Source: Candidatus Omnitrophota bacterium
Lineage (GTDB): Bacteria > Omnitrophota > Omnitrophia > Omnitrophales > Aquincolibacteriaceae
NCBI GenBank assembly: GCA_903884815.1
Contig: CAISGE010000002.1
Span: 45,955 to 109,954 of the forward strand
Direction: 5' to 3'
Length of the DNA stretch: 64,000 bases
A model generated the notes under the pieces. It did not search any database and was not told the origin of the DNA. It worked only from the letters and a program-made list of their open reading frames with translations. This document shows, in pieces, positions 1 to 64,000 of this stretch (its first letter is position 1; each line of letters starts with the position of its first letter). The position numbers were made by a program, and so were the translations under genes.

Positions 1-773
1 CCGGTCTCGATCGCGGCTTTCGCGCGCATAACGACCTGCCCGCGGCCCGTCTCATACGCTTTTTTGATCCCGTCGCGTCCGACAATGAGTCCGGCGGTCG
101 GAAAATCCGGCCCCGTGACGATCTTGGAAAGTTCTTTGACGGTCACGTCCGGGTTGTCGATCGTGGCGAGCATCGCCTTCGCGACCTCGGTTAAATTGTG
201 AGGCGGAATGTTGGTCGCCATACCCACCGCGATACCGCTTGAGCCGTTGATGAGCAGGTTGGGAAGCTTAGAAGGAAGGATCGAAGGCTCGACCAACGAC
301 TCGTCAAAATTCGGGACGAAGTCAATGGTATCCTTGTCAATATCCGTCAGAAGCTCGTTGCTCATGCTGGAAAGCCGGGCTTCGGTGTAACGCATGGCGG
401 CCGCGTTGTCGCCATCGATCGAGCCGAAGTTCCCCTGGCCTTCCACGAGCGGGTAACGGAGCGAAAAATCCTGCGCCATGCGGACCATCGATTCATAGAC
501 CGCGGTGTCCCCGTGCGGATGGTATTTCCCAAGCACTTCTCCGACAATACGGGCGGATTTCTTGTAAGCCTTGCTGTGGGTGAGTCCGAGTTCGTTCATC
601 GCGAACAGAATGCGCCGGTGTACGGGTTTAAGCCCGTCGCGAACATCCGGCAACGCTCGGCCGACAATGACCGACATCGCGTAATCGATGTAGGAATCCT
701 TCATCTCCTCTTCGATGGGGCGGAGGATGATCTTTTCATTCATTGCGTACAGATTTTTTTGTTCTTCTGCCAT
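1..773 (-). CDS. gyrA: DNA gyrase subunit A, N-terminal part. The gene continues beyond the window start.
   Basis: Reverse-strand translation from the ATG (complement of 771-773) gives [63 protein letters not shown]...[39 protein letters not shown]. This is the canonical GyrA N-terminus with the active-site region. An RBS (aaggga) lies upstream. It is absent from the ORF track only because it is truncated at the edge. Confidence 0.9.
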
Positions 774-797
774 GATAGCGTTCCCTTTTTTCTTGGA

Positions 798-3651
<2,854 letters not shown>

Positions 3652-3683
3652 GAAAAGCGTTCTTTTATCGGCTTTTTGTTTTA

Positions 3684-4784
3684 TTAGTTAAGCTGCATCG
3701 GCATGATCACGTAAAGATACCCTTCTCGCCCGCGTATCAACCCCGGCTTGTCGGGACTTGTCAGGGAGATGCTAATATTTTCATCAGATAAATTCTTCAG
3801 CACGTCTAAAAAATAGACGGGGTTAAACCCAATCGTGATCTCTTCCCCTTTAAAAACGGCGGAAAGCTCTTCTTTCGCCTCCCCCATATTGGGTGTTTTC
3901 GCGGAAACAATAACTTTGTTTTTAACGAAATCAAATTTGAGCGCCGGCGCTTCCGCGGAAGTTAGTAAGGTTGCTCTCCGGACAGCCTGGAGGAATTCCT
4001 CTCTATTTGCCTGAACGGTCGTTTTTTATTATTTCGGGATCACTTTATCATAGTTTGGAAAATTCCCCTCAATAAGGCTCGAGGTCAGAAAGGTGTCTTC
4101 GAAAGAAAAAATAATTTTATTTTGGGTGTGGACGATTTTCACCACCCCTTCCCACTCCAATAATTTTAAAAGCTCGTGGATGGTTTTTGCAGGTATGATC
4201 ATTTCCGCGCTTTTTGTGTTCTTTTGCTTGGTTTCTTTTTTATAAAAAGCAAGCCTTCGCCCGTCGGTCGCCACAAAGCGGAGTTGATTCCCTTGAATCG
4301 AAAGAAGAACGCCATTTAAAACATATCTTGTTTCGTCATGGGAGATCGCGAACGCTGTTAAAGAAAGGCTTTCTTTAATAACCGCTTGTTCTATCTCTAT
4401 CGCTTCCTCTAAAGAAAAATCAGGGAGTTTTGGGTATTCCTCTTTATCTAATCCCATAATTTTAAAATGGGACTTCCCTGCTTTAATATTCACTGTGTTG
4501 TTTTTCGTTACGGTGACTTCTACAATTCCCTCAGGGAGTTCTTTAATAATATCAAAAAATTTTCTTGCCGGAACCGTGATGCTTCCTGGTTGGATGATCT
4601 CCACGGGAAGAAGCGTGGAAATCCCAACCTCCATATCTGTGGCAACAATCTTCAACTTACCTTCTTTTTGAGTCTCAAGAAGAAGATTGTTTAAAATGGG
4701 AAGAGTGCTAGGTTTTGAGGCGGCAATATTCACACCTAAGGTAATTTTTTTTAAGAGATCACTTTTTTGAACCTTTATCTCCAT
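3684..4784 (-). pseudogene. dnaN: DNA polymerase III beta sliding clamp, interrupted by two consecutive in-frame TAA codons at 4026-4031.
   Basis: The N-terminal fragment 4029-4784 (MEIKVQKSDLLKKITLGVNIAASKPSTLPILNNLLLET...FPNYDKVIPK) and the C-terminal fragment read in the same frame. Manual translation across the gap gives ...YDKVIPK * * KTTVQANREEFLQAVRRATLLTSAEAPALKFDFVKNKVIVSAKTPNMGEAKEEL...YLYVIMPMQLN. The total is 367 codons, which matches full-length DnaN including the C-terminal MPM(R/Q)L signature. The minus-strand sequence reads aaa TAA TAA aaa acg. Confidence 0.6.
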
Positions 4785-4917
4785 AAAGACTCCTTATGCT
4801 TTTATTCTATATTTTAAAAACAGTAACCGTAATAACAGGACCTGTGGATTTGTGCATATCCTACACAACTATCTAAAAAAGAACGAGATATAAAAAAGTT
4901 TTTCTGTGGAAAAGAAC
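4785..4917. promoter_or_regulatory. AT-rich dnaA-dnaN spacer with DnaA-box-like sequences. It may be a secondary oriC element or the dnaN promoter.
   Basis: The 133 bp spacer is strongly AT-rich. The minus strand holds TTTTCCACA (an 8/9 match to TTATCCACA, within ttctgtggaaaag) and AAATCCACA (within cctgtggattt). Confidence 0.35.
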
Positions 4918-6306
4918 CTACTTTTTCAACAGTCCCAAAAGTTTTTCCAGCAAAAGACGAACCTCGACATCTTGGTCCCGTTCTTTTGCGATCTTAGAAC
5001 AAGAGTGGAGTACGGTGGTGTGATCTTTCCCGCCAAAAAATTCTCCGATCTCTGGAAGCGAGTGAGTTGTGAGCTCCCGAATAAGATACATCGCGATCTG
5101 GCGAGGGCGAACAATAGAAACTGTCCGCCGCTTGGCCCGAAGGTCCGAAACCTTCACATTAAAATAATCAGCCACCACCTTTTGAATACCCTCTATGGTA
5201 AACTTCTGGGATTCTTCCTTAAAAGCGTCTTTAAGCACCTCTTGAGCGAGACGGACATCGATCTTGGAGTTTGTAAGGGTGCAATATGCCACAACCCGGA
5301 TCAAGGCGCCCTCTAACTCTCGGATATTAGACTTAATTTTTCCAGCGATAAAATAGGCCACATCATCAGGCACCACAACGGTTTCCCTCTCCATCTTCTT
5401 TTTTAAAATAGCAACGCGCGTCTCAAAGTCTGGCGGTTGAATATCAGTTACGAGACCCCAGCCAAAACGGGAGACGAGGCGCTCCTCAAGACCCGGGATT
5501 TCCTTGGGGGGGCGGTCGCTTGTGACGACGATTTGCTTATGAGCATCGTAAAGAGTGTTGAATGTATTAAAAAACTCTTCCTGGGTGGAGTCTTTTTCAG
5601 CAATAAAATGGACATCGTCTATTAGCAAGAGGTCGAGAGTGCGATACTTTGCTCGAAATTGAGGCGTGGACTTTGTTTGTATCGCGGTGATCAGCTGGTT
5701 GGTGAATTTCTCGCTGGAAATGTACAAGATCTTGAAGTCCGGGTGACGCCGCTTCATTTCATGGGCAATAGACTGCAAAAGATGGGTTTTCCCGAGACCT
5801 GTGGGCCCGTAAATGAAGAGAGGGTTGTACTGTTTGGCCGGAGACTCGCTGACTGCTACCGAGGCAGCATGGGCAAAACGATTCCCAGGACCGATCACGA
5901 AGTCATCAAAGGTATAGCGCTGATTCAGCCCCACAAGAGCCTCTTCCCTTTCTTTCGGGGATTGCGGCGCCGAGGCCGGGAGAGAGGGGGCAGCCCTAGG
6001 AGGCTCCACCACCCGATAGATAATTTTTAAAGAATGGCCAAAAACATCCTCAACCGAAGAGAGGATCAGGTTTTGGTAATGGTCTTCGAGCCATTTTCCG
6101 TAATATTGGTCCGGGACGCTCAGGGTTAAAGCCTCAGGAGAAACCTCAAGCAAAGAAACCGGCTCAAACCAGGTTTTGAAGGAGCGTTCGCTCAATTCCC
6201 GGGAAAGGATCAAGCAAATCTTTTTCCAAAGCTCCACAGCGGAAGTGTTCGCTAGAGGTAAAAGAGGTGATGTCATAGGAAGAAAAAGCTTTCCATTGTT
6301 ATCCAC
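4918..6306 (-). CDS. dnaA: Chromosomal replication initiator DnaA.
   Basis: The 462 aa ORF has the AAA+ Walker A motif (GPTGLGKTHLL), a sensor and Walker B region (LLLIDDVHF) and a C-terminal DNA-binding domain (IAMYLIRELTTHSLPEIGEFFGGKDHTTVLHSCSKI). The 6306 start is a GTG. An in-frame ATG at 6274-6276 (MTSPLLPL...) is an alternative start. Confidence 0.95.
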   Translation of the reverse strand: MDNNGKLFLPMTSPLLPLANTSAVELWKKICLILSRELSERSFKTWFEPVSLLEVSPEALTLSVPDQYYGKWLEDHYQNLILSSVEDVFGHSLKIIYRVVEPPRAAPSLPASAPQSPKEREEALVGLNQRYTFDDFVIGPGNRFAHAASVAVSESPAKQYNPLFIYGPTGLGKTHLLQSIAHEMKRRHPDFKILYISSEKFTNQLITAIQTKSTPQFRAKYRTLDLLLIDDVHFIAEKDSTQEEFFNTFNTLYDAHKQIVVTSDRPPKEIPGLEERLVSRFGWGLVTDIQPPDFETRVAILKKKMERETVVVPDDVAYFIAGKIKSNIRELEGALIRVVAYCTLTNSKIDVRLAQEVLKDAFKEESQKFTIEGIQKVVADYFNVKVSDLRAKRRTVSIVRPRQIAMYLIRELTTHSLPEIGEFFGGKDHTTVLHSCSKIAKERDQDVEVRLLLEKLLGLLKK

Positions 6307-6620
6307 AAGTTGTTAATAGGATAATATTGATTATTTATCAAAACGTATTCGAGAACAAAAAAAATGACACAAAAGCATAAATAGCTTATAAACACGTTAT
6401 CCACAAGAAGAAAAAGGCCAAAATAAATGTTCGTCCCCCAGAAGGAGACGAACAGATGTGGATGCGAAAAGGATTCTACAGCAAAAAAGGTATTTGTCCA
6501 CGAGGAAACAAAAATATTTTTCAAACAAGATCTGAAAAACGCACAAAGCCTTTTTTGCCCAACTAGAAACAAAAGCCAAACAAAAGGCTGGATATTCCAA
6601 ACAAACTTCACTATAATCCC
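6299..6620. promoter_or_regulatory. Candidate oriC and dnaA/rpmH promoter region, containing a DnaA-box cluster in AT-rich DNA.
   Basis: Perfect TTATCCACA boxes occur at 6299-6307 and 6397-6405. Variants are GCATCCACA (minus strand near 6455) and TTGTCCACG (near 6494). Among them lies an AT-rich tract (aatattgattatttatcaaaacgtattcgagaacaaaaaaaatgacacaaaagcataaatagcttataaacacg). A TATAAT sequence sits at 6612-6617, immediately upstream of rpmH. Confidence 0.6.
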
Positions 6621-6626
6621 CGCCTC

Positions 6627-6764
6627 ATGAAAAGAACATACCAGCCTTCCAAGAGAAAACGTCGTAACAAGCACGGCTATCTTGCCCGAAAGAAGACGGC
6701 GGGAGGACGAAAAGTCCTCGCAGCGCGCCGTAAAAAAGGGCGGAAAAAGCTGACCCAAGTCTAG
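6627..6764 (+). CDS. rpmH: 50S ribosomal protein L34 (45 aa).
   Basis: Manual translation gives [45 protein letters not shown]. It is below the track's 60 aa cutoff. It occupies the classic position upstream of rnpA. Confidence 0.9.
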
Positions 6765-6843
6765 CGCTGTGTCGACATTGATTTTACGGTTCACCGCGCT
6801 ACCTCGTGGCCCCGTAAAAATCAAACAGACACGGTGGTAAGCG

Positions 6844-7221
6844 TTGGAGCCCAGGAAGCGCCTTTTTTCAAGCCAGCGAATCCGGCGGCAAGCAACCTTC
6901 AAACTACTCGTTGAGAAAGGAACTTTTTCTCGAGGGGAGTTTTTTTACTTGTGGGCCAGTCGCCGTGCCGACATCGGAGAAGTGTCCCCGAAAGCGAGAC
7001 CCATGATCGGGATCGTGGTAAGCCGTAAAGCGGATCCACGCGCGAGCGGGCGGAACATCTGGAAGCGCCGCGTCCGGGAGATTTTCCGGGAAAAGCAGGC
7101 GATGCTTCACCCCGAAGCCGTTTGCCTTGTGAAAGTCCGGACGACGCAAAGGAAGCCTTCTTACGCGGCCATGGACGAAGACCTCGTCAAACTTTTCAAA
7201 AAAACAGGAGCCTGGGCGTGA
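6844..7221 (+). CDS. rnpA: Ribonuclease P protein component.
   Basis: The 125 aa basic protein (RKRLFSSQRIRRQATFKLLVEKGTFSRGEFFYLWASRR...) fits the RnpA pattern and lies between rpmH and yidD. The exact start is uncertain. Confidence 0.8.
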   Translation: MEPRKRLFSSQRIRRQATFKLLVEKGTFSRGEFFYLWASRRADIGEVSPKARPMIGIVVSRKADPRASGRNIWKRRVREIFREKQAMLHPEAVCLVKVRTTQRKPSYAAMDEDLVKLFKKTGAWA

Positions 7222-7427
7222 AGCACTTTTTGATCCTTATGATTCATGCTTATCGCGCGCTCATCGCTCCCCTTCTCGGTCCTTGTTGCCGTTTTACTCC
7301 CAGTTGCTCCGCGTACGCGGAAGAATCTCTTCGAAAGAACGGAGCGTGGTCCGGCGGCAAGCGGGCGCTCCAAAGATTTTGTAAATGCCACCCCTTTCAC
7401 CCCGGCGGGTTTGATCCCGTTCTATAA
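7218..7427 (+). CDS. yidD: Membrane protein insertion efficiency factor YidD.
   Basis: The motif HAYRALIAPLLGPCCRFTPSCSAYAEESLRKNGAWSGG is the YidD signature (C-R-F-x-P-S-C-S-x-Y). The likely start is the GTG at 7218, which overlaps the rnpA stop (GTGA). The track ORF 7122-7427 starts too early. Confidence 0.8.
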   Translation: MKHFLILMIHAYRALIAPLLGPCCRFTPSCSAYAEESLRKNGAWSGGKRALQRFCKCHPFHPGGFDPVL

Positions 7428-7437
7428 AGGAAACAAA

Positions 7438-9084
7438 ATGGATAAAAATACCGTAAAAGCGATTGTTCTCGCCATGGCTGTCATGCTGTTTTACCCGATG
7501 GTGGTTAAAAAGTTTTATCCTGCAGCGTATCAGAGAACACCGGGCGCCACGACAGCAACGCAGCTCGCCCCCGCAGCGCTTCCCACAAGAGTGCCGCCCA
7601 CGGCCATTTCTGAGGTGACGGGAGGAACGAACCTGGAAAAAGCGGCGGCCCCCGCCGTGACGCTTCTGAAGAATAACTTTTATCAAGCCGAATTTTCCAC
7701 GCTCGGCGGAACCCTCACAAGCCTTTCCTTTCTCGGCGAAGCCGGGAGACAGAATTTTACAAAAACAGATTTTTTTGTGGGTGATCCGCGCGAGTCCGGC
7801 ATTTTCGGGGTGAGTGTTCTTCGCGAAAGAGCGGATCTTTCGGAAACGATATTCAAGATGGCCCGGAAAGGAGCGCGAGGAGAGACCCTGGAGTTTTCTT
7901 ACGAACTGCCTGGCGAATATCAGTTTATCAAGACGTTTACGGTGCGCGAAGATAAGCCCGTGATCGATCTCACCGTCAGGATCAAGAACCTTTCCCCCAT
8001 TACAAAGCATTTCCCCGTGACCCTGAACTACGGCATAAGTTATACCGAAGGCTATCAAAGAAGTTATGGTTACTATGACGCGGCAGCCTATACGGACAAG
8101 GTCCAGACGAAGGGCCTAAGAGATATTAAGAAGAAGGGGTATTTCTTCCCCGAGCAAACCGTGTGGGCGGGATTTATAAAAAAATATTTCGCGCTGCTTA
8201 TCAAGCCGGACGCAAAGATCATCGAGGGAAGCGCTCGCGCGGACACAAAGGATCTTTTTGGAGAAATGACCCTGGAGCCGTTGACGGTTCTGGCGGGCGG
8301 CGAAGGCGAAAGAAGCTTTTTGATCTATGCCGGAACGCAGCGCTACGAAGCGCTTAAAAGCTTTGGCGTTGGATTCGAGGAGGTTTTCTCCAGGGGTTTC
8401 TTCGGGCTCTTCAAGACATGGATCCTTATGGCGCTTAAATTTCTGAACCAATACACGCACAACTTTGGCTGGGCGCTTGTGATCCTCACCTTCTTGATCA
8501 AGCTGGTGTTCGCGCCGCTGACGCACCTTAGTTACTCGAACATGAAGAAAATGCAACTCCTCTCGCCGAAAATGAAGGCGATCCAGGAGCATAACAAAAA
8601 AGATCCCGCGAAATCCCAGCACGAGCTCATGATGCTCTACCGGCGGAATAAAGTGAATCCGATGATGGGTTGTCTTCCCATGCTGATACAGATCCCCGTT
8701 TTTATCGCGATGTTCAAGCTTCTTCCCGAAGCGATCGAGCTTCACGGCGCGCCCTTCATTTTTTGGATCAAAGATCTTTCTTCGCCGGATCATTTCATGA
8801 CGCTCCCCTTCACCGTTCCCCTGCTCGGGTGGACCGCGCTGAACATCCTGCCGCTCACCATGGCGGCTTCTCAGGTCTGGTATCAAAAACTCATGCCGGC
8901 GCAGCCGGGGTCGAGCCCGGAGCAGCAGACCATGATGAGCATCATGCCGGTCTTTTTTGGCTTCATGTGCTACAACATGCCTTCGGGCCTGACGCTTTAT
9001 TGGACGCTGCAGAATATGTTCTCGATCATCCAGCAGGTTTTCATCAACAGGATCGCGATCATTCTGCATCACGAAGATCAATAA
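7438..9084 (+). CDS. yidC: Membrane protein insertase YidC.
   Basis: An ATG at 7438 follows an aaggaaac RBS (MDKNTVKAIVLAMAVMLFYP...). The conserved YidC/Oxa1 core is present (WALVILTFLIKLVFAPLTHLSYSNMKKMQLLSPKMKAIQEHNKKDPAKSQHELMMLYRRNKVNPMMGCLPMLIQIPVFIAMF). The track ORF 7246-9084 starts too far upstream. Confidence 0.9.
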   Translation: MDKNTVKAIVLAMAVMLFYPMVVKKFYPAAYQRTPGATTATQLAPAALPTRVPPTAISEVTGGTNLEKAAAPAVTLLKNNFYQAEFSTLGGTLTSLSFLGEAGRQNFTKTDFFVGDPRESGIFGVSVLRERADLSETIFKMARKGARGETLEFSYELPGEYQFIKTFTVREDKPVIDLTVRIKNLSPITKHFPVTLNYGISYTEGYQRSYGYYDAAAYTDKVQTKGLRDIKKKGYFFPEQTVWAGFIKKYFALLIKPDAKIIEGSARADTKDLFGEMTLEPLTVLAGGEGERSFLIYAGTQRYEALKSFGVGFEEVFSRGFFGLFKTWILMALKFLNQYTHNFGWALVILTFLIKLVFAPLTHLSYSNMKKMQLLSPKMKAIQEHNKKDPAKSQHELMMLYRRNKVNPMMGCLPMLIQIPVFIAMFKLLPEAIELHGAPFIFWIKDLSSPDHFMTLPFTVPLLGWTALNILPLTMAASQVWYQKLMPAQPGSSPEQQTMMSIMPVFFGFMCYNMPSGLTLYWTLQNMFSIIQQVFINRIAIILHHEDQ

Positions 9085-9095
9085 AATCGCACAAC

Positions 9096-9150
9096 GCGCA
9101 ACGCTCAACGGACAACGAATCGTTGCGCTTTGCGCGCTGCGCGCTGAGCG
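9096..9150 (+). terminator. Cluster of GC-rich hairpins between yidC and mnmG. It is a likely terminator or attenuator and has no clear U-tract.
   Basis: The sequence cgcaacgctcaacggacaacgaatcgttgcgctttgcgcgctgcgcgctgagcgttgaacg contains the palindromes caacgaatcgttg and cgcgctgcgcgc, and caacgctca pairs with tgagcgttg. Confidence 0.35.
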
Positions 9151-9160
9151 TTGAACGAAT

Positions 9161-10981
9161 ATGAATCCCATCCAAAGATACGCTGCCATCATTGTCGGAG
9201 CCGGCCACGCCGGCGTCGAAGCTTCCCTTGCCATCGCCCGAGCGGGTTTTCCCGTGCTGGTGATCACCATGGACACGAACGCCATCGCGCGCATGTCGTG
9301 CAATCCCGCGATCGGCGGGCTCGCAAAGGGCCACATGGTCCGTGAGATCGACGCGCTCGGCGGCGAAATGGGTCTCGCGACGGATGCCACCGGCATTCAA
9401 TTCCGCATGCTCAATAAATCCAAGGGCCCCGCCGTTTGGGCGCCGCGCGCGCAAGCCGACAAAAAACAGTATGAGCTTTATATGAAGCGCGTGCTCGAGG
9501 CTGAAAAAAACATAACGCTCTTACAGGGACAGGTCGTGGAACTTCTTGTGAAAGATGGCGTTTGCTATGGCGTACGAACGAAGAGCGGCGAAACATTTTT
9601 TGGTGAGTACGTGATTCTGACCACGGGAACCTTTTTACAGGGACTGATCCATGTCGGCGAAGAAAATTATCCGGGAGGACGCCGGGGTGAGGCGCCCGCG
9701 GTCGGGCTTTCGGATTCTCTGCGCGCTCACGGGATCGATCTGGTGCGGTTCAAGACGGGAACGCCGCCGCGACTTCATAAGGACAGCATTCGTTGGGACA
9801 TTCTGGAGGAGCAGAAAGGCGATGAACCGCCGCTCCCCTTTTCTTATCGAACAAAGGATTTTAAGGTCGAGCAGCTTTCCTGTTTCATGACCCACACGAA
9901 CGAAAAGGCCCACGCGATCATTCGCAAAAATTTGGATCGCTCCCCGCTTTATGCCGGAAGGATCGCCGGCATCGGACCGCGCTATTGCCCCTCGGTGGAA
10001 GACAAGGTCGTGAAATTTCCCGATAAAAAATCCCATCAGATTTATCTTGAGCCAGAGGGACGCGACACTGACGAAATATACATGAACGGATTTTCAACGT
10101 CCCTTCCGAAGGATGTCCAGGAAGTCGCGCTTCGCGAGATCCGGGGTCTTGAAAAGGCGGAAATTCTGAAATTCGGATACGCAATCGAATACGATGCCGC
10201 TCCCCCGATGCAGCTCAAGCATTCTCTGGAAACCAAAAAAATAAAAAATCTTTTTTTTGCCGGACAGATCAATTGCACCTCCGGCTATGAAGAGGCCGCG
10301 GCGCAAGGGCTTATGGCGGGATTCAATGTGATACGGAAATTGTGCGGCCAGAGTGAATTCGCGCTCGACCGGACGGAGGCCTATATCGCCGTGCTGATCG
10401 ATGACCTTGTGACCTGCGGGACGAACGAACCCTATCGAATGTTTACTTCACGCGCAGAATTCCGTCTGTTGCTTCGCCAGGATAACGCCGACGAACGGCT
10501 CATGCTTTACGGATTTCAGTTCGGGCTGATCGGCGAAAAAACATTCGAAGAGTTCAATCAACGATTGGACCGGATGCGGGCCGATGTGAAAGAACTAAAA
10601 GCAAAGCGCTTTAAAAACGATACTCTTTATCAGTATTTAAAGCGGCCCGAGATAAGATATAAAGAATTGCTGTTAAATGATTTGCACTCATCTATTCTTA
10701 AGGACGATGAGATCCATCGCGTCGAAAGCGAGATTAAGTATGAAGGCTATATCGCCCAACAAAAGACCGAGGTAAAAAAATTCTTGAAACTCGAGAAGAA
10801 AAAAATACCGGAAGATCTAGACTACGAAAAAATGCCAGGCATTGGGCGAGAAGCTAAAGAGAAGCTAAAAAAGATTCGTCCTGAATCAATAGGCCATGCG
10901 GCCAGAATTTCCGGGATTTCCACATGCGACCTATCTATCCTGGCGGTTTTCATAGAAAAGACGGCGAAAGAAAAAAGATAA
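9161..10981 (+). CDS. mnmG: tRNA uridine-5-carboxymethylaminomethyl modification enzyme MnmG (GidA).
   Basis: The 606 aa protein has an FAD-binding N-terminus (IVGAGHAGVEASLAIARAG) and a GidA core (MSCNPAIGGLAKGHMVREIDALGGEMG, FAGQINCTSGYEEAAAQGLMAG). Confidence 0.95.
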   Translation: MNPIQRYAAIIVGAGHAGVEASLAIARAGFPVLVITMDTNAIARMSCNPAIGGLAKGHMVREIDALGGEMGLATDATGIQFRMLNKSKGPAVWAPRAQADKKQYELYMKRVLEAEKNITLLQGQVVELLVKDGVCYGVRTKSGETFFGEYVILTTGTFLQGLIHVGEENYPGGRRGEAPAVGLSDSLRAHGIDLVRFKTGTPPRLHKDSIRWDILEEQKGDEPPLPFSYRTKDFKVEQLSCFMTHTNEKAHAIIRKNLDRSPLYAGRIAGIGPRYCPSVEDKVVKFPDKKSHQIYLEPEGRDTDEIYMNGFSTSLPKDVQEVALREIRGLEKAEILKFGYAIEYDAAPPMQLKHSLETKKIKNLFFAGQINCTSGYEEAAAQGLMAGFNVIRKLCGQSEFALDRTEAYIAVLIDDLVTCGTNEPYRMFTSRAEFRLLLRQDNADERLMLYGFQFGLIGEKTFEEFNQRLDRMRADVKELKAKRFKNDTLYQYLKRPEIRYKELLLNDLHSSILKDDEIHRVESEIKYEGYIAQQKTEVKKFLKLEKKKIPEDLDYEKMPGIGREAKEKLKKIRPESIGHAARISGISTCDLSILAVFIEKTAKEKR

Positions 10982-11232
10982 GACGAAGAGAGTCCTTCGA
11001 AAAAAGAAATACCTGCACCAAGGGGCCCCAACGAAAATCCCCCGAGCGATCGCGCGCCACGCATCCTTATAGTCTCCTATAAAGCAACGCCGCAAGCCGT
11101 GTGTTCGCATATGACAAGGTCTATTAGTCTTCGATAGCGCACAGATATTGCCCATCTAAACACAATACAAACTTGACCGTGATGTGATTTTTATTATTGA
11201 TAATCTGGAATTCGCCTCATGATAAAATTAAA

Positions 11233-11248
11233 CGTTTCACGTGAAACA
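11233..11248. promoter_or_regulatory. parS: parS centromere site (cGTTTCACGTGAAACa).
   Basis: The 14 bp perfect palindrome GTTTCACGTGAAAC matches the ParB-binding parS consensus tGTTTCACGTGAAACa. Confidence 0.8.
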
Positions 11249-11374
11249 TGCCAAACGTCAAAAAAGCAGACAAAGGAGTTCTTGCGTAATAGCGCGCGAT
11301 CGCCAGCTCTCGCCATTGGAAAAAGAGAAGGTTTTCGGAAATAAAGTTCTCGATTAAACGAGCGTAAATTTTTA

Positions 11375-11402
11375 TTGCAAGCCTCTGGAATCTGTGTAAA
11401 AT
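11375..11402 (+). promoter_or_regulatory. Sigma70-like promoter for parAB (TTGCAA-N16-TAAAAT).
   Basis: The -35 TTGCAA (11375-11380) and -10 TAAAAT (11397-11402) are separated by a 16 nt spacer, about 90 nt upstream of the parA start. This is a sequence match only. Confidence 0.35.
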
Positions 11403-11465
11403 ACGGCACGGGTAGAAACACAGCCCTTTTGCATTGAGCGCACAATTGTTCGTGTTGCCACGCAT

Positions 11466-11481
11466 TGTTTCACGTGAAACA
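11466..11481. promoter_or_regulatory. parS: parS centromere site, a perfect 16-mer TGTTTCACGTGAAACA, lying between the putative promoter and the parA start.
   Basis: It matches the parS consensus exactly and lies 13 nt upstream of the parA RBS and start. Confidence 0.85.
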
Positions 11482-11493
11482 TATGGAGGCTCT

Positions 11494-12465
11494 ATGGGGA
11501 AAATATTCTCTTTCTTTAATCAAAAAGGTGGTGTTGGAAAAACAACGTCTGTCGTGAACATAGCCGCCGTTATAGCCGCTTTTGGAAAGAAGGTTCTTCT
11601 TATAGATCTAGATTCGCAAGGTAATGCAACAAGCGGACTTGGAATAGAGAAAAACGAGAATGAATCCACAGCTTATCAACTTCTTGTGGAAAACTCTGAT
11701 CCAAACGAAAGCATCAAAAAAACAGAGATTGAAAACCTTTCTATCGTCCCATCGAATGCCCATCTTTCCGGAGCGGAAATGCATTTGATAAGCCGCGATC
11801 AGAGGGAGTTCGTTCTTCGAGAGCAATTAAAAAAGATAAGCGGGAGCTATGATTTTATCCTCTTGGACTGCCCGCCATCGCTTGGACTGACAAGCATAAA
11901 TGCTTTAACATCAAGCGATTACATTATTATTCCTCTCCAGTGCGAGTATTACGCCTTGGAGGGTCTTGGCCAACTCCTGAATACATTTCAGCTTGTCAAA
12001 AAAAATCTTAGCGTGAATCTTGAGCTCGGGGGCGTGATTCTGACGATGGCGGATATCAGGACCAATCTGACGCAGCAGGTGATCGAGGAAGTCCGGAACT
12101 ATTTCAAAGAAAAAGTATTTCAGGCAGTTATTCCGAGGTCTGTGAAGCTTTCTGAGGCGCCAAGCTTTGGAAAGCCAGCCGTGATTTATGACCCTCATAA
12201 TAGAGGCTCGCAGGCTTATGTCGAGCTTGGGAAAGAATTTTTGGTGCGCTTTGGCTCCGACGAAGATCGTCAAAAGATCTCCGAGAAAGGGGCGGAAGCC
12301 TTTACAGTCAAATCTGTTACGCCCGAATCCAACGAAACGAAATCAGAAGAAACAAAAACGGTTACAAGCGAGACTACCGTTGAAACGGTAACTTCCGACA
12401 ACGGGACCGAGGCGGAGCCCCAAGCTGCAAGTGAAACCTCGTCTACCACACCCACAAATTCTTAA
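11494..12465 (+). CDS. parA: Chromosome partitioning ATPase ParA/Soj, with an unusual Ser/Thr/Glu-rich C-terminal tail of about 70 aa.
   Basis: An ATG at 11494 follows a ggagg RBS. The protein begins MGKIFSFFNQKGGVGKTT (deviant Walker A) and shows the ParA core to about residue 255. The tail reads SDEDRQKISEKGAEAFTVKSVTPESNETKSEETKTVTSETTVETVTSDNGTEAEPQAASETSSTTPTNS. The track ORF start at 11434 is upstream of the parS site and is unlikely to be real. Confidence 0.9.
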   Translation: MGKIFSFFNQKGGVGKTTSVVNIAAVIAAFGKKVLLIDLDSQGNATSGLGIEKNENESTAYQLLVENSDPNESIKKTEIENLSIVPSNAHLSGAEMHLISRDQREFVLREQLKKISGSYDFILLDCPPSLGLTSINALTSSDYIIIPLQCEYYALEGLGQLLNTFQLVKKNLSVNLELGGVILTMADIRTNLTQQVIEEVRNYFKEKVFQAVIPRSVKLSEAPSFGKPAVIYDPHNRGSQAYVELGKEFLVRFGSDEDRQKISEKGAEAFTVKSVTPESNETKSEETKTVTSETTVETVTSDNGTEAEPQAASETSSTTPTNS

Positions 12466-12500
12466 ACGCGAAACGTTCTATATAAGGAAGGAGCCTTCTC

Positions 12501-13448
12501 ATGAAAAAAGCACTCGGCAGGGGATTGAGCGCGTTGATCCCGGACAGTTACAAAGAGCAGATGGTCGCGGAGAGAAAAGAAGCTCCGGCCGCCACCGTGA
12601 CGCTTAACGCGGAGCCGGAGGTTTCCATCACGGCGCCGGTCTTTGACGCGAAAACGCAGGCTTTTCAGCTGATACCGATCGCGCAGATCGCAACGAACGC
12701 GGATCAGCCGCGCAAAAATTTCAATACCGAAACTATCGAGGAGCTCGCGAATTCGATCCGAGAGAAGGGCGTGCTCCAGCCGATCATCGTTAAAAAGAAA
12801 GAAAGCGGAGGATACGAGATCGTCTGTGGGGAGAGGCGATTTCGCGCAGCATCGCTCTGCGGTCTCACCGAAGTACCCGCGATCATTAAGGATATTGCCG
12901 CTGAAGATTTTCTGGAATGGGCGCTCATCGAAAATATTCAGCGGGAAGATCTGAATCCGATCGAAGAAGCCGAGGCTTATCAGCGGCTCGTGGAAGAGCG
13001 CAGGATCTCTCAAGAGGAGGTCGCGAAGCGCGTCGGCAAGAACCGCGTCACAGTGACAAATACCATGCGACTGCTGCGCCTGCCGCAGGAAGTGAAGCAG
13101 TCTTTGGTCGAGGGAAATCTCTCGGCGGGGCACGCCCGGGCGCTCCTGGGTCTTCTGACGCCGGAGCACCAGCGGCATATGGCGAAACGGATTGCCGAGG
13201 AGAATCTCTCGGTGCGCCAGGTCGAAGCCATTGTGAACCGGAGCAACGCGCATAAACGGAAAGCCAAGACCGCGCGGCATTTAAGCGCCGACATCGTGGA
13301 CCTTGAAACGAGGCTCACGCATTTTCTCGGGACGCAGGCGAAAATTTATCCGCGCAAGAATCAAAAAGAAGGCCGCATCGAGATCCAGTATTTTTCTCTC
13401 GACGATCTCGATCGCGTACTCCAGAAGATCGGTTTGCCGCGAGGCTGA
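12501..13448 (+). CDS. parB: Chromosome partitioning protein ParB/Spo0J.
   Basis: The protein starts MKKALGRGLSALIP (the ParB N-terminal box), carries the GERRFRAA box (CGERRFRAASLCGL), an HTH (QEEVAKRVGKNRVTVTNTMRLLRLP) and a C-terminal dimerisation region. Confidence 0.9.
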   Translation: MKKALGRGLSALIPDSYKEQMVAERKEAPAATVTLNAEPEVSITAPVFDAKTQAFQLIPIAQIATNADQPRKNFNTETIEELANSIREKGVLQPIIVKKKESGGYEIVCGERRFRAASLCGLTEVPAIIKDIAAEDFLEWALIENIQREDLNPIEEAEAYQRLVEERRISQEEVAKRVGKNRVTVTNTMRLLRLPQEVKQSLVEGNLSAGHARALLGLLTPEHQRHMAKRIAEENLSVRQVEAIVNRSNAHKRKAKTARHLSADIVDLETRLTHFLGTQAKIYPRKNQKEGRIEIQYFSLDDLDRVLQKIGLPRG

Positions 13449-13493
13449 CGCTCGAATCCGTCTGAAAGAAAAAACGTTACGAAAGAGCCGCGT

Positions 13494-14897
13494 ATGAACC
13501 CGCAGCGCGAATACCGATTCTTGGAGCAGACGCTCAGCCTGTGCCCGCAGTGTTTGATGCGCGTGGATGCGAAGATCGTTCTCAAGAAAAACTCTGTTTA
13601 TCTCTTGAAATTCTGTCCCGTCCATGGCCCCCAGGAGGAGATCCTGGAAAAAGACGGCGATTACTATCTGCAACGAATGAAATACGACAAGCCCGCCACG
13701 GTTTCCAAAACACAAACGGAGCGAACGCTCGGCTGTCCTTTTGACTGTGGGTTATGCCCCGAGCACGAACAACACACCTGTAACGGACTTATCGAAATTA
13801 CAAGCGAGTGTGATCTGAAGTGCCCGGTCTGCTATGCGGAGAGCGGCCAGGGGAGGCACCTTGCCCTGGAAAAGATCGATTCCATGCTGGATTTTTTTGT
13901 TGACTCCGAATTTGGCGGGGCCGAAATCCTTCAGATCAGCGGTGGGGAACCGACAAGACATCCCGATATTCTCGAGATCCTCCGACGGGCGAAGGAGAAG
14001 AAGATCAAATATGTGCTGCTCAACACGAACGGCCTTCGCATGGCGGAAGATGAGGCTTTTGTCAAAGAGCTGAGCCGGTTCATCGGCGGGTTCGAAGTCT
14101 ATTTCCAGTTCGATGGGTTTGATCCCAAAACCGATCAACGACTCAGGGGCAGAAAGGTTTCCGAACTTAAGCAGGCAGCGATTCAGCGCCTCGAGCAATA
14201 CGGGATCCCCGTCACGCTGGTGACGACGGTGGATGCGGGCGTGAACGACCATGAGATCGGGCGGATCCTCGAATATGGCATCCGGGCAAAAAATATACGA
14301 GGCATCAATTTTCAGCCGGTCGCCTTTTTCGGACGCCACCACGAGGCGGTCACAGAAGGGCGCGCCACTCTCTCCGGGATCCTCGAAGAGATCGAGAAGC
14401 AAAGCAAGGGGATGCTTCTTAAAAAAGATTTTTTTCCGTTGCCCTGCGATGTCGACCGCGTTGCGATCACCTATCTCTACAAGACAAAAAAAGGTTTCGT
14501 TCCACTGACGCGAAATTTTAAAGCCGAAAAACACCTGCCCATGATCCGGAACACGTTTCGCTTCGATCCAGACGATTTTTTAAAGGATCTGGCCAAAAAC
14601 ATTTTCTCCACAAGCTGTTGTGATTATCTGGGATTTTTTTCCAAACTTCGGAAACTTATCCCCCAAAATTATTTTCTAAAAACAGAGCAGGAAAAAGTCG
14701 CCTACGTGAGCGAAAACACTTTCAGGGTCAGCGTCACTTCGTTTCTCGACGCCTATAATTTCGACATGAAGTCGATGAAGAAAGAATGCGTGCACATCAT
14801 CACTCCGGACCTGAAAAAGATCCCGTTCTCGGCGTATAACATTCTCTATCGTAACCGCAAAACTGAAGCCGAGACGGTTCCGGAGAAAAAACAATGA
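13494..14897 (+). CDS. Radical SAM enzyme (467 aa) with an N-terminal Cys4 ribbon and an extra CX3CX2C cluster. It may belong to the Tes/GDGT-MAS-like lipid C-C synthase family.
   Basis: The radical-SAM signature is CDLKCPVCY (CX3CX2C) followed by the GGEP glycine motif (ISGGEPTRHPDI). A second CX3CX2C (CPFDCGLCPEHEQHTC) lies upstream of it. An N-terminal Cys ribbon CPQC...(17)...CPVHG resembles rubredoxin. There is no SPASM or twitch tail. The family-level call is an inference. Confidence 0.8.
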   Translation: MNPQREYRFLEQTLSLCPQCLMRVDAKIVLKKNSVYLLKFCPVHGPQEEILEKDGDYYLQRMKYDKPATVSKTQTERTLGCPFDCGLCPEHEQHTCNGLIEITSECDLKCPVCYAESGQGRHLALEKIDSMLDFFVDSEFGGAEILQISGGEPTRHPDILEILRRAKEKKIKYVLLNTNGLRMAEDEAFVKELSRFIGGFEVYFQFDGFDPKTDQRLRGRKVSELKQAAIQRLEQYGIPVTLVTTVDAGVNDHEIGRILEYGIRAKNIRGINFQPVAFFGRHHEAVTEGRATLSGILEEIEKQSKGMLLKKDFFPLPCDVDRVAITYLYKTKKGFVPLTRNFKAEKHLPMIRNTFRFDPDDFLKDLAKNIFSTSCCDYLGFFSKLRKLIPQNYFLKTEQEKVAYVSENTFRVSVTSFLDAYNFDMKSMKKECVHIITPDLKKIPFSAYNILYRNRKTEAETVPEKKQ

Positions 14898-15502
14898 CGC
14901 TGCTCGAGGTTTTTTATGCGGGGATCAGCCTTCTCGTGGCGCTTTCCGTTTTTGCCGTTCTTACGGCTGTTCTTATCGATTTCATAGAAATCCATAAAAA
15001 AAGCCAGACCAAAAAAGAAAAAAAGAGCATCGTCGCCACGGGAACCATGCTTCTTTTTTTCCTGCTCTTTTATGCGGTGATCCGGCTTCGTCTGGGGCAG
15101 GTGCCGGTGAATCCGCCGTCCTTAAGGATGTGTTTTGTTTTGGCGGGGCTGGCCCTTGTCATTACAGGGGCGATCACGAATATTCTGGGGCGTTTGGCCC
15201 TGGGGAGAAATTGGGCGAACCATATCAAGATCTACAGCGACCACGCTCTGGTGTCGGGAGGCGCGTACAAAATCGTCAGGCATCCTCTTTACGCGTCGCT
15301 CATCTGGATGTTCTTGGGGGCCAGCCTGGTCTATCTTAACTATCTGGCGTTTTTGGCGAACGCAATTATTTTTGTTCCGTTTATGTATTACCGGGCCAAA
15401 CAGGAGGAAGATCTTCTGTCCAAAGAATTCGAAGAATATAAGGATTATCAAAAAAATGTCGGAATGTTTTTCCCCAAAATATTCAGGAGGACGAAAACGT
15501 GA
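14894..15502 (+). CDS. Integral membrane methyltransferase of the ICMT/PEMT family.
   Basis: The 202 aa protein has several transmembrane segments and the family motifs LVSGGAYKIVRHPLYASLIWMFLG plus a C-terminal EEDLLSKEFEEYKDYQKNV region. Its start overlaps the radical-SAM stop (ATGA). Confidence 0.6.
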   Translation: MTLLEVFYAGISLLVALSVFAVLTAVLIDFIEIHKKSQTKKEKKSIVATGTMLLFFLLFYAVIRLRLGQVPVNPPSLRMCFVLAGLALVITGAITNILGRLALGRNWANHIKIYSDHALVSGGAYKIVRHPLYASLIWMFLGASLVYLNYLAFLANAIIFVPFMYYRAKQEEDLLSKEFEEYKDYQKNVGMFFPKIFRRTKT

Positions 15503-15945
15503 TCCCTTCCAAGCCTGTGTCTGTGCTCAAGCACGCGTTTATTTTTTGCCGCTATGGCGTCGCGGTGTTGATCTGGGCCGCGTTTTTTATGAAGCTTAAA
15601 TGGCTGATGGCAGCCGTCTTTGCGATTTTGTTTCTTTCCGCGCTTCTGAAGGTTGGGAGAGCTCCGATGATCCTTCTTTACTCCCACACGATTAACAAGA
15701 TTTTTCGTTCGGAACACTATGAGGTGCTCAACGAAAACGCCATGAGGTTCGCGCACGTCCTTGGGAGCGCTCTGAGCCTGGCCTGTGTTCTGACGCTTTA
15801 TTTTTTTAACGAAAGGACGGGCTGGGTGATGGTATTCTTTTTTGCGATCCTGAAAACGATCTCTGCGCTTGGATTTTGTCCGGCTTCCAAGCTTTTTGAT
15901 TGCGCCACAAGCGGTTCTTGCTGCTCGTTCCTTAAAAAATCATGA
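15499..15945 (+). CDS. Small polytopic membrane protein with a C-terminal Cys-rich motif. It may be DUF4395-like.
   Basis: The 148 aa protein has four predicted transmembrane segments. Its C-terminus reads GFCPASKLFDCATSGSCCSFLKK. It is translationally coupled to its upstream and downstream neighbours. Confidence 0.45.
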   Translation: MIPSKPVSVLKHAFIFCRYGVAVLIWAAFFMKLKWLMAAVFAILFLSALLKVGRAPMILLYSHTINKIFRSEHYEVLNENAMRFAHVLGSALSLACVLTLYFFNERTGWVMVFFFAILKTISALGFCPASKLFDCATSGSCCSFLKKS

Positions 15946-16712
15946 CCGATCCGCATGTTTATCCGGCAGGCTGGGGGATTAAGCCGGTCTTGTTTCATCT
16001 GGGAGCCGTGGAGGTCCCATCGTACTCTTTTTTTGTGCTGCTGGGGCTTGTGGCCGGGCTCACAGTGTATTTCCGTGAAGCCAAGCAGCAGAAGGACTTG
16101 GGGGAGCGCTCCTTTTTCATTATCGCGGGCTCTTTGATCGGCGGGATGCTTGGCGCCAAGGGTTTGGAGTGGGCGATCAACTATCCTGAGATTCTGGATC
16201 GCGGGTTGGCTGCCGACTTTCTTTTGAACGGAAAGACGATCATCGGCGGATTGATCGGAGGGATGCTCGGCGCGAACATCACCAAAAAGTTGCTGGGGAT
16301 CAAAACGAAGAAGGGGAATTTGATCGCCCCGGGCATCGCCTTGGGCGTCGCGGTCGGGAGGCTCGGGTGTTTTCTCCACGGCTGTTGTTACGGAAAGCCG
16401 ACCTCTTTGCCCTGGGGCGTGGATTTTGGGGATCATGTTCTCCGGCATCCGACGCAACTTTACGAGGGCCTTTTCATGCTCGGGATGTTTTTCTACCTGG
16501 AGAGGATCAAAGTCCGGCCGGGGCTGAAACCCGGAGAACTTTTTAAGATCCTGATGATCGCTTATTTCATTTTTCGATTTCTGATCGAATTTATCCGGGT
16601 CGAGAAAGCGGCCTTTTGGGGGCTGACCGTTTTCCAGGTTATCGCCCTGGGCGTCCTGGCTTATTTGTTGAAAGATAACCTCAGGAGGACAGAAACTCAT
16701 GGCGGAAAATAA
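15942..16712 (+). CDS. lgt: Prolipoprotein diacylglyceryl transferase (Lgt family), a Cys-rich variant.
   Basis: Motifs include the Lgt signature RHPTQLYE and GVAVGRLGCFLHGCCYGKPTSLPWGVDFGD, which corresponds to E. coli GAGRLGNFINGELWGR. The topology fits Lgt. Its start overlaps the upstream stop (ATGA). Confidence 0.75.
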   Translation: MTDPHVYPAGWGIKPVLFHLGAVEVPSYSFFVLLGLVAGLTVYFREAKQQKDLGERSFFIIAGSLIGGMLGAKGLEWAINYPEILDRGLAADFLLNGKTIIGGLIGGMLGANITKKLLGIKTKKGNLIAPGIALGVAVGRLGCFLHGCCYGKPTSLPWGVDFGDHVLRHPTQLYEGLFMLGMFFYLERIKVRPGLKPGELFKILMIAYFIFRFLIEFIRVEKAAFWGLTVFQVIALGVLAYLLKDNLRRTETHGGK

Positions 16713-17013
16713 TGAGATCAAAAAAGAAAACGAGGGAAGTTTTCTCGGGGGATTCTTTATAGGATTTTCGATCGTGTGTGGCTGCGGTATTTTGTACTTT
16801 TTCCCCAGCATGTGGCCGACCCATCATTTCTCCAAGATGTTTTTTTTATCAGCCGCTGAGCTCAGCGCGCTGGCAGGGCTCGTGGCATATGCTACGGGAA
16901 GAAAAAAGTTAGCACGCGGCATGGCGGTTGGCTTTGCAGGCGGCATTATAGTCTTTCCCCTTACCATTCCTTTTATTCTTCTGGGGGGATGCCTCTTGGC
17001 GGGGAGCCGTTGA
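16699..17013 (+). CDS. Small two-TM membrane protein, paralog 1 of 3.
   Basis: The C-terminal half (GRKKLARGMAVGFAGGIIVFPLTIPFILLGGCLLAG) is shared with the next two ORFs. Confidence 0.5.
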   Translation: MAENNEIKKENEGSFLGGFFIGFSIVCGCGILYFFPSMWPTHHFSKMFFLSAAELSALAGLVAYATGRKKLARGMAVGFAGGIIVFPLTIPFILLGGCLLAGSR

Positions 17014-17083
17014 GTTCAGGTGCGGGGAACCCCGGGAGCTTCGGCATATTTACGGCAAGACAAACTTCGGCGGGAAAAGGCGT

Positions 17084-17365
17084 ATGCAGAAAATGAAGGA
17101 TCACAAAACAGAAGGCGCGGAGGCCTTCATAATCGCTTTGGGTGCGGCATTCCTTGTGGAAAGTTTTCTCGGGGTTTTCGGGATGATGGCGGTTGTCAAA
17201 ATGACCGCACCCATGAGGGTTTACATGCTTTTCGGCGTGCCCGCTTTGACAGCGGCACTCTTTTTTTGGAAAGGGAGAAAAAAAGTAGCCATGGGGATCT
17301 TGGTTGGCGCCTTAGCGCCCTTCATTGTTTTCGGAGGTTGCTTGTTGGCGTTCGTAGTCGGTTGA
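17084..17365 (+). CDS. Small two-TM membrane protein, paralog 2 of 3.
   Basis: It carries the shared C-terminal motif FFWKGRKKVAMGILVGALAPFIVFGGCLLAFVVG. Confidence 0.5.
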   Translation: MQKMKDHKTEGAEAFIIALGAAFLVESFLGVFGMMAVVKMTAPMRVYMLFGVPALTAALFFWKGRKKVAMGILVGALAPFIVFGGCLLAFVVG

Positions 17366-17482
17366 AAGGGTTTATTGGATGATAGACCGCGACGGGGCCC
17401 AGCATTTCACGCAGGAGGTAGATCAGGACTAAAACTCGCTACGTCATTTATTCAGGAGAAACTCAAAAGAGGAACGACTTAA

Positions 17483-17776
17483 ATGGAAGACGACAAAAAG
17501 CCCCTCGCGGTAAGAATCGCGATTTTTATTGGTGGGTGGGCAGTGGGTTTTGCGCTGGCGTGCGTCTGCATCTTTTCGGGACTGGGTCTTATCATTAATG
17601 CAACCCCCCGCGCCGATCTCTATGGCGCCATTAAACTACTCTCTGCTTCCGTGGGGTTTGCAGGGCTCGTGGGTTGGGCTTTTTGGAAAGGGCAAAAAAT
17701 ACTGGCGCTTGGAGTGATCCTTGGGGCTATAGCACCCTTTCTTGCTTTGGGAGCATGCTCCATGGCGATTCGTTGA
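17483..17776 (+). CDS. Small two-TM membrane protein, paralog 3 of 3.
   Basis: It carries the shared C-terminal motif AFWKGQKILALGVILGAIAPFLALGACSMAIR. A GC hairpin (gggccggcgaaggccc, 17777-17792) follows its stop. Confidence 0.5.
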   Translation: MEDDKKPLAVRIAIFIGGWAVGFALACVCIFSGLGLIINATPRADLYGAIKLLSASVGFAGLVGWAFWKGQKILALGVILGAIAPFLALGACSMAIR

Positions 17777-17991
17777 GGGCCGGCGAAGGCCCCACCCGCG
17801 CCCGGCTCGCGAGCCGAGCACGCATAAGGGCGCGAACAGAGAACCGCTTCAAGAGAAAAGGGCCTTTACAGAAGTCCCGGGCGCTATGCTATAATTCGCG
17901 GCCTATAGCGATGCTTTTTTAGCGCGCCATCATAAAAAGAAGTTGTTCCTCGCGGAGCCGGTCAACGCCTTTCAAACGAAGGGAATTCCGT

Positions 17992-19287
17992 ATGTCGAAA
18001 AGTTTTTGGGCGAAGGGTTTTTCCATTCTTTTAACAATCTTTGTTTTGGCCGGCTGCGGTTCACCGGTTGAAACGGGAGCGAAGGGCGTCACGGAAGTGA
18101 AGGTCAGTTTTTGGGGGACGCCCGAAGAGATTGGCATTATTACCGAAGCCCTCGCGCCATGGCAGACCGCACATCCCGAGATCAAGATCGTTTTCGAGCA
18201 TACGCCTTATACCGGCTACATCAGCAAAGTCCTGACCCGCATCGCGGGAGGCGCGGCCCCCGATATTATCGCCACGGAAGTCGATTATTTCGTGACGTTC
18301 GCGACAAAAGGAGTTTTGGAGGATCTGAACCCATATGTGATCTCGGATCCGGCGGGCTTCGACAAAGCGGATTTCTTCCCGCAAATCGTTGACAGGTTCA
18401 CATATCAGGGAAAATTCCTCGCGGCGCCGCGGGATATCGCGCCGTTTGCCTGCGTCTTCTATAATAAAAAAGTTTTTGATCAGGCGAATCTCCCTTACCC
18501 GACCGATGACTGGAATTGGAGCGACATGTTGCGTCTCGCGCGCGAGCTGACCAAAAAAGACGCTTCCGGTCGCGTGGAGCAATACGGATTTTATACCTGG
18601 GCATGGCAGAACTTTCTTTATGGCAATGGCGGCGGCCTCGTGGATAACGTGCAGAACCCCACAAAGACGATGATGGATGATGACCGCTCCATCATGGGCC
18701 TCCAGTTTTATTCGGATCTGAGCAATCTTTATGAGTCGATGCCGACTCCGACTGCGTTCACGAATTTCGGGATGGGCGCGGACCGGATGTTCGCTAACGG
18801 TCGCATCGCCATGTTCCTCTCGGGGATCTGGGAAACGCCACAGTTCCGCAATTACGATTTTGAATGGGACGTCGTGATGTTTCCTAAGAATGATAAAGGC
18901 GTTCGGGCCTTCGGGACGGGGGGGACCGGATACGCGATACTGAAATCTTCCAAGCATAAGAAAGCGGCGTGGGAAGTGATCAAGGCTCTCACCGGGCCTG
19001 AAGGACAAAGGGAGTTCGCCCGCAGGGGTCTTGCCCAACCCGCGCGCATGTCCGTGGCAAAAAGCGACGCGTTTGCGGATGACAAGTCCGTGCCCCGGAA
19101 CAAGAAAATGTTGAATGAAGCGGTTCAGTATGCCGTGTTTAGCCCCTTCCATCCCAAGTGGCGCGAGATCGAAGAAAAATATATCCGCCCCCAGCTCGAC
19201 CTCGTTTTTAACGGGAAGAAAAGCGCCGCGGAGGTCGCCAAAGAATTGGCCCCCGAGGTGAACGCCCAGCTGAAGCGAGACGAATAA
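17992..19287 (+). CDS. ABC transporter sugar-binding lipoprotein (family 1 extracellular solute-binding protein).
   Basis: A signal peptide with lipobox LAGC|GS precedes a roughly 400 aa periplasmic binding-protein fold with a typical sugar-SBP composition (WGTPEEIG..., FYNKKVFDQANLPYPTDDWNWSDM). No permease genes are adjacent. Confidence 0.7.
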   Translation: MSKSFWAKGFSILLTIFVLAGCGSPVETGAKGVTEVKVSFWGTPEEIGIITEALAPWQTAHPEIKIVFEHTPYTGYISKVLTRIAGGAAPDIIATEVDYFVTFATKGVLEDLNPYVISDPAGFDKADFFPQIVDRFTYQGKFLAAPRDIAPFACVFYNKKVFDQANLPYPTDDWNWSDMLRLARELTKKDASGRVEQYGFYTWAWQNFLYGNGGGLVDNVQNPTKTMMDDDRSIMGLQFYSDLSNLYESMPTPTAFTNFGMGADRMFANGRIAMFLSGIWETPQFRNYDFEWDVVMFPKNDKGVRAFGTGGTGYAILKSSKHKKAAWEVIKALTGPEGQREFARRGLAQPARMSVAKSDAFADDKSVPRNKKMLNEAVQYAVFSPFHPKWREIEEKYIRPQLDLVFNGKKSAAEVAKELAPEVNAQLKRDE

Positions 19288-19328
19288 ACGATCTCTTTTT
19301 TAAAATTATACAAGGAGCTCCCGCACCC

Positions 19329-21785
19329 ATGCCGAGAAAATCAAAGACCCGAAAAAAAGCCGAAGCCAAAATGTTGCAGCAGGAAGATCATTCCGGGAAA
19401 AAGTTCGCCTCAAAATACGGTTACTTCACGCCGGACGGCCGCGAATACGTGATCACCCGCCCGGACACCCCGCGCCCGTGGGTGAACGTAATTTCGAACG
19501 GGGACTACGGCACGATCGAATCGCAGGCAGGTTCCGGATTCTCTTGGCGTGACAATTCCAATCTTTCGCGCGTGACGCGTTGGGATCAGGATCTTATCCG
19601 AGATAACTGGGGCAAATATATTTATGTGCGTGACCGAGACAATGGGGACTATTGGTCGGGGACCTGGAAGCCGTGCATGCCGAAATACGATTTTTTTGAA
19701 GTGCGCCATGGGCAGGGCTACTCGGTTCTGACCAGCAAGCTGAACGGAATTCGTCTCGAGAAAACCATCTTTGTGGATGTCGAAGATCCTGTCGAGGTCT
19801 GGAAGATCGTGCTCACAAACCAATCCGGGAAAAAACGCCGGATGAGCCTCTTTACTTATTTTGACTGGTGTCTCGGTAATTGGTCGGACACACACCGTGA
19901 ATTCCACAAAACTTTTATCGAAACCTGGATCGACAAAAAATTCGGTTGCATTCACGGTGTCAAGCGCGCGCCGCTCGTGCCGGGCTTTATCTCGACAGGC
20001 ATGACGGAAAAACCGCTACAGGGTTTTCACGCAGCCTATCCCAAGCCGGTAGCGTACGACGGAGACAAGGAATCTTTTCTCGGACGCTACGGCGAGATCC
20101 ACGCGCCGGCGGCAGTGGTGGAGGGAAAATGCCGCGGGTCGGAAGGAAAGTGGGGCGATGCCTCCGCGAGCCTTCAAGTCGATGTGGACCTGGAAGCCAA
20201 GGAATCGAAAACCGTGATCTTTACACTCGGCTCCACGCGCACGCGCGAAGAGGCTGAACGCATCATTCAGAAATATGCGAATCCCCGGACTGCAGACCAG
20301 GAGCTTAACAAGGTCAAGGCGCTCTGGGATTCGTTTGTCCACGCTTCCGAGGTTGAGACGCCGGACGAGGCGCTTAATTTCATGACGAATATCTGGATGA
20401 AATATCAGGCTATTTCCGCCCGAATCTGGGCAAAATGCGCGTATTACCAGTCAAGCGGCGGGTACGGCTTCCGCGACCAGTTGCAGGACTGCCAGATCTT
20501 TTTTGCGACGCGTCCGGAGCTCGCGAGAAAGCAGATCCTCCTTCACGCCGAACAGCAGTTTCCCGACGGGACGGTGTACCACTGGTGGCATCACGGCACG
20601 AATATCGGAGCGATCACGCATTGCTCCGACGACCTGCTGTGGCTGGACTTTATCACGTTGAATTATCTGGACGAAACGGCGGATGACGCGATCCTGGACA
20701 CGGTGGTGAAATTCCTCCCTGATCCGAAGACCAAAGAGATCACTTCCGGAACGCTTTATGATCATTTGCTCCGGGCGATCGACAAGGCATTCACGCGGTT
20801 TTCGCCGCGCGGGTTGCCTTTGATCGGCGAATGCGACTGGAACGACGGGCTTAGTCACGTCGGGACAAAGTGGAAAGGCGAATCAATCTGGCTCGGACAT
20901 TTCCTCTACGGGATCCTGAACCGCATCGCGCCGATCATGGAAACGCGCGGGGACAAGGCAAAGGCGGCCGAGTATCTCCGCCGCGCGGAATCGCTGAAAA
21001 GGTCGCTCAACAAGGAGGGCTGGGACGGGGAGTGGTATCTTGGGGCAACGCGCGATGACGGGCGGCCGCTCGGCAGCAAACAATGCGAGACCGGAAAGAT
21101 ATTCCTGAATTGCCAGACGTGGGCCGTGATCACCGGTGTTGCTGACGCGAAGCGCGCTCGGGTTGCGATGGATTCTGCCGCAAAATGGCTTTACAAAAAA
21201 TATGGGCCACTGCTTTTGACGCCGGGGTATAACCAGACCGACGCCACGATCGGCTACATCACGCGTTACGCGCCCTCGGTCCGCGAGAACGGCGGGCTTT
21301 ACACGCATGCTGGCACCTGGGCGGTTCAGGCCGAAGCGATGATGCGTGACGGAGAAAAAGCACATCAGGTTTATGATAGCTTCAATCCCGCGACGCGGGG
21401 TCTTGAGCCGGATATTTATTACAGCGAGCCTTACGTGACTCCGGGGAATGTGGACGGGCCAGATTCGCCCAACAACGGACGCGGAGGCTGGACTTGGTAC
21501 ACGGGTTCTGCCGCGTGGTATGCCGTGGTTGCGATGAATTGGATGCTAGGGATACGCCCGGTTGCCAAAGGACTTGCCGTCGATCCCGTGATCCCGAAGA
21601 AGTGGCCGGGTTTCAAAATGAAGCGGCTTTTCCGCGGCAGCACGTATTTGATCGAGGTCAAAAATCCCGCTCAGACAGGGCAAGGTGTCCAGTCGCTCCT
21701 GGTTGACGGGAAAAAGCAGAAAGAAAATCTCATTCCGGATTTTCGGGATGGGCGGACGCACCGGGTCGAAGTCACGCTCGGGTAA
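19329..21785 (+). CDS. GH94 glycoside phosphorylase (cellobiose, cellodextrin or beta-1,2-oligoglucan phosphorylase family).
   Basis: The N-terminus is YGYFTPDGREYVITRPDTPRPWVNVISNGDYGTIESQAGSGFSWRDNSNLSRVTRWDQD, and the protein spans about 800 aa, the typical GH94 length. The true start is probably the ATG near 19371 (MLQQEDHS...). Confidence 0.75.
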   Translation: MPRKSKTRKKAEAKMLQQEDHSGKKFASKYGYFTPDGREYVITRPDTPRPWVNVISNGDYGTIESQAGSGFSWRDNSNLSRVTRWDQDLIRDNWGKYIYVRDRDNGDYWSGTWKPCMPKYDFFEVRHGQGYSVLTSKLNGIRLEKTIFVDVEDPVEVWKIVLTNQSGKKRRMSLFTYFDWCLGNWSDTHREFHKTFIETWIDKKFGCIHGVKRAPLVPGFISTGMTEKPLQGFHAAYPKPVAYDGDKESFLGRYGEIHAPAAVVEGKCRGSEGKWGDASASLQVDVDLEAKESKTVIFTLGSTRTREEAERIIQKYANPRTADQELNKVKALWDSFVHASEVETPDEALNFMTNIWMKYQAISARIWAKCAYYQSSGGYGFRDQLQDCQIFFATRPELARKQILLHAEQQFPDGTVYHWWHHGTNIGAITHCSDDLLWLDFITLNYLDETADDAILDTVVKFLPDPKTKEITSGTLYDHLLRAIDKAFTRFSPRGLPLIGECDWNDGLSHVGTKWKGESIWLGHFLYGILNRIAPIMETRGDKAKAAEYLRRAESLKRSLNKEGWDGEWYLGATRDDGRPLGSKQCETGKIFLNCQTWAVITGVADAKRARVAMDSAAKWLYKKYGPLLLTPGYNQTDATIGYITRYAPSVRENGGLYTHAGTWAVQAEAMMRDGEKAHQVYDSFNPATRGLEPDIYYSEPYVTPGNVDGPDSPNNGRGGWTWYTGSAAWYAVVAMNWMLGIRPVAKGLAVDPVIPKKWPGFKMKRLFRGSTYLIEVKNPAQTGQGVQSLLVDGKKQKENLIPDFRDGRTHRVEVTLG

Positions 21786-21796
21786 TCGGACAGCGC

Positions 21797-23893
21797 ATGA
21801 AATTCCCCAGAGAGCGCTTTTCAGGTTTTCTAAACAGCCGGAGGAGTGCTCTTTGTTTTTTTGCTGCGGCGCTTTTTATCGCCGCGGTTCTTCCGGCACA
21901 GAGTTTTGCCGCACCCGAAAAAAAGAGCAAGCCCTCCGGGATCATCGTGCAACAGATCGGTCCTGCCGGTGAAGAAGCCCCCCTCGATATCGGGAGCATC
22001 TACAAGAGCGTCCCCCCGGATAAGCCCCTTCAGTTCTCGACGCGGTTCAGGGTGGTCGATGATTTCTCGACCAAGGAACTCAAAAATCGCCTCGGGGGCA
22101 GTTGGTCCGTGGAGACGGGCAAAGAGAAAAGGGTCACGCTCGAATTCAAAAAAGATGACGCCCGGGGCACGCGTTCAGGGGCGTCCCTTTGGGCGCGCTA
22201 CAACCTTAAGAGCAAAGAAACCGCCGTATTCGAGACCTCGCTTGATAAACTCGACATGAGTGCCGCGCAATATCTGGCAATCCAATGCCAGACGCAATCC
22301 CTGGCCGCTTCGAAGGGGCGCTTCCGGGTGTCGCTTACGGATTGGGCCGGAAAGACCGTGGAGCGCGACATCACAGATGCCTGTAGCGCCAAGGAGGGCT
22401 GGAATGAAGAGATCCTCCCGCTTTCTGTTTTCCGGGGAGTGGATCTCAATCAACTGAACACGCTCTCTTTTAATTTTGTCGCGCGCGGAAAGAATGCAGC
22501 GGGAAAAGTGGGAGTAGATGAGATCGCCTTCTTCGGGCCGCCGGAAGTCGGTTTCGAGAGCGTTCTGGACAACATGAAGGGGTTCCCCCTTGAGACGCTT
22601 GATGAATCCCGACGCAAGGAACTGCTCGGGACGGCAAACGACAAGGAGCTTCTTCTCAAGATTGCGAAAGATACGTGGCGATATTTCGAGGACGCGGCGG
22701 ATAAAAAGAATAATCTGGTGATCGACCACATCAAGACCGGGGATTTTCCTCTGGCGGCCGCCTACACCTCTCCCACGAATATCGCTCTGGACCTGATGGG
22801 GGCCGTGGCCGCGCGCGAACTGGGATTTCTCTCTCCCGAGGCGGCTACTCAGCACGTCGAAAAGGTAATGGCCACACTAAAAAAAATGAAGACCTGGAAG
22901 GGATTCTTTTTAAATTTTTATGAAACGTATCAGCTTGGCGTCAGCCGGTCTTTCGCCTCGAGCGTGGATAACGGATGGATTGCCATTGCGCTCGTGGTAG
23001 TCCGGCAAGCTTTTCCAGGAGAGATCGCGCGTGATGCGACCGCGATTCTGGACAAAATGGATTTCGAGGATTTTCTGGATCCCGACAGCAATCATCTTGC
23101 GATCGGCTATGATCTGGAGAGGCAGGGGCCGACCCCGTACCACTATGGCATGCTCGTGACAGAAGCTCGCGCCATGAGCCTTTTGGCGATCGGGAAAGGG
23201 GATCTCTCCGAGGCACACTGGTGGTCGCTTTATCGCGTGGGGCCGGAGTCCTGGGACTGGCAATCGCAGAAACCTCAGGGAAAAAAGATCGAGCGCGGTA
23301 GCGTCAGTTATTTTCAGGGTTATTACAAGGACGGGAAGCAGAAGTTTGTGCCGAGCTGGGGAGGTTCTTTCTTTGAGTTTCTGATGCCGACCCTGGTGAT
23401 CAATGAGAAAAAATTCGCTCCCAAAGGTTTAGGGATGAACGACAAGATCGTGACCGAGCTCCAGCGGGACTACGCGCTCACGGAGAAAAAGTATCCTGTC
23501 TGGGGGATCTCGCCCTCGTCGACGGCGGATGGGCGCCGGTGGCAATACGGTGAATACGGCGTTAAAAAGCTGGGGGTGAAGGGCTACCCGGACCGCGGAG
23601 TGATCACGCCTCACGCAAGCTTTCTGGCGCTTGAGACGCTCCCCAAGGACGCGATCAAGAATATCCGCAAGCTTCTCACGTATAAAATGTACGGGGAATA
23701 CGGTTTTTATGACACCGTCACTTTTCCGAGCGAGAGAGTGAATACTCAATATCTGGCGCTGGATCAGGGCATGGAGCTTATTCCGATCGCGAATTATCTG
23801 AAAAACGGTGTGATCCAGGAATATTTCCATAAAGATCCGTACGGAAAGAAGGCGCAGAAACTTTTGGAGCAGGAAGACTTCTTCAAAAACTGA
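21797..23893 (+). CDS. Secreted glucoamylase-like (six-hairpin) glycoside-hydrolase-family protein. It may be a beta-glucanase acting upstream of the GH94 phosphorylase.
   Basis: It has a signal peptide (FFAAALFIAAVLPAQSFAAPEKK) and is 698 aa. The C-terminal region (WGISPSSTADGRRWQYGEYGVKKLGVKGYPDRGVITPHASFLALE..YGFYDTV) resembles DUF3131/glucoamylase-like domains. The functional call is an inference. Confidence 0.35.
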   Translation: MKFPRERFSGFLNSRRSALCFFAAALFIAAVLPAQSFAAPEKKSKPSGIIVQQIGPAGEEAPLDIGSIYKSVPPDKPLQFSTRFRVVDDFSTKELKNRLGGSWSVETGKEKRVTLEFKKDDARGTRSGASLWARYNLKSKETAVFETSLDKLDMSAAQYLAIQCQTQSLAASKGRFRVSLTDWAGKTVERDITDACSAKEGWNEEILPLSVFRGVDLNQLNTLSFNFVARGKNAAGKVGVDEIAFFGPPEVGFESVLDNMKGFPLETLDESRRKELLGTANDKELLLKIAKDTWRYFEDAADKKNNLVIDHIKTGDFPLAAAYTSPTNIALDLMGAVAARELGFLSPEAATQHVEKVMATLKKMKTWKGFFLNFYETYQLGVSRSFASSVDNGWIAIALVVVRQAFPGEIARDATAILDKMDFEDFLDPDSNHLAIGYDLERQGPTPYHYGMLVTEARAMSLLAIGKGDLSEAHWWSLYRVGPESWDWQSQKPQGKKIERGSVSYFQGYYKDGKQKFVPSWGGSFFEFLMPTLVINEKKFAPKGLGMNDKIVTELQRDYALTEKKYPVWGISPSSTADGRRWQYGEYGVKKLGVKGYPDRGVITPHASFLALETLPKDAIKNIRKLLTYKMYGEYGFYDTVTFPSERVNTQYLALDQGMELIPIANYLKNGVIQEYFHKDPYGKKAQKLLEQEDFFKN

Positions 23894-24049
23894 GCGCCAC
23901 AAGCGTTTGTGAGAGAAGGGTTTAGGTCTTTGCGTAAGACGGATGGCGGGAAAGTCTTAGGGCAGTCCCAAATTAACTCTTTGAAAAAGCATATCGTGGA
24001 GTTAAAATGAGCGCCGCATGTGGCACTTATATAGCTATGAAATAACAGG

Positions 24050-25303
24050 TTGCGAAAAGAACAAAATTCGAAAGGAGAGGCTCTCATGATCATCAAACAA
24101 ATGCTCAAAGACAGGACGCTGACGGACAAGGAGAGAAAAAATCTCGCCATTCTCGAAGTAGTCCGCAAGAATGGCCCCATCTCCCGCACCGATATTTCCA
24201 AACTCACCGAGCTGAACATCGTCACTGTCTCCAATTATGTGAGCCATTACATCAAAAAAGGCCTCATGATCGAGGGAGAACTGGATGAATCGACGGGCGG
24301 CCGCAAGCCGGTGCTCGTGGAGCTCAACCCCAAGGCGGGCTACATTGTCGGCGTGGGCCTCAACATGATGAGCATGGTCGCGGTCTTAGTGGACCTTGAG
24401 ATCAATGTCATTAGCGAGATCAAGCGCGAGCGGGCTCCGGAAAATTCCGAAACCGTCATCCTCCAGATGGTGGATCTTGCTGCTGAGATCATTGAAAAAG
24501 CCGAGATCGATAAGTCCAAGATCGTCGGCCTCGGGGTCGGTATCCCCGGCATCATCGATGAACGCGGGCGGACGATCCGCTGGCCGCAAAGCCTGGGCGA
24601 CAAGGATATCTCGGTCTGCTCCTCTATTAAGGACACCTTTGAAAAGCGACTCAATATTCCCACGATCGTGGAGAATGACGCGAACGCGGCGGTGCTCGGA
24701 GAGAAATGGCTCGGCCTTGATCGCGATGTACGGAACATGGTGTATATGTTTTCGGGCGTCGGCTGCGGCATTTTAATCAATGAGGAGATCTACCGGGGAG
24801 CGAACGGCGCCGCGGGAGAGCTCGGGATTACGAGCACGCACGCCAGCAAAGACTATTCGTTTAAGATCGCGACGCAACTCGGCCGCTGGGAAATGGATAT
24901 CGGCATGGTCCGTCACGCCAAGGAACGCATCGAAAAAGGGGAGCCTTCGCTCCTCAAAGATCTCGTGAAGGGCGACCTTTCGAAGATCACGTTCCGGGAG
25001 ATCGTCAAGGCCATCAAGGAAAAAGACGCGGTCGCGCTCAAGGTGGCAGATCAAGCCGGGCAAGATCTCGGCAAAAAGATCGCCTTCATCGTGAACCTTC
25101 TCAACCCGGAAGTGGTCGTGATCGGCGGCGGCATTGAGGATTGCGGCGCGGTGCTCCTGGATTCGATCAAGAACACCATCAAGGAATGGTCCGTGGAAGA
25201 AGCCGCGACGCAGGTCAAGATCATTCCGTCCGCTTTCGGCGAAAATGCCGTGGCGCTCGGCGTGGTCGGCATTGTGGCCCGCGAAATCTTCGCGCAGGCT
25301 TAA
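24050..25303 (+). CDS. ROK-family transcriptional regulator (NagC/XylR-like).
   Basis: An N-terminal wHTH (LAILEVVRKNGPISRTDISKLTELNIVTVSNYVSHYIKKGLM) is followed by a ROK sugar-kinase-like fold (GVGLNMMSMVAVLVDL..., IVENDANAAVLGEKWLG, ELGITS). The start is likely the ATG near 24086. Confidence 0.75.
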   Translation: MRKEQNSKGEALMIIKQMLKDRTLTDKERKNLAILEVVRKNGPISRTDISKLTELNIVTVSNYVSHYIKKGLMIEGELDESTGGRKPVLVELNPKAGYIVGVGLNMMSMVAVLVDLEINVISEIKRERAPENSETVILQMVDLAAEIIEKAEIDKSKIVGLGVGIPGIIDERGRTIRWPQSLGDKDISVCSSIKDTFEKRLNIPTIVENDANAAVLGEKWLGLDRDVRNMVYMFSGVGCGILINEEIYRGANGAAGELGITSTHASKDYSFKIATQLGRWEMDIGMVRHAKERIEKGEPSLLKDLVKGDLSKITFREIVKAIKEKDAVALKVADQAGQDLGKKIAFIVNLLNPEVVVIGGGIEDCGAVLLDSIKNTIKEWSVEEAATQVKIIPSAFGENAVALGVVGIVAREIFAQA

Positions 25304-25315
25304 AGCCGTTTCTTT

Positions 25316-26377
25316 TTGACGCCACCGATGAAAGCCTTCATTCAGGAGCTTAAGTCCCGGGTTCTCTCGGGCGGGGCCATCACTCAAGAAGAAGCCCTTC
25401 GTCTCGTTTCGATAGAGGACGTTTCCACCCGCGAGATTTTGGCCGAAGCCGCGCACGCGCTCACCGAAAAATTCTGTCCCTCCAAACCCGATCTCTGTTC
25501 TCTTGTGAATGCCAAAAGCTATCTTTGTTCCGAAGACTGCGGCTTTTGTTCCCAGTCTTCACATTACAAGACCGGCGTGAAGCGTTACCCGCTGATGCGG
25601 CCCGAAGAGGTGCTGGTACAGGCTCAAACGGCTGAGGCGAACGGGGTGCAAAGTTTTTGTGTGGTGACAAGCGGCGAGACCTTGAATGACGCGGAATTCG
25701 AACAAGTTCTCGCGACCTTCCGGCTTTTGACCGAGAAAACCGGACTTCGGCTTGACGGCTCGCTTGGGAATCTTACGGCGGAACAGGTCCGGAAATTACA
25801 GGAAGCTGGCATGCGTCGCTTTAACCACAATCTCCAGTGCTCGCGCGAGTTTTATCCCGAAATCGTGTCCACCCATACCTACGACGAGCGAATGGAGACT
25901 TTAAAGTTCCTGGAGCAGAACGGAGTGGAAGTTTGTTCCGGCGGCATTTTCGGCATGGGGGAAACGCGGGAGGACAGGATCCGTCTCGCCTTCGAGCTTA
26001 AACCTTATGACCTGCACTGCCTTCCCATTAATATCCTGAACCCGCGGCCGGGAACGCCGTTGGAAAGCCGTCTTCCGATCGATCCGGCGGAGATCCTCAA
26101 GACCGTCGCGATCTACCGCTTCATTCATCCGAGAGCGAATATCAAGCTCGCCGGCGGCCGGGAGCTCAATCTCGGCGTTTATTTTCAGGAAAAAGCCTTG
26201 CGCGGCGGTGCGAACGGTTTTGTGGTCGGCGGGTATCTCACCACCACCGGCAACCCTCTTGGCGAGGATTTCGACATGCTTCGGCGCGCGGGTTTTTCAG
26301 TGGAAGCGGGCCGCGAGCAAAGCTGCTGCTGTGAGACGCAGGCGGGATGCTCCTCCGGTTGCGGACAAAAAAGTTAA
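25316..26377 (+). CDS. bioB: Biotin synthase.
   Basis: It carries the radical-SAM motif CSEDCGFCSQS and the BioB-specific FNHNLQCSREFYPEIVSTHTYDERMETL with a C-terminal [2Fe-2S] region. The likely start is the ATG at 25328. Confidence 0.9.
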   Translation: MTPPMKAFIQELKSRVLSGGAITQEEALRLVSIEDVSTREILAEAAHALTEKFCPSKPDLCSLVNAKSYLCSEDCGFCSQSSHYKTGVKRYPLMRPEEVLVQAQTAEANGVQSFCVVTSGETLNDAEFEQVLATFRLLTEKTGLRLDGSLGNLTAEQVRKLQEAGMRRFNHNLQCSREFYPEIVSTHTYDERMETLKFLEQNGVEVCSGGIFGMGETREDRIRLAFELKPYDLHCLPINILNPRPGTPLESRLPIDPAEILKTVAIYRFIHPRANIKLAGGRELNLGVYFQEKALRGGANGFVVGGYLTTTGNPLGEDFDMLRRAGFSVEAGREQSCCCETQAGCSSGCGQKS

Positions 26378-26389
26378 ACCAGCCTTGGA

Positions 26390-27113
26390 AATGCTCCTTA
26401 AAGATAAAACGATCCTTATCACCGGCGGAACAAGCACCCTCGGGCAAGCCTTTGTCCGGAAAGCGTCCACCGCAGGAGCCCGCGTTTTTTTTACTTATTT
26501 CAACTCTTCCGTCGTGGCCCGCGAACTTGAATCCTGCGGGGCAATGGGCCTTCCTCTGGATCTCGCTGACATGCGGGCGATCGATGCTTTTGTTGCGGAG
26601 TTCACAAAAAAAGCAGGGGGGCTCGACATCCTGATCCATAATGCCGCCGCGTTCGCGAATGCGCTCATCGAGCAAATGACCGAAAAGCAGTGGGACGATG
26701 TTCTTCGGGTCAACCTCAAGGCGCCTTTTTATCTGACGCGAAAACTTCTGCCCCTTCTCATGCAGAAAAAGCCGAGTAAGGTTTTTATGATGATCAGCCG
26801 TACGGGTTTAAGCGGGCTTGCCGGCGCCGCCAATTACGCGGCCTCCAAAGGGGGGCTGATCGCGATGACCAAGTCGTTAGCCAAAGAGCTGGGGCGGAAG
26901 AAGATCCTGGTGAATGGCGTGAATCCAGGGTTTATGGAGTCCGGCATGACCCGGAGCCTTTCCGAAAAAACGCTTCAGATAAATCTCGAAGAAAGCCCCC
27001 TCAAAAGTTACTCGGACCCTGAAGAAGTCGCTGATTTTCTCGTCTACCTTGCTTCTGACCAGATGCGGCAAGTCACGGGGCAAGTGTTTCATTTTGAATC
27101 CCGGCCTTTCTAA
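26390..27113 (+). CDS. SDR-family 3-oxoacyl-ACP reductase-like protein (FabG-like), embedded in the biotin cluster.
   Basis: It has a Rossmann fold (ILITGGTSTLGQAF) and a catalytic NYAASKGG region. The start is an ATG at 26390 (MLLKDKTIL...). The track ORF start at 26208 lies inside bioB. Confidence 0.7.
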
Positions 27114-27158
27114 GGTAGAATTTTCTCCTACTTCACACCGGAAGGAGTTCCCCAGAAC

Positions 27159-28364
27159 ATGAAACGACGCGTCGTAGTGACGGGCATGGGCGTGCTTTCT
27201 CCGATCGGCAATACGCTTGCCGAATTCCGCGAGAATCTCAAGGTGGGCGTCTGCGGTAAAGACAGCAAAGACTATATGACCGCAGGAGGCTACAGGTTCC
27301 CGCCGGTGTTTCCCCTCAAGGACTTCAGCCCGCGTCCTTACAACACGCAGCTACACGATCCTTTTATACAATATGCCGTCGCTGCTGCGGAGCAAGCCGT
27401 CGCTGACGCGCATTTCGATCTCAAAGCGGTTGATCCATACACGATCGCCCTCTCTGTGAGCTCCAGCAAAGGCGGCGTCCACAGCCTTGGCCGTTTCAAA
27501 GAGCGATTTCTCCGTAGTCCGAGCGCGATGCTGGGGGCGCGGATGTACACGAGCGCGGTCCCCAATTTCGCCGACCAGTGGATCGCCCGGCGCATGAAGA
27601 TCCAGGGGCCGGCCAAATGTTATGTCGCGGCTTGCGCAACTGGCACCGTGGCGATCACCCAGGGGTTTCGCATGGTCTCGGAAGGTCAGGCCGAATATTG
27701 TCTCGCGGGGGCGACCGACGCTTCGATCACGCCGCTGATGCTCGGAGGCTACGACAGTATGAAGGCGCTGGCAAAGCACGATATTCGTCCGTTCGACAAG
27801 CGGCGCGACGGCTTTCTGGTTGGCGAGGGGGCGGGCGTGGTCTTTCTCGAGACCCTTGAGAGCGCTAAGGCGCGCGGCGCCCGGATCTACGGCGAGATCA
27901 TCGAAGCAGCTAACGGACAGGACAGCAAACATCCCATTCAGTTCGATCTTGAGGAACACGCACTGTCGTACACTTTGAATGTCCTTTTGAAGCGCGCCGG
28001 GATCACGGCGCGGGAGATCGACTACATCAATCTGCATGGCACTGGAACGCGGCATGGTGATCTTTATGAAACGTTGGAGCTTAAAGAGGCGTTCGGAAGC
28101 GCGGCCTATAAGATCCCGATGAGCTCCACCAAAGGCGCGACGGGGCATATGCTCGGGGCGACCGGCGCGATTGAGATCATCGCGACGATTCTCGGGATCG
28201 ACGAAGGCTTTGTGCCACCGACACTGGGACTGGAAGAAAATGATCCTGAGTGCGATCTCGATTACACGCCGCTTAAGATGCGTCCACACAAAATTACGAA
28301 TGCGATCAAACTCTCCATGGGGTTTGGCGGAAATGTCGCTGCTATTCTATTGCGCAAGGTATGA
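27159..28364 (+). CDS. Beta-ketoacyl-ACP synthase I/II-like enzyme (FabF/FabB family), embedded in the biotin cluster.
   Basis: The thiolase-fold KAS has the active-site Cys (AACATGTVAI) and two catalytic His residues (HGTGTRHGD, GHMLGATGA). It begins VVVTGMGVLSPIGN and is 401 aa. Confidence 0.8.
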   Translation: MKRRVVVTGMGVLSPIGNTLAEFRENLKVGVCGKDSKDYMTAGGYRFPPVFPLKDFSPRPYNTQLHDPFIQYAVAAAEQAVADAHFDLKAVDPYTIALSVSSSKGGVHSLGRFKERFLRSPSAMLGARMYTSAVPNFADQWIARRMKIQGPAKCYVAACATGTVAITQGFRMVSEGQAEYCLAGATDASITPLMLGGYDSMKALAKHDIRPFDKRRDGFLVGEGAGVVFLETLESAKARGARIYGEIIEAANGQDSKHPIQFDLEEHALSYTLNVLLKRAGITAREIDYINLHGTGTRHGDLYETLELKEAFGSAAYKIPMSSTKGATGHMLGATGAIEIIATILGIDEGFVPPTLGLEENDPECDLDYTPLKMRPHKITNAIKLSMGFGGNVAAILLRKV

Positions 28365-29503
28365 AAAACAACTATCGCCAGGAACTCGAAGAGCTGAAAC
28401 AAAAAAACCTCTACCGTCGTCTCCGCGTCCTTGAGGGAAATGAAGGAACACGGGCCGTTTTCGAGGGCCGGAAGATCCTCCTTTTCTGTGGCAATGATTA
28501 CCTGGGACTCAGCCGTCACCCGCGAGTGATGGTCGCCGCGCACCAGGCGATCGATCGCTACGGCGTGGGTGCGCGTTCAGCCAGGCTGATCGCCGGGACC
28601 ACCGAGGCGCACGCTTCCCTGGAAAAAAAGATCGCGGAGTTCAAAAACAAGGAAGCCGCGCTCGTTTTTGGCTCCGGCTTTCTCGCAAATCTCGGGATCC
28701 TGACCGCTTTCGCGGACAAAGATGATGTCGTGGTCATGGACAAGCTGTGCCACGCGTCGCTGATTGACGGGGCGAGACTTTCCGGGGCGGAGCTCCGCGT
28801 CTTTCCGCACAAGAATTATGAGAAATGTGAAGAGATCCTAAAAAAATGTACGGCCCCCCGGAAGCTTCTTGTGACGGAGAATGTTTTCGGCATGGACGGA
28901 GACCGGGCAGATCTTCCGGCGCTGATACGTCTCAAGAAAAAATACGGCGCGCTCCTCATTGTGGATGACGCGCATGGCACCGGGATCTTTAAAAAAACCA
29001 GCCCCGGTTCGACGGCGCATTTCTCCAAGGGCATCGATGTGATCATGGGAACGCTTTCCAAGGCCATTGGCGGACTCGGGGGGTTTGTGGCGGCGGACCA
29101 GGAACTGATCGATCATCTGGTCAATTTCGCGAGGCCTTTCATTTTCGCGACAGCCCTGCCGCCTGTCCTTTGCAAAGCCGCGCGCGAGGCTTTTTGTGTG
29201 ATCGAAGAGGAGCCGGGGCTTCTCAAGAAGCTATGGACGAATATTCGCGAAGTTCATCAGGGGCTCACGAAGCTTGGTTTCTCTCTCGCTAAGCCCGAGT
29301 CCGCGATACTGCCCGTGATCCTGGGCGACGAGGGGAAGGCCATGGCTGCCTTTGAAAAGCTTCTCGCTCACGGACTCTTTATTCCCGCAGTCCGCTATCC
29401 GACCGTGCCCAAAGGCAAAGCGCGCCTCCGCATTACCGTCTCCGCCGCTCATACGGCCCAGGACATTCAAACGCTTCTCAAGGCATTCAAGGCCCTGGCA
29501 TGA
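28361..29503 (+). CDS. bioF: 8-amino-7-oxononanoate synthase.
   Basis: This PLP-dependent acyl-CoA/ACP:amino-acid C-acyltransferase has a PLP Lys region (GTLSKAIGGLGGFVAAD) and an N-terminus LFCGNDYLGLSRHP. Its start overlaps the KAS stop (ATGA). Confidence 0.85.
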   Translation: MKNNYRQELEELKQKNLYRRLRVLEGNEGTRAVFEGRKILLFCGNDYLGLSRHPRVMVAAHQAIDRYGVGARSARLIAGTTEAHASLEKKIAEFKNKEAALVFGSGFLANLGILTAFADKDDVVVMDKLCHASLIDGARLSGAELRVFPHKNYEKCEEILKKCTAPRKLLVTENVFGMDGDRADLPALIRLKKKYGALLIVDDAHGTGIFKKTSPGSTAHFSKGIDVIMGTLSKAIGGLGGFVAADQELIDHLVNFARPFIFATALPPVLCKAAREAFCVIEEEPGLLKKLWTNIREVHQGLTKLGFSLAKPESAILPVILGDEGKAMAAFEKLLAHGLFIPAVRYPTVPKGKARLRITVSAAHTAQDIQTLLKAFKALA

Positions 29504-29597
29504 AAACGGCCCCGGACGCCCCATTGAAAGTGAAGGATTAGGAGGTATTTGTGAAACTGGAGAAAGAAGCGAGAGCGCAGAAAAGGGGATTGTGGAA

Positions 29598-30080
29598 ATG
29601 AAAAAGTGTCCGATGTGCGCGGAAAAAATTCAAGACGAAGCGATTTTGTGCCGCTTCTGCGGAAAATCGACGGATCCGACTCGCCCCAAGATGGGCGCTC
29701 AGAAATGGTTGTGGGCTTTAGCCCTGCTGCTCTTAGCAACCTCGGGCCTTTATATAATTGGCTTGCAACAGTCAACTTCGGCAAAATCGCGAAATGTTTC
29801 GAACGAAGCAAAGGGGCGCCCCTCTCCGCGAGCGTACTCGACGGAGAATACCTCGGGCTACAGTGTGTTTAGCGTGGACCGTAAGTTTAATTTTGTGGTG
29901 GCTAAAATCGGGCTACAGGATGGGATCAAGAAAGGGGACTTGTTGAAAGTCTTCAAGGGTGGCAAAGAGATTGCCACGATCAAGGTCGAAAAACTTTATG
30001 ATGCATTCTCCGCTAGCGGGATTCTCAGGGAGGACTTGTCGCAACGCATAGAGGAAGGTGATGAAGTACGAAAGCTGTAA
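29598..30080 (+). CDS. Zinc-ribbon membrane protein (160 aa).
   Basis: The protein begins MKKCPMCAEKIQDEAILCRFCGK (a CxxC...CxxC ribbon), followed by one transmembrane segment and a C-terminal soluble domain. The start is the ATG at 29598. The track ORF 29352 overlaps bioF. Confidence 0.5.
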   Translation: MKKCPMCAEKIQDEAILCRFCGKSTDPTRPKMGAQKWLWALALLLLATSGLYIIGLQQSTSAKSRNVSNEAKGRPSPRAYSTENTSGYSVFSVDRKFNFVVAKIGLQDGIKKGDLLKVFKGGKEIATIKVEKLYDAFSASGILREDLSQRIEEGDEVRKL

Positions 30081-30404
30081 ATGGAAAGGATTGAACGGAT
30101 GAGTCATGAAACGAAGAACCTTAAGGTGCTGCTTCTCGTGGCTGCGCTGATGATGTGCGTTGCGGTGATTCCGAATCTGCCGCAGGTTTTCTTCACGCTC
30201 CTGCGATGGGTCGTTTGCGGCGCGGCGGCCTACGCGGCTTATAGGCTAAGGCTGAATCCGAAACTTAGCCGTCACTTCGTCCCGCTCGTAATCGTGGCAG
30301 CGCTCTTTAATCCCTTGGTGCCGGCGCCTCTGACGCTGCTCCTCTGGCTCCTGCTCGATCTCGCTGGCGCCGTTTATTTCCTGCAGCTATCCAAGAAACT
30401 TTAA
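30081..30404 (+). CDS. Small hydrophobic membrane protein (107 aa).
   Basis: It has three predicted transmembrane segments. Its stop overlaps the zinc-ribbon gene. Its function is unknown. Confidence 0.4.
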   Translation: MERIERMSHETKNLKVLLLVAALMMCVAVIPNLPQVFFTLLRWVVCGAAAYAAYRLRLNPKLSRHFVPLVIVAALFNPLVPAPLTLLLWLLLDLAGAVYFLQLSKKL

Positions 30405-30411
30405 TGCTCGG

Positions 30412-31563
30412 TCAGACGGTTCTGCGAAGGATAGGGATTCGCTGGATCAGGAGCACTGCGAGGAGCGATAGAAAGTAAACAGTCGACGCAACGAAGGGGA
30501 TGATAAAAGCCGGATGCCAGATGTTCGACCGGAGGGTGAAACCCCAACGCCCGTGATTCAGAACGTCGATGAACGTGGGGTGTATCAAATAGATCCCGAA
30601 ACTTGCTCCCGCCACCAGGCCCGTCATGCGGCGCCACCTACCGGTTACCTTTTTCCCCATCATTGGGGAGGCCTGCTTCAGCAAGATGAAAAAAGCGGCG
30701 GCGAAAAATAAGTGGTTGGGCGCCATGTTGTCATAGAAAATCGTCGAGAAGGAGTGGATGCGGGCGCAAGCCCAGGCCGTTCCGAAGAAACACACGAGAA
30801 GGCTGAGCCCCCATACAAGCCAGGCCGTCGGAACAGTCTTTTCTGAAGCGTATTTCCGGAGAAAATAGCCCAACACGAAATATCCGACGAAGCCTTGCAC
30901 CGGTTCGATCACCAGCTTGATATGGAACGGGTGGCCGACGAGCCCCGCCAGGCTTTCCACAAACGGTAGAAGGAAGCTGACCAAGAAACAAAGCCCGAGA
31001 AAATAGCCCAGGTCCTTCTTTGAGGCGTTTGCGACAAGGACGCGTAGCCACGGGGTGATCAGATAAAGTCCGATTAGCACATACATGAACCAGAGATGGA
31101 AATACACACGGTCGGTCGCAAAGCGCCTGAGCATTTCCGCAGGGCCGAGGGTGGGTTCATAAAAATGACGCCGCCACAGGAGATAAAAAAGGCTCCAGGC
31201 GAGGAAGGGAATAAGTACCCGGCCGAAGCGCTTGCGGAAAAAGGCACGGTAGCTTTCGGCCTGCGGAAGCAGCAGAGCTCCGCTCAACATAATGAAGATT
31301 GCGACGGGGCCTCGGGCGAGGGAATCATAAAAATTAGCCGCCCCCCACCAACTATTTGGAAGCGTACCCCATTCGGTAATGACGTCGGCGGCGACATGGA
31401 TCACGACCACACTCCACATCGCGATCACGCGTGCTACGTCGACCCAAAGAAGGTCCTCTGGCGGCGCCTTTGTTGTTGACGGGTTTGTTTGAGGCATGCC
31501 TCTTTTATCGGCAAGTGATGGAAATAACAAAGCTTTTGGATACGGCGCCTTAGACGGTCCCAA
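30412..31563 (-). CDS. Membrane O-acyltransferase of family 3 (OatA/OafA-like).
   Basis: It has about 10 transmembrane segments and the family-3 N-terminal pattern (VDVARVIAMWSVVVIHVAAD...). It is 383 aa from the track start. The start is more likely the internal ATG at 31495-31497 (MPQTNPST...). Confidence 0.6.
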   Translation of the reverse strand: MGPSKAPYPKALLFPSLADKRGMPQTNPSTTKAPPEDLLWVDVARVIAMWSVVVIHVAADVITEWGTLPNSWWGAANFYDSLARGPVAIFIMLSGALLLPQAESYRAFFRKRFGRVLIPFLAWSLFYLLWRRHFYEPTLGPAEMLRRFATDRVYFHLWFMYVLIGLYLITPWLRVLVANASKKDLGYFLGLCFLVSFLLPFVESLAGLVGHPFHIKLVIEPVQGFVGYFVLGYFLRKYASEKTVPTAWLVWGLSLLVCFFGTAWACARIHSFSTIFYDNMAPNHLFFAAAFFILLKQASPMMGKKVTGRWRRMTGLVAGASFGIYLIHPTFIDVLNHGRWGFTLRSNIWHPAFIIPFVASTVYFLSLLAVLLIQRIPILRRTV

Positions 31564-31576
31564 TCCTTATCATCCC

Positions 31577-31603
31577 GCCGCCACAAAGGCGGGATGGAGC
31601 CGT
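31577..31603. terminator. Hairpin (catcccgcc...ggcgggatg) followed by a T-run. It is a likely terminator or insulator between the acyltransferase and bioA.
   Basis: A perfect 9 bp stem catcccgcc/ggcgggatg flanks a 9 nt loop. ctgcttttttgg lies 13 nt downstream. Confidence 0.4.
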
Positions 31604-31714
31604 CCAAACTGCTTTTTTGGAAAAGAAATAGAAAGTTTGAACGGAGGTTGATTGAAGAATAGCAAGCCGTCTATAATTGACACCCATTAACGCGATAATG
31701 CTAAGGAACAAGGA

Positions 31715-33070
31715 ATGGAAAAGATGAAAACGGATGAGTTGATCGCGAAAGACCGGAAACACATCTGGCACCCGTTTACGCAGATGAAGGATTGGCAGGT
31801 CGATGACTTTCCGGTGATCGAGCGTGGCCAAGGGTGTTATTTGGTCGATACCGAGGGCCGCAGGTATCTCGACGGCGTGTCGTCCCTTTGGTGCAATGTG
31901 TTCGGGCACCGGGTCCCTGAGATCGATAAGGCGATCAAAAAGCAGCTCGGAAAGATCGCGCACACGACATTTCTTGGCCTCACGCATCCCACGTCGATCG
32001 AACTCGCAGGAAAACTGATCCGAGTCGCACCGAAAGGCCTCTCTCGTGTGTTTTATTCAGACTCCGGTTCTGAGGCGATGGAGATCGCGCTCAAGATGGC
32101 TTATCAGTACTGGCAGCAGCGCGGCGAGACGAAAAAGAAAAAGTTCGCAAAACTGACGAACGCTTACCACGGCGACACGATTGGATCGGTAAGTCTCGGA
32201 GGCATCGACCTTTTCCATCAGATCTATAAGCCGCTTCTCTTCGAGACGCTCGCGGTGCCGTCACCTTATCGCTATCGTTGGTCTTCCGGTGACGATCCGG
32301 AGCGAGTCAAAAAAGAATCACTCGAGGCGATGGAGAAAGCGTTGCGTGAGAATGCCGGCGAGCTTGCGGCGTTCGTGATGGAACCCCTCATGCAGGGCGC
32401 CGCCGGGATGATCGATCAGCCGAAGGGATATATTTCCCGTGCCAGAGAGCTGGCACGAAAGTATAATACGCTCCTAATTTTTGATGAAGTAGCGACCGGA
32501 TTCGGGCGGACGGGCAAGATGTTTGCCTCGGAGCATGAAGGTGTGACGCCGGACATTATGGCGGTGGCCAAAGGCATTACGGGAGGTTATCTTCCTCTTG
32601 CCGCAACCCTTGCGACAGAAGAGGTTTACGAGGCGTTTCTGGGGAAATACGAGGATTTCAAGGCTTTCTACCACGGCCACACGTACACGGCGAATCCGCT
32701 GGCGTGCGCGGCTGCGATTGCAACGCTTGATCTTTTTAAGAAGGACCGGACGATCGAAAAGCTTCAGCCGAAGATCCGGATGATGCAAAATCGCCTAAAA
32801 GATTTTTATAAACTCAAGGCGGTCGGTGATATCCGGCAGGTCGGCACCATGATTGGGATCGAGTTGGTCCTGAACAAAGCGACGAAAGAAAGTTTTAGAC
32901 CGCAAGAAAAGATCGGCGTTCGCGTGATCGAGAGCGCTCGTAAAAAAGGCGCGATTCTGCGGCCCTTGGGTCCCGTGATCGTTCTGATGCCGCCGCTTGC
33001 GATGACGGCGCGCGAGTTGGACAAGCTGTTCGATATTACGTATTCATCTATTGAGGAAACAACAGAATGA
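31715..33070 (+). CDS. bioA: Adenosylmethionine-8-amino-7-oxononanoate aminotransferase.
   Basis: The class III aminotransferase has the BioA N-terminus IWHPFTQMKDW and a PLP Lys region (AVAKGITGGYLPLAA). It is 451 aa. Confidence 0.9.
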   Translation: MEKMKTDELIAKDRKHIWHPFTQMKDWQVDDFPVIERGQGCYLVDTEGRRYLDGVSSLWCNVFGHRVPEIDKAIKKQLGKIAHTTFLGLTHPTSIELAGKLIRVAPKGLSRVFYSDSGSEAMEIALKMAYQYWQQRGETKKKKFAKLTNAYHGDTIGSVSLGGIDLFHQIYKPLLFETLAVPSPYRYRWSSGDDPERVKKESLEAMEKALRENAGELAAFVMEPLMQGAAGMIDQPKGYISRARELARKYNTLLIFDEVATGFGRTGKMFASEHEGVTPDIMAVAKGITGGYLPLAATLATEEVYEAFLGKYEDFKAFYHGHTYTANPLACAAAIATLDLFKKDRTIEKLQPKIRMMQNRLKDFYKLKAVGDIRQVGTMIGIELVLNKATKESFRPQEKIGVRVIESARKKGAILRPLGPVIVLMPPLAMTARELDKLFDITYSSIEETTE

Positions 33071-33834
33071 AAGCTGGAATATTCATCACAGGAACGGACA
33101 CGGACGCGGGAAAAACCGTGGTCTCCGCGGGGTTGGCGCTGGTTCTCCGGGATCGCGGAATGAAAGTCGGCGTGATGAAGCCTGTCGCGACCGGCTGCTA
33201 CGGTGCGGATGAGCGGCTGATCTCGCAGGACGCGGCCTTTCTAATGGAAGCCGCGCAAAACGAATACCCGCCGCTGACGAGCCCTTCGCGTTACCGCAAC
33301 CCTCTTTCGCCCAATGTTGCGGCGATGCTCGAGAAAAGAGAAGTCGATGTTCCCGCCATTCTTAAAAGCTACCAGCAACTTCAAAAACATTATGATTTTA
33401 TGATCGTCGAGGGGATCGGCGGCCTGATGGTCCCTCTGAAAAAAGATTATTACGTGGCAAATTTGATCCGCGACATGGGGCTCCCTATTGTCATCGTGAC
33501 TTACGCGGGCCTCGGCGCGATCAATCATACGTTACTCACAGTCGATGCGGCCATGATCCGGGGAATCGAGGTCCGGGGGATCATTTTCAACCGTGTCTCC
33601 GTGACGAATTATTCTCTGGCCGAGCTTACCAATCCGAAAGTTATACACGATCTTTCCGGCGTTCCCGTTCTCGGCAGCCTTCCCGATATCCAGGGTCTTA
33701 ATCTAGAAAACTGCCAGTTTGGAAAACTCAAGGACATCTTTCGGGAACGCATCCAGATCGATAAGATAGTCGGTCCCAACACCTATCAACCGGAGCAAAG
33801 CGGAGGTTGGGGTCGTCCAAGCCACCCTTCATGA
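33067..33834 (+). CDS. bioD: Dethiobiotin synthetase.
   Basis: It begins with a P-loop (IFITGTDTDAGKTVVSAGLA) and has the BioD fold. Its start overlaps the bioA stop (ATGA). Confidence 0.85.
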   Translation: MKAGIFITGTDTDAGKTVVSAGLALVLRDRGMKVGVMKPVATGCYGADERLISQDAAFLMEAAQNEYPPLTSPSRYRNPLSPNVAAMLEKREVDVPAILKSYQQLQKHYDFMIVEGIGGLMVPLKKDYYVANLIRDMGLPIVIVTYAGLGAINHTLLTVDAAMIRGIEVRGIIFNRVSVTNYSLAELTNPKVIHDLSGVPVLGSLPDIQGLNLENCQFGKLKDIFRERIQIDKIVGPNTYQPEQSGGWGRPSHPS

Positions 33835-33904
33835 AAAGAAAAAAGGACTTGGACGGAGGTTTCGCCGGCGTCCCCCCTGCAAAGTAGTACGAAAGGAAAG
33901 TCCC

Positions 33905-35197
33905 TTGTCTTTAAAGCTTCCACTCGGTATTCGTCTCGAGAGAAAAAAAGATGCCAGCCTTCTGAACTGGAACCTCAAGCGTCCTTACCCGCCTGAAAAG
34001 ATCCGCGTGCCCGTGCCTTTCAATGCAGAGCCCTGCGTTCGTATCGGAGACAAGGTGGTGACGGGACAAAAGATCGCGGAAGCGAATGGGACGGAAGGCG
34101 TCAGCGTTCACGCAGGCATGTGTGGGACTGTGGAAAAGGTCGCGGAATATCCGGATCCGACGGGGAAGCAAAGCTTGATGATCGAGATCCGTAGATACGG
34201 CGAGCCCAAGCCCAGTGCGCCTTGGGATCTTCGGAAAGATTGGGAGCAGATCCCCGCGGAGCAACTTGCCGGGATATTCCGGAATGCCGGACTGGTGACG
34301 ACGGGTCCGCGAAGCGAGCCGGTGCATGTGAAGCTCGCCCGTCACGCCGCAGCGCGAACGCTCGTGATCAATATCTGCGCACCCGAACCTTATATCACCT
34401 GCGAGCTGGTGCTCGCAATGTCCCATCCCGTGGAGATCCTGAGAGGCGCCGAACTTTTACGAAAAGCCTGCCATGCCGAGAAAGTTGTGTTTGCGTTGGA
34501 AGATTCGAACCGGGAAACGGCCGAGCTCATCAAGAGCAAGATCTACTTTCTTAAGTGGACACACGCGGAAGTGCGGACGGTCCCCGCCATTTACCCCCAG
34601 GGACTTGAAAACACACTGCTCCAGGCCTGGTTTTCCGGAGAAGAAGACCAGGCTTTGGTTTTTCCCGCGTCCACCGCCTTCGCGGTCTACGAAGCGGTTG
34701 CGCTCGGGAAGCCTTTTTATGAGAGGGTGGTGACGGTGGGCGGCGAGTGCGTGGTCGAGCCGCGCAGTCTCTGGCTCCCTCTGGGTATCTCCTTTCACGA
34801 CGCGATCCGCACGTGCAAAGGCGTGATGCGCGAACCCCGCAAGGTTTTGATGGGGGGTCCCCTGGCAGGGACTGCGCAAGCCAGCCAGGAAGTGCCTTTG
34901 ATGGCTTCCACGAATGCCGTTCTGGCGCTTCCTCAGGAGATCGTCACGGAAGCGGAGCGGTCTGCCGAACCCTGTATCCGCTGCAATCTTTGTGTGGACC
35001 ATTGCCCGGCCGCCCTTTCGCCCGCGATGATCACTCTGGCGGCGGAAGCGAAAGAGTTCGCCATTGCCCGTGAATGGGATGCTGCGGAGTGTTTTGAATG
35101 CGGTATCTGCGCGTATGTGTGCCCCTCGAAGCGGCCGATGCTTGAACTGATACGCGCCGCGAATCACCCGGCGGAAAAGAAGGTGGCTCATGTCTGA
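33905..35197 (+). CDS. RnfC-like subunit that retains 2x[4Fe-4S] motifs but lacks the NADH/FMN-binding glycine motifs.
   Basis: It has an N-terminal RnfC barrel-sandwich region (PFNAEPCVRIGDKVVTGQKIAEANGTEGVSVHAGMCGTVEKV) and C-terminal ferredoxin motifs (CIRCNLCVDHCP, CFECGICAYVCP). Where canonical RnfC has GGAGFP and INGAECEP, this protein has LVTTGPRSEP and INICAPEPY. Confidence 0.55.
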   Translation: MSLKLPLGIRLERKKDASLLNWNLKRPYPPEKIRVPVPFNAEPCVRIGDKVVTGQKIAEANGTEGVSVHAGMCGTVEKVAEYPDPTGKQSLMIEIRRYGEPKPSAPWDLRKDWEQIPAEQLAGIFRNAGLVTTGPRSEPVHVKLARHAAARTLVINICAPEPYITCELVLAMSHPVEILRGAELLRKACHAEKVVFALEDSNRETAELIKSKIYFLKWTHAEVRTVPAIYPQGLENTLLQAWFSGEEDQALVFPASTAFAVYEAVALGKPFYERVVTVGGECVVEPRSLWLPLGISFHDAIRTCKGVMREPRKVLMGGPLAGTAQASQEVPLMASTNAVLALPQEIVTEAERSAEPCIRCNLCVDHCPAALSPAMITLAAEAKEFAIAREWDAAECFECGICAYVCPSKRPMLELIRAANHPAEKKVAHV

Positions 35198-36044
35198 AGA
35201 GAAGCCTTCCTTTGCGCAAAGTCTTCCGCCGCATATTCGCTCCACGGATTCTCTCACGAAGCGGTCCTGGGGACGAACCCTCGCGCTGCTTCCGCTTTTG
35301 CTCGCAGCCTGCTTGACTGGACACGCTCAGATCTTACGCGTGCTTTTGCTCTGTCTGGTGAGCGCGGTCGCGTTCGAATTCCTGGCGAAGAAACTTTTAA
35401 GAAAAAAAGAGGAGCTGCGGAACGGCGAAACGGTGCTGGTCGCGGTCCTTTTCTCGCTCCTGATGCCCTCACGTTGTCCCTCGGAGCTGGTGATCCTGGG
35501 CGTTTTTTTAGCGGTCGTCATGGGTAAAGAACTTTTCGGCGGAACTGGGGGGTATCCTTTGCCACCGGCCTTGATGGCCCGCGCGATACTCCAACTCAGT
35601 TTTCCGAAAGTGATGGCTGAGCCGATGCTTTTGGCGGGGGATGTCAGTCCCTGGTTGGTCGTGGCGATAGGGCTTGGCGGGATCCTTCTCCTGCGACAAA
35701 AAAAAAGTTATTGGGAGACTCCCGTTCTTTTTACGGCTGTTTGTTTTATCTGCGGTGATCTCTGGGGCGGAGCTGAGGTGCCCACTGCTTTTTTGAGCGG
35801 CGTTCTCTTTACGGCTTTTTTTCTCCTCGCGGATCCCGTGACACTGCCGCTGACGCGAAAAGGGAGCGCATTGTTTGTCTTGGGAGCCGCGATATTAAGC
35901 TCGACCCTTGATCCCCATGGGTTTTCGATCGGCGCGGTTGTCTTCGCCGTTCTTTGGATGAGCCTTTTGACGCCCTGGCTGGATGTTTGGCTCAAGCCGG
36001 TTCCGTTTATATTCAAACGTTTGATCAAGGCGACTTACCCGTGA
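35190..36044 (+). CDS. RnfD/NqrB-like membrane subunit lacking the flavinylation loop.
   Basis: The motifs MGKELFGGTGGYPLPPALMARAIL and LLADPVTLPLT align with RnfD FGG..NPFNPA and L.DPVT. The periplasmic loop that carries the D-x-x-s-G-A-T FMN-attachment motif is absent. The protein is 284 aa against about 350 for canonical RnfD. Confidence 0.5.
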   Translation: MSEEKPSFAQSLPPHIRSTDSLTKRSWGRTLALLPLLLAACLTGHAQILRVLLLCLVSAVAFEFLAKKLLRKKEELRNGETVLVAVLFSLLMPSRCPSELVILGVFLAVVMGKELFGGTGGYPLPPALMARAILQLSFPKVMAEPMLLAGDVSPWLVVAIGLGGILLLRQKKSYWETPVLFTAVCFICGDLWGGAEVPTAFLSGVLFTAFFLLADPVTLPLTRKGSALFVLGAAILSSTLDPHGFSIGAVVFAVLWMSLLTPWLDVWLKPVPFIFKRLIKATYP

Positions 36045-36173
36045 TGAACATCAGAAAGATTCTTTCTACTTTGGGACAGTATCTGTTCCTCGCGCTTTTT
36101 CTCGGGTTGCTGGTCGCGATTCTTTACGTGGCCAAGATTTTGAGAGGATGAAGATGATGACTTTGGGGCAAAA

Positions 36174-36701
36174 ATGAAGTTGCCGGAAAACCTTTTCTCG
36201 CGGCTGCTATTGGCTTACCTTCCGTTCATGGTTTATCCGTACGGTCTTTTTAAAACGGGTGTCGCGGCACTCTGGGTCGCGATGTTCCTCTGGATCACCG
36301 TTTCTTTTTTCTGGCTGACCCGAAGTTTTTTTCCGGGGCGCTCGCTCAAGCACGCTTTTTTTCTTTGGCTAGTCGTATGGGCACAGGCCGTCTGGACGCT
36401 CACCAAACTCCCCCCGCTCTGGATCTTAAGTGTTTTCTTTTTGATGCCGGTCTCGTTTCTCGAAAGCGCGGTGAGGCCCGAACGCGTCAGCGTCTTTTCC
36501 TGGAAAGTGCCGCGGTATTTTTTTGAGCGAGCACTGGCCGGTGTCGGGTTTGTGATCTTTGTGGTGGCGATGGCCCTGGTCCGGGAGGCCTGTGAAAAAG
36601 GGCTCGGGATCAAGCTCTTCGAGCAGCCTGCGGGACTTTTGTTTGTAATCGCAGCCATCGCTTTTTTGTGGAAAAACCAACCTTTCCGAAGGCGGGCCTA
36701 A
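36174..36701 (+). CDS. Polytopic membrane protein, possibly a degenerate RnfE/RnfA-family subunit.
   Basis: The 175 aa protein has about 5 transmembrane segments. Its C-terminus (FEQPAGLLFVIAAIAFLW) resembles RnfA/E C-termini, and it lacks the LGLCP motif. Support is weak. Confidence 0.3.
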   Translation: MKLPENLFSRLLLAYLPFMVYPYGLFKTGVAALWVAMFLWITVSFFWLTRSFFPGRSLKHAFFLWLVVWAQAVWTLTKLPPLWILSVFFLMPVSFLESAVRPERVSVFSWKVPRYFFERALAGVGFVIFVVAMALVREACEKGLGIKLFEQPAGLLFVIAAIAFLWKNQPFRRRA

Positions 36702-37208
36702 ATGTATTTTCTGATCATTCCCTTGGGTTTTGTGTTGGCGTTGCGGGGGGGGCGTTCCGTGCCCTTGCAGCGGCCGGTCGAAGGTCTCACTCGGGTTTGG
36801 CGCGAAGCGGCGGATCTCTTTCTGACCACGAGTCTGATCCTGACCCTTGGGGTGGTGGTGCTCGCTTGGGAGCCATGTCGGGGAGTCGCGGGGGAATACA
36901 CGATCCTGGGTCTTGGAGTGGTGGCCTACGCGCTCGCACGCTATCAGAAAAAATCGGATGTTTTTTTCCTTGTCTCGATGCTGATCGCTTTCATGATCCA
37001 TTCCAGGCCAGTCGATCTGCTGTCCGGACTTTCTCTAGCGTGGGCCGTGAGCGTCGGGATCGCGATCTTTCAGACCTGCTTTCTCGGGCTACGCTACCGG
37101 CTTCTTTTTTCGAATGTTCCTGCGGCCGTAAAAGGATGGCCAATGTTTTGCCTCTTGGCGGGGTTCCTGTCGGTGGTCCTGTGGAGCGTCGGAAGACTGA
37201 TTTTCTAA
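36702..37208 (+). CDS. Polytopic membrane protein, possibly a degenerate RnfA/RnfE-family subunit.
   Basis: The 168 aa protein has a C-terminus (SNVPAAVKGWPMFCLLAGFLSVV) resembling RnfA [20 protein letters not shown]. It starts 1 nt after the previous stop. Support is weak. Confidence 0.3.
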   Translation: MYFLIIPLGFVLALRGGRSVPLQRPVEGLTRVWREAADLFLTTSLILTLGVVVLAWEPCRGVAGEYTILGLGVVAYALARYQKKSDVFFLVSMLIAFMIHSRPVDLLSGLSLAWAVSVGIAIFQTCFLGLRYRLLFSNVPAAVKGWPMFCLLAGFLSVVLWSVGRLIF

Positions 37209-37283
37209 GGTTTTCTCCGGGGAAGTCGAAAATAACGGGAGGAAGCATTCCCGCAAACCGAATTTATCTTAAAGGAGCATGCC

Positions 37284-38366
37284 ATGGGTATCGAAGAGAT
37301 CTTGTTAGGCGCTATCGTGCAGGAAGCCTCGGACATTCATCTGACCGTGGGCCGGCCAGTGACCTATCGTTTGATCGGGGACCTTGTTTCGGTCGGGGAG
37401 AAAATGCTGACGCCGATGGACACGGAGGCCTTTGCCAAGGAGATCACGACAGAGGTTCAGCGAAAGAGGGTTGAAGAGGTCGGCGGCATAGACTTCGGTT
37501 TTTCATTCAAGGAAAAGGCCCGATTTCGCGTCTCTTGTTTTAAACAACAAGGGCATTATTCCCTGGTGTTGCGCCTTCTGCCCTCGAGGTTTTTCAGTTT
37601 CGAGGATATCGGACTGCCGCCCCAACTGGTGGAGACGATCAGCCTGCCCCGGGGTCTGGTGCTTGTGACGGGACCCACGGGATCCGGTAAAACCTCCACG
37701 CTTGCCACCATGCTCAATTTTATCAATGAGAACTTTCCGAGGCATATTATTACAGCCGAAGATCCGATCGAATTTGTTCACAAGCATAAAAAATCCATCG
37801 TGACCCAGCGCGAGGTGGGCGAGGATGTCCCGAGCTTTTCCGAGGCGATCGTGAAATCCCTGCGTCAGGATCCCGATGTGATCTTGATCGGAGAAATGCG
37901 CGACCTGGCGACCATGGAATCAGCCATCCGCGCGGCGGAAACCGGACATCTTGTTTTTTCCACACTTCACACGACGGGCGCCGCCCGGACCGTGGATCGC
38001 ATTATCGATGTTTTTCCCTCGCACCAGCAGGCCCAGGTTCGCGTCCAGCTTTCCGCTACCCTTGTGGCCGTAATCTCCCAGGTGCTTGTGCCGCGCCTCG
38101 ACGGAAAAGGACGTGTGGCGGCTTTTGAGATCATGTTCGCGACGCCGGCGGTGCGCAATCTTATTCGCGAAGGGAAGACCTATCAGATTCTCTCCGAGCT
38201 TCAAACGGGGGCGCGTTACGGCATGATCATGCTGGATGATAATCTGAAGCAGCTTTATGCCCAGGGGACCATCGGCTATGAGGCGGCACTTGAAGTGGCC
38301 GTGGACCCCCGTGAGCTTGCCCTGCAGCTTTCTAAGATCCAACCTCCTGGCAAAGGCAGACGATAA
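37284..38366 (+). CDS. pilT: Type IV pilus retraction ATPase PilT (twitching motility protein).
   Basis: It has a Walker A motif (GPTGSGKTSTLATMLNFIN), Asp and His boxes (ITAEDPIEFVH, VLIGEMRD) and AIRAAETGHLVFSTLHT. It is 360 aa. Confidence 0.85.
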   Translation: MGIEEILLGAIVQEASDIHLTVGRPVTYRLIGDLVSVGEKMLTPMDTEAFAKEITTEVQRKRVEEVGGIDFGFSFKEKARFRVSCFKQQGHYSLVLRLLPSRFFSFEDIGLPPQLVETISLPRGLVLVTGPTGSGKTSTLATMLNFINENFPRHIITAEDPIEFVHKHKKSIVTQREVGEDVPSFSEAIVKSLRQDPDVILIGEMRDLATMESAIRAAETGHLVFSTLHTTGAARTVDRIIDVFPSHQQAQVRVQLSATLVAVISQVLVPRLDGKGRVAAFEIMFATPAVRNLIREGKTYQILSELQTGARYGMIMLDDNLKQLYAQGTIGYEAALEVAVDPRELALQLSKIQPPGKGRR

Positions 38367-38400
38367 CCGACCGAGAAGACATCCTTAGAAGACTTAAAAT

Positions 38401-38440
38401 AAAAACCCCCGCGCTCCTTAAAGAAGCACGGGGGTTTTTT
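38401..38440. terminator. Bidirectional rho-independent terminator between pilT and the convergent gene on the opposite strand.
   Basis: The sequence aaaaacccccgcg...cacgggggtttttt forms a GC stem (cccccg/cggggg) flanked by an A-tract and a T-tract. Confidence 0.7.
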
Positions 38441-38461
38441 GTGAAGAATGGCGGCTCGGAT

Positions 38462-38806
38462 CTACTGGCGACGTGATTTTTTCGCTTTGGAAGCTTTTGC
38501 CGTAGTAGTCGTTTGTTTGACTTCCGGAGCGGGTGTCGCTGCAGGGGCCGTTGCCGCACCCTGAGGTGTTAGGGTGGGCATGACCTGGCTCAGACGAACT
38601 AAGGTGTCAAGTTTTGCCTGGCGTTCCGCGGGAGTTCCAGATCCCAGAAGACTATTAAGCGCTGTGACAGGATCCGCGCTTGAAGCCGGAGCTGGCGTGG
38701 CGGCAGGCTTTTTAACTTCCGTATTTGTTTCTGAGTTTCCCCAGTCATAACCGGAAAAAGCAAAAAGAACGACGATGGCGCAAGATAATGCGAGGATTTT
38801 TTTCAT
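38462..38806 (-). CDS. Small secreted Ala/Pro/Thr-rich protein.
   Basis: A signal peptide (MKKILALSCAIVVLFAFSG) precedes a low-complexity region (PAATPAPASSADP...AATAPAATPAPE) and a basic C-terminus. The start is the internal ATG at 38804-38806. Confidence 0.5.
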   Translation of the reverse strand: MKKILALSCAIVVLFAFSGYDWGNSETNTEVKKPAATPAPASSADPVTALNSLLGSGTPAERQAKLDTLVRLSQVMPTLTPQGAATAPAATPAPEVKQTTTTAKASKAKKSRRQ

Positions 38807-39211
38807 GGGACCCCCTGGTTGAACATGTTTTTTTGACGCGTTATGCGGCAGGGGCGTATTATAAGACAAGCTTATTTCCAATGCAAGGGGTTGCGGAAAT
38901 CAAAAATATCGGGAATCCGGCGGCGAGAAAGGATAAAAGCTGCAAAGCCCTGCATTAATTCCCGGAATTGGTGTGGGGAAAGACGATAGACCGCTTTACC
39001 CCAAAAGCGAGCAAAATAAAGCTTGACCCTATAGAGGGGGTTGGGTATCCTATGCCCGCTCTAGAGTAGAGGATGTAAGAAAATTCCACGCAGAAGAGAT
39101 TCATTTCTAACTTAATCCCAGAGATTTAAACCGCCTCTTTCAGCTCTTTCCGCGACTTTTCTTAGAAAAACGAACCCAGGATCGAACATCCAAGCCCAAT
39201 TAGATCTTAAA

Positions 39212-41926
39212 ATGACAAAACAGACCCCGAAAGAAAAGTCTCAAGGGGGGAAACTGTTCCTGGTGGACGGCCACTCCTTGTGCTACCGGGCGTTCTATGC
39301 GATACAGAATCTGACAAATTCGAAGGGGGAACCGACGAACGCCATCTACGGGTTCGTGACCATGCTGCGGAAGATCCTGGATGAACAGAAGCCGGATCAT
39401 GTGGCCATGTGCTTTGATCGGAAAGAGCCGACCTTCAGGCATCTTCAATACAAGGATTACAAAGCGCACCGCAAGCCGATGCCCGAAGAGCTGGTGAGCC
39501 AAATCGAGCCGATCAAGGAATTCTGCCGGATCTCGAATATCGCGATCCTGGAAAAGGCGGGTTACGAGGCCGACGACGTGATCGGGACCTTGGCGAAGCA
39601 AGGGAAGGGAGAGGGATACCAGGTCTTCATTATCACCGGGGACAAGGACGCCTTTCAGCTGGTCGACGAGCAGGTCAAGATCCTTCAGCCGCACAAAGAG
39701 AATCTCGTCTATGACAGCGAAAAGGTCCGGGAGCGTTTCAGCGGTCTCGGACCGGACAAGGTCGTGGATATTCTCGCGCTGATGGGCGATGCCTCGGACA
39801 ATATTCCCGGCGTGCCGGGGATCGGTGAAAAGACGGCGATTAAGCTGATGCAGGAATTTGGGTCGGTTCAGGGGCTTATCGAACGCCTCGACGAAGTTTC
39901 CTCGGAAAAGCAAAGACAAAAGATCAAAGAGAATATCGAGGACTTGAAGCTCTCCCAAACCCTTGCGACGATCGATACGGCGGTGCCGCTTGAGATCGAT
40001 TGGGACGCGATACGCGTGACCGAGCCTGACCAGGCGGCCTTGATGGAATTTTACAAGCGCTATGAATTCCGGGGGCTTCTAAAAAGCATCGCGCCCCAGA
40101 GAGAACCGGAGGCTGGCGAGCGGGATTATAAAGCGGTCCAAACCCCGCGTGAGCTCGAGATGTTTGCCCAAGAGCTTCGGAAGGTGAAGGCCTTCAGCTT
40201 TGATACCGAAACGACCTCTATCGATCCGATGAAGGCTGCTTTGGTCGGTATGAGTTTTTGCATAGAATCTTTTAAAGCCGCTTATGTTCCCGTGGCGTCC
40301 AAAGTACATCAGGGGCCGGGCTTGCCGCTCGAGGAGGTTTTAAAGGTTCTGGGGCCGAGCCTGGAAAATGAAAATGTAGCCAAGTACGGGCAGAATATTA
40401 AATATGACGAGATCGTGATGGCGCGTCACGGCGTCCGGCTTTCCGGCGTCGCATTCGATACCATGATCGCGAGCTATCTGGTCGATCCCGTAAAACGGAA
40501 TCATAATCTGGATGATCTTTCGCTCGAGTATTTGAGTGTCCAGAAGATCACGACCGAGAGTCTGATCGGAAAAGGCGCGAAGCAGATCACGATGGACGCG
40601 GTCCCGCTTGAGCAGATCACGGCTTACGCCTGCGAGGACGCCGATTGCGTGATGCGTCTTGTGCCGCTCCTCAAAGCCAGGATGAAAGAAAGCGAGCTTA
40701 CGAAGCTCTACGAAGAGGTGGAGTTGCCTCTTTCCGGAGTGCTGGCGAAGATCGAAAAAAACGGCGTGGCGCTGGATCTTGATTTTTTAAAAGAGCTTTC
40801 GGACAAAGCCGCTAAAGAGATCGACGCGCTGGTGAAGGAGATCCACGCGGATGCCGGGACCGAATTCAACCCGGATTCGCCGAAGCAGCTCGCGGACGTG
40901 CTTTTTGTTCAGAAGAAATTGCCGGCTTTAAAGAAGATCAAGACCGGGTATTCGACGGACGCGAGCGTGCTCGAGAAACTCGCTCTTTCCCATGAATTGC
41001 CGAGGAAGATCCTGGAATACCGGGAACGCGCGAAGTTGAAGTCGACTTATTTGGACGCGTTGCCGGAAATGGTGAATACGGAAACCCATTGCGTGCACAC
41101 GTCTTTTAATCAGACGACCACGGATACGGGGAGACTTTCGAGCTCAGACCCGAACCTCCAGAATATCCCGATCAAAACCGAGATGGGACGGCTGGTCCGC
41201 AAGGCCTTCGTGGCCCGTCCGAGAGGGAAGGGGAAAGGCAAGATCCTTTCCGCGGATTATTCGCAGATCGAGCTGAGGATTCTCGCGCATTTTTCGGGGG
41301 ATCCGGGGCTGACCAAGGCGTTCGAGGAGGATCGTGATGTGCACACTTACACGGCGACGCTTCTTTACGACGTGAAAGAAAAGGACGTGACGCGCGAGAT
41401 GCGGAATGCCGCCAAAACCATCAATTTCAGCATTGCGTATGGGAAGACCAGCTACGGACTGTCGCAGGATCTGAATATGTCGATCCCGGAAGCGGATCAG
41501 TTCATTAAAAATTATTTTACGCGGTATGCCAAGGTGAAGGAATTCCTGGACGCCCAAAAGGAGAAGGCGCGGGCGGACGGATTTTTAACGACGATCCTCG
41601 GGCGCCGCTCCTATTTTCCAAACATCAAGGCGTCGAATGCGCAACTGCGGCAATATGCCGAGCGCTCGGCGATCAATGCTCCGATCCAGGGATCGGCGGC
41701 GGACCTGATCAAGATCGCGATGATCTCGATCCAGCGGCGGCTCGAAAAAGAACAAAGCGAGAGTCTGATGATCATGCAAGTGCACGACGAACTCGTTTTT
41801 GACGCGCCGGCCGGTGAGACGGACGCGCTCGCGACGTTGGTCAAAGAAGAGATGGAAGGCGCTTACAAGCTGAAGGTGCCGCTTAAAGTCGACATCACCG
41901 TGGGGGAGACGTGGTACAAAAAATAG
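39212..41926 (+). CDS. polA: DNA polymerase I, with 5'-3' exonuclease, 3'-5' exonuclease and polymerase domains.
   Basis: The 904 aa protein has a 5' nuclease N-terminus (LFLVDGHSLCYRAFYAI), motif A (ILSADYSQIELRILAHFSGD), motif B (RNAAKTINFSIAYG) and motif C (MIMQVHDELVFD). Confidence 0.95.
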   Translation: MTKQTPKEKSQGGKLFLVDGHSLCYRAFYAIQNLTNSKGEPTNAIYGFVTMLRKILDEQKPDHVAMCFDRKEPTFRHLQYKDYKAHRKPMPEELVSQIEPIKEFCRISNIAILEKAGYEADDVIGTLAKQGKGEGYQVFIITGDKDAFQLVDEQVKILQPHKENLVYDSEKVRERFSGLGPDKVVDILALMGDASDNIPGVPGIGEKTAIKLMQEFGSVQGLIERLDEVSSEKQRQKIKENIEDLKLSQTLATIDTAVPLEIDWDAIRVTEPDQAALMEFYKRYEFRGLLKSIAPQREPEAGERDYKAVQTPRELEMFAQELRKVKAFSFDTETTSIDPMKAALVGMSFCIESFKAAYVPVASKVHQGPGLPLEEVLKVLGPSLENENVAKYGQNIKYDEIVMARHGVRLSGVAFDTMIASYLVDPVKRNHNLDDLSLEYLSVQKITTESLIGKGAKQITMDAVPLEQITAYACEDADCVMRLVPLLKARMKESELTKLYEEVELPLSGVLAKIEKNGVALDLDFLKELSDKAAKEIDALVKEIHADAGTEFNPDSPKQLADVLFVQKKLPALKKIKTGYSTDASVLEKLALSHELPRKILEYRERAKLKSTYLDALPEMVNTETHCVHTSFNQTTTDTGRLSSSDPNLQNIPIKTEMGRLVRKAFVARPRGKGKGKILSADYSQIELRILAHFSGDPGLTKAFEEDRDVHTYTATLLYDVKEKDVTREMRNAAKTINFSIAYGKTSYGLSQDLNMSIPEADQFIKNYFTRYAKVKEFLDAQKEKARADGFLTTILGRRSYFPNIKASNAQLRQYAERSAINAPIQGSAADLIKIAMISIQRRLEKEQSESLMIMQVHDELVFDAPAGETDALATLVKEEMEGAYKLKVPLKVDITVGETWYKK

Positions 41927-42525
41927 TCGTCGGGCTTACCGGAGGCTTCGGGGTCGGGAAAAGCTCGGTCGCGCAGCGCTTCAAGAACTTTGGCGCAGAG
42001 TTGATCGATGCCGATGATATCGCCCATGCGTCCATGAAAAAGGGCAGCCCGATCTTTGACGCGATCATCGAAAATTTTGAGGAGGCGCTGCATCCGGGAG
42101 GCAAGAAAATGGACCGGGAAATGCTCGCTGAGATCGTTTTTCAGGATCCCAAGAGGCGCAAGGAGCTCGAGGCGATCATTCACCCTTACGTGTATGAAAA
42201 GATTAAAGAAAAGATCGAAGCGTCCGACAAGAGAGTGATCCTCGTGGAAGTGCCGCTCCTCTTTGAAGCCGGCTTCGAAAAGCTCTTCGATAAAATCCTG
42301 GTCGTGACTTGTAATTCTACCGTCAAGTTGAAGCGTCTGAGATACAAGGGCTTCCCGGAGGCCGAGGTACGGGCGCGGGAACGGGCCCAGATGCTTGAAT
42401 CTCTGAAAGCGCAAAAAGCGGATTATCTGATCGACAATTCGAAGACTATTTATCAAACACAAAGGGAGATCGAACGGCTTTGGTACAAGTTCGTGAACCT
42501 TTCCAAAGGAGCCAATAAACCATGA
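41911..42525 (+). CDS. coaE: Dephospho-CoA kinase.
   Basis: It starts at a GTG with a P-loop ([16 protein letters not shown]). It is 204 aa. It overlaps the polA end and the rho start. Confidence 0.8.
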
Positions 42526-43958
42526 TGAGAGAAACAAGAGAAACGCGGGAGCCCCGCGAAAGAACCCAGCCGCATCACCGTCGCGAAGAGGACGGGAATG
42601 CCGCAAAGCCGCGCATGCCCCGGGTCATTCAAGAAGACGCGGCCGCGAACGGCGAAGCTCTGGAGAAAGCGATCCAGCAGCAAAAATCCGGCGAGAAGCC
42701 GCTCGATGTGGTCAGCCTAAAGCAGATGAAGATCAGCGAGCTTCAGAAAATGGCGCACAAATTCAAGATCGAGAATATCGCCGGGCTCAAGCGCCAGGAC
42801 TTGATCTTCAAGATCCTCCAGGGCCAGGCCCAGCAGTCGGGGCTCATGTTCGGGGAAGGCGTGCTCGAGATCCTGGAAGATGGGTTCGGTTTTTTGCGTT
42901 CTCCCAATTACAACTATCTCCCTTCGCCGGATGATATTTATGTCAGCCCGAGCCAGATTCGCCGCTTCAATTTGAGGACCGGCGATGTGGTGGGCGGGCT
43001 TATCCGTCCTCCGAAAGAAGGGGAGCGTTATTTCGCCCTTCTCAAGGTGGAGCTCATCAACTTTGAAGCGCCGGACAGCGGGAAGGACAAGATCGCGTTC
43101 GATAATTTGACACCGCTTTATCCGGACCAGAGGATCAAGCTCGAGACGACGCAGGAAGAAGCCTCGATGCGCGTGATGGACCTCCTGACGCCGATCGGTT
43201 TTGGCCAGCGCGGCTTGATCGTGGCGCCGCCTTACAGCGGCAAGACGATCCTGCTCCAAAAGCTTGCCAACAGCATCACGACAAATCATCCGGATTCGTA
43301 CCTGATCGTGCTGCTTATCGATGAACGTCCCGAGGAGGTGACGGACATGCAGCGTTCCGTGAAAGGTGAGGTCATCGCCTCGACTTTCGACGAACCCGCG
43401 GACCGTCACGTGCAGGTCGCCGAGATCGTGCTGGAAAAAGCCAAGCGTCTCGTGGAGCACAAACGGGACGTGGTCATCCTGCTTGATTCGATCACCCGCC
43501 TCGCTCGCGCCTACAACACTGTGGCGCCGCATTCCGGCAAGATCCTTTCAGGTGGCGTGGATTCCAACGCGCTTCACAAGCCGAAGCGCTTTTTTGGTTC
43601 GGCCCGTAACGTGGAAGAGGGTGGCAGCATGACGATCATCGCGACCGCGCTCGTGGACACGGGGTCGCGCATGGACGAAGTTATTTTTGAAGAGTTCAAA
43701 GGCACGGGCAACATGGAGCTCCAGCTGGACCGCAACCTTTTCCAGCGCAGGATCTATCCGGCCATTGATGTGAAGAAGTCCAACACCCGCAAGGAGGACC
43801 TGCTGATCCCCGCCGAAGAACTCAATCGCGTGTGGATCCTCCGCAAGGTCCTCAATGAGCTGAACCCGTCAGAGGCCATGGAGCTTCTGGTGGACCGTCT
43901 TAAAAAAACCAAATCCAACGCTGATTTTCTTATCAGCATGAACAAAGTAAAGGAGTAA
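42522..43958 (+). CDS. rho: Transcription termination factor Rho, with an N-terminal extension of about 60 aa.
   Basis: It has the Rho N-terminal domain ([30 protein letters not shown]), an OB fold and a RecA-like core with Walker A ([22 protein letters not shown]). It is 478 aa against about 419 in E. coli. The extra sequence is a charged N-terminal region ([25 protein letters not shown]...). Confidence 0.9.
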
Positions 43959-43962
43959 CACA

Positions 43963-44286
43963 ATGAAAAAAGGTATTCATCCGAAATACGGCCCGGCCAC
44001 CATTAATTGCGCGTGCGGCAATTCGATCCAGACCTCCAGCGTCATGACGGAGATCCGTGTCGATGTGTGCTCGGCGTGCCATCCGTTCTACACCGGGACG
44101 CAGAAGATCATGGACACCGCCGGGCGCATTGACCGGTTCAAGAAGAAGTTCCAGGATCGCGTCGCCGTGAACAAGAAAACGACCAAGGTGGTTGCCAAGA
44201 TGCCGGTGAAGCTCAAGTTCTCCGACGTCGCCCAAAAGGAAAAGCTCCAGGCGCTGAAGGCCAAGGTCCAGGCGGAAGGGAAATAA
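43963..44286 (+). CDS. rpmE: 50S ribosomal protein L31, with a C-terminal Lys-rich extension.
   Basis: It begins [45 protein letters not shown] (the L31 zinc-ribbon signature). An extra tail of about 35 aa follows. Confidence 0.8.
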
Positions 44287-44302
44287 AACGTAACGGCGGA
44301 AG

Positions 44303-44352
44303 GCGTACGGTGTACGGCGAAAACGAAACGCGCCACGCCGTACACCGTACAC
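44303..44352 (+). terminator. Long perfect hairpin between rpmE and prfA. It may be a terminator or an mRNA-processing element.
   Basis: gcgtacggtgtacggcg ... cgccgtacaccgtac(accgtac)gc forms a stem of at least 16 bp with a 17 nt loop. It contains three direct copies of the 7-mer accgtac and has no U-tract. Confidence 0.4.
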
Positions 44353-44368
44353 CGTACGCGAGACGCAA

Positions 44369-45439
44369 ATGAGAATCCGAGAGCGTTTAGAAAAAACCGA
44401 GGCGAGGTTCCGCGAACTCGAGGCTTTGATGGGCAGCCCTGACACGCCCCCGAGCAAGTTCCAGGCCCTGAACAAGGAGCTGTCTTTGATCAAGCCGATC
44501 ATGGACCTTTTTCAGAAATACAAGGGCACGGAGCACGAGCTCGTGGGGTTGAAACACAGCTTGGCGGAGAGCCAAGGCGATGAGGCCATGAAAAGTCTGA
44601 TCTCCGATGAGCTCGCGACGCTCGAGGCCGGACAAATCGATCGGGAAAGTAAACTCGAGGAGCTTTTTCTCCGCGACATGCAGCCGGATGCGGCGCGCGA
44701 TGTGATCGTGGAGGTGCGCGCGGGGACCGGAGGCGAGGAGGCCGCGCTTTTCGTGGCGGATCTTTTTCGCATGTACAGCATGTATGCCGGGAATCACGGG
44801 TTGCGCGTCGAAGTGATCGACTCCAATCCCACGGGGATCGGCGGTTTCAAAGAGATCATTTTCGGCGTGACGGGCGACCGGGTTTTCAGCTTTTTTAAAT
44901 ATGAAAGCGGGATCCACCGTGTCCAGCGCGTGCCCAAGACCGAAGCGAGCGGGCGCATCCATACTTCGGCCGTGACGGTCGCGGTACTGCCGGAGGTCGA
45001 GGAAGAAGAGGTTGTGATCAATACAGACGATCTCAGGATCGACGTGTATCGCGCCTCCGGGGCCGGGGGGCAGCACGTGAACAAGACCGAGTCCGCGGTG
45101 CGCATCACGCATATGCCGACGGGATTCGTGGTCGCGTGCCAGGACGAGCGGTCTCAGCAGAAAAACAAGACGAAGGCCATGCGCATTTTGCGGGCGAAGA
45201 TCTTTGATTTCCAGAGGGCGAAGCAGCAAGCGGAGCAGGCGCAGAATCGCAAGGCGCAGATCGGCTCCGGGGACCGGTCCGGCAAGATCCGGACTTATAA
45301 TTATCCGGACAATCGCCTGACGGACCACCGGATCGGGCTCACGCTTCACAGTCTGAACCAGATCTTGGATGGGAAATTGGACCCTGTCGTTGAGGCTCTC
45401 GCGGAAGATGAAAAGGTCCGGTTGCTGACGACATTATGA
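44369..45439 (+). CDS. prfA: Peptide chain release factor 1.
   Basis: It has the GGQ motif (GAGGQHVNKTESAVRITH) and an RF1-type tripeptide in RVQRVPKTEASGRIHTS (a PxT class; PKT is also found in mitochondrial mtRF1a). prmC lies immediately downstream. Confidence 0.9.
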   Translation: MRIRERLEKTEARFRELEALMGSPDTPPSKFQALNKELSLIKPIMDLFQKYKGTEHELVGLKHSLAESQGDEAMKSLISDELATLEAGQIDRESKLEELFLRDMQPDAARDVIVEVRAGTGGEEAALFVADLFRMYSMYAGNHGLRVEVIDSNPTGIGGFKEIIFGVTGDRVFSFFKYESGIHRVQRVPKTEASGRIHTSAVTVAVLPEVEEEEVVINTDDLRIDVYRASGAGGQHVNKTESAVRITHMPTGFVVACQDERSQQKNKTKAMRILRAKIFDFQRAKQQAEQAQNRKAQIGSGDRSGKIRTYNYPDNRLTDHRIGLTLHSLNQILDGKLDPVVEALAEDEKVRLLTTL

Positions 45440-46317
45440 GCGGTTCGAAAAAATTGAAAAGTAACGAGATCTTCGAGTTGATCGCCCAGGGTCGCGAGGG
45501 GCTTTCGCGGGCGGGGATCGAGGAAGGGCAGGAAGAATGCGAACGCATCTGGATGAAGCTTTTGGGATGCGCGCGTTCCGCCATCTATCTCGAAAAGCAT
45601 GAGCTGGCGCTTTCCGGCGCGCGCGAACGATTTTTGGCCATTCTTGAGAGGCGGGCTCAAAGGATCCCGTTGGCTTATCTTTTGAAGGAAGTCGATTTTT
45701 GGCAGGAAACATTGTTCGTGGATGAGCGTTGTCTTATCCCGAGGCCCGAAACCGAGATACTCGTCGAACAAGTCTTGAAAGCGCTCGGTACGGATTACGG
45801 CAAAAGTTTTTCTTTTTTGGATATCGGCACGGGTTCGGGAGCGATCGCGGCGGCGGTTCTTAATGCCTGTCCGAGCAGCCGGGGAACACTTCTTGATATT
45901 TCCGGAGAAGCGCTGGACGTGGCTCGCGAGAATGTGAAACGCTATGACCTGGAAGACCGGGCGAAACTCGTATGCGGCGATTTGTTTAACGCGTTGGATG
46001 CAAGTGATCGGTTTGATTGGATCGTGTCGAATCCGCCTTATTTGTCGGAGACGGATCTGAAAGAGCTCCAGGAAGAGCTGAAAGTCGAGCCCCGGCAGGC
46101 CTTGGATGGCGGAAAAGACGGCTTGGACTTTTACCGAAGGATTATCCGGGAGGCCTCGGGCCGTTTAAACCCCGGCGGGCGGTTGGCTCTGGAATTGGGG
46201 CAGGGGCAGGCGGAAAGGGTTTCAAAGTGGCTTCACGAGGCGGGTTATGATAATATCCACCGTTTCAAAGACCACTTGCAAGTCGAACGGGTCATTCTAG
46301 CCCAGAGGCATTCTTGA
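45436..46317 (+). CDS. prmC: Release factor glutamine N5-methyltransferase PrmC (HemK).
   Basis: It has a SAM-binding motif (LDIGTGSGAIAAAV) and the NPPY motif (IVSNPPYL). Its start overlaps the prfA stop (ATGA). Confidence 0.85.
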   Translation: MSGSKKLKSNEIFELIAQGREGLSRAGIEEGQEECERIWMKLLGCARSAIYLEKHELALSGARERFLAILERRAQRIPLAYLLKEVDFWQETLFVDERCLIPRPETEILVEQVLKALGTDYGKSFSFLDIGTGSGAIAAAVLNACPSSRGTLLDISGEALDVARENVKRYDLEDRAKLVCGDLFNALDASDRFDWIVSNPPYLSETDLKELQEELKVEPRQALDGGKDGLDFYRRIIREASGRLNPGGRLALELGQGQAERVSKWLHEAGYDNIHRFKDHLQVERVILAQRHS

Positions 46318-46323
46318 TCTTTT

Positions 46324-47589
46324 ATGGATAAAATTATTATAGAGGGCGGTTTTCGACTTAAGGGCGAGGTGGATGTCTCGGGATCCAAGAACGCCGTCCT
46401 GCCTATTATGGCGGCGGCGCTTCTATCCGAAGAAGAGTCTGTGATCACGAACGTGCCTTCACTTTGGGACGTGCACACGATGGTCAAGATCCTGCGGACG
46501 CTTGGGGCCAAAGCGATCCTTGAGAACGGATGCCTGAAGGTAAAGCCGGGCAAGAATCTTAAGCCGCTCGCCCCTTATAAACTTGTAAAGACCATGCGCG
46601 CGTCGGTGTGCGTGCTCGGGCCGCTTTTGGCGAGACTTGGTGAGGCGGAAGTTTCGCTTCCTGGCGGATGCGCGATCGGGCCGCGGCCGATCGATCTCCA
46701 TCTGAAAGGTCTGGAGGCCCTGAATGCCGAGATCGATATTCAGCATGGCTACGTAAAAATTAAAGCCAAGAAGAAATTACGCGGGTCCGAAATTTATTTG
46801 GGCGGCGCCTATGGCTCTTCGGTGCTGGCAACAGGCAATGTGATGATGGCGGCGACGCTCGCGCACGGAAGGACCGTGATCGAGAACGCGGCCTGCGAGC
46901 CCGAGGTGGTGGACCTCGCAAGATTCCTTAAGAAAATGGGCGCCAAGATCACGGGGGAAGGTTCCCCGAGGCTTGAGATCGAAGGTGTCCGGAAATTGCA
47001 CGGCGCTGAGCATCATGTGATCCCGGACCGTATCGAGGCGGGGACATTCCTTTACGCGGCGGCGATCACGGGCGGGGATATTCTGGTCCGCAAGATGGAC
47101 CCGGGGCATCTCAATGCGGTGATCGACAAGCTCCATCAGGCGGGCGTCCGCGTCGAGAAGTTCAAGAATTCCGTGCGCGTGAGAAAGAACGGGCGTCTCA
47201 AGCCCGTCGACATCACGACGCTGCCGTACCCGGCTTTCCCGACGGACTTGCAGGCGCAGGCGATGGCCCTTGCGACCGTGACGCCGGGGATCAGCATTTT
47301 GACGGAGAAGATCTACCCGAATCGTTTTATGCATGTGCCCGAACTCGGCCGTATGGGCGCGAAGGTGTTCTTGGAAGGGCCGAGCGCCATTGTGCATGGC
47401 GTCAAAAAGTTGAGCGGCGCGCCGGTCATGGCGTCCGATCTCAGGGCCAGCGCGGCGCTTGTGCTCGCGGGCCTGGTCGCGGAAGGCGCGACGGAAGTTC
47501 AGCGCGTGTATCATCTGGACCGGGGTTATGAGAACCTCGAACAAAAACTCACCTCTCTCGGAGCTTCGATCCGCAGAGAAAAGGAATAA
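46324..47589 (+). CDS. murA: UDP-N-acetylglucosamine 1-carboxyvinyltransferase.
   Basis: It begins [34 protein letters not shown], has an active-site Cys region ([15 protein letters not shown]) and is 421 aa. Confidence 0.95.
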
Positions 47590-47595
47590 ATTTTA

Positions 47596-47620
47596 AATCT
47601 CAAATCTCAAATTTGAGATC
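47596..47620 (+). terminator. Palindrome downstream of murA (aaatctcaaatctcaaatttgagat).
   Basis: atctcaaat/atttgagat is a perfect palindrome preceded by a direct repeat of aatctca. It is AT-rich and has no long U-tract. Confidence 0.3.
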
Positions 47621-47638
47621 ATTACTAAAGGAGGCAAT

Positions 47639-47899
47639 GTGGCAGTTAAAATCAGAATGAAGCGTTTTGGCACCAAGAACAGCCCCAAGTGGCGCATCGT
47701 GGTCAGTGACGCGAAGATGCCGCGTGATGGGCGTTTTATCGAGGAGATCGGCTATTACGACGCTCTTCCCAAAGAAGATATTTTTGTCGTGAAGCAGGAT
47801 CGTCTTGATTATTGGGTGAAGCAGGGCGCGCAGATGAGCGTGGCCTTGAAGAGCTTGGTGCGTCGCGAGAAGAGAAAGACCAAAGCGAAGAAAGCCTAA
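47639..47899 (+). CDS. rpsP: 30S ribosomal protein S16.
   Basis: It begins MAVKIRMKRFGTKNSPKWRIVVSDAKMPRDGRFIEEIGYYDAL (the S16 signature). An aaggagg RBS lies upstream. Confidence 0.9.
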   Translation: MAVKIRMKRFGTKNSPKWRIVVSDAKMPRDGRFIEEIGYYDALPKEDIFVVKQDRLDYWVKQGAQMSVALKSLVRREKRKTKAKKA

Positions 47900-47924
47900 G
47901 ACCTTTGGGCCAGGAAGGCGTTCC

Positions 47925-48593
47925 ATGCTTACGATCGATATCGTGACGCTCTTCCCCGGTTTTTTCGAAAGCCCGCTCGAGGAATCGCTTTTGGAGAAGG
48001 CCCGGGCGAAGGGGCTTGTGAAGATCCGGGCGCATAATCTGCGGGACTGGACGCACGATCGCCACAAGACGGCCGATGACAAGCCGTTCGGAGGTGGGGC
48101 GGGGATGGTGATGAAGCCCGAGCCGATCTTTGAATGCGTGGAAGCGCTCGGCGGGAAGCCCTGGGTCGTGCTGATGGACCCGCAGGGCGAGCCGATGAGC
48201 CAGACGCTGGCTGAAAAGCTTGCGAAGAAGAAGCATCTGGTCCTGATCGCCGGTCATTACGAAGGTGTGGATCAGCGGGTGAAAGATCATTTGGTCGATC
48301 AGGAAATTTCGGTCGGGGATTTTGTCACCATGGGCGGCGAGGCGCCGGCCCTTTGCCTGATCGAAGCGGTGACGCGGCTTCTTCCCGGCGTGCTCGGGAA
48401 CGCGGAGTCGATCAAGCACGAAAGTTTTCAGACCGGGATGCTGGAGCATCCCCATTACACACGGCCCCGGGAGTTCCGGGGGTGGAAAGTTCCCGACGTT
48501 CTGGTGTCGGGAGACCATAAGGAACTGGATGCCTGGCGGAAAAAAACCGCTGAGCATGCCACCAGAAGCAAACGACCCGATCTTTTGAAATAA
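47925..48593 (+). CDS. trmD: tRNA (guanine37-N1)-methyltransferase.
   Basis: The 222 aa SPOUT/TrmD protein begins MLTIDIVTLFPGFFESPL and contains DDKPFGGGAGMVMKPEPI. Confidence 0.9.
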   Translation: MLTIDIVTLFPGFFESPLEESLLEKARAKGLVKIRAHNLRDWTHDRHKTADDKPFGGGAGMVMKPEPIFECVEALGGKPWVVLMDPQGEPMSQTLAEKLAKKKHLVLIAGHYEGVDQRVKDHLVDQEISVGDFVTMGGEAPALCLIEAVTRLLPGVLGNAESIKHESFQTGMLEHPHYTRPREFRGWKVPDVLVSGDHKELDAWRKKTAEHATRSKRPDLLK

Positions 48594-48638
48594 TTTCACG
48601 GGACGCAATAAAGTAAACTCTAACGGGGGAAACATCCA

Positions 48639-48947
48639 ATGAGCAAAATGGACATCGTCGAAAAAGAATACGCAGACAAAAAAGCGCCGGCATTCCGCGT
48701 GGGCGACACCTTGAAGGTGCACGTTCGCGTGAAAGAAGGTGACAAGACCCGCACTCAGCTGTTTGAAGGCGTTTGTATCCGCATCAAAGGCAAAGGGGTC
48801 CGCGGAAGTTTTACCGTTCTGAAAGAAACCTACGGCGATAAGGTCGAAAAGATCTTCCCGCTTCATTCGCCGAACGTGGAAAAGGTCACCGTGAGCGTGA
48901 AGGGCAAGGTCCGACGCGCGAAGCTTTATTATCTGAAGGACAAGTAG
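48639..48947 (+). CDS. rplS: 50S ribosomal protein L19.
   Basis: Motifs include FRVGDTLKVHVRVKEGDKTRTQLFEGVCIRIKGKGVRGSFTV...FPLHSP...RRAKLYYLK. Confidence 0.9.
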   Translation: MSKMDIVEKEYADKKAPAFRVGDTLKVHVRVKEGDKTRTQLFEGVCIRIKGKGVRGSFTVLKETYGDKVEKIFPLHSPNVEKVTVSVKGKVRRAKLYYLKDK

Positions 48948-48964
48948 TCCGTTTCCGGCCCGGC

Positions 48965-49651
48965 TTGATGGAGACGGCTCCCAAAGTATCCCGCAAGGCG
49001 CTTCTGCTTGAGAAGCTCCGGGCTTTTGACCTCGAAGAAGCTCCCGCCGCCGGCGGGGGATGGATGGCCGGTGTGGATGAGGCCGGCCGGGGCCCTTTAG
49101 CGGGCCCGGTGGTCGCGGCGGCCGTGATCCTCTTACGGCCGGAACTCCTCACGGGCATTAACGACTCCAAGAAACTCACCGCGGCACTTCGCGAAGAACT
49201 TTACCTGCAAATCGCCCGTTCCTCGCTCGTCGGCATCGGGTTCGCCGACGAGAAGCAGATCGACAAACTCAACATTTATGAAGCCACGCGCCTTGCCATG
49301 AAAAAGGCGGTTTTAGACCTTCCGCACACTCCCGCAAAACTCCTGATCGACGGTCCCATGCGCCTCGATCTCGCGCTCGAGCAAAAGGGAATCATTCACG
49401 GTGACGGAAAATCGGCGAGCATTGCCGCGGCCTCGATCGTCGCGAAAGTCTTTCGGGATCACTGGATGCGCAAGCTCCACGAACTCTATCCCGCCTATGC
49501 GTTCCATAACCACAAAGGCTACGGGACTGCCGAACATATGCAGGCGCTTCTTGAAAAGGGCCCTTCGGCGGTTCATCGCTACAGCTTCGCGCCGGTTCGT
49601 GAGGCAGCGCTGCTTTTTCCTGAAGCAAGAAACGCTGGAGCGGCGGCGTGA
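48965..49651 (+). CDS. rnhB: Ribonuclease HII.
   Basis: It has the catalytic motif GVDEAGRGPLAGPVVAAAVIL and downstream DDSKKLTAALREELY. It is 228 aa. Confidence 0.9.
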   Translation: MMETAPKVSRKALLLEKLRAFDLEEAPAAGGGWMAGVDEAGRGPLAGPVVAAAVILLRPELLTGINDSKKLTAALREELYLQIARSSLVGIGFADEKQIDKLNIYEATRLAMKKAVLDLPHTPAKLLIDGPMRLDLALEQKGIIHGDGKSASIAAASIVAKVFRDHWMRKLHELYPAYAFHNHKGYGTAEHMQALLEKGPSAVHRYSFAPVREAALLFPEARNAGAAA

Positions 49652-50046
49652 AGCTCACGCCGAATCCGGCGCCTTTCCGCTTCTCCCTTGGAGACCGGGG
49701 TGAGATGGCGGCTTGCGGCTTTCTGAAAGAAAAAGGTTACGCGATCCTTGAGAAGAATTACAAATGCAAGATCGGCGAGATCGATGTTATTGCCCGTCGG
49801 AACGGTCGGTTGGCGTTTGTCGAGGTGAAAACTCGAACGGGGACCGGCTTTGGCATGCCGCAGGAGGCGGTCGACCGGAAAAAGCAGGAAAAAATCTTTA
49901 AGCTGGCCGAGTGGTACATAAAAGAGAAAAAACTCGAAACGATTCCGGTCGCCTTTGACGTAGTGGCGGTGCTTTGGAAAGAGGGTGGGGCCCCTGAAAT
50001 GCGTCTGATCACCGATGCTTATGAAAAAGAAGACAAAGCTTATTGA
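49648..50046 (+). CDS. yraN: UPF0102/YraN-family putative endonuclease.
   Basis: It has a restriction-endonuclease-like core (GEIDVIARRNGRLAFVEVKTR). It is 132 aa. Its start overlaps the rnhB stop. Confidence 0.7.
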   Translation: MKLTPNPAPFRFSLGDRGEMAACGFLKEKGYAILEKNYKCKIGEIDVIARRNGRLAFVEVKTRTGTGFGMPQEAVDRKKQEKIFKLAEWYIKEKKLETIPVAFDVVAVLWKEGGAPEMRLITDAYEKEDKAY

Positions 50047-50125
50047 TTCTCGCGTCCAAACGGTGCAAAATATCGCGCGTTCATTCCTTCAGAAAACAGA
50101 ATAAAAGCCGAAAACATTTTGAGCG

Positions 50126-51454
50126 ATGACCCCAAAACTGAATAAATCTATTTGTTTTTTCTGTCTCGGACTTCTTGCCTTTTCTCTTTTCGCATATGCC
50201 GAAGAGAAGAAGGATGATCTTTATGCCCCGACGTACACCCAACCCCTGGCTCCGGAGCCGCTCAAGGGCGCCCTTTCCCGCATTATTGAATTTCCCCTCA
50301 AGTTGGCCAAGTGGCCCATGGACCAGGGGATTCTCTTTAATGACCGGCATCGGGTTGACAAAAAGGCGATCTGGCTTTACGAAGAATCGTTGCGACAAGG
50401 CGTTAAACCTCTCGTTGGATTTTCGGATCTTTCTGCGTTGCCCTACTACGGCGCTGAGTTTAACCTTCTGACGCTTGCCCGCCAGAAAGAACGATACCCG
50501 GATTTTTTTGCCACCACCACGATCCTTCACTGCCCTGCGGTTTTCTTCATGGTTGGGTCGGAGATCGGAGCTCAGCAGATCGGCGGGACCGGGTTTCACG
50601 CCAAAGGTCTTTTTAATTATTCCCGCGATGAAAAAGAGCCTTTTTACGGTATCGGGCCCGACACGAGCCATGGGGACAAATCGTCTTACCGGATGGAAAC
50701 CACCCGGGTAGGCGTTGAGGCTGGCTACGAATTTTCCCCCTCGTTGGATATCACCACCGGATTTGATTACAAGAACGTCAATATCCGCAGCGTGGTTCAT
50801 GACAACACGGCCAGCATTTCCGGCCTCTTTTCCGGCCAAAACATTCCGGGTCTGAGTGGCGACAATCTTCTGGATTATTCCGTGGCTCTCGGACGTGATA
50901 CCCGAGACAGCAAAGACGATGCAACCCAGGGGAGTTACCAGAAACTTCGTTTTGAATTTACCGACGGCGTTAACGGCTCAACGGCTAAGTATTTCAAGTA
51001 CCAGTTGGATATGGCCAAATATTTCCGGCTCTGGTCTCCGCGCCGCGTTTTAGTGGCGCGTCTCTTTGGCGAGCACAATGACGAAGTCGGGGGCGGAAAC
51101 ATTCCTTTTTACAACCTCGCCAAACTGGGAGGCGCGGGGGCTACCAACGCGCGGCAAAGCGAGACCCTGCGCGGCTATGTGTATAACCGCTTTTACGGGG
51201 AAAGTTCCCTGCTGCTTAACTTGGAATACCGGTACACGGTGATGGAATATAAGGAGTTTAAGGTGAAAACCGCTTTGTTTAACGACTTGGGGCAGGTCTT
51301 CGGCGAGATCCATGAGTTTCAGATCAAGGATTTCAGGGAAACCTACGGGGTCGGTTTATATCTTAGCTATTCAAAGAATACGGTCGTGAATTTTTCGGTC
51401 GCCCACAGCAATGACGGTACGCAATTTTATGTCAAAAACAAACTCGCGTTCTAG
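50126..51454 (+). CDS. Outer-membrane beta-barrel protein, Omp85/D15 surface-antigen-like and without POTRA domains.
   Basis: It has a signal peptide (CFFCLGLLAFSLFAYA), an alternating amphipathic beta-strand pattern and ends in an aromatic residue (KNKLAF). The 442 aa length is too short for BamA. Confidence 0.4.
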   Translation: MTPKLNKSICFFCLGLLAFSLFAYAEEKKDDLYAPTYTQPLAPEPLKGALSRIIEFPLKLAKWPMDQGILFNDRHRVDKKAIWLYEESLRQGVKPLVGFSDLSALPYYGAEFNLLTLARQKERYPDFFATTTILHCPAVFFMVGSEIGAQQIGGTGFHAKGLFNYSRDEKEPFYGIGPDTSHGDKSSYRMETTRVGVEAGYEFSPSLDITTGFDYKNVNIRSVVHDNTASISGLFSGQNIPGLSGDNLLDYSVALGRDTRDSKDDATQGSYQKLRFEFTDGVNGSTAKYFKYQLDMAKYFRLWSPRRVLVARLFGEHNDEVGGGNIPFYNLAKLGGAGATNARQSETLRGYVYNRFYGESSLLLNLEYRYTVMEYKEFKVKTALFNDLGQVFGEIHEFQIKDFRETYGVGLYLSYSKNTVVNFSVAHSNDGTQFYVKNKLAF

Positions 51455-51498
51455 GGTGGTATGGATGAATAAAAAACTTAGAGCACCTCATAAAACTT

Positions 51499-51524
51499 GT
51501 AGGGCAGGTTTAAACCTGCCCTAC
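51499..51524 (+). terminator. Perfect 13 bp stem hairpin downstream of the Omp85-like gene.
   Basis: gtagggcaggttt/aaacctgccctac forms the stem, followed by a C/T-rich tract (cccctcctc). Confidence 0.45.
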
Positions 51525-51563
51525 CCCCTCCTCAAAGGACAGATTTTGGTAGAGGTTCGCCGA

Positions 51564-53159
51564 ATGGCAACCGTTGGAATGTTCGGTCTCTTGATCGCGG
51601 GTTTTAGCGGCACGGTCTGGGCAGCAGAGACGGTCCAGTACAAGACACAGGAAGCCACTCACAACAGCGATTTTTTTGATTCGAATGTCTATAACGAAGG
51701 CGTGAATCAACTCGATTTGGGGCGCTGGGGAAGAAGGATTTCCGGTGCGGCGCTTCCCTCGAAAAATGTAAATATCTTTGATGAGGTGCCGGATTCCGGG
51801 TTTTTCACCAATCGCCAGGGCCGCACGCGCCTTTCCGCCGAGGCTCTTGGAACGGGTTTCCAGGAAACGTCCGGACCCGACCTGAGCAGCCCTCTACAGA
51901 TCATGGCGGCGGAACAGCGGGGGATCTATCCCAGGTTTTGGGCGAAGGACGCGCGAGGAGATGAGTATCTTCTGGAATTCGACCCCCAAGGGAAATTCGA
52001 GCTGGTGACGGGCGCGGAAGTGGTGGCTGCGCGGTTTTATCACGCCCTCGGTTATTTTGTGCCGCAATACACGATCGCGATGATTCCTGCCGATCGGTTT
52101 CAGGCGACTCCTGATGCCACCACCTGGGAAGAAACGGGATTCAAGAAGAAGTTGACGCAGACGCGTCTCGAGGAGTATTTGGCGGTGCTGCCGCAGAACG
52201 AAGCGGGCCTTTACCGGGCCTCCGCGTGCAAGATCCTGAGGGGGGGGTACCACGGCAGCTTTAGTTTTGAGTCCCGCCGAAAAGAGGATCCCACGGATCT
52301 CGTGAATCATCGCGACCACCGTGAGATCCGGACGCTTGGCATTTTTGCAGCGTGGCTCAACCACTACGATCTCAGGGAAAGCGATACTCTGGATATCTCC
52401 GTCGAGGAGAACGGGCAGACCGTGCTCACCCATTATCTGGGCGATTTTAACGGAGCCTTAGGGGCCACGCAGGAAGGCCCGAAAGCGCCGATGCTCGGTT
52501 ACGAGCACGCGATTGATTATGGCGAGACCTTTAAATCAGTTCTGGCTCTCGGGTTCCGCGAGAAGCCCTGGCAGAAAAAGTGGAAACAAGCGGGCGAGCA
52601 GAGCCTCGCGGCTCCGGCCGTGGGTTACTTCACGAATGATCTTTTTGATCCCGCGCGTTATAAAGCCGAGTTTCCCTATGAAGCCTTCCGTCTTGTCACG
52701 CGTGCCGACGGATTCTGGGCCGCAAAACTTCTTTTGAGCTTTTCGGATGAAGACATCAAGACGATGGTGGGCGCCGGAAAATATACCGATCCGGCGGACG
52801 CCGCGACCCTGGCAAAAACGCTGACCGAACGTCGTGACATTATCACCCGCTACTGGCTTTCCCGCGCCAATCCTCTGGACGGATTTTCGTTCTCCGGCGG
52901 GAAACTATCTTTCAAAGACCTTGCGCCCCAGGGCGGTACGGTTTATTCCGTGGAAGTCCTGAAAGAAAATGGAAAAGAAAAGATCACACAGTTTGAAACT
53001 AAGGAATCTGTTTTTGATGTTCCCGCGGGAGAGCTCCCCGCAAACGGCGAGGTCCGGATCCTGATCCGGGTTCTTCGCCCCTCCTCCAAGGCCGCCAGTC
53101 CCGCTGTCACCGTTCGCTTGAACACCGCGGGCATTCAGGGCATTCGCCGCGAAGACTAA
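51564..53159 (+). CDS. Secreted protein of unknown function (about 531 aa).
   Basis: The signal peptide MATVGMFGLLIAGFSGTVWA|AE starts at an internal ATG of track ORF 51411-53159. I recognise no catalytic motifs. Confidence 0.4.
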   Translation: MATVGMFGLLIAGFSGTVWAAETVQYKTQEATHNSDFFDSNVYNEGVNQLDLGRWGRRISGAALPSKNVNIFDEVPDSGFFTNRQGRTRLSAEALGTGFQETSGPDLSSPLQIMAAEQRGIYPRFWAKDARGDEYLLEFDPQGKFELVTGAEVVAARFYHALGYFVPQYTIAMIPADRFQATPDATTWEETGFKKKLTQTRLEEYLAVLPQNEAGLYRASACKILRGGYHGSFSFESRRKEDPTDLVNHRDHREIRTLGIFAAWLNHYDLRESDTLDISVEENGQTVLTHYLGDFNGALGATQEGPKAPMLGYEHAIDYGETFKSVLALGFREKPWQKKWKQAGEQSLAAPAVGYFTNDLFDPARYKAEFPYEAFRLVTRADGFWAAKLLLSFSDEDIKTMVGAGKYTDPADAATLAKTLTERRDIITRYWLSRANPLDGFSFSGGKLSFKDLAPQGGTVYSVEVLKENGKEKITQFETKESVFDVPAGELPANGEVRILIRVLRPSSKAASPAVTVRLNTAGIQGIRRED

Positions 53160-53321
53160 ACGCTCTGCTGAAAAACAGTATGTAGTATGTTGGTAAAAAA
53201 TAAGCCGGCAAGATTGTGTGACATACGGCCGACGATATATAGAGATGCTGTGTCCCCCGCTTTTCTCCGGACGTTCTCGTTGCCTTCGCAAAAAAATGTA
53301 GCCGCCACGATTGCACAAGTG

Positions 53322-53343
53322 CTATCATTTGCGCAATAATGAT
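53322..53343. promoter_or_regulatory. Inverted repeat TATCATT-N8-AATGATA upstream of the HTH-receiver gene. It is a candidate operator.
   Basis: tatcatttgcgcaataatgata has perfect 7 bp arms with an 8 bp spacer. It lies 49 nt upstream of the ATG at 53392 and overlaps TTGCAC/TTGCGC -35-like hexamers. Confidence 0.35.
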
Positions 53344-53391
53344 AAATATGCACTACTAATTAATGCGAAATGTGCAAGAGGGGGGCTGGCC

Positions 53392-53946
53392 ATGGAGGAA
53401 AAACTTCTAAAGGTTTCGGACGTGATGAAGCGTCTGAATGTTTCCCGCCGAACGATCTATTATTGGATCGATGAGGGGATCATCAAGACCATTCGCATCG
53501 GAGGCATGTACCGCTTTCACCCGGAAGATATCGCCCAGCTGATCGAGTCGGGCCGCAGCGCCCCCGCGGTCAAACAAAAAAAGATTCTCGCGGTCGACGA
53601 CGACATCCTCGTTCGGGAGTCCATCAAATTGTTGCTTGGCCGTGAAGGTTATTCGGTGACCGCCGTACCTGACGGAAAATCTGCTGTGATCTTGTCCACC
53701 CAGCAGGATTTCGATTTGACGCTTGCGGACATGAGAATGCCCGACATGAATGGCCTGGAAACTCTCAAGGCGATCCGCAAGGCCCGGAAAGACGAGGGCA
53801 AGGAACTCAAGCCCGAGATCATTATGACAGCCTATGAAGACGGCAAGGCAAAGAAGGAAGCCAAAGCGATCGGCGTGAAGGAATTTGTGATGAAGCCTTT
53901 CGAGCTGGACCACTTTCTGGACCTCGTGAAACAGAATATCGGCTGA
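53392..53946 (+). CDS. Response regulator with an inverted architecture: an N-terminal excisionase/MerR-type HTH fused to a C-terminal CheY-like receiver.
   Basis: The HTH region is LLKVSDVMKRLNVSRRTIYYWIDEGIIKTIRIGGMYRFHPEDIAQL (the HTH_17/excisionase pattern). The receiver has KKILAVDDD and the phospho-acceptor context DLTLADMRMPDMNG. It is 184 aa from the ATG at 53392. Confidence 0.7.
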   Translation: MEEKLLKVSDVMKRLNVSRRTIYYWIDEGIIKTIRIGGMYRFHPEDIAQLIESGRSAPAVKQKKILAVDDDILVRESIKLLLGREGYSVTAVPDGKSAVILSTQQDFDLTLADMRMPDMNGLETLKAIRKARKDEGKELKPEIIMTAYEDGKAKKEAKAIGVKEFVMKPFELDHFLDLVKQNIG

Positions 53947-54552
53947 ATTCTGTACTGAATTAAAACCTCGAAGTCATACCCTCCCCGTTCAATGCGTTTG
54001 TAGCTCCCTCCAGCCCAAGGGCATTCCAACTCGTTTCCCGTGGCGAAGAATGGCAGTTGACTTTTATTGCGCAGAATAATACAATTTGCACAATAGTATC
54101 AATATCAACGCTATAAGGTAATACAGAATGAGCAAAAAGAATAAGTACATTCCCGGACCTGAAAGTGAAAAAATCTCCCACCTCCAATCAACCATTTTCA
54201 GAGCAAAGAATCCGCGGATTGCCGCTCATGGTCTATGGTACTTAGCTTATGGGTCTGTAAGACTTTCTTATATCTTAATAGTCTCTATGGGACATTAATT
54301 TATGTTTTCATATATTAATACAAGCCAATTACTTTTCATAGCTCTCTAGAAATCATAAATGCCATAAATTCTATAACATACTATTTCATATTATATAAAC
54401 GCTATGTATTGCTATGCGCTTAATGTTAGGCATTGCTATATCAAACTAGATTGTCAGCCATTGCGCATGTCTTGCGCGTCAATGAGGGTTTAACCAGGAA
54501 GAGCAGAATTTATCCCTGAAATGAAATTCTAAGATCATCGGGAGACAGAAGC
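53947..54552 (+). promoter_or_regulatory. A 600 bp AT-rich leader upstream of the giant adhesin gene. It contains a strong sigma70-like promoter (TTGACT-N17-TACAAT, 54057-54085) and a possible 56 aa small ORF (54128-54298).
   Basis: GC falls to about 30% over 54230-54480, against about 58% in the flanking genes. The hexamers are TTGACT at 54057-54062 and TACAAT at 54080-54085. Repeated attgctat motifs are present. The small ORF reads MSKKNKYIPGPESEKISHLQSTIFRAKNPRIAAHGLWYLAYGSVRLSYILIVSMGH* and has a weak RBS. Confidence 0.4.
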
Positions 54553-57500
54553 ATGAAAAACACAATCGTAAATCGCGGGACTGCAGCGGCGCTTTGTTTT
54601 CTGATGTGTTTTATTTCGATACCGGTGATGCCGGCGCATGCGATGGTTACACAAAAACCTTTGGTTTTTGGTACCTCCTCGAAAGGATCCCAGCAGTCTG
54701 GGGTGCCCGCGGATAAGGTCGATACGACGGCGAAACAAGAGGTGCCGGTCGAGCCGAATGCCGGCTTCATGAACCCTTCGGCAATAAGAGCCGCGACAGT
54801 AAACACGCCGTCGACAACGATGACACCTTCTATCGACACTCAGAAGCCTTCGGTGCCGACGGGACTTGCGGTCTCGAATGTGACGGCGACGGGCGTGAAG
54901 CTTAGCTGGAATGCCGTGACGGATAATGCCGGAGGTTCCGGTGTGACGGGTTACGATATCTACAAGGATTCGGCCCTTTTCGCGACGGTGGCCGGGAATG
55001 TTACGACCTACACGGTGACGGGGCTTACGGAGGGTACTGCTTATACCTTCACGATCAAGGCCAAGGACGCGGCGAATAATGTCTCGGATGCAAGCGATCC
55101 GCTTTCAGTCACGCCGTCGTCGGTCAATCAGCCGCCGGTGGCGACAGCGCCCACCGTGAATCCTTTTAATGAGGATACGCCGCAAGCCATCACGCTCGGC
55201 GGCACGGACCCGGATCATAATCCGCTCACGTATGTCATCGTCACCAGACCGGCGCACGGGTCGCTGGTGCATGATCCCGCATTCCCGAACGATCCCTCCA
55301 AGTTCCTTTACACGCCCGTTGCGGACTACAACGGGACTGATTCGTTCACGTATAAAGTGAACGACGGCACCGCCACATATACGGCGACCGACACAACCGC
55401 AACCTCCGCCGCCGCGACGGTTTCACTGACCATCAACGCGGTTAACGACGCGCCGGTGGCGACGACGACGCGGGTGGTGAATATCCTCCAAAATACGGCC
55501 CGCACCGTCACTCTCGGGGCATTGAACGTCGATAAGGACACGCTTTCCTACACGATCCTGACGCGGCCGGCGAAGGGGACATTGTCGTGCACGGGAGCGG
55601 CGTGCACTTATACGCCAGCGGCGAATGACTTTGGGACGTATTCTTTCTCGTACAAGGTAAGTGACGGGACGCTGGATTCACAGCCAGCGATCGTGACCTT
55701 TGAGGTCGTCAAGCCCGCCGCGGCGCCGGTCATGATGGCGGCCCAAACGGGGACGACGGGGGAAAGCCTTTCGTTCACGGTCCCGAATGCCGCGGCATAC
55801 ACGTTTGACGCGTTTGACGGGGAATCGCTTCCGGCGGGCGCGCATTACGACGCCGCAAACGGTCAATTCACCTGGACGCCGACCTACAACCAGGCGGGAG
55901 TTCACGTGTTGCAGTTCGTCAAGGACCAGCAGACTTATCAGACGCTCCTGGCCGTCAGCTACGTTCCTCCGATCGGGATCTCCAATCCGGAGTTTGGGAT
56001 CATGGAGACTTACCGGATGTATGATGACATCGCGAAGCGGAATACGGCACTCACCTACTATCGGAACGACGAAGGCGGCTTTTACACGCATTATATCGAC
56101 AACGGAGCCGGGTGCTCCGACTCCGGCAACTCCGCCGGGACCGCGGCCAGTCCGCGGTGCACCATCCCGTCCGAACTTCCCGCCGGCGCTGTCATCGAGC
56201 TTCATGGCGGACCGTATACGAATATCACAAGTTGGCAAAACGCCGTAAACGGAGCGGGAACGCAAGATAAACCCATCTTTATTCGAGGGAATGGCGTGAG
56301 AATTGATGCGAGACTGAGTATCTACACGAGGCCCACGGAGGAGAACAGTTATGTGATCGCGGAAGGACTCAATGCGTATGCTGTCAACATAGGCGCACCG
56401 AGCAACCATGTCGTACTGAGAAACTCAGATGTTCACGGGGATGCGAGCGGCGGCGGTGTTTCTTTGCAAAGGCCGACGGAAAGCACCAAGGCCAATCCCA
56501 ACAATGCTATATCCAATGTCACCCTCTACAACAACACGATCCACGATAACGGAATCTGGCAACCGGAACTTGCCGAGGGAGATCGGGATATTCACGGACT
56601 GGTCATCGGTTGGTTTAGTCTCGTAGACCATGTCTGGGTGCTGGATAACGATATCTATCACAACGAAGGCGATTCGATTCAGGTCAATGCGGGGCCGCAC
56701 GTGACGCCGTCCAACGTCAACAACATCTACATCGGACGCAACGAAATGCATGACGATAAACAGAGCGCTTTGGGTGTCAAGAGCGCGAAGGATGTTATTA
56801 TTTCTGAAAATGACATGTATGGAATCCGTGTAAGCAGTTCGGCGTCGGGCGATTGTACGGGTAATTCGGATGACGGACCGGAATCTGTCTGGTGGCTTTA
56901 CAACAAAATTCATGATGGAGCCTTAGGCTTCAAGTTCTCCGGCAGCGCTGTCGGAACCTACGGAATGATCGGGAACCTGATCTACGATATCCATGGCGCC
57001 GGGGGACCGCTCTCGGGCGATTATTCTCAATCCGGCCAAGCGATGACGGATTGGCATGGCAATATCATCAAGTACATCGTGAACAATACCATCTATGATA
57101 CGGATTACGGTTATTCGGTGTGGCAGGGCGGACGTCCCAACAATGAGTCGTTTACCCTTGTCAATAATATCGGCGTCACGACACTGACCGGTTATGCAGC
57201 CTCCAGCATACTTCATTCCGATGCCATCAACCTCTCGGACAATATCACGGGAAGCAGCGCCCTTTTCGCCAATGTTCCCGCGTTCTCGACGCGTCTCGAT
57301 GATTTTCAATTTACGGCCACGGCCGGTCAAATGCGTTCGGCGGAGGGCGGCACGAAGACCATGCTGACGGTCCCAGGCGCGGATTTTACCGCGTTGGGCG
57401 TCAAAGCGGGAGACCGTCTCGACCTGGGGGCGGCGAGGACAGATCAAAACGGGAAAAAGATTATGAATCCCGCCGTCTCTGTTTATTCATCCACGTGGAT

Positions 57501-60500
57501 GTACATCGAAAGCGTGAACGGAGATACGATCACCTTAAAAGATAATGTCTGGCTTTGGGATTCGAACGCGGTGAAGTTCTCGATCTATTATTATCCCTAT
57601 CCGAAGGTGAACACGAACGAACTGTATCTCGACGATGTTTCGAAGTTCAGCGTGGGAGACGTTATCGAATACAACCATGACGGCGTTGCCAGGAGAGTGG
57701 TCAGCGTCGATACCAATGTCATTTCGGATTCCATCGGACCCAAAGGCCGGATCGTGTTGGACAGTCCTGTGCCTAAGCTCATCTCGCAGGCTTCGATCAC
57801 CAACTGGGGGCCGAAGACTGACAACAATCTTGTGTGGGACCTGAGTCTGAAGGCCGGCTCCGCGGCCATCGGAAAAGCCGAGTCCCTTCAGACGATCACG
57901 GCCATGGATCACTCGGGGAATCCGGTCCTGGATGGGGCAGGCAAGCCCGTCTCGCTTGCCGCCTATTTTAATACATTATACGGGATACAGCTCCCGGCGA
58001 ACCCGGACCTCGGGGGGTCTGACTACACGGACGCGGGCGTGCCGGCTGTTTCTTATTATGTCGGGAATGATTACACAGCCGACTCGACCCATTTCACAAC
58101 CGTACAGGCTGCTCAGAGCCGGATCGCGGCGGATATCGCGGCGCATGCGGGTGATCCTTCCTGGATACAGCCTGCCTACACGGTGCTGATCAAAGCGGGC
58201 GTGTATCAAAACGTGGCGGGAAACTGCTCAGGCGCCACTTGTAATCTTGTCAATGTGACAGTTTCAGGGACCGCGAGCGCGCCGATCACTTTTAAACCCT
58301 TGGGAGACGGGCCCGTTGTTTTCCGCGGATTTGGATTTGAAGATCGTGATCTGAACGGTGACGGAATGGCGGATGGCCCGGCCGATCCTAACAAACGCGA
58401 AACGCTCATGCGGATCAGCGGCAATTACATCCATGTCGAAGGTCTTGAGTTCACGAACTCCCAGCAGGGGGGACTCGTCATCGAGGGGAGCTTCAACCGA
58501 ATCGAGAACGTCAGCTCCCATGATAATTGGACCATCGGGATCAGCATCGGAGATGCCGGCAACCGCCGCGTTGAGGGGAATGTCGTCACCGGCTGTGAAG
58601 CCTACAACAACCGTCATTACGTGGGCATTGCGATCAACTTCGCGCAGCAGACGAATTGGAATCCGGACTGGCTTGTGACGAAAAACATCATTGAGAACTC
58701 ACTTTCTTACAGGAACGGTTACCTGCCCGACGGAACCAAAGTGCTGCCTATCGGCGGTGATCCGCAAGGGGGAGGGAATTCGGACGGGATCATGGCCACC
58801 AAGTTCTGCGCTTCAGGGAAGACTCAGAACGCGTGCCCGGATAATATTTTCCGCGGGAATATCGTCTGGTCGAACGCCGATGACGGTATTGACGTGAGCT
58901 TCTCCGACTCGCTGATCGAGAACAACATCTCTTTTGATAATGGGCCGTCGGGCAGCATGGGATTTAAAGTGTTCTTCGAAAATGTAAAGAACAGCTTTGT
59001 CGGGAACATCGCCTACGCGAACGATGGAAATGGTTTTGACTTGCGCAGCACGACAACCGGCATCTTTCTCAATAATCTGGCTTTGAATAACGGCGCGTGG
59101 GGATTTTCGGGGGGTAACTTCGAAACCAATCACAATAACATGGCGTACGGGAGCGTTCTTAACGCGGACATGTCGATCCCGGCCGCCTGCGCGAATTCGA
59201 CTTGCTCGAATAACTGGAACGGCAAGGGCAGCGGGCCCTTGAGCGGCGACCCCAAGTTGGCGAACACGACGCTCTTCAAAGGCTCGAACGGACAGATCGT
59301 GTTCAGTCTGCCGGCGGGAACGATAGACCAAAAAGTGGCCTGGCTCAAGGGTCAGTTTGCGACCGCTTTCAGTTTGCAATCTGGAAGTGGGGCGATCAAC
59401 GCCGGGGTCGCGGCCTCCTATACGGACCCGATCACGGGGGAGACGCTCTCCAGAACGGTACTAGGAAGCGCGCCTGAAATAGGGGCTTATGAATACACGG
59501 ACGGTACGACGCCTCCGCCCGACCAGACGGTTCCCGTGATCAGCGCCGTTCTTTCAAGCAGTGTGACGGTGAACGGGGCGGTGATCAGCTGGACGACCAA
59601 TGAGGCTAGTGATTCCCAGTTGCAGTATCGCGTGCAAGGGACCACGACCTGGTCGAACACGACCCTCAACACGTCACTTGTGACGAGCCACTCCGTGACG
59701 CTCAGTGGGCTGAACGCACGCACGGTGTATGAATATCAGGTGAAGTCCAAGGACCAAGCCGGGAATCTTGCCACTCAGGCAACGATTTCCAATTTCACGA
59801 CGCTGACTCCGCCGCCAACCGGCGCGATCCCGTTGAGTGGCGGACGGACCGCGGATTATGTGTCGGCCGCGGATTCCTCCATTCTGAACAAACTTACGGT
59901 CTATGATGCACAAGGCGTCGTGCAGGCGGTGAGTTATATCCCGAGAGCTTATGTGGATCTGGACCACGATGAGGTTACAGTGGTAAGCGGTCAGGTGAGG
60001 ATCACGCGGCACTACAAGAACCGGACGACGGTGGATGTGTTCGATCAATTCGGGGTTCTTTTGACGCTCGATTCCCAGGGGAATATCCAGAGCGGCAAGA
60101 TCGTGAACTCTGTTTCCGCGACGATCTCCGGGGTTCAGCAGACGCGTTACTCAACGGTCGCGACGGTGAATTATCAGAATCAGCTTCCCGTCTCGGTTGT
60201 GAAAGCCGCAACGGACAGCGTCACGGTCGCCTATGCCCCCGGGACTTCGAACGTGACAGGTTACACTTATAAGAACGCTGCCGGAGCGATCCTGGCGGAG
60301 GCCGTGCCCGTGGCCGGCGGTCTCTTCCGGGTGAATGCTCCGGCGCTTGGCATTGTTCTGGAGCAGGTGAAGATCCAAAGTGCTGCGGACGCGTACCGGT
60401 TGATGGCGAAACTGGCGAGCACCATGAAGCGCCTGGCGGATTACAAAACGGAGCTTGTGCAGGCCTACGGGTTTCTTTACGGAACCGCGACCGCAACTGA

Positions 60501-63500
60501 GATGGGGAATCAGATCCTGCTTCCCACGACGGTGAGCAGTCTTGTGACGACCCCTGATGACCTGAATCTCTCGCTCACGGGCGCCGTCGGCAGTACCTAT
60601 GCGCTCAATTACTGCACCATGAACGATCTGAACACCACGACTTCCGCCTGCAGTGAAATGAAAGTGACGCCTCCGAGCGGGGCGCTCATCGGGGTCTCAC
60701 TGACCTTTGACATCCAGCGGCGTTTGATCACACAGGTTTTTGCGAACGGAAATGTCCGCACCTTTCATTATAATGCGCAAGGCGTCTACGATGCATACAG
60801 TGAGACGGATACGGCCGGCAACGGCACGACCTACGTTCAAAACGGTGTTTTTGCTCCGGGAGGGCGGGTGCTAGGGGAGGTCGTGAACGGCGAAAATGTG
60901 TTTTATGTGGGTTTCGCGGACAAAGGCTTCGCGGCGGACAAGATCCAGGCTGCGATCGATCTCGCCCCGGCGGGCGCCGTGATCCTGCTCGCGGTCGGAA
61001 CTTACGTGAACGGTTTTAATCTGAACGCGGGAACTAAAGAGCTGACGATCCGTGGGGACGGGGCCGTGGTGATCGACGGGAGCACGGGCGCCGAACGTTT
61101 CGCGAGCGTTTTAAGCGGTGGGCAATTACATCTCGAACACCTGACGTTCCGGCATTTCAACATCCATCCTTACGCGAGCGGCACCTCGGTTAATCCCGCC
61201 GGGAAGGGCATCCTCTACGTGGGAGAGGGCTCCCGGCTGACGGTGGACGGCGTAACTTTCGAGAACGATCAAATGTCGGCCGCCGGCGGCCTGATCTACG
61301 CGGTCGGAGGTTTGACCGCGGCGAAATTAGCCGACGTGACAATTACAAATTCGACCTTCCAAAATAACACCCTGATCTCCGCGGCAGGGGCGGCAATGCC
61401 GGCCTCGACGATCACGAATACTGAAGTTGTCGGCGGGAAGAATATGTTCACATTTACGACCGTTGCGGGATGCACCTACGATATTCAGAATTCCACGGAC
61501 CTGGTTCATTGGACGACGATCACCGGACCGGTCACGGCGACGGGCGATCTGTCCGTCGCGACTGCGGCCACTACGACACCGAGCGGCTTTTTCAGGGTCC
61601 GGACGCTGACGGGGCAAGGCGGCGGGTCGAATGCCGCGGTCCAGGCCTTTCAAGCGAATGTCCACATCTCGGGTTCTCTTTTTGAGAACAATCAGGTCGG
61701 GGCAGGCGCCGGGGCGGTGTCGATGAGCGGGCTCCAGGGCGGTTTCAACGGAGTGATCGAGAACACGGTTTTCCGGAACAACAGCGCGACGTCCCAATAC
61801 GGAGCCGGCGGCGTGATGGCCCTGAGCGGAAATATCACGATTGCCGGCTGTGACTTTATTGGAAATACTGCCACCGAGGGCTACGGCGGCGCGATCCGTC
61901 TCGGGGGAGCGCAGGCGACGCTGGACCACAATCTGTTCGTCGGGAACAAGGCTCTCTATGGCGGCGCGATCCAGACCACGTCAGCCGGTTCTTCATTCTC
62001 TTCGGGCTCTTTTTACGCGCCGGAAACCCGGGAAGTTCACATCAGTTTTTCGACTGTCGCGGACAATGTCTCCCTCGCGGGCGGAGGCGTCATTGATTCA
62101 AGGGATTGGATCAATCCGGTGAACGGGCAGCGCATGACCGTCGCCAAGAGTATTTTTTCCGATGCCGGGCAGTCGGATATCACCGGAGATCCTCAGGCCA
62201 CGCTAACGATCACGGATGCGTTGAGGACCGGAACGGACCCGCTCTTTATAGATGCCGCGAACGGCGATTACAGGATCCGCCCGAATTCCCCCGCCCAATC
62301 GCAGGTCAATAATAGCGCCGTGGCCTGGGGGAGCGAAGGGTTTGGGCCCGCGATCCAGTATTTGCTTGCGCCGGTCGATCCAGCTTCGATCCCGGTTCTT
62401 ACGAACCAGACCTCGCTTTCGATCTCGTTCCAGCTGAGACCGGTGTCTGCGATCAATCAGCTGACGCTAAAACAGGTGACGTCAAACGCCGCTCCTTTCA
62501 CCTTCACGATCTCGGTCTCGCTGCTCCACGAAGGTTTGAATTCGGGTCTCAAGGCCGTCCTGGACAATGAATACGGCCATTTTGAATACGTGCTTCCCGA
62601 CATCATCCGGGACACGACCCCGCCGGTGCTAGCGGTGTTACCGCCTTCGAATGCAACGCAGAGCGCGGTCACGATCAACTGGACGACGACCAATGAAGCC
62701 AGCGATTCTCAGGTTCAGTATCGCGTGCAGGGGCAGGGGACCACGGCTTGGTCGAACACGACCCTCAACACGTCACTTGTGACAAGCCATTCGGTGACGT
62801 TTAGCGGGCTGAGCGCGAACACGGTGTACGAATATCAGGTGAAGTCCAAGGACCAAGCCGGGAACCTCGCCACTCAGACGACGATTTCAAACTTCACGAC
62901 GCCGGCTCCTCCCGAAACTCCGGCTGTTTCGATCATCGCGCAACACAATTACGAGAATGTTCCAGAGAGAGGCACCGTCGGCGGAGGGATTTGCATTATA
63001 GCGGACGTGACGAAAATTGCGGGCGTTATTACTTCGGTTGATTTTTATATGGACGGAGTCTTGGGGTGGACCCAGAATGTGAATTTCTATTGGCCGTTCT
63101 ATAGCGAAGGTAAGCCGAACGGTACGCATATTTTCACCGCGAAAGCCAAGGATAAAGACGGTAATATTATCTCCACGTCCTTACCCATCACCATTAATAT
63201 TCAAAATGCTCCGGACAAAACTCCGCCGACATTCACGTTCGCCTCCGAGCTTGCAAATAATCCCATCATAACGGGGAGGACCTATGTTTATGGTACAGGC
63301 AGAGATCCACTGGTAGAAGGAGCCACCACGTCGGGGTTTGCCGGCATTCAATATAGGGTTGAGAACTCGCACGGGGAAGTGACGTTCCTCGGAGACGAGA
63401 CCGTAGCCCCTGCTTATTGTGCTCTCTTGGATCCCGCATCTGATCCCGCTCATTTGGCCAACGGTGATTACACGCTGTTCGCCGTTGCCCGCGACGCGGC

Positions 63501-64000
63501 CAACAACACATACGAAACTAGTGTTCCCATTACGATCAATTATACCGGGCCTATTGTTCCCCCGGATCCGCCGGCGATCAGCGCCCAGCCCGTGGGAGGA
63601 AGCGTTGCGCTAGGCGACAGTCTGACTTTAACGGTGGTTGCGAGCGTTCCTGCCGGCTCCACGCTTTTGTTTCAGTGGCAGAAAGACGGGGCAAATGTAG
63701 GCGAGCCGACGATGGGCGATGCGACGAGCAGTAGCAGTTACACGATCTCCAGCGCGGCCCCTGCGGATGCCGGGAGGTACCGTTGCATCATCAAGCGAAT
63801 GAACGGCACGGAGCTCAGCGAAGTAACAAGCAGCGAAGCCCTTGTGTCCATTCCCGATCATGAGGCGCCGCGGAAGCCGACGTGGCTGGATTTGTCGCCG
63901 ATCTCCAATCCGATCTCCAATCTAACGAGTACTTCGGTGACGCTCTCGTGGAACGCGACGACGGACAATATCGGAGTGACGGGCTATCAAATCTTCAAGA
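54553..64000 (+). CDS. Giant secreted multidomain surface protein or adhesin (more than 3149 aa, running beyond the window). It combines FN3, cadherin-like, right-handed parallel beta-helix and Chlamydia-PMP-like repeats with Ig-like domains.
   Basis: An ATG at 54553 follows a gggaga RBS. The signal peptide is MKNTIVNRGTAAALCFLMCFISIPVMPAHA. I translated the whole frame by hand and found no stop up to 64000. FN3-like segments include LAVSNVTATGVKLSWNAVTDN...GYDIYKD and repeated VISWTTNEASDSQLQYRV...YEYQVKSKDQAGN units. Cadherin-like VNDAP repeats are present. Many NxxxN/NNI beta-helix turns occur. PMP-type motifs include GYGGAIRLGG...FVGNKALYGGAIQ and FENNQVGAGAGAV...FRNNSA. A possible CarboxypepD-reg/Ig region lies at the end. 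Confidence 0.75.
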   Translation, partial: MKNTIVNRGTAAALCFLMCFISIPVMPAHAMVTQKPLVFGTSSKGSQQSGVPADKVDTTAKQEVPVEPNAGFMNPSAIRAATVNTPSTTMTPSIDTQKPSVPTGLAVSNVTATGVKLSWNAVTDNAGGSGVTGYDIYKDSALFATVAGNVTTYTVTGLTEGTAYTFTIKAKDAANNVSDASDPLSVTPSSVNQPPVATAPTVNPFNEDTPQAITLGGTDPDHNPLTYVIVTRPAHGSLVHDPAFPNDPSKFLYTPVADYNGTDSFTYKVNDGTATYTATDTTATSAAATVSLTINAVNDAPVATTTRVVNILQNTARTVTLGALNVDKDTLSYTILTRPAKGTLSCTGAACTYTPAANDFGTYSFSYKVSDGTLDSQPAIVTFEVVKPAAAPVMMAAQTGTTGESLSFTVPNAAAYTFDAFDGESLPAGAHYDAANGQFTWTPTYNQAGVHVLQFVKDQQTYQTLLAVSYVPPIGISNPEFGIMETYRMYDDIAKRNTALTYYRNDEGGFYTHYIDNGAGCSDSGNSAGTAASPRCTIPSELPAGAVIELHGGPYTNITSWQNAVNGAGTQDKPIFIRGNGVRIDARLSIYTRPTEENSYVIAEGLNAYAVNIGAPSNHVVLRNSDVHGDASGGGVSLQRPTESTKANPNNAISNVTLYNNTIHDNGIWQPELAEGDRDIHGLVIGWFSLVDHVWVLDNDIYHNEGDSIQVNAGPHVTPSNVNNIYIGRNEMHDDKQSALGVKSAKDVIISENDMYGIRVSSSASGDCTGNSDDGPESVWWLYNKIHDGALGFKFSGSAVGTYGMIGNLIYDIHGAGGPLSGDYSQSGQAMTDWHGNIIKYIVNNTIYDTDYGYSVWQGGRPNNESFTLVNNIGVTTLTGYAASSILHSDAINLSDNITGSSALFANVPAFSTRLDDFQFTATAGQMRSAEGGTKTMLTVPGADFTALGVKAGDRLDLGAARTDQNGKKIMNPAVSVYSSTWMYIESVNGDTITLKDNVWLWDSNAVKFSIYYYPYPKVNTNELYLDDVSKFSVGDVIEYNHDGVARRVVSVDTNVISDSIGPKGRIVLDSPVPKLISQASITNWGPKTDNNLVWDLSLKAGSAAIGKAESLQTITAMDHSGNPVLDGAGKPVSLAAYFNTLYGIQLPANPDLGGSDYTDAGVPAVSYYVGNDYTADSTHFTTVQAAQSRIAADIAAHAGDPSWIQPAYTVLIKAGVYQNVAGNCSGATCNLVNVTVSGTASAPITFKPLGDGPVVFRGFGFEDRDLNGDGMADGPADPNKRETLMRISGNYIHVEGLEFTNSQQGGLVIEGSFNRIENVSSHDNWTIGISIGDAGNRRVEGNVVTGCEAYNNRHYVGIAINFAQQTNWNPDWLVTKNIIENSLSYRNGYLPDGTKVLPIGGDPQGGGNSDGIMATKFCASGKTQNACPDNIFRGNIVWSNADDGIDVSFSDSLIENNISFDNGPSGSMGFKVFFENVKNSFVGNIAYANDGNGFDLRSTTTGIFLNNLALNNGAWGFSGGNFETNHNNMAYGSVLNADMSIPAACANSTCSNNWNGKGSGPLSGDPKLANTTLFKGSNGQIVFSLPAGTIDQKVAWLKGQFATAFSLQSGSGAINAGVAASYTDPITGETLSRTVLGSAPEIGAYEYTDGTTPPPDQTVPVISAVLSSSVTVNGAVISWTTNEASDSQLQYRVQGTTTWSNTTLNTSLVTSHSVTLSGLNARTVYEYQVKSKDQAGNLATQATISNFTTLTPPPTGAIPLSGGRTADYVSAADSSILNKLTVYDAQGVVQAVSYIPRAYVDLDHDEVTVVSGQVRITRHYKNRTTVDVFDQFGVLLTLDSQGNIQSGKIVNSVSATISGVQQTRYSTVATVNYQNQLPVSVVKAATDSVTVAYAPGTSNVTGYTYKNAAGAILAEAVPVAGGLFRVNAPALGIVLEQVKIQSAADAYRLMAKLASTMKRLADYKTELVQAYGFLYGTATATEMGNQILLPTTVSSLVTTPDDLNLSLTGAVGSTYALNYCTMNDLNTTTSACSEMKVTPPSGALIGVSLTFDIQRRLITQVFANGNVRTFHYNAQGVYDAYSETDTAGNGTTYVQNGVFAPGGRVLGEVVNGENVFYVGFADKGFAADKIQAAIDLAPAGAVILLAVGTYVNGFNLNAGTKELTIRGDGAVVIDGSTGAERFASVLSGGQLHLEHLTFRHFNIHPYASGTSVNPAGKGILYVGEGSRLTVDGVTFENDQMSAAGGLIYAVGGLTAAKLADVTITNSTFQNNTLISAAGAAMPASTITNTEVVGGKNMFTFTTVAGCTYDIQNSTDLVHWTTITGPVTATGDLSVATAATTTPSGFFRVRTLTGQGGGSNAAVQAFQANVHISGSLFENNQVGAGAGAVSMSGLQGGFNGVIENTVFRNNSATSQYGAGGVMALSGNITIAGCDFIGNTATEGYGGAIRLGGAQATLDHNLFVGNKALYGGAIQTTSAGSSFSSGSFYAPETREVHISFSTVADNVSLAGGGVIDSRDWINPVNGQRMTVAKSIFSDAGQSDITGDPQATLTITDALRTGTDPLFIDAANGDYRIRPNSPAQSQVNNSAVAWGSEGFGPAIQYLLAPVDPASIPVLTNQTSLSISFQLRPVSAINQLTLKQVTSNAAPFTFTISVSLLHEGLNSGLKAVLDNEYGHFEYVLPDIIRDTTPPVLAVLPPSNATQSAVTINWTTTNEASDSQVQYRVQGQGTTAWSNTTLNTSLVTSHSVTFSGLSANTVYEYQVKSKDQAGNLATQTTISNFTTPAPPETPAVSIIAQHNYENVPERGTVGGGICIIADVTKIAGVITSVDFYMDGVLGWTQNVNFYWPFYSEGKPNGTHIFTAKAKDKDGNIISTSLPITINIQNAPDKTPPTFTFASELANNPIITGRTYVYGTGRDPLVEGATTSGFAGIQYRVENSHGEVTFLGDETVAPAYCALLDPASDPAHLANGDYTLFAVARDAANNTYETSVPITINYTGPIVPPDPPAISAQPVGGSVALGDSLTLTVVASVPAGSTLLFQWQKDGANVGEPTMGDATSSSSYTISSAAPADAGRYRCIIKRMNGTELSEVTSSEALVSIPDHEAPRKPTWLDLSPISNPISNLTSTSVTLSWNATTDNIGVTGYQIFK
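59578..59820 (+). repeat. Intragenic direct repeat, copy 1 (an FN3-like unit inside the giant adhesin).
   Basis: It is nearly identical at the nucleotide level to 62668-62910 (for example tggtcgaacacgaccctcaacacgtcacttgtgac...gaatatcaggtgaagtccaaggaccaagccgggaa). Confidence 0.8.
62668..62910 (+). repeat. Intragenic direct repeat, copy 2 (an FN3-like unit inside the giant adhesin).
   Basis: It shares about 90% identity or more with copy 1, which lies 3.09 kb upstream in the same reading frame. Confidence 0.8.

Follow-up and report, generated by a model that had tools for sequence, protein, structure and literature searches.

The 64,000-nt stretch of DNA analysed here (the window) belongs to a Candidatus Omnitrophota bacterium which is uncultured and recurs in many public lake metagenome assemblies. 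The minus strand carries, in this order, dnaA (4918-6276), dnaN (3684..4784), a DciA-family gene (3364-3651) and gyrB (798-3341). The second of these, encoding the DNA polymerase III beta sliding clamp, was identified from its translation, from Pfam and from the allele in public contigs. It is 1101 nt long, or 366 codons and a terminal TAA when conceptually translated from 4784 to 3684, and the translation has exactly two internal stops, a tandem TAA TAA at 4026-4031 (codons 252-253). The DNA around them reads CCG AAA TAA TAA AAA ACG, and the protein ...EGNFPNYDKVIPK, the two stops, and then KTTVQANREEF.... On both sides of the break the gene is that of an ordinary clamp. The three DNA_pol3_beta domains all score above the Pfam cut-offs (PF00712 at residues 1-121, E = 5e-39; PF02767 at 130-244, E = 2e-38; PF02768 at 247-363, E = 5e-26), the C-terminus is ...YLYVIMPMQLN, and solved clamp structures in the PDB match the translation end to end, with E-values of 1e-59 to 1e-62. 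When aligned with the E. coli clamp (PDB 1mmi), the stops take the place of N-P in ...VLPKNPDK..., where domain III starts. No frameshift or further lesion was found in dnaN, the remaining 1098 of 1101 nt being identical to an intact public allele (P0001).

A first-pass annotation of this DNA had described a frame of normal length with every domain in place through the C-terminal YVIMPMQL, broken by the tandem TAA and by no frameshift or truncation, at the point where E. coli has LPKNPDK. The translation, the Pfam domains, the comparison with the intact allele and the 1mmi alignment bear out this description in each respect, but the emphasis that it placed on the location next to oriC is not justified. 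In comparison with bacterial DnaN as known from E. coli (PDB 1mmi/2pol), the three domains, the length of 366 aa, the dnaA-dnaN-dciA-gyrB neighbourhood and the C-terminal ...MPM.L are all the same; the differences are the TAA TAA at 252-253 and a lysine at 247, which are found in the window record only and not in the public allele. It follows the same division that the uninterrupted frame giving domain III is absent in the window record and present in the public allele.

The break leaves two remnant ORFs, both on the minus strand. The N-terminal one (4029..4784) encodes 251 aa with domains I and II only, and is the product that would be translated from the window record; the C-terminal one (3684..3887) encodes 67 aa from an ATG at codon 300, the first possible restart past the stops. 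Judging from the reading frame, domain III cannot be made separately, as there is no restart before that codon. Domain III contributes one half each of the clamp's dimer interface and of its partner-binding cleft, and dnaN is an essential gene. A clamp truncated after domain II would be inactive, and a fixed allele of this kind would be expected to be lethal. Since the predicted product is inactive and the gene essential, an error is favoured, or at most a minority molecule that does not propagate.

Several other features of the region may be mentioned here. The G+C content of dnaN is 41%, compared to 53.5% for the window and 49-54% for the neighbouring genes, and this low value is genuine, being the same in all public contigs; together with the A/T runs of the gene it may contribute to poor coverage or base-calling there. 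A 173-aa ORF with no Pfam hit (6273-6794, minus strand) lies directly upstream of dnaA, overlapping its start by 4 nt; it sits in the rnpA-dnaA interval, a plausible place for oriC elements, and is uncalled in some assemblies. Farther along there is an ordinary biotin-synthesis cluster at 25328-33834 (bioB, a short-chain dehydrogenase, a ketoacyl synthase and bioF, then bioA and bioD), followed by RnfC/RnfD at 33905-36044. The start of a giant gene (54553-64000, plus strand) runs off the end of the window; in public contigs its product is 4193 aa long, with fn3, Cadherin_5, Big_9 and Ig_3 domains, and it has internal repeats of ~225 bp (59592-59810 and 62685-62909) that are 85% identical.

Public contigs of the same organism were found by exact-protein look-ups with the neighbouring genes (JGI 3300022555 and 3300009502, and several ENA assemblies), and cover 63,946 of the 64,000 bases of the window. 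The closest, JGI Ga0212088_10000143, shows only three differences in 45,076 bases compared, at 4028, 4031 and 4046; ENA ERZ27313102, compared over 11,797-63,946, shows a single one, which is unrelated. On the plus strand the window has A at both 4028 and 4031, where the public base is C. In the sense of the gene these are G>T changes turning GAA into TAA, the one at 4031 making the first stop and the one at 4028 the second. The third private base is a T at 4046 in place of a public G, which changes CAA to AAA (Q247K) 15 nt upstream of the stops. All three are preceded by TT on the plus strand. In a comparison of 63,946 nt, three random differences would cluster within 19 nt with a probability of ~3e-7. 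All of the whole-gene contigs fetched (JGI 3300022555; ENA ERZ18624653, ERZ27313164 and ERZ27313068) have GAA GAA and CAA at these positions, and the intact 366-aa DnaN that they encode reads ...NYDQVIPKEEKTTVQ.... This intact protein is indexed in 27 blocks (NCBI, JGI, Logan and ENA) and is found on at least 17 contigs. There was no exact match to the 251-aa truncated product in public protein records, nor to any of five guessed variants of it (with or without L236I, with or without Q247K, or with a single stop), and a full-length Q247K DnaN is absent from a collection of 15 billion proteins. As would be expected of an artefact, the dnaN stops are private to few assemblies, and independent assemblies agree with each other. 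The first-pass annotation had reasoned that sense codons in the reads would make the stops an error; sense codons have indeed been found, in assemblies instead of reads, so that the argument holds in spirit.

The same positions were compared in an alignment of 117 DnaN homologues with 60-100% identity, the best of which are annotated as Candidatus Omnitrophota. Position 247 is Gln in 116 of them and position 253 is Glu in 112, while position 252 is more variable (E in 75, G in 23, D in 9). None of the 117 has a stop at 252 or 253, or a Lys at the changed positions. By this measure all three private changes strike constrained codons. The codons of relatives, which the earlier annotation had thought worth comparing, are thus GAA GAA in the near-identical contigs and codons for E, G or D at 252 and for E at 253 among the homologues. 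One 85% identical DnaN (P0023) bears the NCBI label “Geobacteraceae bacterium”, although Omnitrophota is the label of all similar proteins; its MAG is probably mis-binned or mislabelled.

An in-frame stop in an otherwise intact, conserved and essential gene is the first sign by which readthrough or reassignment of stop codons comes to notice, and a frame perfectly kept on both sides of the stops is what functional recoding would preserve, whether TAA were efficiently read through or had been reassigned as a sense codon, with a full-length clamp made in either case. The usage of TAA in the rest of the window speaks against this. Among its 50 genes, called from identical public contigs, 23 terminate in TAA, 23 in TGA and 4 in TAG, and there are no internal stops in the other 49, dnaN alone being interrupted. 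The genes gyrB, mnmG and parA, from which TAA had initially been taken to be a genuine stop in this genome, do all end with it. Release factor 1 is encoded in the window by prfA (44429..45439, plus strand; Pfam PCRF/RF-1), followed by the release factor methyltransferase gene prmC (45436-46317; Pfam PrmC_N). RF1 reads UAA as well as UAG. With TAA a common terminator, RF1 present and 49 genes free of internal stops, the window shows none of the marks of a reassigned codon. Readthrough fares no better. Tandem stops in which the first TAA is followed by T are the strongest termination arrangement known in bacteria, and neither a tRNA gene nor any Rfam family or element was found within the 64-kb window. 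The tandem TAA and the lack of an Rfam match mean that neither a leaky stop context nor a stimulatory RNA element is seen at the dnaN stops, and the stop is not conserved in orthologues, being absent from the 117 homologues and replaced by GAA GAA in near-identical contigs. Known recoding systems affect many genes, are conserved in relatives and go with a lost or altered release factor, whereas here there is one gene, relatives have Glu, and RF1 is present; in the bacterial genetic codes 4 and 25, for example, UGA is reassigned to Trp or Gly. A literature search on stop-codon recoding in Omnitrophota found nothing relevant. Nothing in the window points to an altered genetic code or to a recoding signal, so far as can be judged from its genes and RNA elements, and the readthrough suggested earlier for this site has next to no probability in the light of these comparisons.

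Another reading is that dnaN has recently become a pseudogene in this strain, the loss being tolerated through a second clamp gene elsewhere. The gene has no other decay, as would be the case after a very recent event. Against this, a tblastn search of the 64-kb window and ~9 kb of sequence flanking it finds no second dnaN, and the gene is intact in the other assemblies of this population, which are identical outside it. Three clustered substitutions of the same class, and nothing else in 64 kb, are not the product of drift. The lesion of a pseudogene would be expected to be common to the lineage and accompanied by further decay, neither of which is seen, given the number of contigs with an intact copy and the identity of the rest of the gene. 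Pseudogenisation is accordingly regarded as highly improbable. A 366-aa gene without Pfam hits, located ~6.6 kb beyond the start of the window in one public contig (L005), was considered as a possible second dnaN and proved to be unrelated (best E 0.41).

The variant does recur. The product of the 67-aa remnant (P0121) is found on three contigs (NCBI, ENA), the longest of 184,991 bp, and a search with it led to a carrier contig, L019 (ENA ERZ18626762, BUCK21-1_SAMEA6872781_METAG-scaffold_392), which shares the window's three dnaN changes. This contig enters the gene from the gyrB side and ends at 4078, 47 nt past the stops. In its last 14 nt it has two extra changes, 4065 C>A and 4076 G>T (plus strand), at positions where the window is wild-type, and apart from these two it matches the window throughout. 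L022 (ENA ERZ27313102 k141_367908), a contig of another study, enters from the dnaA side and ends at 4063, ~15 nt from the end of L019; it is wild-type right up to its end. At least two assemblies, those of the window and of L019, thus have the three-base haplotype, and the 67-aa remnant is on a third contig as well, that of 184,991 bp. Several reads must therefore carry the variant, so that any error would have to be systematic instead of random, unless the assemblies derive from one shared read set, as they may. Since the window has three changes and L019 has five, there must be at least two kinds of variant read, which would take either a systematic error or a real minority allele. The variant site is a spot of repeated assembly breaks, and in L019 the density of changes rises towards the contig end. 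Error-laden read tails have this effect in de Bruijn-graph assemblies, where error density increases near a contig end. Contig ends or graph breaks of the kind that accompany an artefact are accordingly present on both sides, at 4078 (L019) and 4063 (L022). Another 67-aa call (P0124) was also considered as a variant carrier, and is irrelevant, coming from a 721-bp contig of a different, related species. In this 721-bp contig (ENA ERZ27300037 k141_390863), positions 1-55 are a Nextera transposase adapter fused to dnaN, a case of adapter contamination.

The recurrence also bears on whether the stops were put there deliberately, as an engineered tandem-stop knock-in or by a change made to the record after assembly. 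Two adjacent Glu codons made into stops by single-base changes do resemble a designed knockout, and an engineered insertion was among the options first listed. The organism is however uncultured and known only from metagenomes, a designer would have had no reason to add Q247K, and the three changes are found, with two more, in a public ENA contig (L019) that is independent of the window, so that the TAA TAA version did not originate here. An edit of either kind is scarcely credible on this evidence.

The changes in dnaN do not look like the differences otherwise found between assemblies of this organism. Genuine differences between public assemblies were found at 120 sites, mostly near contig ends in gyrB and in a ROK-family gene, and 62% of them are transitions. 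In gyrB a tract at 2049-2500 has 88 differences from a public contig (L003), at that contig's end; 81 of the 88 are at third codon positions and 83 are synonymous. The tract in the ROK-family gene (24691-24838) has 27 differences from another (L010), again at the contig end. Almost all differences in the two tracts are synonymous and at third codon positions, and they represent genuine recombination or variation between strains. Of the five changes in the dnaN cluster known from the window and L019, four alter the protein, two of them being nonsense, and conserved codons are struck; judged by its codons, it is unlike variation that has passed selection. All five changes are furthermore G>T or C>A, for which the chance would be ~1.3e-4 if the 12 substitution types were equally likely. 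Each of the two changes is the complement of the other, and the result therefore holds for either strand.

The changed bases also share a sequence context. On the plus strand this reads TTTTTT[C]TT[C]TTTCGGGATCACTT[G]ATC...AATT[C]CCC...AA[G]G, with the changed positions in square brackets. A T6 run (4022..4027) lies directly 5' of the first changed base and opens a T-rich stretch, TTTTTTCTTCTTT, for which it may act as the trigger of the changes that follow. Within 4015-4078, four of the six G/C sites preceded by TT are changed, compared to one of the 20 others (Fisher p = 0.0047). The rule has exceptions in both directions: the fifth changed site is preceded by AA, and the TT-preceded sites 4035 and 4057 are unchanged. 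Spectrum and context are nevertheless those of a platform error mode, with one class of change, four of five changes following TT, and a pattern unlike that of the natural differences. Two other sources of clustered change were considered and set aside. A template-switch or quasi-palindrome origin was assessed by eye; as the mutated version is farther from a palindrome than the wild-type GATCACTTGATC, the changes do not perfect a repeat. A diversity-generating retroelement does not match either, as the changes are at G and C and not at A, and are of mixed type on one strand.

In two-channel sequencing chemistry, T is labelled with one dye, C with the other, A with both and G with none (PMC10415152). 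Because of this assignment, G>T and C>A both correspond to an added signal in the T channel. The StratfreshDB lake metagenomes were sequenced on a NovaSeq 6000 (2x150) and assembled with MEGAHIT (PMC8121793), and to go by their name the “BUCK21-1_SAMEA...” assemblies appear to derive from that dataset. NovaSeq error rates for C>A and G>T are low on average, about 1e-5 to 1e-4 (PMC6417284), so a strongly context-dependent or run-specific effect must be assumed. An origin of C>A/G>T changes in 8-oxoG has been discussed as well (PMC6417284). A library artefact of this sort would give the same class of change; it fits less well than carry-over of T signal, because here one haplotype combines G>T with C>A, and the positions recur. 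The classic 8-oxoG artefact is found at random positions and low frequency (PMC6417284), whereas the dnaN variant recurs at the same sites, and the classic two-channel artefact is over-calling of G (PMC10415152), whereas the dnaN case is a gain in the T channel.

The stops are private to a minority of otherwise identical assemblies, they are associated with contig ends, and the changes belong to a single substitution class. Since they are absent from other assemblies, of one class and near contig ends, they are best explained as a read-level error fixed into the consensus. From the comparison of assemblies, the TAA TAA and Q247K would then be a base-calling or assembly error of the record and not a property of the organism, a reading to which a probability of about 85% is given here. 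The dnaN gene of this Omnitrophota population almost certainly reads CAA ... GAA GAA, as it does in the intact contigs, and would encode an ordinary 366-residue clamp. Among the four options offered by the first-pass annotation, this supports the sequencing or assembly artefact; the inactivation backed up by a second copy, the engineered insertion and the readthrough are the ones argued against above.

A possible course of events is the following. Illumina reads running in the plus direction of the window would cross the T-rich stretch TTTTTTCTTCTTT...CTTG and gain a spurious T-channel signal there, with T signal carried over into the next cycle of these plus-strand reads. In two-colour chemistry G, which is dark, would then be called as T, and C, which has a single colour, as A. 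In the assembly graph, k-mers with these bases might branch off as a tip or a second path, at a place of poor coverage or poor graph structure; one assembler could carry the wrong path into a long contig, giving the present window, while another could stop at the same place and leave an error-laden contig end such as that of L019. The assembly from which the window comes would be one of the NovaSeq/MEGAHIT lake dataset. For two-colour T-channel chemistry as the specific mechanism the odds are put at roughly even. Systematic Illumina errors and error-laden contig ends are like the present case in being of one class, in clustering on the scale of a read length, and in a density that rises to the contig end; they also share its recurrent, context-defined sites, the absence from other assemblies and what is apparently a two-channel dataset. 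They differ in that such errors are usually removed by coverage. Survival in a long contig is uncommon, and implies locally thin or one-sided coverage.

The main competitor of a read-level error is an allele that is real, though non-functional and in the minority: a clustered G:C>T:A mutation would be carried by part of the DNA molecules in the lake, and the assembler would have picked that allele. Such molecules could come from dead-end mutants or relic DNA, or from polyploid cells in which intact chromosome copies complement a mutated one. This would account for the same three-base haplotype in the window and L019 and for the 67-aa remnant on a third contig, and the breaks in assemblies of two studies fit a two-allele bubble in the reads; G:C>T:A is moreover the textbook in-vivo signature of 8-oxoguanine. 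It is less easily reconciled with five changes of the same class within 49 nt and no linked variation elsewhere in 64 kb, or with a strand that has both G>T and C>A, as a single-strand damage event would not give. An essential gene with two nonsense codons in tandem cannot be passed on clonally, and so such an allele should not recur or dominate a consensus. The rising density of changes towards the contig end is typical of error-laden read tails, and the intact allele is the one found on the 17 or more contigs counted above. A minority allele of this kind is considered unlikely. A bolder version, in which a tandem-nonsense dnaN truly segregates in wild Omnitrophota across samples, kept by polyploidy or complementation and produced by a localised oxidative burst of G:C>T:A changes at a structurally hypermutable site, would be very unlikely.

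If an error in the record is accepted, the case is first of all one of quality control: an error in the consensus of a public MAG appears to make an essential replication gene look like a pseudogene, and in a little-known phylum this could be misread as recoding, readthrough or gene loss. It also calls for caution in the annotation of this genome. Independent assemblies, substitution class, sequence context and distance to contig ends together offer a way to judge such calls that does not require the reads. If a real nonsense allele did persist after all, contrary to the balance of the evidence, the case would have implications for ploidy and for complementation in ultra-small bacteria.

Follow-up and report, generated by a model that had tools for sequence, protein, structure and literature searches.

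The closest described relative of the radical SAM protein considered here is GDGT-MAS/Tes (M. jannaschii MJ0619, PDB 7TOL/7TOM; NCBIfam NF045702). Another bacterial radical SAM enzyme that couples lipid tails is Mss of Thermotoga (Sahonero-Canavesi 2022); Mss and Tes are treated in the literature as separate enzymes, and no Lgt-like partner of Mss is reported in the literature that we searched. In the diacylglyceryl transferase Lgt of E. coli (PDB 5AZB; TIGR00544), structural work maps R143, E202, Y235 and R239 to the phosphatidylglycerol (PG)-glycerol pocket and the conserved hydrogen-bond network, and His103 is essential, with all five substitutions tested failing complementation.

Two systems are relevant to possible lipidated products. 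DAG-RiPPs (Chen et al., bioRxiv 10.1101/2025.10.31.685832) are, like the putative products discussed below, small ribosomal peptides encoded with a biosynthetic cluster and lipidated at a lipobox Cys. However, they carry an ordinary signal peptide at the N-terminus and depend on the housekeeping Lgt/LspA/Lnt pathway, and their clusters contain MNIO enzymes but neither an Lgt paralogue nor a radical SAM enzyme. In eukaryotic and archaeal CaaX processing, thioether lipidation of a Cys is followed by carboxyl methylation by ICMT.

Layout of the operon

We analysed a 64-kb stretch of DNA from an uncultured Omnitrophota bacterium (the window), which carries a seven-gene operon:

13494..14897, + strand: radical SAM gene (gene 1), 467 aa, Tes/GDGT-MAS family
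14894..15502, + strand: ICMT/PEMT-family gene (gene 2), 202 aa, integral-membrane methyltransferase
15499..15945, + strand: DUF4395 gene (gene 3), 148 aa, GTG start
15942..16712, + strand: Lgt-like gene (gene 4), 256 aa, divergent Lgt-family paralogue
16699..17013, + strand: mini-protein 1 gene, 104 aa
17084..17365, + strand: mini-protein 2 gene, 93 aa (alternative start at 17093, 90 aa)
17483..17776, + strand: mini-protein 3 gene, 97 aa

The ORF list and the letters of the window confirm that genes 1–4 overlap by 4 nt at each junction, exactly at the coordinates of the original prediction. That prediction had read all three junctions (14894, 15499 and 15942) as ATGA, but the one at 15499 is GTGA. 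The DUF4395 gene starts at this GTG, as supported by an AGGAGG 8 nt upstream and by the N-terminus conserved among homologues, M..KPVS/TV. The operon had also been taken to comprise four genes and to end at 16712, which misses three tandem mini-protein genes 3' of the Lgt-like gene. The first of these shares 14 nt with the Lgt-like gene and has an AGGAGG upstream. Each of the seven ORFs is called as a gene on 27–38 independent contigs (38 for mini-protein 1), and the gene order is repeated in unrelated phyla, so the operon is more than a chance arrangement. Overlaps alone cannot show an expression ratio, and the earlier claim of stoichiometric expression is therefore not sustained.

The radical SAM and Lgt-like proteins

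The radical SAM protein has Pfam matches to Radical_SAM and Zn_ribbon_HMPTM and aligns to PDB 7TOL with E=1.4e-71 (245 bits). Its AF2 model (pLDDT 81.8) is matched over its full length by 7TOM/7TOL in Foldseek (TM 0.81, 30% identity). These results bear out the predicted Tes/GDGT-MAS lineage and place the protein outside the well-characterised non-lipid radical SAM families. The N-terminal ribbon, C17-X2-C20-X20-C41-X2-H44, has the spacing of the rubredoxin site of GDGT-MAS; its fourth ligand is H44, which makes it a Cys3His site and not the Cys4 site originally described. Two further motifs shared with GDGT-MAS had been recognised correctly and were verified in the sequence: an N-terminal auxiliary cluster motif CX3CX2C (C81/C85/C88, plus H91 and H94, with C96 an addition of the cassette family) and the radical SAM CX3CX2C (C106/C110/C113, nt 13809-13832), the latter accompanied by SGGEPT. 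The protein nevertheless differs from GDGT-MAS/Tes in several respects. It scores 307 bits against the Tes cut-off of 450, and the C-terminal cluster ligands Cys438/Met439 of GDGT-MAS are replaced in the cassette family, which has its own C318, C375/C376 pair, C432 and H434 and an extra invariant C96. Moreover, Tes works alone, but the cassette gene nearly always has an Lgt-family gene as its neighbour, and the cassette hosts are bacteria with ester lipids.

Among named families, TrsS (NCBIfam NF045646), reportedly described by Haft and Tolstoy in 2025, gives the highest score with each of the cassette radical SAM proteins tested (317–359 bits, 354 for the window protein). All of these proteins fall under the 490-bit cut-off. 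There is no in-frame TGA in the radical SAM gene of the window.

Gene 4 encodes an Lgt homologue, as predicted (Pfam LGT 9.8e-36, 124 bits), and the only significant PDB match of its AF2 model (pLDDT 80.3) is 5AZB (TM 0.67). Alignment suggests the same topology as in the E. coli enzyme, with positive loops in the same places, and equivalents of R143, G154, E202, Y235, R239, E243 and R246 are kept. However, the protein falls short of an ordinary Lgt by score: it reaches 81 bits against the 118.9-bit cut-off of the TIGR00544 equivalog, and its clade B relatives score 36-56 bits. The His103 of the HGGL motif is lost in every family member, being replaced by Ile in the window and by Ile, Val, Ala or Met across the family. 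What truly sets the family apart is this loss, the replacement of (L/M)SFHGGL by (K/R)(T/S)(I/V)xGGL and an invariant FGD motif. The original prediction had instead singled out the Cys-rich signature GRLGCFLHGCCYG (residues 139-151, nt 16356-16394). This is not a special feature, as GRIGCFxxGCCYG is carried by Lgts that pass the equivalog cut-off, one of them encoded beside lspA, and the Cys146 equivalent that is invariant in the family is also present in ordinary Lgts. Because housekeeping Lgts share it, the signature is consistent with genuine diacylglyceryl-transferase activity. Compared with E. coli Lgt, the periplasmic head insertion is short, as it also is in lspA-linked Lgts; the Lgt-like gene is linked to a radical SAM gene and not to lspA.

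Conservation of the cassette and its small membrane proteins

The link between the radical SAM and Lgt-like genes is conserved to a very high degree. Starting from the radical SAM protein, 63 genome loci could be evaluated, and 62 of them have a same-strand Lgt-like gene, in 58 cases within 1.3 kb. Starting from the Lgt-like protein in metagenomes, a radical SAM gene is adjacent in 55 of 57 evaluable loci and missing from two; a further 23 contigs were too short to judge and are not counted among the 57. There are two main gene orders, rSAM-ICMT-DUF4395-LGT and LGT-rSAM, as well as rarer variants, and the pair is kept throughout. No other gene family in the cassette loci is common to more than 14 of them. 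The hosts comprise Omnitrophota (the window), Patescibacteria, Chlorobi, Ignavibacteria, Bacteroidota, Bacilli, Clostridia, Actinobacteria, Nostocales and Proteobacteria, with clade B present in cultured Bacteroidota and Bacilli; cultured carriers include Pedobacter, Flavobacterium, Paenibacillus and Fictibacillus. Synteny is thus conserved across phyla. Consistent with the earlier statement that Lgt is not known to partner with radical SAM enzymes, we found no paper pairing the two, and no description of the radical SAM/Lgt-like/mini-protein cassette in the literature searched.

The conserved core is the Tes-like radical SAM enzyme, the Lgt paralogue and at least one small membrane protein. 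Most loci encode one to four small membrane proteins that share a C-terminal design: a basic loop, a hydrophobic helix, a lipobox-like x-G-x-C and a short tail. Mini-protein 1, which has about three TM segments and equivalents at other loci, ends in GRKKLARG, a hydrophobic helix, LLGG-C98 (nt 16990-16992) and LLAGSR. The corresponding elements are KGRKKVA, VFGG-C86 (nt 17339-17341) and LLAFVVG in mini-protein 2, and KGQKILA, ALGA-C92 (nt 17756-17758) and SMAIR in mini-protein 3; these two are paralogues (phmmer 1e-7). The motif is present in one or more downstream ORFs, frequently two to four in tandem, at 60 of 83 genome loci, and in only 2% of other small ORFs. The consensus is (L/I)(I/L)G(F/L)(G/S/A)(A/T/S/I)C, with a median of 17 helix residues before the Cys, a net charge of +2.1 in the preceding loop and an uncharged tail in 74% of cases. 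All three window mini-proteins match a strict lipobox pattern. A relaxed lipobox core is matched by 62 of 90 candidates, a rate inflated by features common to the candidate filter and the lipobox test, and by 1.6% of background ORFs; the −1 residue is frequently T or I, an unusual choice for a classical lipobox.

In sequence terms, the last helix is built like a lipoprotein signal peptide moved to the C-terminus, and its position at the end of a polytopic mini-protein differs from that of the DAG-RiPP signal. The mini-proteins, with their lipobox-like Cys, are the best clue to the substrate of the cassette, and mini-protein 1 is a candidate acceptor of the Lgt-like enzyme. At some loci the C-terminal module is appended to larger proteins (170-330 aa). 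In the vicinity of a subset of soil clade B loci, no mini-protein gene can be recognised; the mini-protein may thus be dispensable, or its gene may lie at another place.

A proposed pathway and its alternatives

The family membership of each part and their conserved genetic linkage are observed, and from them we infer a substrate, an order of steps and a product. We tentatively favour a pathway, plausible but short of probable on these sequences, in which the dedicated Lgt paralogue lipidates the mini-proteins and the Tes-like enzyme remodels the lipid tails. By the usual topology rules, the mini-proteins would insert with the basic loop inside, placing the Cys in the outer leaflet. The Lgt paralogue, in which homology and the conserved residues suggest that the PG-glycerol pocket is kept and the peptide-binding HGGL region remodelled, would take a diacylglyceryl (or related) group off a glycerophospholipid and attach it to this Cys as a thioether. 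By analogy with GDGT-MAS, the Tes-like enzyme would carry out radical chemistry on hydrocarbon tail ends at the cytoplasmic face, either as C-C coupling to give a macrocyclic or membrane-spanning anchor or as a C-S step involving its conserved CC pair. Its substrate could be the donor lipid, before transfer, or the lipid already bound to protein. The steps cannot all hit the same atom, because an outward orientation is expected of the mini-protein Cys and the Lgt-type site, and a cytoplasmic one of the radical SAM and ICMT sites. In addition, the Lgt paralogue may be no transferase at all, given that the missing His103 is essential in E. coli. The earlier reading of the locus as a pathway for an unusual lipid or lipoprotein anchor is upheld in its gene families and synteny but not in its emphasis on the Cys-rich loop. 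The cassette may mark an unrecognised way to attach or remodel lipid on proteins.

The requirement for a protein substrate would disappear if membrane glycerolipids were the only substrates of the Tes-like enzyme and the Lgt-like protein, which we consider rather unlikely. Tail-to-tail coupling would then yield membrane-spanning or macrocyclic lipids, and the Lgt-like subunit would serve it by pulling out or presenting phosphatidylglycerol or by removing its head group. The mini-proteins would have a structural or regulatory part as subunits, and their conserved Cys would do something else, for example make a metal or disulfide contact with the signature Cys of the Lgt-like protein. A brGDGT synthase role has been proposed for bacterial Tes homologues, the PG pocket residues are kept while the peptide-site His103 is lost, and mini-proteins are absent at some loci. 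Archaeal Tes alone makes GDGT from free lipids, but it has no need of an Lgt-like partner (Zeng 2022). The invariant Cys146 equivalent could pair with the mini-protein Cys, yet ordinary Lgts have it too, and the mini-protein motif is lipobox-like in its sequence, the length of its helix and the arrangement of its charges. Many carriers (Flavobacterium, Pedobacter, Bacillus relatives and Nostocales) are not known to make membrane-spanning lipids, which also argues against free-lipid products. That gene 4 is simply a housekeeping lgt placed in one operon with a radical SAM gene for lipid tails is highly improbable. Public annotation does call these proteins prolipoprotein diacylglyceryl transferase, genuine Lgts carry the Cys-rich signature and the window contains a single Lgt-family ORF. 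However, the sub-cut-off scores, the universal loss of His103 and the radical SAM linkage in 62 of 63 loci all point away from a housekeeping role. The cultured Bacteroidota and Bacilli that carry clade B need a canonical lgt, a position that its divergent proteins cannot fill; a Cohnella locus (L049) has a second Lgt-family gene 6.5 kb away.

Two other explanations retain the mini-protein Cys as the site of modification. It is unlikely that the mini-proteins are precursors of a RiPP-like lipopeptide, with the N-terminal two-thirds as a membrane-bound leader. Here, lipidation of the Cys would be followed by cleavage before it by the housekeeping signal peptidase II, releasing a diacylglyceryl-Cys peptide of 3-22 residues, the lipid of which the Tes-like enzyme would remodel and which the clade A ICMT would methylate. 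Tandem multi-copy paralogues of variable sequence with one conserved modification motif fit such a scheme, as do the SPII-signal-like architecture and the conservation of some tail ends (N-x-H in Bacteroidota, for example), which suggests that the tail matters. DAG-RiPPs provide a precedent for RiPP-lipoprotein hybrids, although those known rely on the housekeeping Lgt and an N-terminal signal. Against it, the loci share no conserved protease or exporter, the tails are short, mainly hydrophobic and poorly conserved, and a module that ends proteins of 170-330 aa suits a membrane anchor better than a leader. We regard as very unlikely a radical thioether lipidation in which the Tes-like enzyme itself attaches a lipid tail by its terminal carbon to the Cys of the mini-protein, or to the enzyme's own CC pair as an intermediate, in analogy to the carbon-sulfur intermediate of GDGT-MAS, with the Lgt-like protein as a lipid-binding scaffold only. 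GDGT-MAS does make a substrate C-S bond with a cluster sulfide, the cassette family has lost Cys438/Met439 and has invariant Cys and His residues of its own (C318, the CC pair, C432 and H434), and TrsS, the nearest named family, is listed as a (seleno)protein. Yet the positive-inside rule predicts the mini-protein Cys in the outer leaflet, beyond the reach of a cytoplasmic radical SAM enzyme, and a passive scaffold would not need the catalytic Arg pair and acidic network that the Lgt-like protein keeps.

In clade A, to which the window belongs, the proposed lipidation pathway may be extended by a methylation step carried out by the ICMT-type enzyme and by an accessory function of the Cys-rich DUF4395 protein at the cytoplasmic face. 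The ICMT and DUF4395 genes are found only in this clade and are therefore clade-specific accessories outside the conserved core, not the integral cassette parts they were taken for. Gene 2 was rightly assigned to the ICMT/PEMT type (Pfam ICMT 3e-13, PEMT 4e-10), its RHPLY motif was verified, and its position and motifs are kept in 14 loci. A Cys a few residues from the C-terminus, and an ICMT-family gene in one operon with a putative thioether-forming lipid transferase, recall CaaX processing. However, the cassette transferase is of Lgt type and not a prenyltransferase, no tail-removing protease is seen in the cassette loci, clade B lacks an ICMT gene, the Cys is predicted on the face opposite the SAM-using site, and gene 2 scores 75.7 bits against the NCBIfam isoprenylcysteine methyltransferase cut-off of 160. 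Gene 3, described before as a small Cys-rich membrane protein, can now be assigned to DUF4395 (Pfam 1.8e-11). It is predicted to have four membrane helices, and an alignment of 13 loci reveals five conserved Cys (FCR, GxCxA, C and CC) that probably lie on the cytoplasmic side. The protein also has a weak match to YgaP-like_TM (E 0.015).

Operon structure and genomic setting

The four open reading frames (ORFs) that the original prediction proposed as an operon lie where it placed them, each overlapping the next by 4 bases. The middle junction is GTGA rather than the ATGA given there, and gene 3 starts at a GTG codon, an assignment based on an AGGAGG sequence 8 nt upstream and on the conservation of the N-terminus in homologues. 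Nor does the operon end at 16712, but continues through three further ORFs encoding small membrane proteins with a lipobox-like cysteine near the C-terminus, here called mini-proteins.

Genes of the operon
13494-14897: gene 1, Tes-like radical SAM protein
14894-15502: gene 2, predicted ICMT/PEMT-family methyltransferase
15499-15945: gene 3, DUF4395 protein
15942-16712: gene 4, Lgt-like protein
16699-17013: mini-protein 1, 104 aa, overlapping gene 4 by 14 nt; C-terminus ...GRKKLARG-MAVGFAGGIIVFPLTIPFILLGG-C-LLAGSR
17084-17365: mini-protein 2, a paralogue following the 104-aa ORF; C-terminus ...KGRKKVA-MGILVGALAPFIVFGG-C-LLAFVVG
17483-17776: mini-protein 3, a second such paralogue; C-terminus ...KGQKILA-LGVILGAIAPFLALGA-C-SMAIR

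All seven products are gene-called in public assemblies, on 27-38 independent contigs. A promoter and terminator scan of 13200-18100 returned only weak consensus matches and no clear operon boundaries, and an Rfam search of the window found no RNA family. Membership of a known defence system was rejected because the PADLOC match reflects only generic radical SAM (viperin-core) similarity. A 337-aa antisense ORF (15798-16811, reverse strand) overlaps both gene 3 and gene 4 and most likely arises from codon bias on the coding strand.

Immediately upstream of the cassette (1-13448) lie yidC, mnmG/gidA, parA and parB; together with a change in the sign of the GC skew at about 4-8 kb, these neighbours indicate that the chromosomal replication origin is probably nearby. 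The ParA homologue (11434-12465) has a long Thr/Ser/Glu-rich C-terminal extension (...TKSEETKTVTSETTVETVTSDNGTEAEPQAASETSSTTPTNS) that is atypical for ParA. On the other side (17992-21785) are genes for a sugar ABC-transporter binding protein and a GH94 cellobiose phosphorylase, whose adjacency to the cassette is not conserved at other loci and which appear to be unrelated to it. The GH94 protein falls into the same 90% cluster as proteins of Candidatus Omnitrophota metagenome-assembled genomes, in keeping with a most likely origin of the window in that phylum.

Conservation and families of the radical SAM and Lgt-like pair

Relatives of gene 1 number in the thousands, the closest 120 (56-88% identity) coming from Patescibacteria, Chlorobi, Ignavibacteria and others. 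A Chlorobaculum metagenome-assembled genome, one contig each from Falkowbacteria and Ignavibacteriales, and additional metagenome contigs share the order rSAM-ICMT-DUF4395-LGT-small ORF. Scanning one genome per species gave 80 loci that fall into two clades. Clade A members share 48% identity or more with the window protein, and their loci have the gene order of the window. Clade B members, at about 40% identity, have the order LGT-rSAM without ICMT or DUF4395, and occur in hosts including Hymenobacter, Pedobacter, Flavobacterium, Chitinophaga, Paenibacillus, several Bacillaceae, Nostocales and some Proteobacteria. Among loci with at least 3 kb of sequence on both sides, 62 of 63 have a same-strand Lgt-like gene, which is no more than 1.3 kb away in 58; any other gene family is common to at most 14 loci. 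In the reverse direction, a metagenome scan seeded with an alignment of the Lgt-like proteins found a Tes-like gene adjacent at 55 loci and absent at 2, with 23 contigs too short; rSAM-LGT alone and LGT-rSAM-ICMT-DUF4395 were among the rarer orders. The radical SAM and Lgt-like pair is thus the conserved core of the cassette, to which the window's clade adds ICMT and DUF4395 as accessories.

Four loci with a bacterial-type cassette are on contigs binned as archaeal (L006, L008, L010 and L072; unclassified archaeon, Woesearchaeota, Methanosarcinales and Methanobacteriota), three of which (L008, L010 and L072) include an Lgt-family gene. Archaea are reported to have no Lgt homologues, and these occurrences could reflect horizontal transfer or mis-binning.

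Gene 1 contains the Pfam domains Radical_SAM and Zn_ribbon_HMPTM. Its best curated matches are TrsS (NF045646, 354.3 bits) and Tes (NF045702, 307.5 bits), both under the respective cut-offs of 490 and 450. Other cassette members score 267-325 bits against the Tes model, and every radical SAM protein tested from the cassettes falls short of both the TrsS and the Tes cut-off. TrsS, the nearest named family, is a (seleno)protein for which the review listing it gives no gene context. Against solved structures, gene 1 matches the lipid enzyme GDGT-MAS (7TOL, E=1.4e-71), and its AlphaFold2 model (pLDDT 81.8) aligns by Foldseek with the four-domain fold of 7TOM/7TOL over the full length (TM 0.81), the next matches covering only the radical SAM core at TM 0.39.

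The N-terminal ribbon of gene 1, taken in the original prediction to be Cys4, is in fact a Cys3His rubredoxin-type site (C17-X2-C20-X20-C41-X2-H44), invariant in alignment A1 and conserved in clades A and B. The N-terminal auxiliary [4Fe-4S] motif (C81/C85/C88 with H91/H94) and the radical SAM CX3CX2C motif (C106/C110/C113) are also invariant. The rubredoxin and auxiliary sites are exact counterparts of those described for GDGT-MAS, C9X2C12X20C33X2H36 and C73/C77/C80 plus His. The two proteins differ at the GDGT-MAS C-terminal cluster, where Cys438 and the labile Met439 are replaced by Val-Thr in the window protein. Residues C96, C318, C432 and H434 are invariant in the family of the window protein, which also has a CC dipeptide. 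The dipeptide, at residues 375-376 of the C-terminal domain, is kept in the cassette radical SAM proteins, including the clade B equivalents.

Gene 4 belongs to the Pfam family LGT (PF01790, 123.7 bits, 9.8e-36), and scores 81.1 bits against the Lgt equivalog model TIGR00544, below the cut-off of 118.9, with clade B members at 36-56 bits. Its model (pLDDT 80.3) has the seven-helix Lgt fold, and the sole significant match in the PDB is E. coli Lgt (5AZB, TM 0.67). All of the E. coli residues R143, G154, E202, Y235, R239, E243 and R246 are conserved in the window protein and in every aligned cassette member, with conservative swaps in clade B (D at 243 and K at 246). The crystal-structure paper on E. 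coli Lgt places R143, E202, Y235 and R239 in the pocket for the glycerol of phosphatidylglycerol, and E243 and R246 in a conserved hydrogen-bond network beside it. The essential His103 of the HGGL motif has been proposed as the docking site for the lipobox peptide, and none of the substitutions H103A, N, Q, R or Y complements. The window protein has Ile at this position, and the aligned cassette members as a whole have Ile, Val, Ala or Met there, within a conserved (K/R)(T/S)(I/V)xGGL motif. An FGD motif ahead of RHPxQLYE is invariant in the cassette proteins.

The unusual loop GRLGCFLHGCCYG, to which the original prediction drew attention, is present: the window protein has C, H and C where the signature G-R-L-G-N-F-x-N-G-E has N146, N149 and E151, and all cassette proteins share an invariant GRxGC. 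However, the same variant occurs in Lgts above the equivalog cut-off. One of them, with GRIGCFLNGCCYG, is encoded at the metagenome locus L152 (3517-4727) next to lspA, in the housekeeping-type context ileS-dksA-lspA-lgt-rluD; it and the Lgts of loci L162 and L164 score 141-147 bits on TIGR00544 and have His or Tyr at position 103. We therefore recognize a whole lineage of ordinary Lgts with Cys at the positions of E. coli N146 and E151. The signature is not diagnostic of Lgt membership, and we discarded the idea that Cys146 with the GCC motif marks a new enzyme class, a Cys146 variant being present in a second Cohnella Lgt as well. This second Lgt-family gene (L049:692-1492, reverse strand) lies 6.5 kb from the cassette and encodes GRIACFLNGDAYG with Gln at the His103 position, a further Lgt variant in a single genome. 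Our reading of these alignments is that the cassette Lgt-like protein is probably a paralogue from the Cys-type Lgt lineage, with the donor pocket kept and the acceptor site altered.

Gene 2 is assigned to the ICMT/PEMT family, and to that level only, by its Pfam ICMT match (50.4 bits, cut-off 24; 3e-13) and its conserved RHPxY...E SAM-binding motifs; at 75.7 bits it is far under the cut-off of 160 of the isoprenylcysteine methyltransferase equivalog NF040696. Gene 3 encodes a DUF4395 protein (Pfam) with five cysteines conserved across clade A, and has a conserved Cys-rich tail predicted by positive-inside reasoning to be cytoplasmic. We found only two incidental mentions of DUF4395 in the literature. 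The finding is real, and the general idea of the original prediction, that such a gene combination suggests a dedicated pathway for an unusual lipid or lipoprotein anchor, holds, with the revisions that the Cys-rich loop is not its key feature and that ICMT and DUF4395 are accessories.

Mini-proteins with a C-terminal cysteine

Other clade A loci encode, at the corresponding place, one to four proteins of 80-140 aa with the same ending as the window mini-proteins; clade B loci encode one to four such proteins of 55-120 aa after the radical SAM gene (for example ...LIGFGSC-AAMF..., ...FLVNAAC-FGLL... and ...IIGGGAC-IMLL...). We filtered for small ORFs in which a Cys lies 2-25 residues from the C-terminus, preceded by a hydrophobic stretch of 18 residues, with K/R upstream. 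An ORF passing this filter lies just downstream in 60 of 83 genome loci, compared with 2% of the other small ORFs at the same loci. The mini-proteins match no family in Pfam or NCBIfam, even at E values up to 5.

The consensus ahead of the cysteine is (L/I)(I/L)-G-(F/L)-(G/S/A)-(A/T/S/I)-C. Across 90 candidates the uncharged stretch before the cysteine (h-region) has a median length of 17 residues, and the ten residues preceding it carry a mean net charge of +2.1; tails are uncharged in 74%, and about half of the candidates are single-Cys proteins. We compared these endings with the core of the published G+LPPv2 lipobox pattern, its N-terminal anchor removed. The core is matched strictly by 34 of the 90 candidates and by 62 when T, I or V is allowed at -1, against backgrounds of 0.9% and 1.6%, this contrast being the informative figure because the filter and the pattern overlap in their criteria. 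All three window mini-proteins match it strictly. The endings have the layout of a signal for signal peptidase II (SPII), with a basic n-region, an uncharged h-region of 7-22 residues and the lipobox [LVI][ASTVI][GAS]C, but not its position: the motif ends the last helix of a protein with two or three TM segments, rather than belonging to an N-terminal signal followed by a mature domain.

At a few loci, larger proteins (170-330 aa) carry the same C-terminal module of basic loop, helix, x-G-x-C and tail (L072:9485-10003; L125:2858-3766; L112:7120-7833 and 7840-8565; L145:7240-8241), and in two of these proteins the N-terminus contains an EF-hand motif for calcium binding. In clade B (for example L025:9392-9592, L028, L048 and L073), many mini-proteins of Bacteroidota end in N-x-H. 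A C-terminal His is present in 19 of 72 clade B candidates, which suggests that the short tail after the cysteine is itself under selection.

The conserved unit is the pair of radical SAM protein and Lgt paralogue together with the Cys-tail mini-proteins. We do not treat the mini-protein as a strict universal component, several clade B loci from soil having none nearby.

A possible lipidation pathway and its alternatives

The cassette joins two known kinds of chemistry, the lipidation of cysteine by Lgt and the modification of lipid tails by Tes. The positive-inside rule, applied to the layout of the basic loops, predicts that the mini-protein cysteine should lie in the outer leaflet, where the active site of Lgt opens according to the E. 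coli crystal-structure paper. The Lgt paralogue would use a glycerophospholipid as donor of a diacylglyceryl-type group for this cysteine. By analogy with GDGT-MAS, the Tes-like enzyme would act at the hydrocarbon tail ends, whether before that transfer or after it, and so give an anchor that is macrocyclic or spans the membrane. The ICMT-type enzyme of clade A may contribute methylation and DUF4395 a cytoplasmic accessory role. We consider lipidation with tail-end chemistry the most economical reading; what is shown are the family memberships and the linkage, and the whole mechanism is inferred. A more specific proposal is that an unrecognized multi-phylum system uses an Lgt paralogue to lipidate mini-proteins and a Tes relative that then couples the tail ends of the bound lipid, either with one another or with a lipid across the membrane, to build such an anchor. 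It is tentative, and we judge it rather unlikely to be correct in full. The main difficulties are that the Lgt paralogue lacks His103, that the SAM-dependent enzymes and the cysteine are predicted to lie on opposite faces of the membrane, and that some loci have no mini-protein.

The last of these difficulties bears on a rival in which the pathway acts on free lipids only. Tes/GDGT-MAS acts alone on free archaeal lipids; the cassette enzyme is instead accompanied by an Lgt paralogue and, at most genome loci, by a mini-protein candidate. The mini-proteins would have a different role if they were the source of short lipopeptides released in a RiPP-like manner. The tail after the cysteine is indeed short, at 3-22 residues, and DAG-RiPPs are the nearest concept, although these differ in that their precursors have ordinary N-terminal lipoprotein signals and are lipidated by the housekeeping pathway.

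The cysteine could also be modified by direct radical thioether formation. Finally, gene 4 may simply be a housekeeping lgt located in the same operon. It is the one Lgt-family ORF within the 64-kb window, and public records name the cassette protein prolipoprotein diacylglyceryl transferase; its score below the equivalog cut-off, the substitution at His103 and the linkage to a Tes-like gene in both scan directions argue for the paralogue reading instead. Lipidation of the mini-proteins followed or preceded by tail-end chemistry remains the reading that we prefer.

A literature search, itself incomplete, found no description of a module combining Lgt, a lipobox, radical SAM and tetraether chemistry, and Lgt goes unmentioned in a 2026 review of radical SAM enzymes that modify lipids. 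Tes homologues in bacteria have been noted only in bioinformatic work, which proposed them as enzymes for branched GDGTs (brGDGTs), and their presence is now taken to mark the potential to make these lipids, ahead of functional proof. The large Tes-like subfamily described here is associated with an Lgt paralogue and with Cys mini-proteins and therefore probably does something other than branched-GDGT synthesis, so that screens based on homology only may mis-assign lipid producers. If the proposed mechanism is right, it would yield a type of protein-lipid conjugate that has yet to be described. Lgt is regarded as a single-function housekeeping enzyme and a drug target. With its remodelled acceptor site and putative substrates of its own, a widespread paralogue would extend bacterial protein lipidation beyond the N-terminal lipoprotein pathway.

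The cassette is widespread and apparently unstudied. Because its carriers include cultivable and genetically tractable bacteria (Pedobacter, Flavobacterium, Chitinophaga, Paenibacillus, Fictibacillus and Nostocales), the hypothesis is directly testable in culture. The module also occurs in Patescibacteria and on contigs that were binned as DPANN archaea. Both groups are thought to scavenge lipids, and its presence hints at lipid remodelling there.

Follow-up and report, generated by a model that had tools for sequence, protein, structure and literature searches.

The biotin gene cluster in the window, the 64,000-nucleotide stretch of DNA from an uncultured Omnitrophota bacterium analyzed here, raises the question of how the seven-carbon precursor of biotin is synthesized in bacteria without the textbook genes, a synthesis that the K-type KAS, a FabF-derived condensing enzyme encoded in the cluster, may explain. 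Comparison of the deduced sequences suggests, with a probability that we place at about 0.6, that this dedicated KAS and a matched ketoreductase supply the pimeloyl-ACP stage of the Omnitrophota biotin operon. The proposal is built on observations of gene content, on the separation of the KAS family, on signature residues and on a linkage to bio genes that is conserved.

Organization of the biotin cluster

A ROK gene is followed by nine cluster genes, all intact ORFs with family matches that reproduce the order given in an earlier note on this DNA (bioB, SDR, KAS, bioF, three inserted genes, bioA, bioD).

25328..26377, plus strand: bioB, biotin synthase, 349 aa (TIGR00433, 365 bits versus cut-off 225; Radical_SAM and BATS domains)
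26391..27113, plus strand: bio-cluster SDR, FabG-like 3-oxoacyl reductase paralogue, 240 aa (FabG TIGR01830, 198 bits, below cut-off 298)
27159..28364, plus strand: K-type KAS, FabF-derived condensing enzyme, 401 aa (FabF TIGR03150, 357 bits, below cut-off 494)
28361..29503, plus strand: bioF, 8-amino-7-oxononanoate synthase (TIGR00858, 438 bits versus cut-off 426)
29604..30080, plus strand: Zn-ribbon/single-TM protein (weak Zn_Ribbon_1 match)
30081..30404, plus strand: DUF6804 small membrane protein (PF20619, 48.6 bits)
30412..31563, minus strand: acyltransferase-3 family membrane protein (PF01757, Acyl_transf_3, 114 bits)
31715..33070, plus strand: bioA, SAM:8-amino-7-oxononanoate transaminase (TIGR00508, 550 bits versus cut-off 405)
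33067..33834, plus strand: bioD, dethiobiotin synthase (TIGR00347, 168 bits versus cut-off 83)

The most likely start of bioB is the ATG at 25328, the start annotated on two public contigs (L001 and L002), with the upstream TTG at 25316 also possible; the gap to the ROK gene is 24 bp with the former and 12 bp with the latter, not the 10 bp first reported. The SDR most likely starts at the ATG at 26391, the start of bioF overlaps the stop of the KAS gene by 4 bp, and the start of the Zn-ribbon ORF is near 29604. The NCBIfam equivalog cut-offs were passed by bioB, bioF, bioA and bioD and were missed by the KAS and SDR.

The three genes described previously as an insertion before bioA-bioD encode the Zn-ribbon, DUF6804 and acyltransferase-3 proteins, the last on the opposite strand and splitting the operon. 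The Zn-ribbon gene is missing from the same slot in three related loci (L006, L086 and L087), and the DUF6804 and acyltransferase-3 genes were not found in related loci. The block is cargo unrelated to the pathway, located in a variable slot. A promoter-like site was found at 31648-31677 before bioA; in this region the number of sites of this kind is that expected by chance.

No gene for BioC, BioH, BioW, BioI, BioZ, ACP, FabZ or BirA was present among the Pfam-annotated gene calls at window positions of about 1-57,000, the rest of the window being occupied by the first part of a single giant fn3/cadherin ORF. With E. coli AcpP or BioC as the query, tblastn returned no match in the 64 kb window. 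The claim that bioC/bioH, bioI and bioW as well as bioZ are missing from the window is in agreement with these results, while the suggested search for an ACP near the cluster found none by Pfam calls, by tblastn or in the 11 loci described below.

The KAS and SDR are distinct from housekeeping FabF and FabG

The deduced sequence of the KAS contains the N- and C-terminal ketoacyl-synt domains of Pfam, with FabF (TIGR03150) as the best NCBIfam match, and the AF2 model (pLDDT 92.9) superimposes on B. subtilis FabF with a TM of 0.96. The SDR contains the Pfam adh_short/KR domain and has FabG (TIGR01830) as the best NCBIfam match. The Cys-His-His triad of the KAS previously noted as intact was identified as Cys159, His293 and His330, accompanied by Lys325 and the GFGG gate residue Phe389, and these five residues are invariant in the alignment and in the 223-member K-type set. 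The Y-x-x-x-K motif of the SDR, also noted as intact, is formed by Tyr149 and Lys153, which are present with Ser136. With these residues in place both enzymes look catalytically competent, as was stated earlier. The positions central to the comparison with FabF are as follows.

27465..27470, plus strand: codons of Ser103-Lys104, signature SSSKGG (aligned with FabF of B. subtilis and E. coli)
27633..27635, plus strand: codon of the active-site Cys159 of the KAS (invariant column in the alignment and in the 223-member set)

The best family matches, the TM of 0.96 and the intact catalytic residues are what favors identifying the KAS and SDR as housekeeping FabF and FabG, lying between bioB and bioF by chance. 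The folds and catalytic residues are indeed shared, at identities of about 33-39% for the KAS and about 30-35% for the SDR, and the SDR keeps basic residues at the FabG ACP-binding positions. Against this identification, both scores fall below the equivalog cut-offs, and the neighbor-joining tree resolved the K-type KAS as a discrete clade in 200/200 bootstraps with 33 ordinary FabFs outside. In a profile search most K-type members scored 480-607 bits and generic FabFs no more than 469, with four divergent K-type members (P0380, P0414, P0421 and P0436) inside the generic range at 453-466. In the acyl pocket, Gly107-Ile108 of the FabF back gate (GSGIGG) is replaced by Ser103-Lys104 (SSSKGG); where Lys104 lies with respect to Cys159 was taken from sequence alignment to FabF and published FabF structures. 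The Ser-Lys pair was found in 223/223 K-type members and in 0/79 generic FabFs. Further K-type-specific changes are the added Arg116, Arg128 and Arg144 and the replacement of FabF Phe202 by Tyr, which holds for the Omnitrophota core of the family.

The SDR differs from FabG by Arg137 following the catalytic Ser and by the C-terminus HFESR. The ISR motif, with the Arg behind the catalytic Ser, and the HFESR C-terminus, with its ESR, are common to five bio-linked SDRs (n = 5 sequences only), whereas 25 FabGs have GSV and VDGGM.

Two Omnitrophota MAG contigs (L019 and L065) hold a separate canonical fabG-acpP-fabF cluster. The FabF of this cluster is 36% identical to the window KAS and groups with generic FabFs in the tree, and the FabGs are 31-34% identical to the window SDR. 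From these MAGs we infer a housekeeping fab cluster in the window's own genome. No acpP, fabD or fabH is near the window KAS, whereas acpP is within 1 kb at 41 of 79 generic FabF loci. The grouping of the KAS and SDR with housekeeping enzymes, named in the earlier note, in combination with a canonical bioC-bioH or bioW elsewhere in the genome, as the outcome that would count against a dedicated function, was not observed by scores, tree or identities; both are dedicated bio-cluster paralogues. Scores, clade, the Lys and a linkage to bio genes conserved across phyla largely refute the housekeeping identity, which is scarcely credible.

Linkage to bio genes in related loci

The K-type KAS gene lies directly beside bioB and/or bioF in 9 of 11 distinct loci, and the linkage persists down to 38% identity. 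The hosts of the bio-linked loci are Omnitrophota and one Planctomycetota MAG, together with metagenome contigs. Six bio-linked loci also contain the SDR and none an ACP. Two (L005 and L093) have bioB-KAS-bioF only, without the SDR, and the KAS alone is therefore the conserved core. In the two remaining K-type loci (L088 and L094) the linkage is weak or absent. The 11 loci were free of genes for an ACP, a FabZ/FabA-like or a MaoC-like protein to a distance of about 10 kb from the KAS, and none of them contains a methyltransferase or alpha/beta-hydrolase gene.

In E. coli FabF the back gate consists of I108 and F202 and lies along the chain at about C7-C8; elongation by the I108F mutant is mostly of C6 to C8, a tighter gate hindering the loading of longer acids, and the mitochondrial KS, with Met at the I108 site, makes C8 for lipoate (PMC9006962). 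These properties of a closed gate could point to another short acyl product of the K-type KAS, such as octanoyl-ACP for lipoate or a lipid or polyketide precursor, with the bio linkage reflecting only co-regulation of cofactor genes, and L094 indeed has no bio gene near the KAS. Such a product is nonetheless very improbable, as the KAS gene lies between bioB and bioF with ORFs often overlapping (by 4 bp for KAS and bioF in the window) or near-abutting, linked lipA/lipB or PKS genes are lacking, and the invariant residue is a charged Lys and not a bulky hydrophobic one.

Comparison with the Desulfovibrio-type cluster

An extended bio operon was predicted in D. vulgaris (DVU2558-DVU2565) by Rodionov et al. 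2004. Like the window cluster, it belongs to an anaerobe and has genes for a FabF-like KAS and a FabG-like reductase among bioB/F/A/D (PMC545781, PMC10102598), no bioC/bioH/bioW is visible, and elongation is proposed to proceed without methyl esters. In Desulfovibrio, a dedicated ACP and two dehydratases of the FabZ type are encoded in the cluster as well, and the route depends on a nitroreductase-like protein. When biotin is not supplied, growth requires the FAS-like genes of the operon (Trotter et al. 2023, RB-TnSeq, PMC10102598), and the route, biochemically still a hypothesis as in the earlier note, now has this genetic support. The Omnitrophota cluster differs in containing the KAS and SDR only, and in some relatives the KAS alone.

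It was proposed earlier that the KAS and SDR represent this type of private FAS-like route. The part concerning dedicated, competent-looking enzymes in a bio operon stands; the full private route does not, as a dedicated ACP and FabZ-like genes are absent from the window and the ten related loci, and so, with the exception of L086, is a nitroreductase-like gene. A complete Desulfovibrio-type pathway, in which the KAS and SDR are orthologues of DVU2563 and DVU2561 and the dedicated ACP, FabZ-like dehydratases and nitroreductase-like reductase are encoded outside the window, shares the two enzyme classes within the bio cluster, and the D. vulgaris nitroreductase requirement is echoed by a nitroreductase-family gene directly after bioF in L086, the only such case among the ten related loci. 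The L086 protein, however, has a signal-peptide-like N-terminus and a SagB-like best match, and its gene adjoins an efflux pump in the same variable slot. Given also the lack of the accessory genes within about 10 kb and of any Desulfobacterota name among about 360 relatives listed, the complete pathway is unlikely. The Omnitrophota cluster would be either a reduced form related to the Desulfovibrio type or an analogue independent of it, and the resemblance of its conserved core, the KAS alone, to BioZ seems no smaller than that to Desulfovibrio.

Proposed role of the K-type KAS

For the proposed supply of pimeloyl-ACP by the K-type KAS and SDR, we infer which substrate is used, what the Lys does and that components of FAS II are shared. 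The KAS, with its full Cys-His-His/Lys/Phe set, would catalyze decarboxylative condensation with malonyl-ACP, the acyl pocket being shut at the FabF back gate by the invariant Ser-Lys and, in the Omnitrophota core, the Tyr. These residues may hold the omega-carboxylate that is left free when Cys159 carries a short dicarboxylic acyl group, for which glutaryl is the best fit by length and malonyl a possibility in an earlier round; the length of glutaryl methyl ester is about C7 (PMC9006962). The predicted product is 3-oxopimeloyl-ACP with a free omega-carboxylate (perhaps also 3-oxoglutaryl-ACP), formed without the BioC/BioH methyl-ester disguise. The SDR, with the Arg beside the catalytic Ser and the Arg-containing C-terminus, would reduce the 3-oxo-dicarboxylyl-ACP, general FAS II would provide the ACP, the dehydratase and the enoyl reductase, and the last steps would be catalyzed by BioF, BioA, BioD and BioB. 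A single condensation of glutaryl and malonyl groups is better explained than a two-round scheme because the carboxylate of a malonyl primer (C3) falls well short of residue 104.

FabF-type enzymes normally use acyl-ACP primers. A consideration against the dicarboxylic role is that a dicarboxylyl-ACP primer would be needed, for which no route of synthesis is apparent, and that the window shows no evident source of a glutaryl thioester. The specificity of BioZ has been traced mainly to a loop and not to charged residues (PMC12625853), and a charged residue in the KAS is therefore no proof of specificity.

The E. coli BioC-BioH route also yields pimeloyl-ACP via two-carbon condensations with malonyl-ACP, but a methyltransferase and an esterase mask the carboxylate for ordinary FabB/FabF, whereas neither masking gene is in the window and the condensing enzyme appears, by sequence, to be charge-adapted. 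A methyl-ester route with unrecognized or distant genes, the KAS and SDR being isozymes tuned to methyl esters, is conceivable in that only the window of the genome was read and many unrelated esterases fill the BioH function (BioG/K/J/V; PMC12915131). It is nevertheless improbable: the buried Lys and extra Arg are opposite to the needs of a neutral methyl ester, ordinary FabB/FabF handle methyl esters in E. coli (PMC9006962), and the 11 loci lack candidate methyltransferases and hydrolases.

BioZ, encoded in alpha-proteobacterial bio operons, is likewise a single dedicated condensing enzyme, a KAS III-type protein that joins glutaryl-CoA and malonyl-ACP, with Ser residues hydrogen-bonding the free carboxylate and the chain finished by FAS II (PMC8024396, PMC12625853, PMC12915131). 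The role proposed for the K-type KAS resembles that of BioZ in the formation of 3-oxopimeloyl-ACP from a free-carboxylate primer and malonyl-ACP before general FAS II takes over, and in the polar residues that touch the omega-carboxylate, a contact predicted for the K-type KAS. The two enzymes differ in that BioZ is FabH-like, with Cys-His-Asn and a CoA primer, whereas the K-type KAS is FabF-like, with Cys-His-His and the KAS I/II fold. Relative to BioZ, the K-type KAS would be an independent recruitment, often with a dedicated reductase alongside.

Gene content of the biotin cluster

Intact ORFs for the biotin genes were found in exactly the order claimed in the earlier note, with the bio-cluster SDR (a FabG-like 3-oxoacyl reductase paralogue of 240 aa) and the K-type KAS (a FabF-derived condensing enzyme of 401 aa) located between bioB and bioF.

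Genes of the biotin cluster and its neighbors in the window, with NCBIfam scores
24050-25303, + strand, ROK regulator
25328 (or 25316)-26377, + strand, bioB; 365 bits, equivalog cut-off 225
26391-27113, + strand, SDR; 198 bits against FabG TIGR01830, cut-off 297.75
27159-28364, + strand, KAS; 357 bits against FabF TIGR03150, cut-off 493.75
28361-29503, + strand, bioF; 438 bits, equivalog cut-off 426
~29604-30080, + strand, Zn-ribbon protein
30081-30404, + strand, DUF6804 membrane protein
30412-31563, − strand, Acyl_transf_3 protein
31715-33070, + strand, bioA; 550 bits, equivalog cut-off 405
33067-33834, + strand, bioD; 168 bits, equivalog cut-off 83
3' of bioD, + strand, RnfC/RnfD

BioB, BioF, BioA and BioD all scored above the curated NCBIfam equivalog cut-offs (4/4), indicating a complete late pathway. 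Neither the SDR nor the KAS reached the equivalog cut-off for FabG or FabF. No ACP, FabZ/FabA, BioC-like methyltransferase, BioH-like hydrolase, BioW, BioZ-like KAS III, P450 or BirA was detected among the Pfam-annotated genes covering ~57 kb of the window, and E. coli AcpP and BioC, used as tblastn queries, had no match in the window. The earlier statement that bioC, bioH, bioW and bioZ are missing from the window was therefore borne out by Pfam annotation and, for BioC, also by tblastn; neither the 64 kb window nor the flanks of any related locus contained bioC, bioH or bioW. A search for the BirA operator TTGTAAACC-N14-17-GGTTTACAA allowing ≤5 mismatches revealed no site near the cluster. 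Promoter and terminator scans yielded counts at chance level, with suggestive positions only 5' of the ROK gene and bioA.

In the window (17992-25303) and in the related locus L086 (817-8091), bioB is preceded by genes for a sugar-binding protein, a GH94 phosphorylase and a glycoamylase-like protein, and by the ROK gene, with just 12-24 bp separating ROK from bioB in both. Transcription from a sugar-utilisation operon may continue into the bio genes. Alignment of BioB (window 25328-26377) with the E. coli enzyme revealed that Cys128, the second ligand of the auxiliary cluster, is not conserved. The site falls in an Asp/Gly region in the proteins of the window and of loci L086 and L087, and in BioB of L005 and L093 a Cys is displaced from it by one or two positions. 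The Cys-rich tail SCCCETQAGCSSGCGQKS ends the window BioB alone (26320-26377).

The KAS is distinct from housekeeping FabF

Both the KAS and the SDR had been described as looking catalytically competent, in agreement with intact catalytic residues in the KAS (Cys159, His293, His330, Lys325 and the GFGG gate Phe389, Lys325 and Phe389 corresponding to FabF Lys335 and gate Phe400) and in the SDR (Ser136, Tyr149 and Lys153). The KAS is comprised of the Pfam ketoacyl-synt N and C domains, and its best PDB matches are all FabF. The AlphaFold2 model (pLDDT 92.9) gave TM scores of 0.94-0.96 to FabF of B. subtilis, P. aeruginosa and E. coli.

With a profile built from the most divergent relatives of the window KAS, most K-type members scored 480-607 bits and ordinary FabFs ≤469, four divergent K-type members overlapping the ordinary FabF range at 453-466 bits. 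A simple neighbor-joining tree of 32 K-type members, 33 ordinary FabFs and E. coli FabF and FabB, containing no Desulfobacterota bio-cluster KAS, recovered the K-type bipartition in 200/200 bootstraps. The KAS clade is separate from housekeeping FabF; grouping with housekeeping enzymes, combined with a bioC-bioH or bioW elsewhere in the genome, is what the earlier note had named as evidence against a dedicated role. Canonical fabG-acpP-fabF clusters were located on two Omnitrophota contigs (L019 and L065) from MAGs other than that of the window; their products are 36% (FabF) and 31-34% (FabG) identical to the window proteins, and the FabFs place among ordinary FabFs in the tree. An acpP gene lies within 1 kb in 41 of 79 ordinary FabF loci, and no ACP gene was present in any of the 11 K-type loci examined. 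The Planctomycetota member of the K-type family scored 398 bits against FabF TIGR03150, also below the cut-off of 493.75. Five independent lines agree that the KAS is not a housekeeping FabF.

Among the 80 loci listed in a genome-collection scan with the KAS alignment, all but one (79) held ordinary FabFs, which served as controls and supplied the two Omnitrophota housekeeping clusters; no Desulfobacterota cluster was among the matches listed. The list from an all-against-all search of representatives was dominated by giant multi-KS polyketide synthases, and the 13 usable full-length single-domain relatives (340-450 aa) were all K-type. Searching PLSDB plasmids by tblastn retrieved just ordinary fabF with ≤39% identity. 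The high-GC relative P0177 was considered as a Desulfovibrio representative and rejected, its nearest relatives again being Omnitrophota-type proteins.

Linkage of the KAS to biotin genes

Eleven distinct K-type loci were surveyed for linkage.

K-type loci, identity of the KAS to that of the window, and gene order
Window (= L001/L002), 100%, bioB-SDR-KAS-bioF-[3 genes]-bioA-bioD
L086, 66%, ROK-bioB-SDR-KAS-bioF-nitroreductase-[OEP/MFP/MacB pump]-bioA-bioD-RnfC
L006, 61%, bioB-SDR-KAS-bioF-GGDEF-bioA-bioD
L087, 57%, bioB-SDR-KAS-bioF-GGDEF-bioA-bioD
L004, 47%, KAS-bioF
L091/L092, 44%, SDR-KAS-bioF-bioA
L090, 43%, SDR-KAS-bioF
L005, 43%, bioB-KAS
L088, 42%, KAS; bioF-like gene 5.5 kb off
L093 (Planctomycetota MAG GCA_040755855.1), 38%, bioB-KAS-bioF
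L094, 37%, KAS; no bio gene nearby

The KAS has a bio operon position in 9 of the 11 loci and is the constant element, the SDR being present in 6/11 and ACP and dehydratase genes in 0/11. The bioB of L006 is broken in the GTDB representative contig by a masked run of N (~9090-9200) and seemed missing until the flanks of the run were translated. Sodium:solute symporter genes adjoin the divergent KAS genes of L093 (7240-9024) and L094 (11886-13619), one of them immediately 5' of bioB. The transporter was dropped as a conserved partner of the KAS since the two are just 23% identical, and a functional link by way of precursor or biotin uptake would be speculative.

A Ser-Lys signature at the back gate

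The motif SSSKGG was found in 223/223 single-domain K-type members at the site of GSGIGG in FabF, which places Ser103-Lys104 in the positions of FabF Gly107-Ile108. B. subtilis FabF and its I108F mutant rank first among the PDB sequence matches, which anchors the alignment at position 108. Lys occurs at this position in none of the 79 ordinary FabFs (Ile in 72, Val in 5 and Ala in 2), and no mention of it was found in the literature. The window KAS is without the hydrophobic Ile108/Phe202 back gate of FabF, having Lys104 and Tyr198 instead; replacement of the second gate residue, Phe202, by Tyr198 is found in the Omnitrophota core of the K-type family. Extra basic residues of this core, Arg116, Arg128 (aligned to FabF Phe132) and Arg144, sit in helices lining the distal pocket. 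Divergent members retain Ser-Lys and do not always retain the Arg or Tyr residues.

The I108F variant of FabF mainly extends C6 chains to C8, since longer acids load poorly through the narrowed gate (PMC9006962). Glutaryl methyl ester, a natural biotin intermediate of E. coli, has a length of approximately C7 (PMC9006962). With Lys104 placed relative to the active site by the FabF alignment, its side chain would start at the C7-C8 level and could reach the oxygens of a Cys-bound C5 dicarboxylate.

The bio-cluster SDR

Five full-length bio-linked SDRs were compared with 25 FabGs, those of E. coli and of fabG-acpP-fabF clusters. In the five SDRs the residue after the catalytic Ser is Arg (ISR versus GSV/I in the FabGs), and their C-terminus is HFESR versus V(D/N)GGM; with a sample this small, the shared signature is suggestive. 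The SDR of L086 scored 171 bits against FabG TIGR01830, below the cut-off of 297.75. Basic residues are retained where FabG has its ACP-binding Arg129 and Arg172, suggesting that the SDR substrate is ACP-bound.

Comparison with known systems and a proposed pimeloyl route

The established pimeloyl routes in recent reviews and papers are BioC-BioH, BioI-BioW, BioZ and BioE (PMC12915131), and the source of pimelate in bacteria without BioC/BioH, BioW/BioI, BioZ or BioE has been an open question since 2004. It was then that Rodionov et al. (2004) predicted a new pimeloyl route from Desulfovibrio bio operons with homologues of ACP, KAS, KR and dehydratase (PMC545781). By RB-TnSeq, Trotter et al. 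(2023) found DVU2558-2565 and the nitroreductase DVU1220 to be needed without biotin, and reported similar clusters only in Desulfobacterota and Desulfurispirillum with the biochemistry remaining to be defined (PMC10102598); the Desulfovibrio evidence so far is fitness data only. The window cluster resembles this type in having a FabF-like KAS and a FabG-like reductase amid the bio genes (bioB-SDR-KAS-bioF). It differs in that no ACP gene (DVU2562 in Desulfovibrio) was found in the window or 10 related loci by PP-binding Pfam or E. coli AcpP tblastn, and no FabA/FabZ/MaoC Pfam match (DVU2560, DORF42491) among the genes of any K-type locus. A KAS and SDR without ACP or dehydratase would therefore make the cluster either a reduced variant of the Desulfovibrio scheme or an independent FabF-based analogue of BioZ.

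No nitroreductase gene is present in the window. A gene of this family directly after bioF in L086 (12384-13040) recalls the nitroreductase need of D. vulgaris for biotin synthesis, but as a bridge to Desulfovibrio it is ambiguous, with a signal-peptide-like N-terminus, a SagB-like best match and a location beside the inserted OEP/MFP/MacB pump.

BioZ is a single dedicated KAS which makes the 3-oxo C7 intermediate from glutaryl-CoA, the glutaryl carboxylate being hydrogen-bonded by two serines; the C7 intermediates produced, with their carboxylate free, are taken up by FAS II (PMC8024396, PMC12625853, PMC12915131). A loop was identified as the chief determinant of BioZ specificity; an earlier proposal for Arg147 did not hold (PMC12625853). 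An argument from charge neutralisation by BioZ Ser84/Arg147/Ser287 is weakened, R147A being still active and the residues conserved in FabH, and offers a loose analogy only. BioZ is a KAS III with a FabH-like fold and Cys-His-Asn, unlike the FabF-like window KAS with ketoacyl-synt N and C domains. A position within a bio operon, as for BioZ, was seen in 9/11 K-type loci. No mention of a FabF-like gene in bio clusters of Omnitrophota or Planctomycetota was found in the literature.

In the proposed route, the KAS would use Ser103/Lys104 and, in the core family, Tyr198 to bind a dicarboxylyl primer with a free carboxylate, and would condense this primer with malonyl-ACP. A glutaryl primer is the best fit by length and would yield 3-oxopimeloyl-ACP; an earlier malonyl plus malonyl round is possible, for which the geometry accounts less well. 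The SDR would reduce the 3-oxo intermediate, and FabZ, enoyl reductase and AcpP of the general FAS II would complete pimeloyl-ACP. The KAS and SDR would be dedicated enzymes of the pimelate stage, much as the earlier note had supposed; the private fatty-acid-synthase-like system it envisaged proved smaller than that of Desulfovibrio, with one condensing enzyme as conserved core. A bolder reading, given somewhat less than even odds (approximately 0.45), takes the K-type KAS as an independently evolved, FabF-derived counterpart of BioZ. Its back gate would have turned into an anchor for the carboxylate (Ser-Lys, joined by Tyr in the Omnitrophota core), and one condensing enzyme would be enough to commit a free-carboxylate primer to pimeloyl-ACP. 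If correct, Omnitrophota, some Planctomycetota and other uncultured anaerobes would make the biotin precursor by one more route, as yet without a name, and the mechanism of the Desulfovibrio route might likewise center on such a KAS.

The window cluster narrows the pimelate problem to one or two genes and a residue-level hypothesis, Lys at FabF Ile108, making the question directly testable through the K-type KAS. In Omnitrophota surveys biotin synthesis is rated partial or less than universal, and the route would correct genome-based calls of an incomplete pathway in this phylum. SSSKGG versus GSGIGG provides annotators with a one-motif diagnostic separating K-type KAS from FabF, and the signature points toward engineering of KAS enzymes for dicarboxylic substrates.

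The bioF-bioA junction

The bioF-bioA junction is a variable slot across relatives, occupied by a GGDEF gene in L006 and L087 and by the nitroreductase and tripartite efflux pump in L086. None of the window's Zn-ribbon, DUF6804 and Acyl_transf_3 genes (0/3) recurs in any related locus, and they are therefore unrelated cargo, in accord with their earlier description as a three-gene insertion before bioA-bioD. The insertion splits the operon, probably into a bioB-SDR-KAS-bioF unit and a bioA-bioD unit. A site resembling a promoter was located 5' of bioA (31648-31677), such sites occurring at chance frequency in the region.

RnfC is encoded 3' of bioD in four lineages, the window (33905-36044), L006, L086 and L087, over KAS identities of 57%-100%. 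The gene is immediately next to bioD in the window, and mnmA intervenes in L087. Loci that extend far enough also encode RnfD. The bioD-Rnf region is syntenic across a long evolutionary distance, while the bioF-bioA slot keeps varying.

Genomic surroundings

Identical copies of the KAS were found on metagenome contigs of 106-185 kb, and Candidatus Omnitrophota are the source of its named relatives. Records of the contig are ENA ERZ27313102 k141_367908 and JGI 3300009502 Ga0114951_10000059. The window adjoins the genes of the replication origin (gyrA/gyrB, dnaN, dnaA, rnpA, yidC, mnmG and parAB). At 798-7200 of the window, plus-strand genes (rnpA, yidC, mnmG and parAB) are faced by gyrB, dciA, dnaN and dnaA, which are encoded on the minus strand; the window is at the chromosomal replication origin. 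The last 9.5 kb contain the start of a giant ORF (~54553-64000, + strand) that runs past the window end; on a public contig it encodes at least 4193 aa. The protein has repeats of the fn3, cadherin-like and Big_9 types and is in agreement with the very long proteins reported for Omnitrophota.
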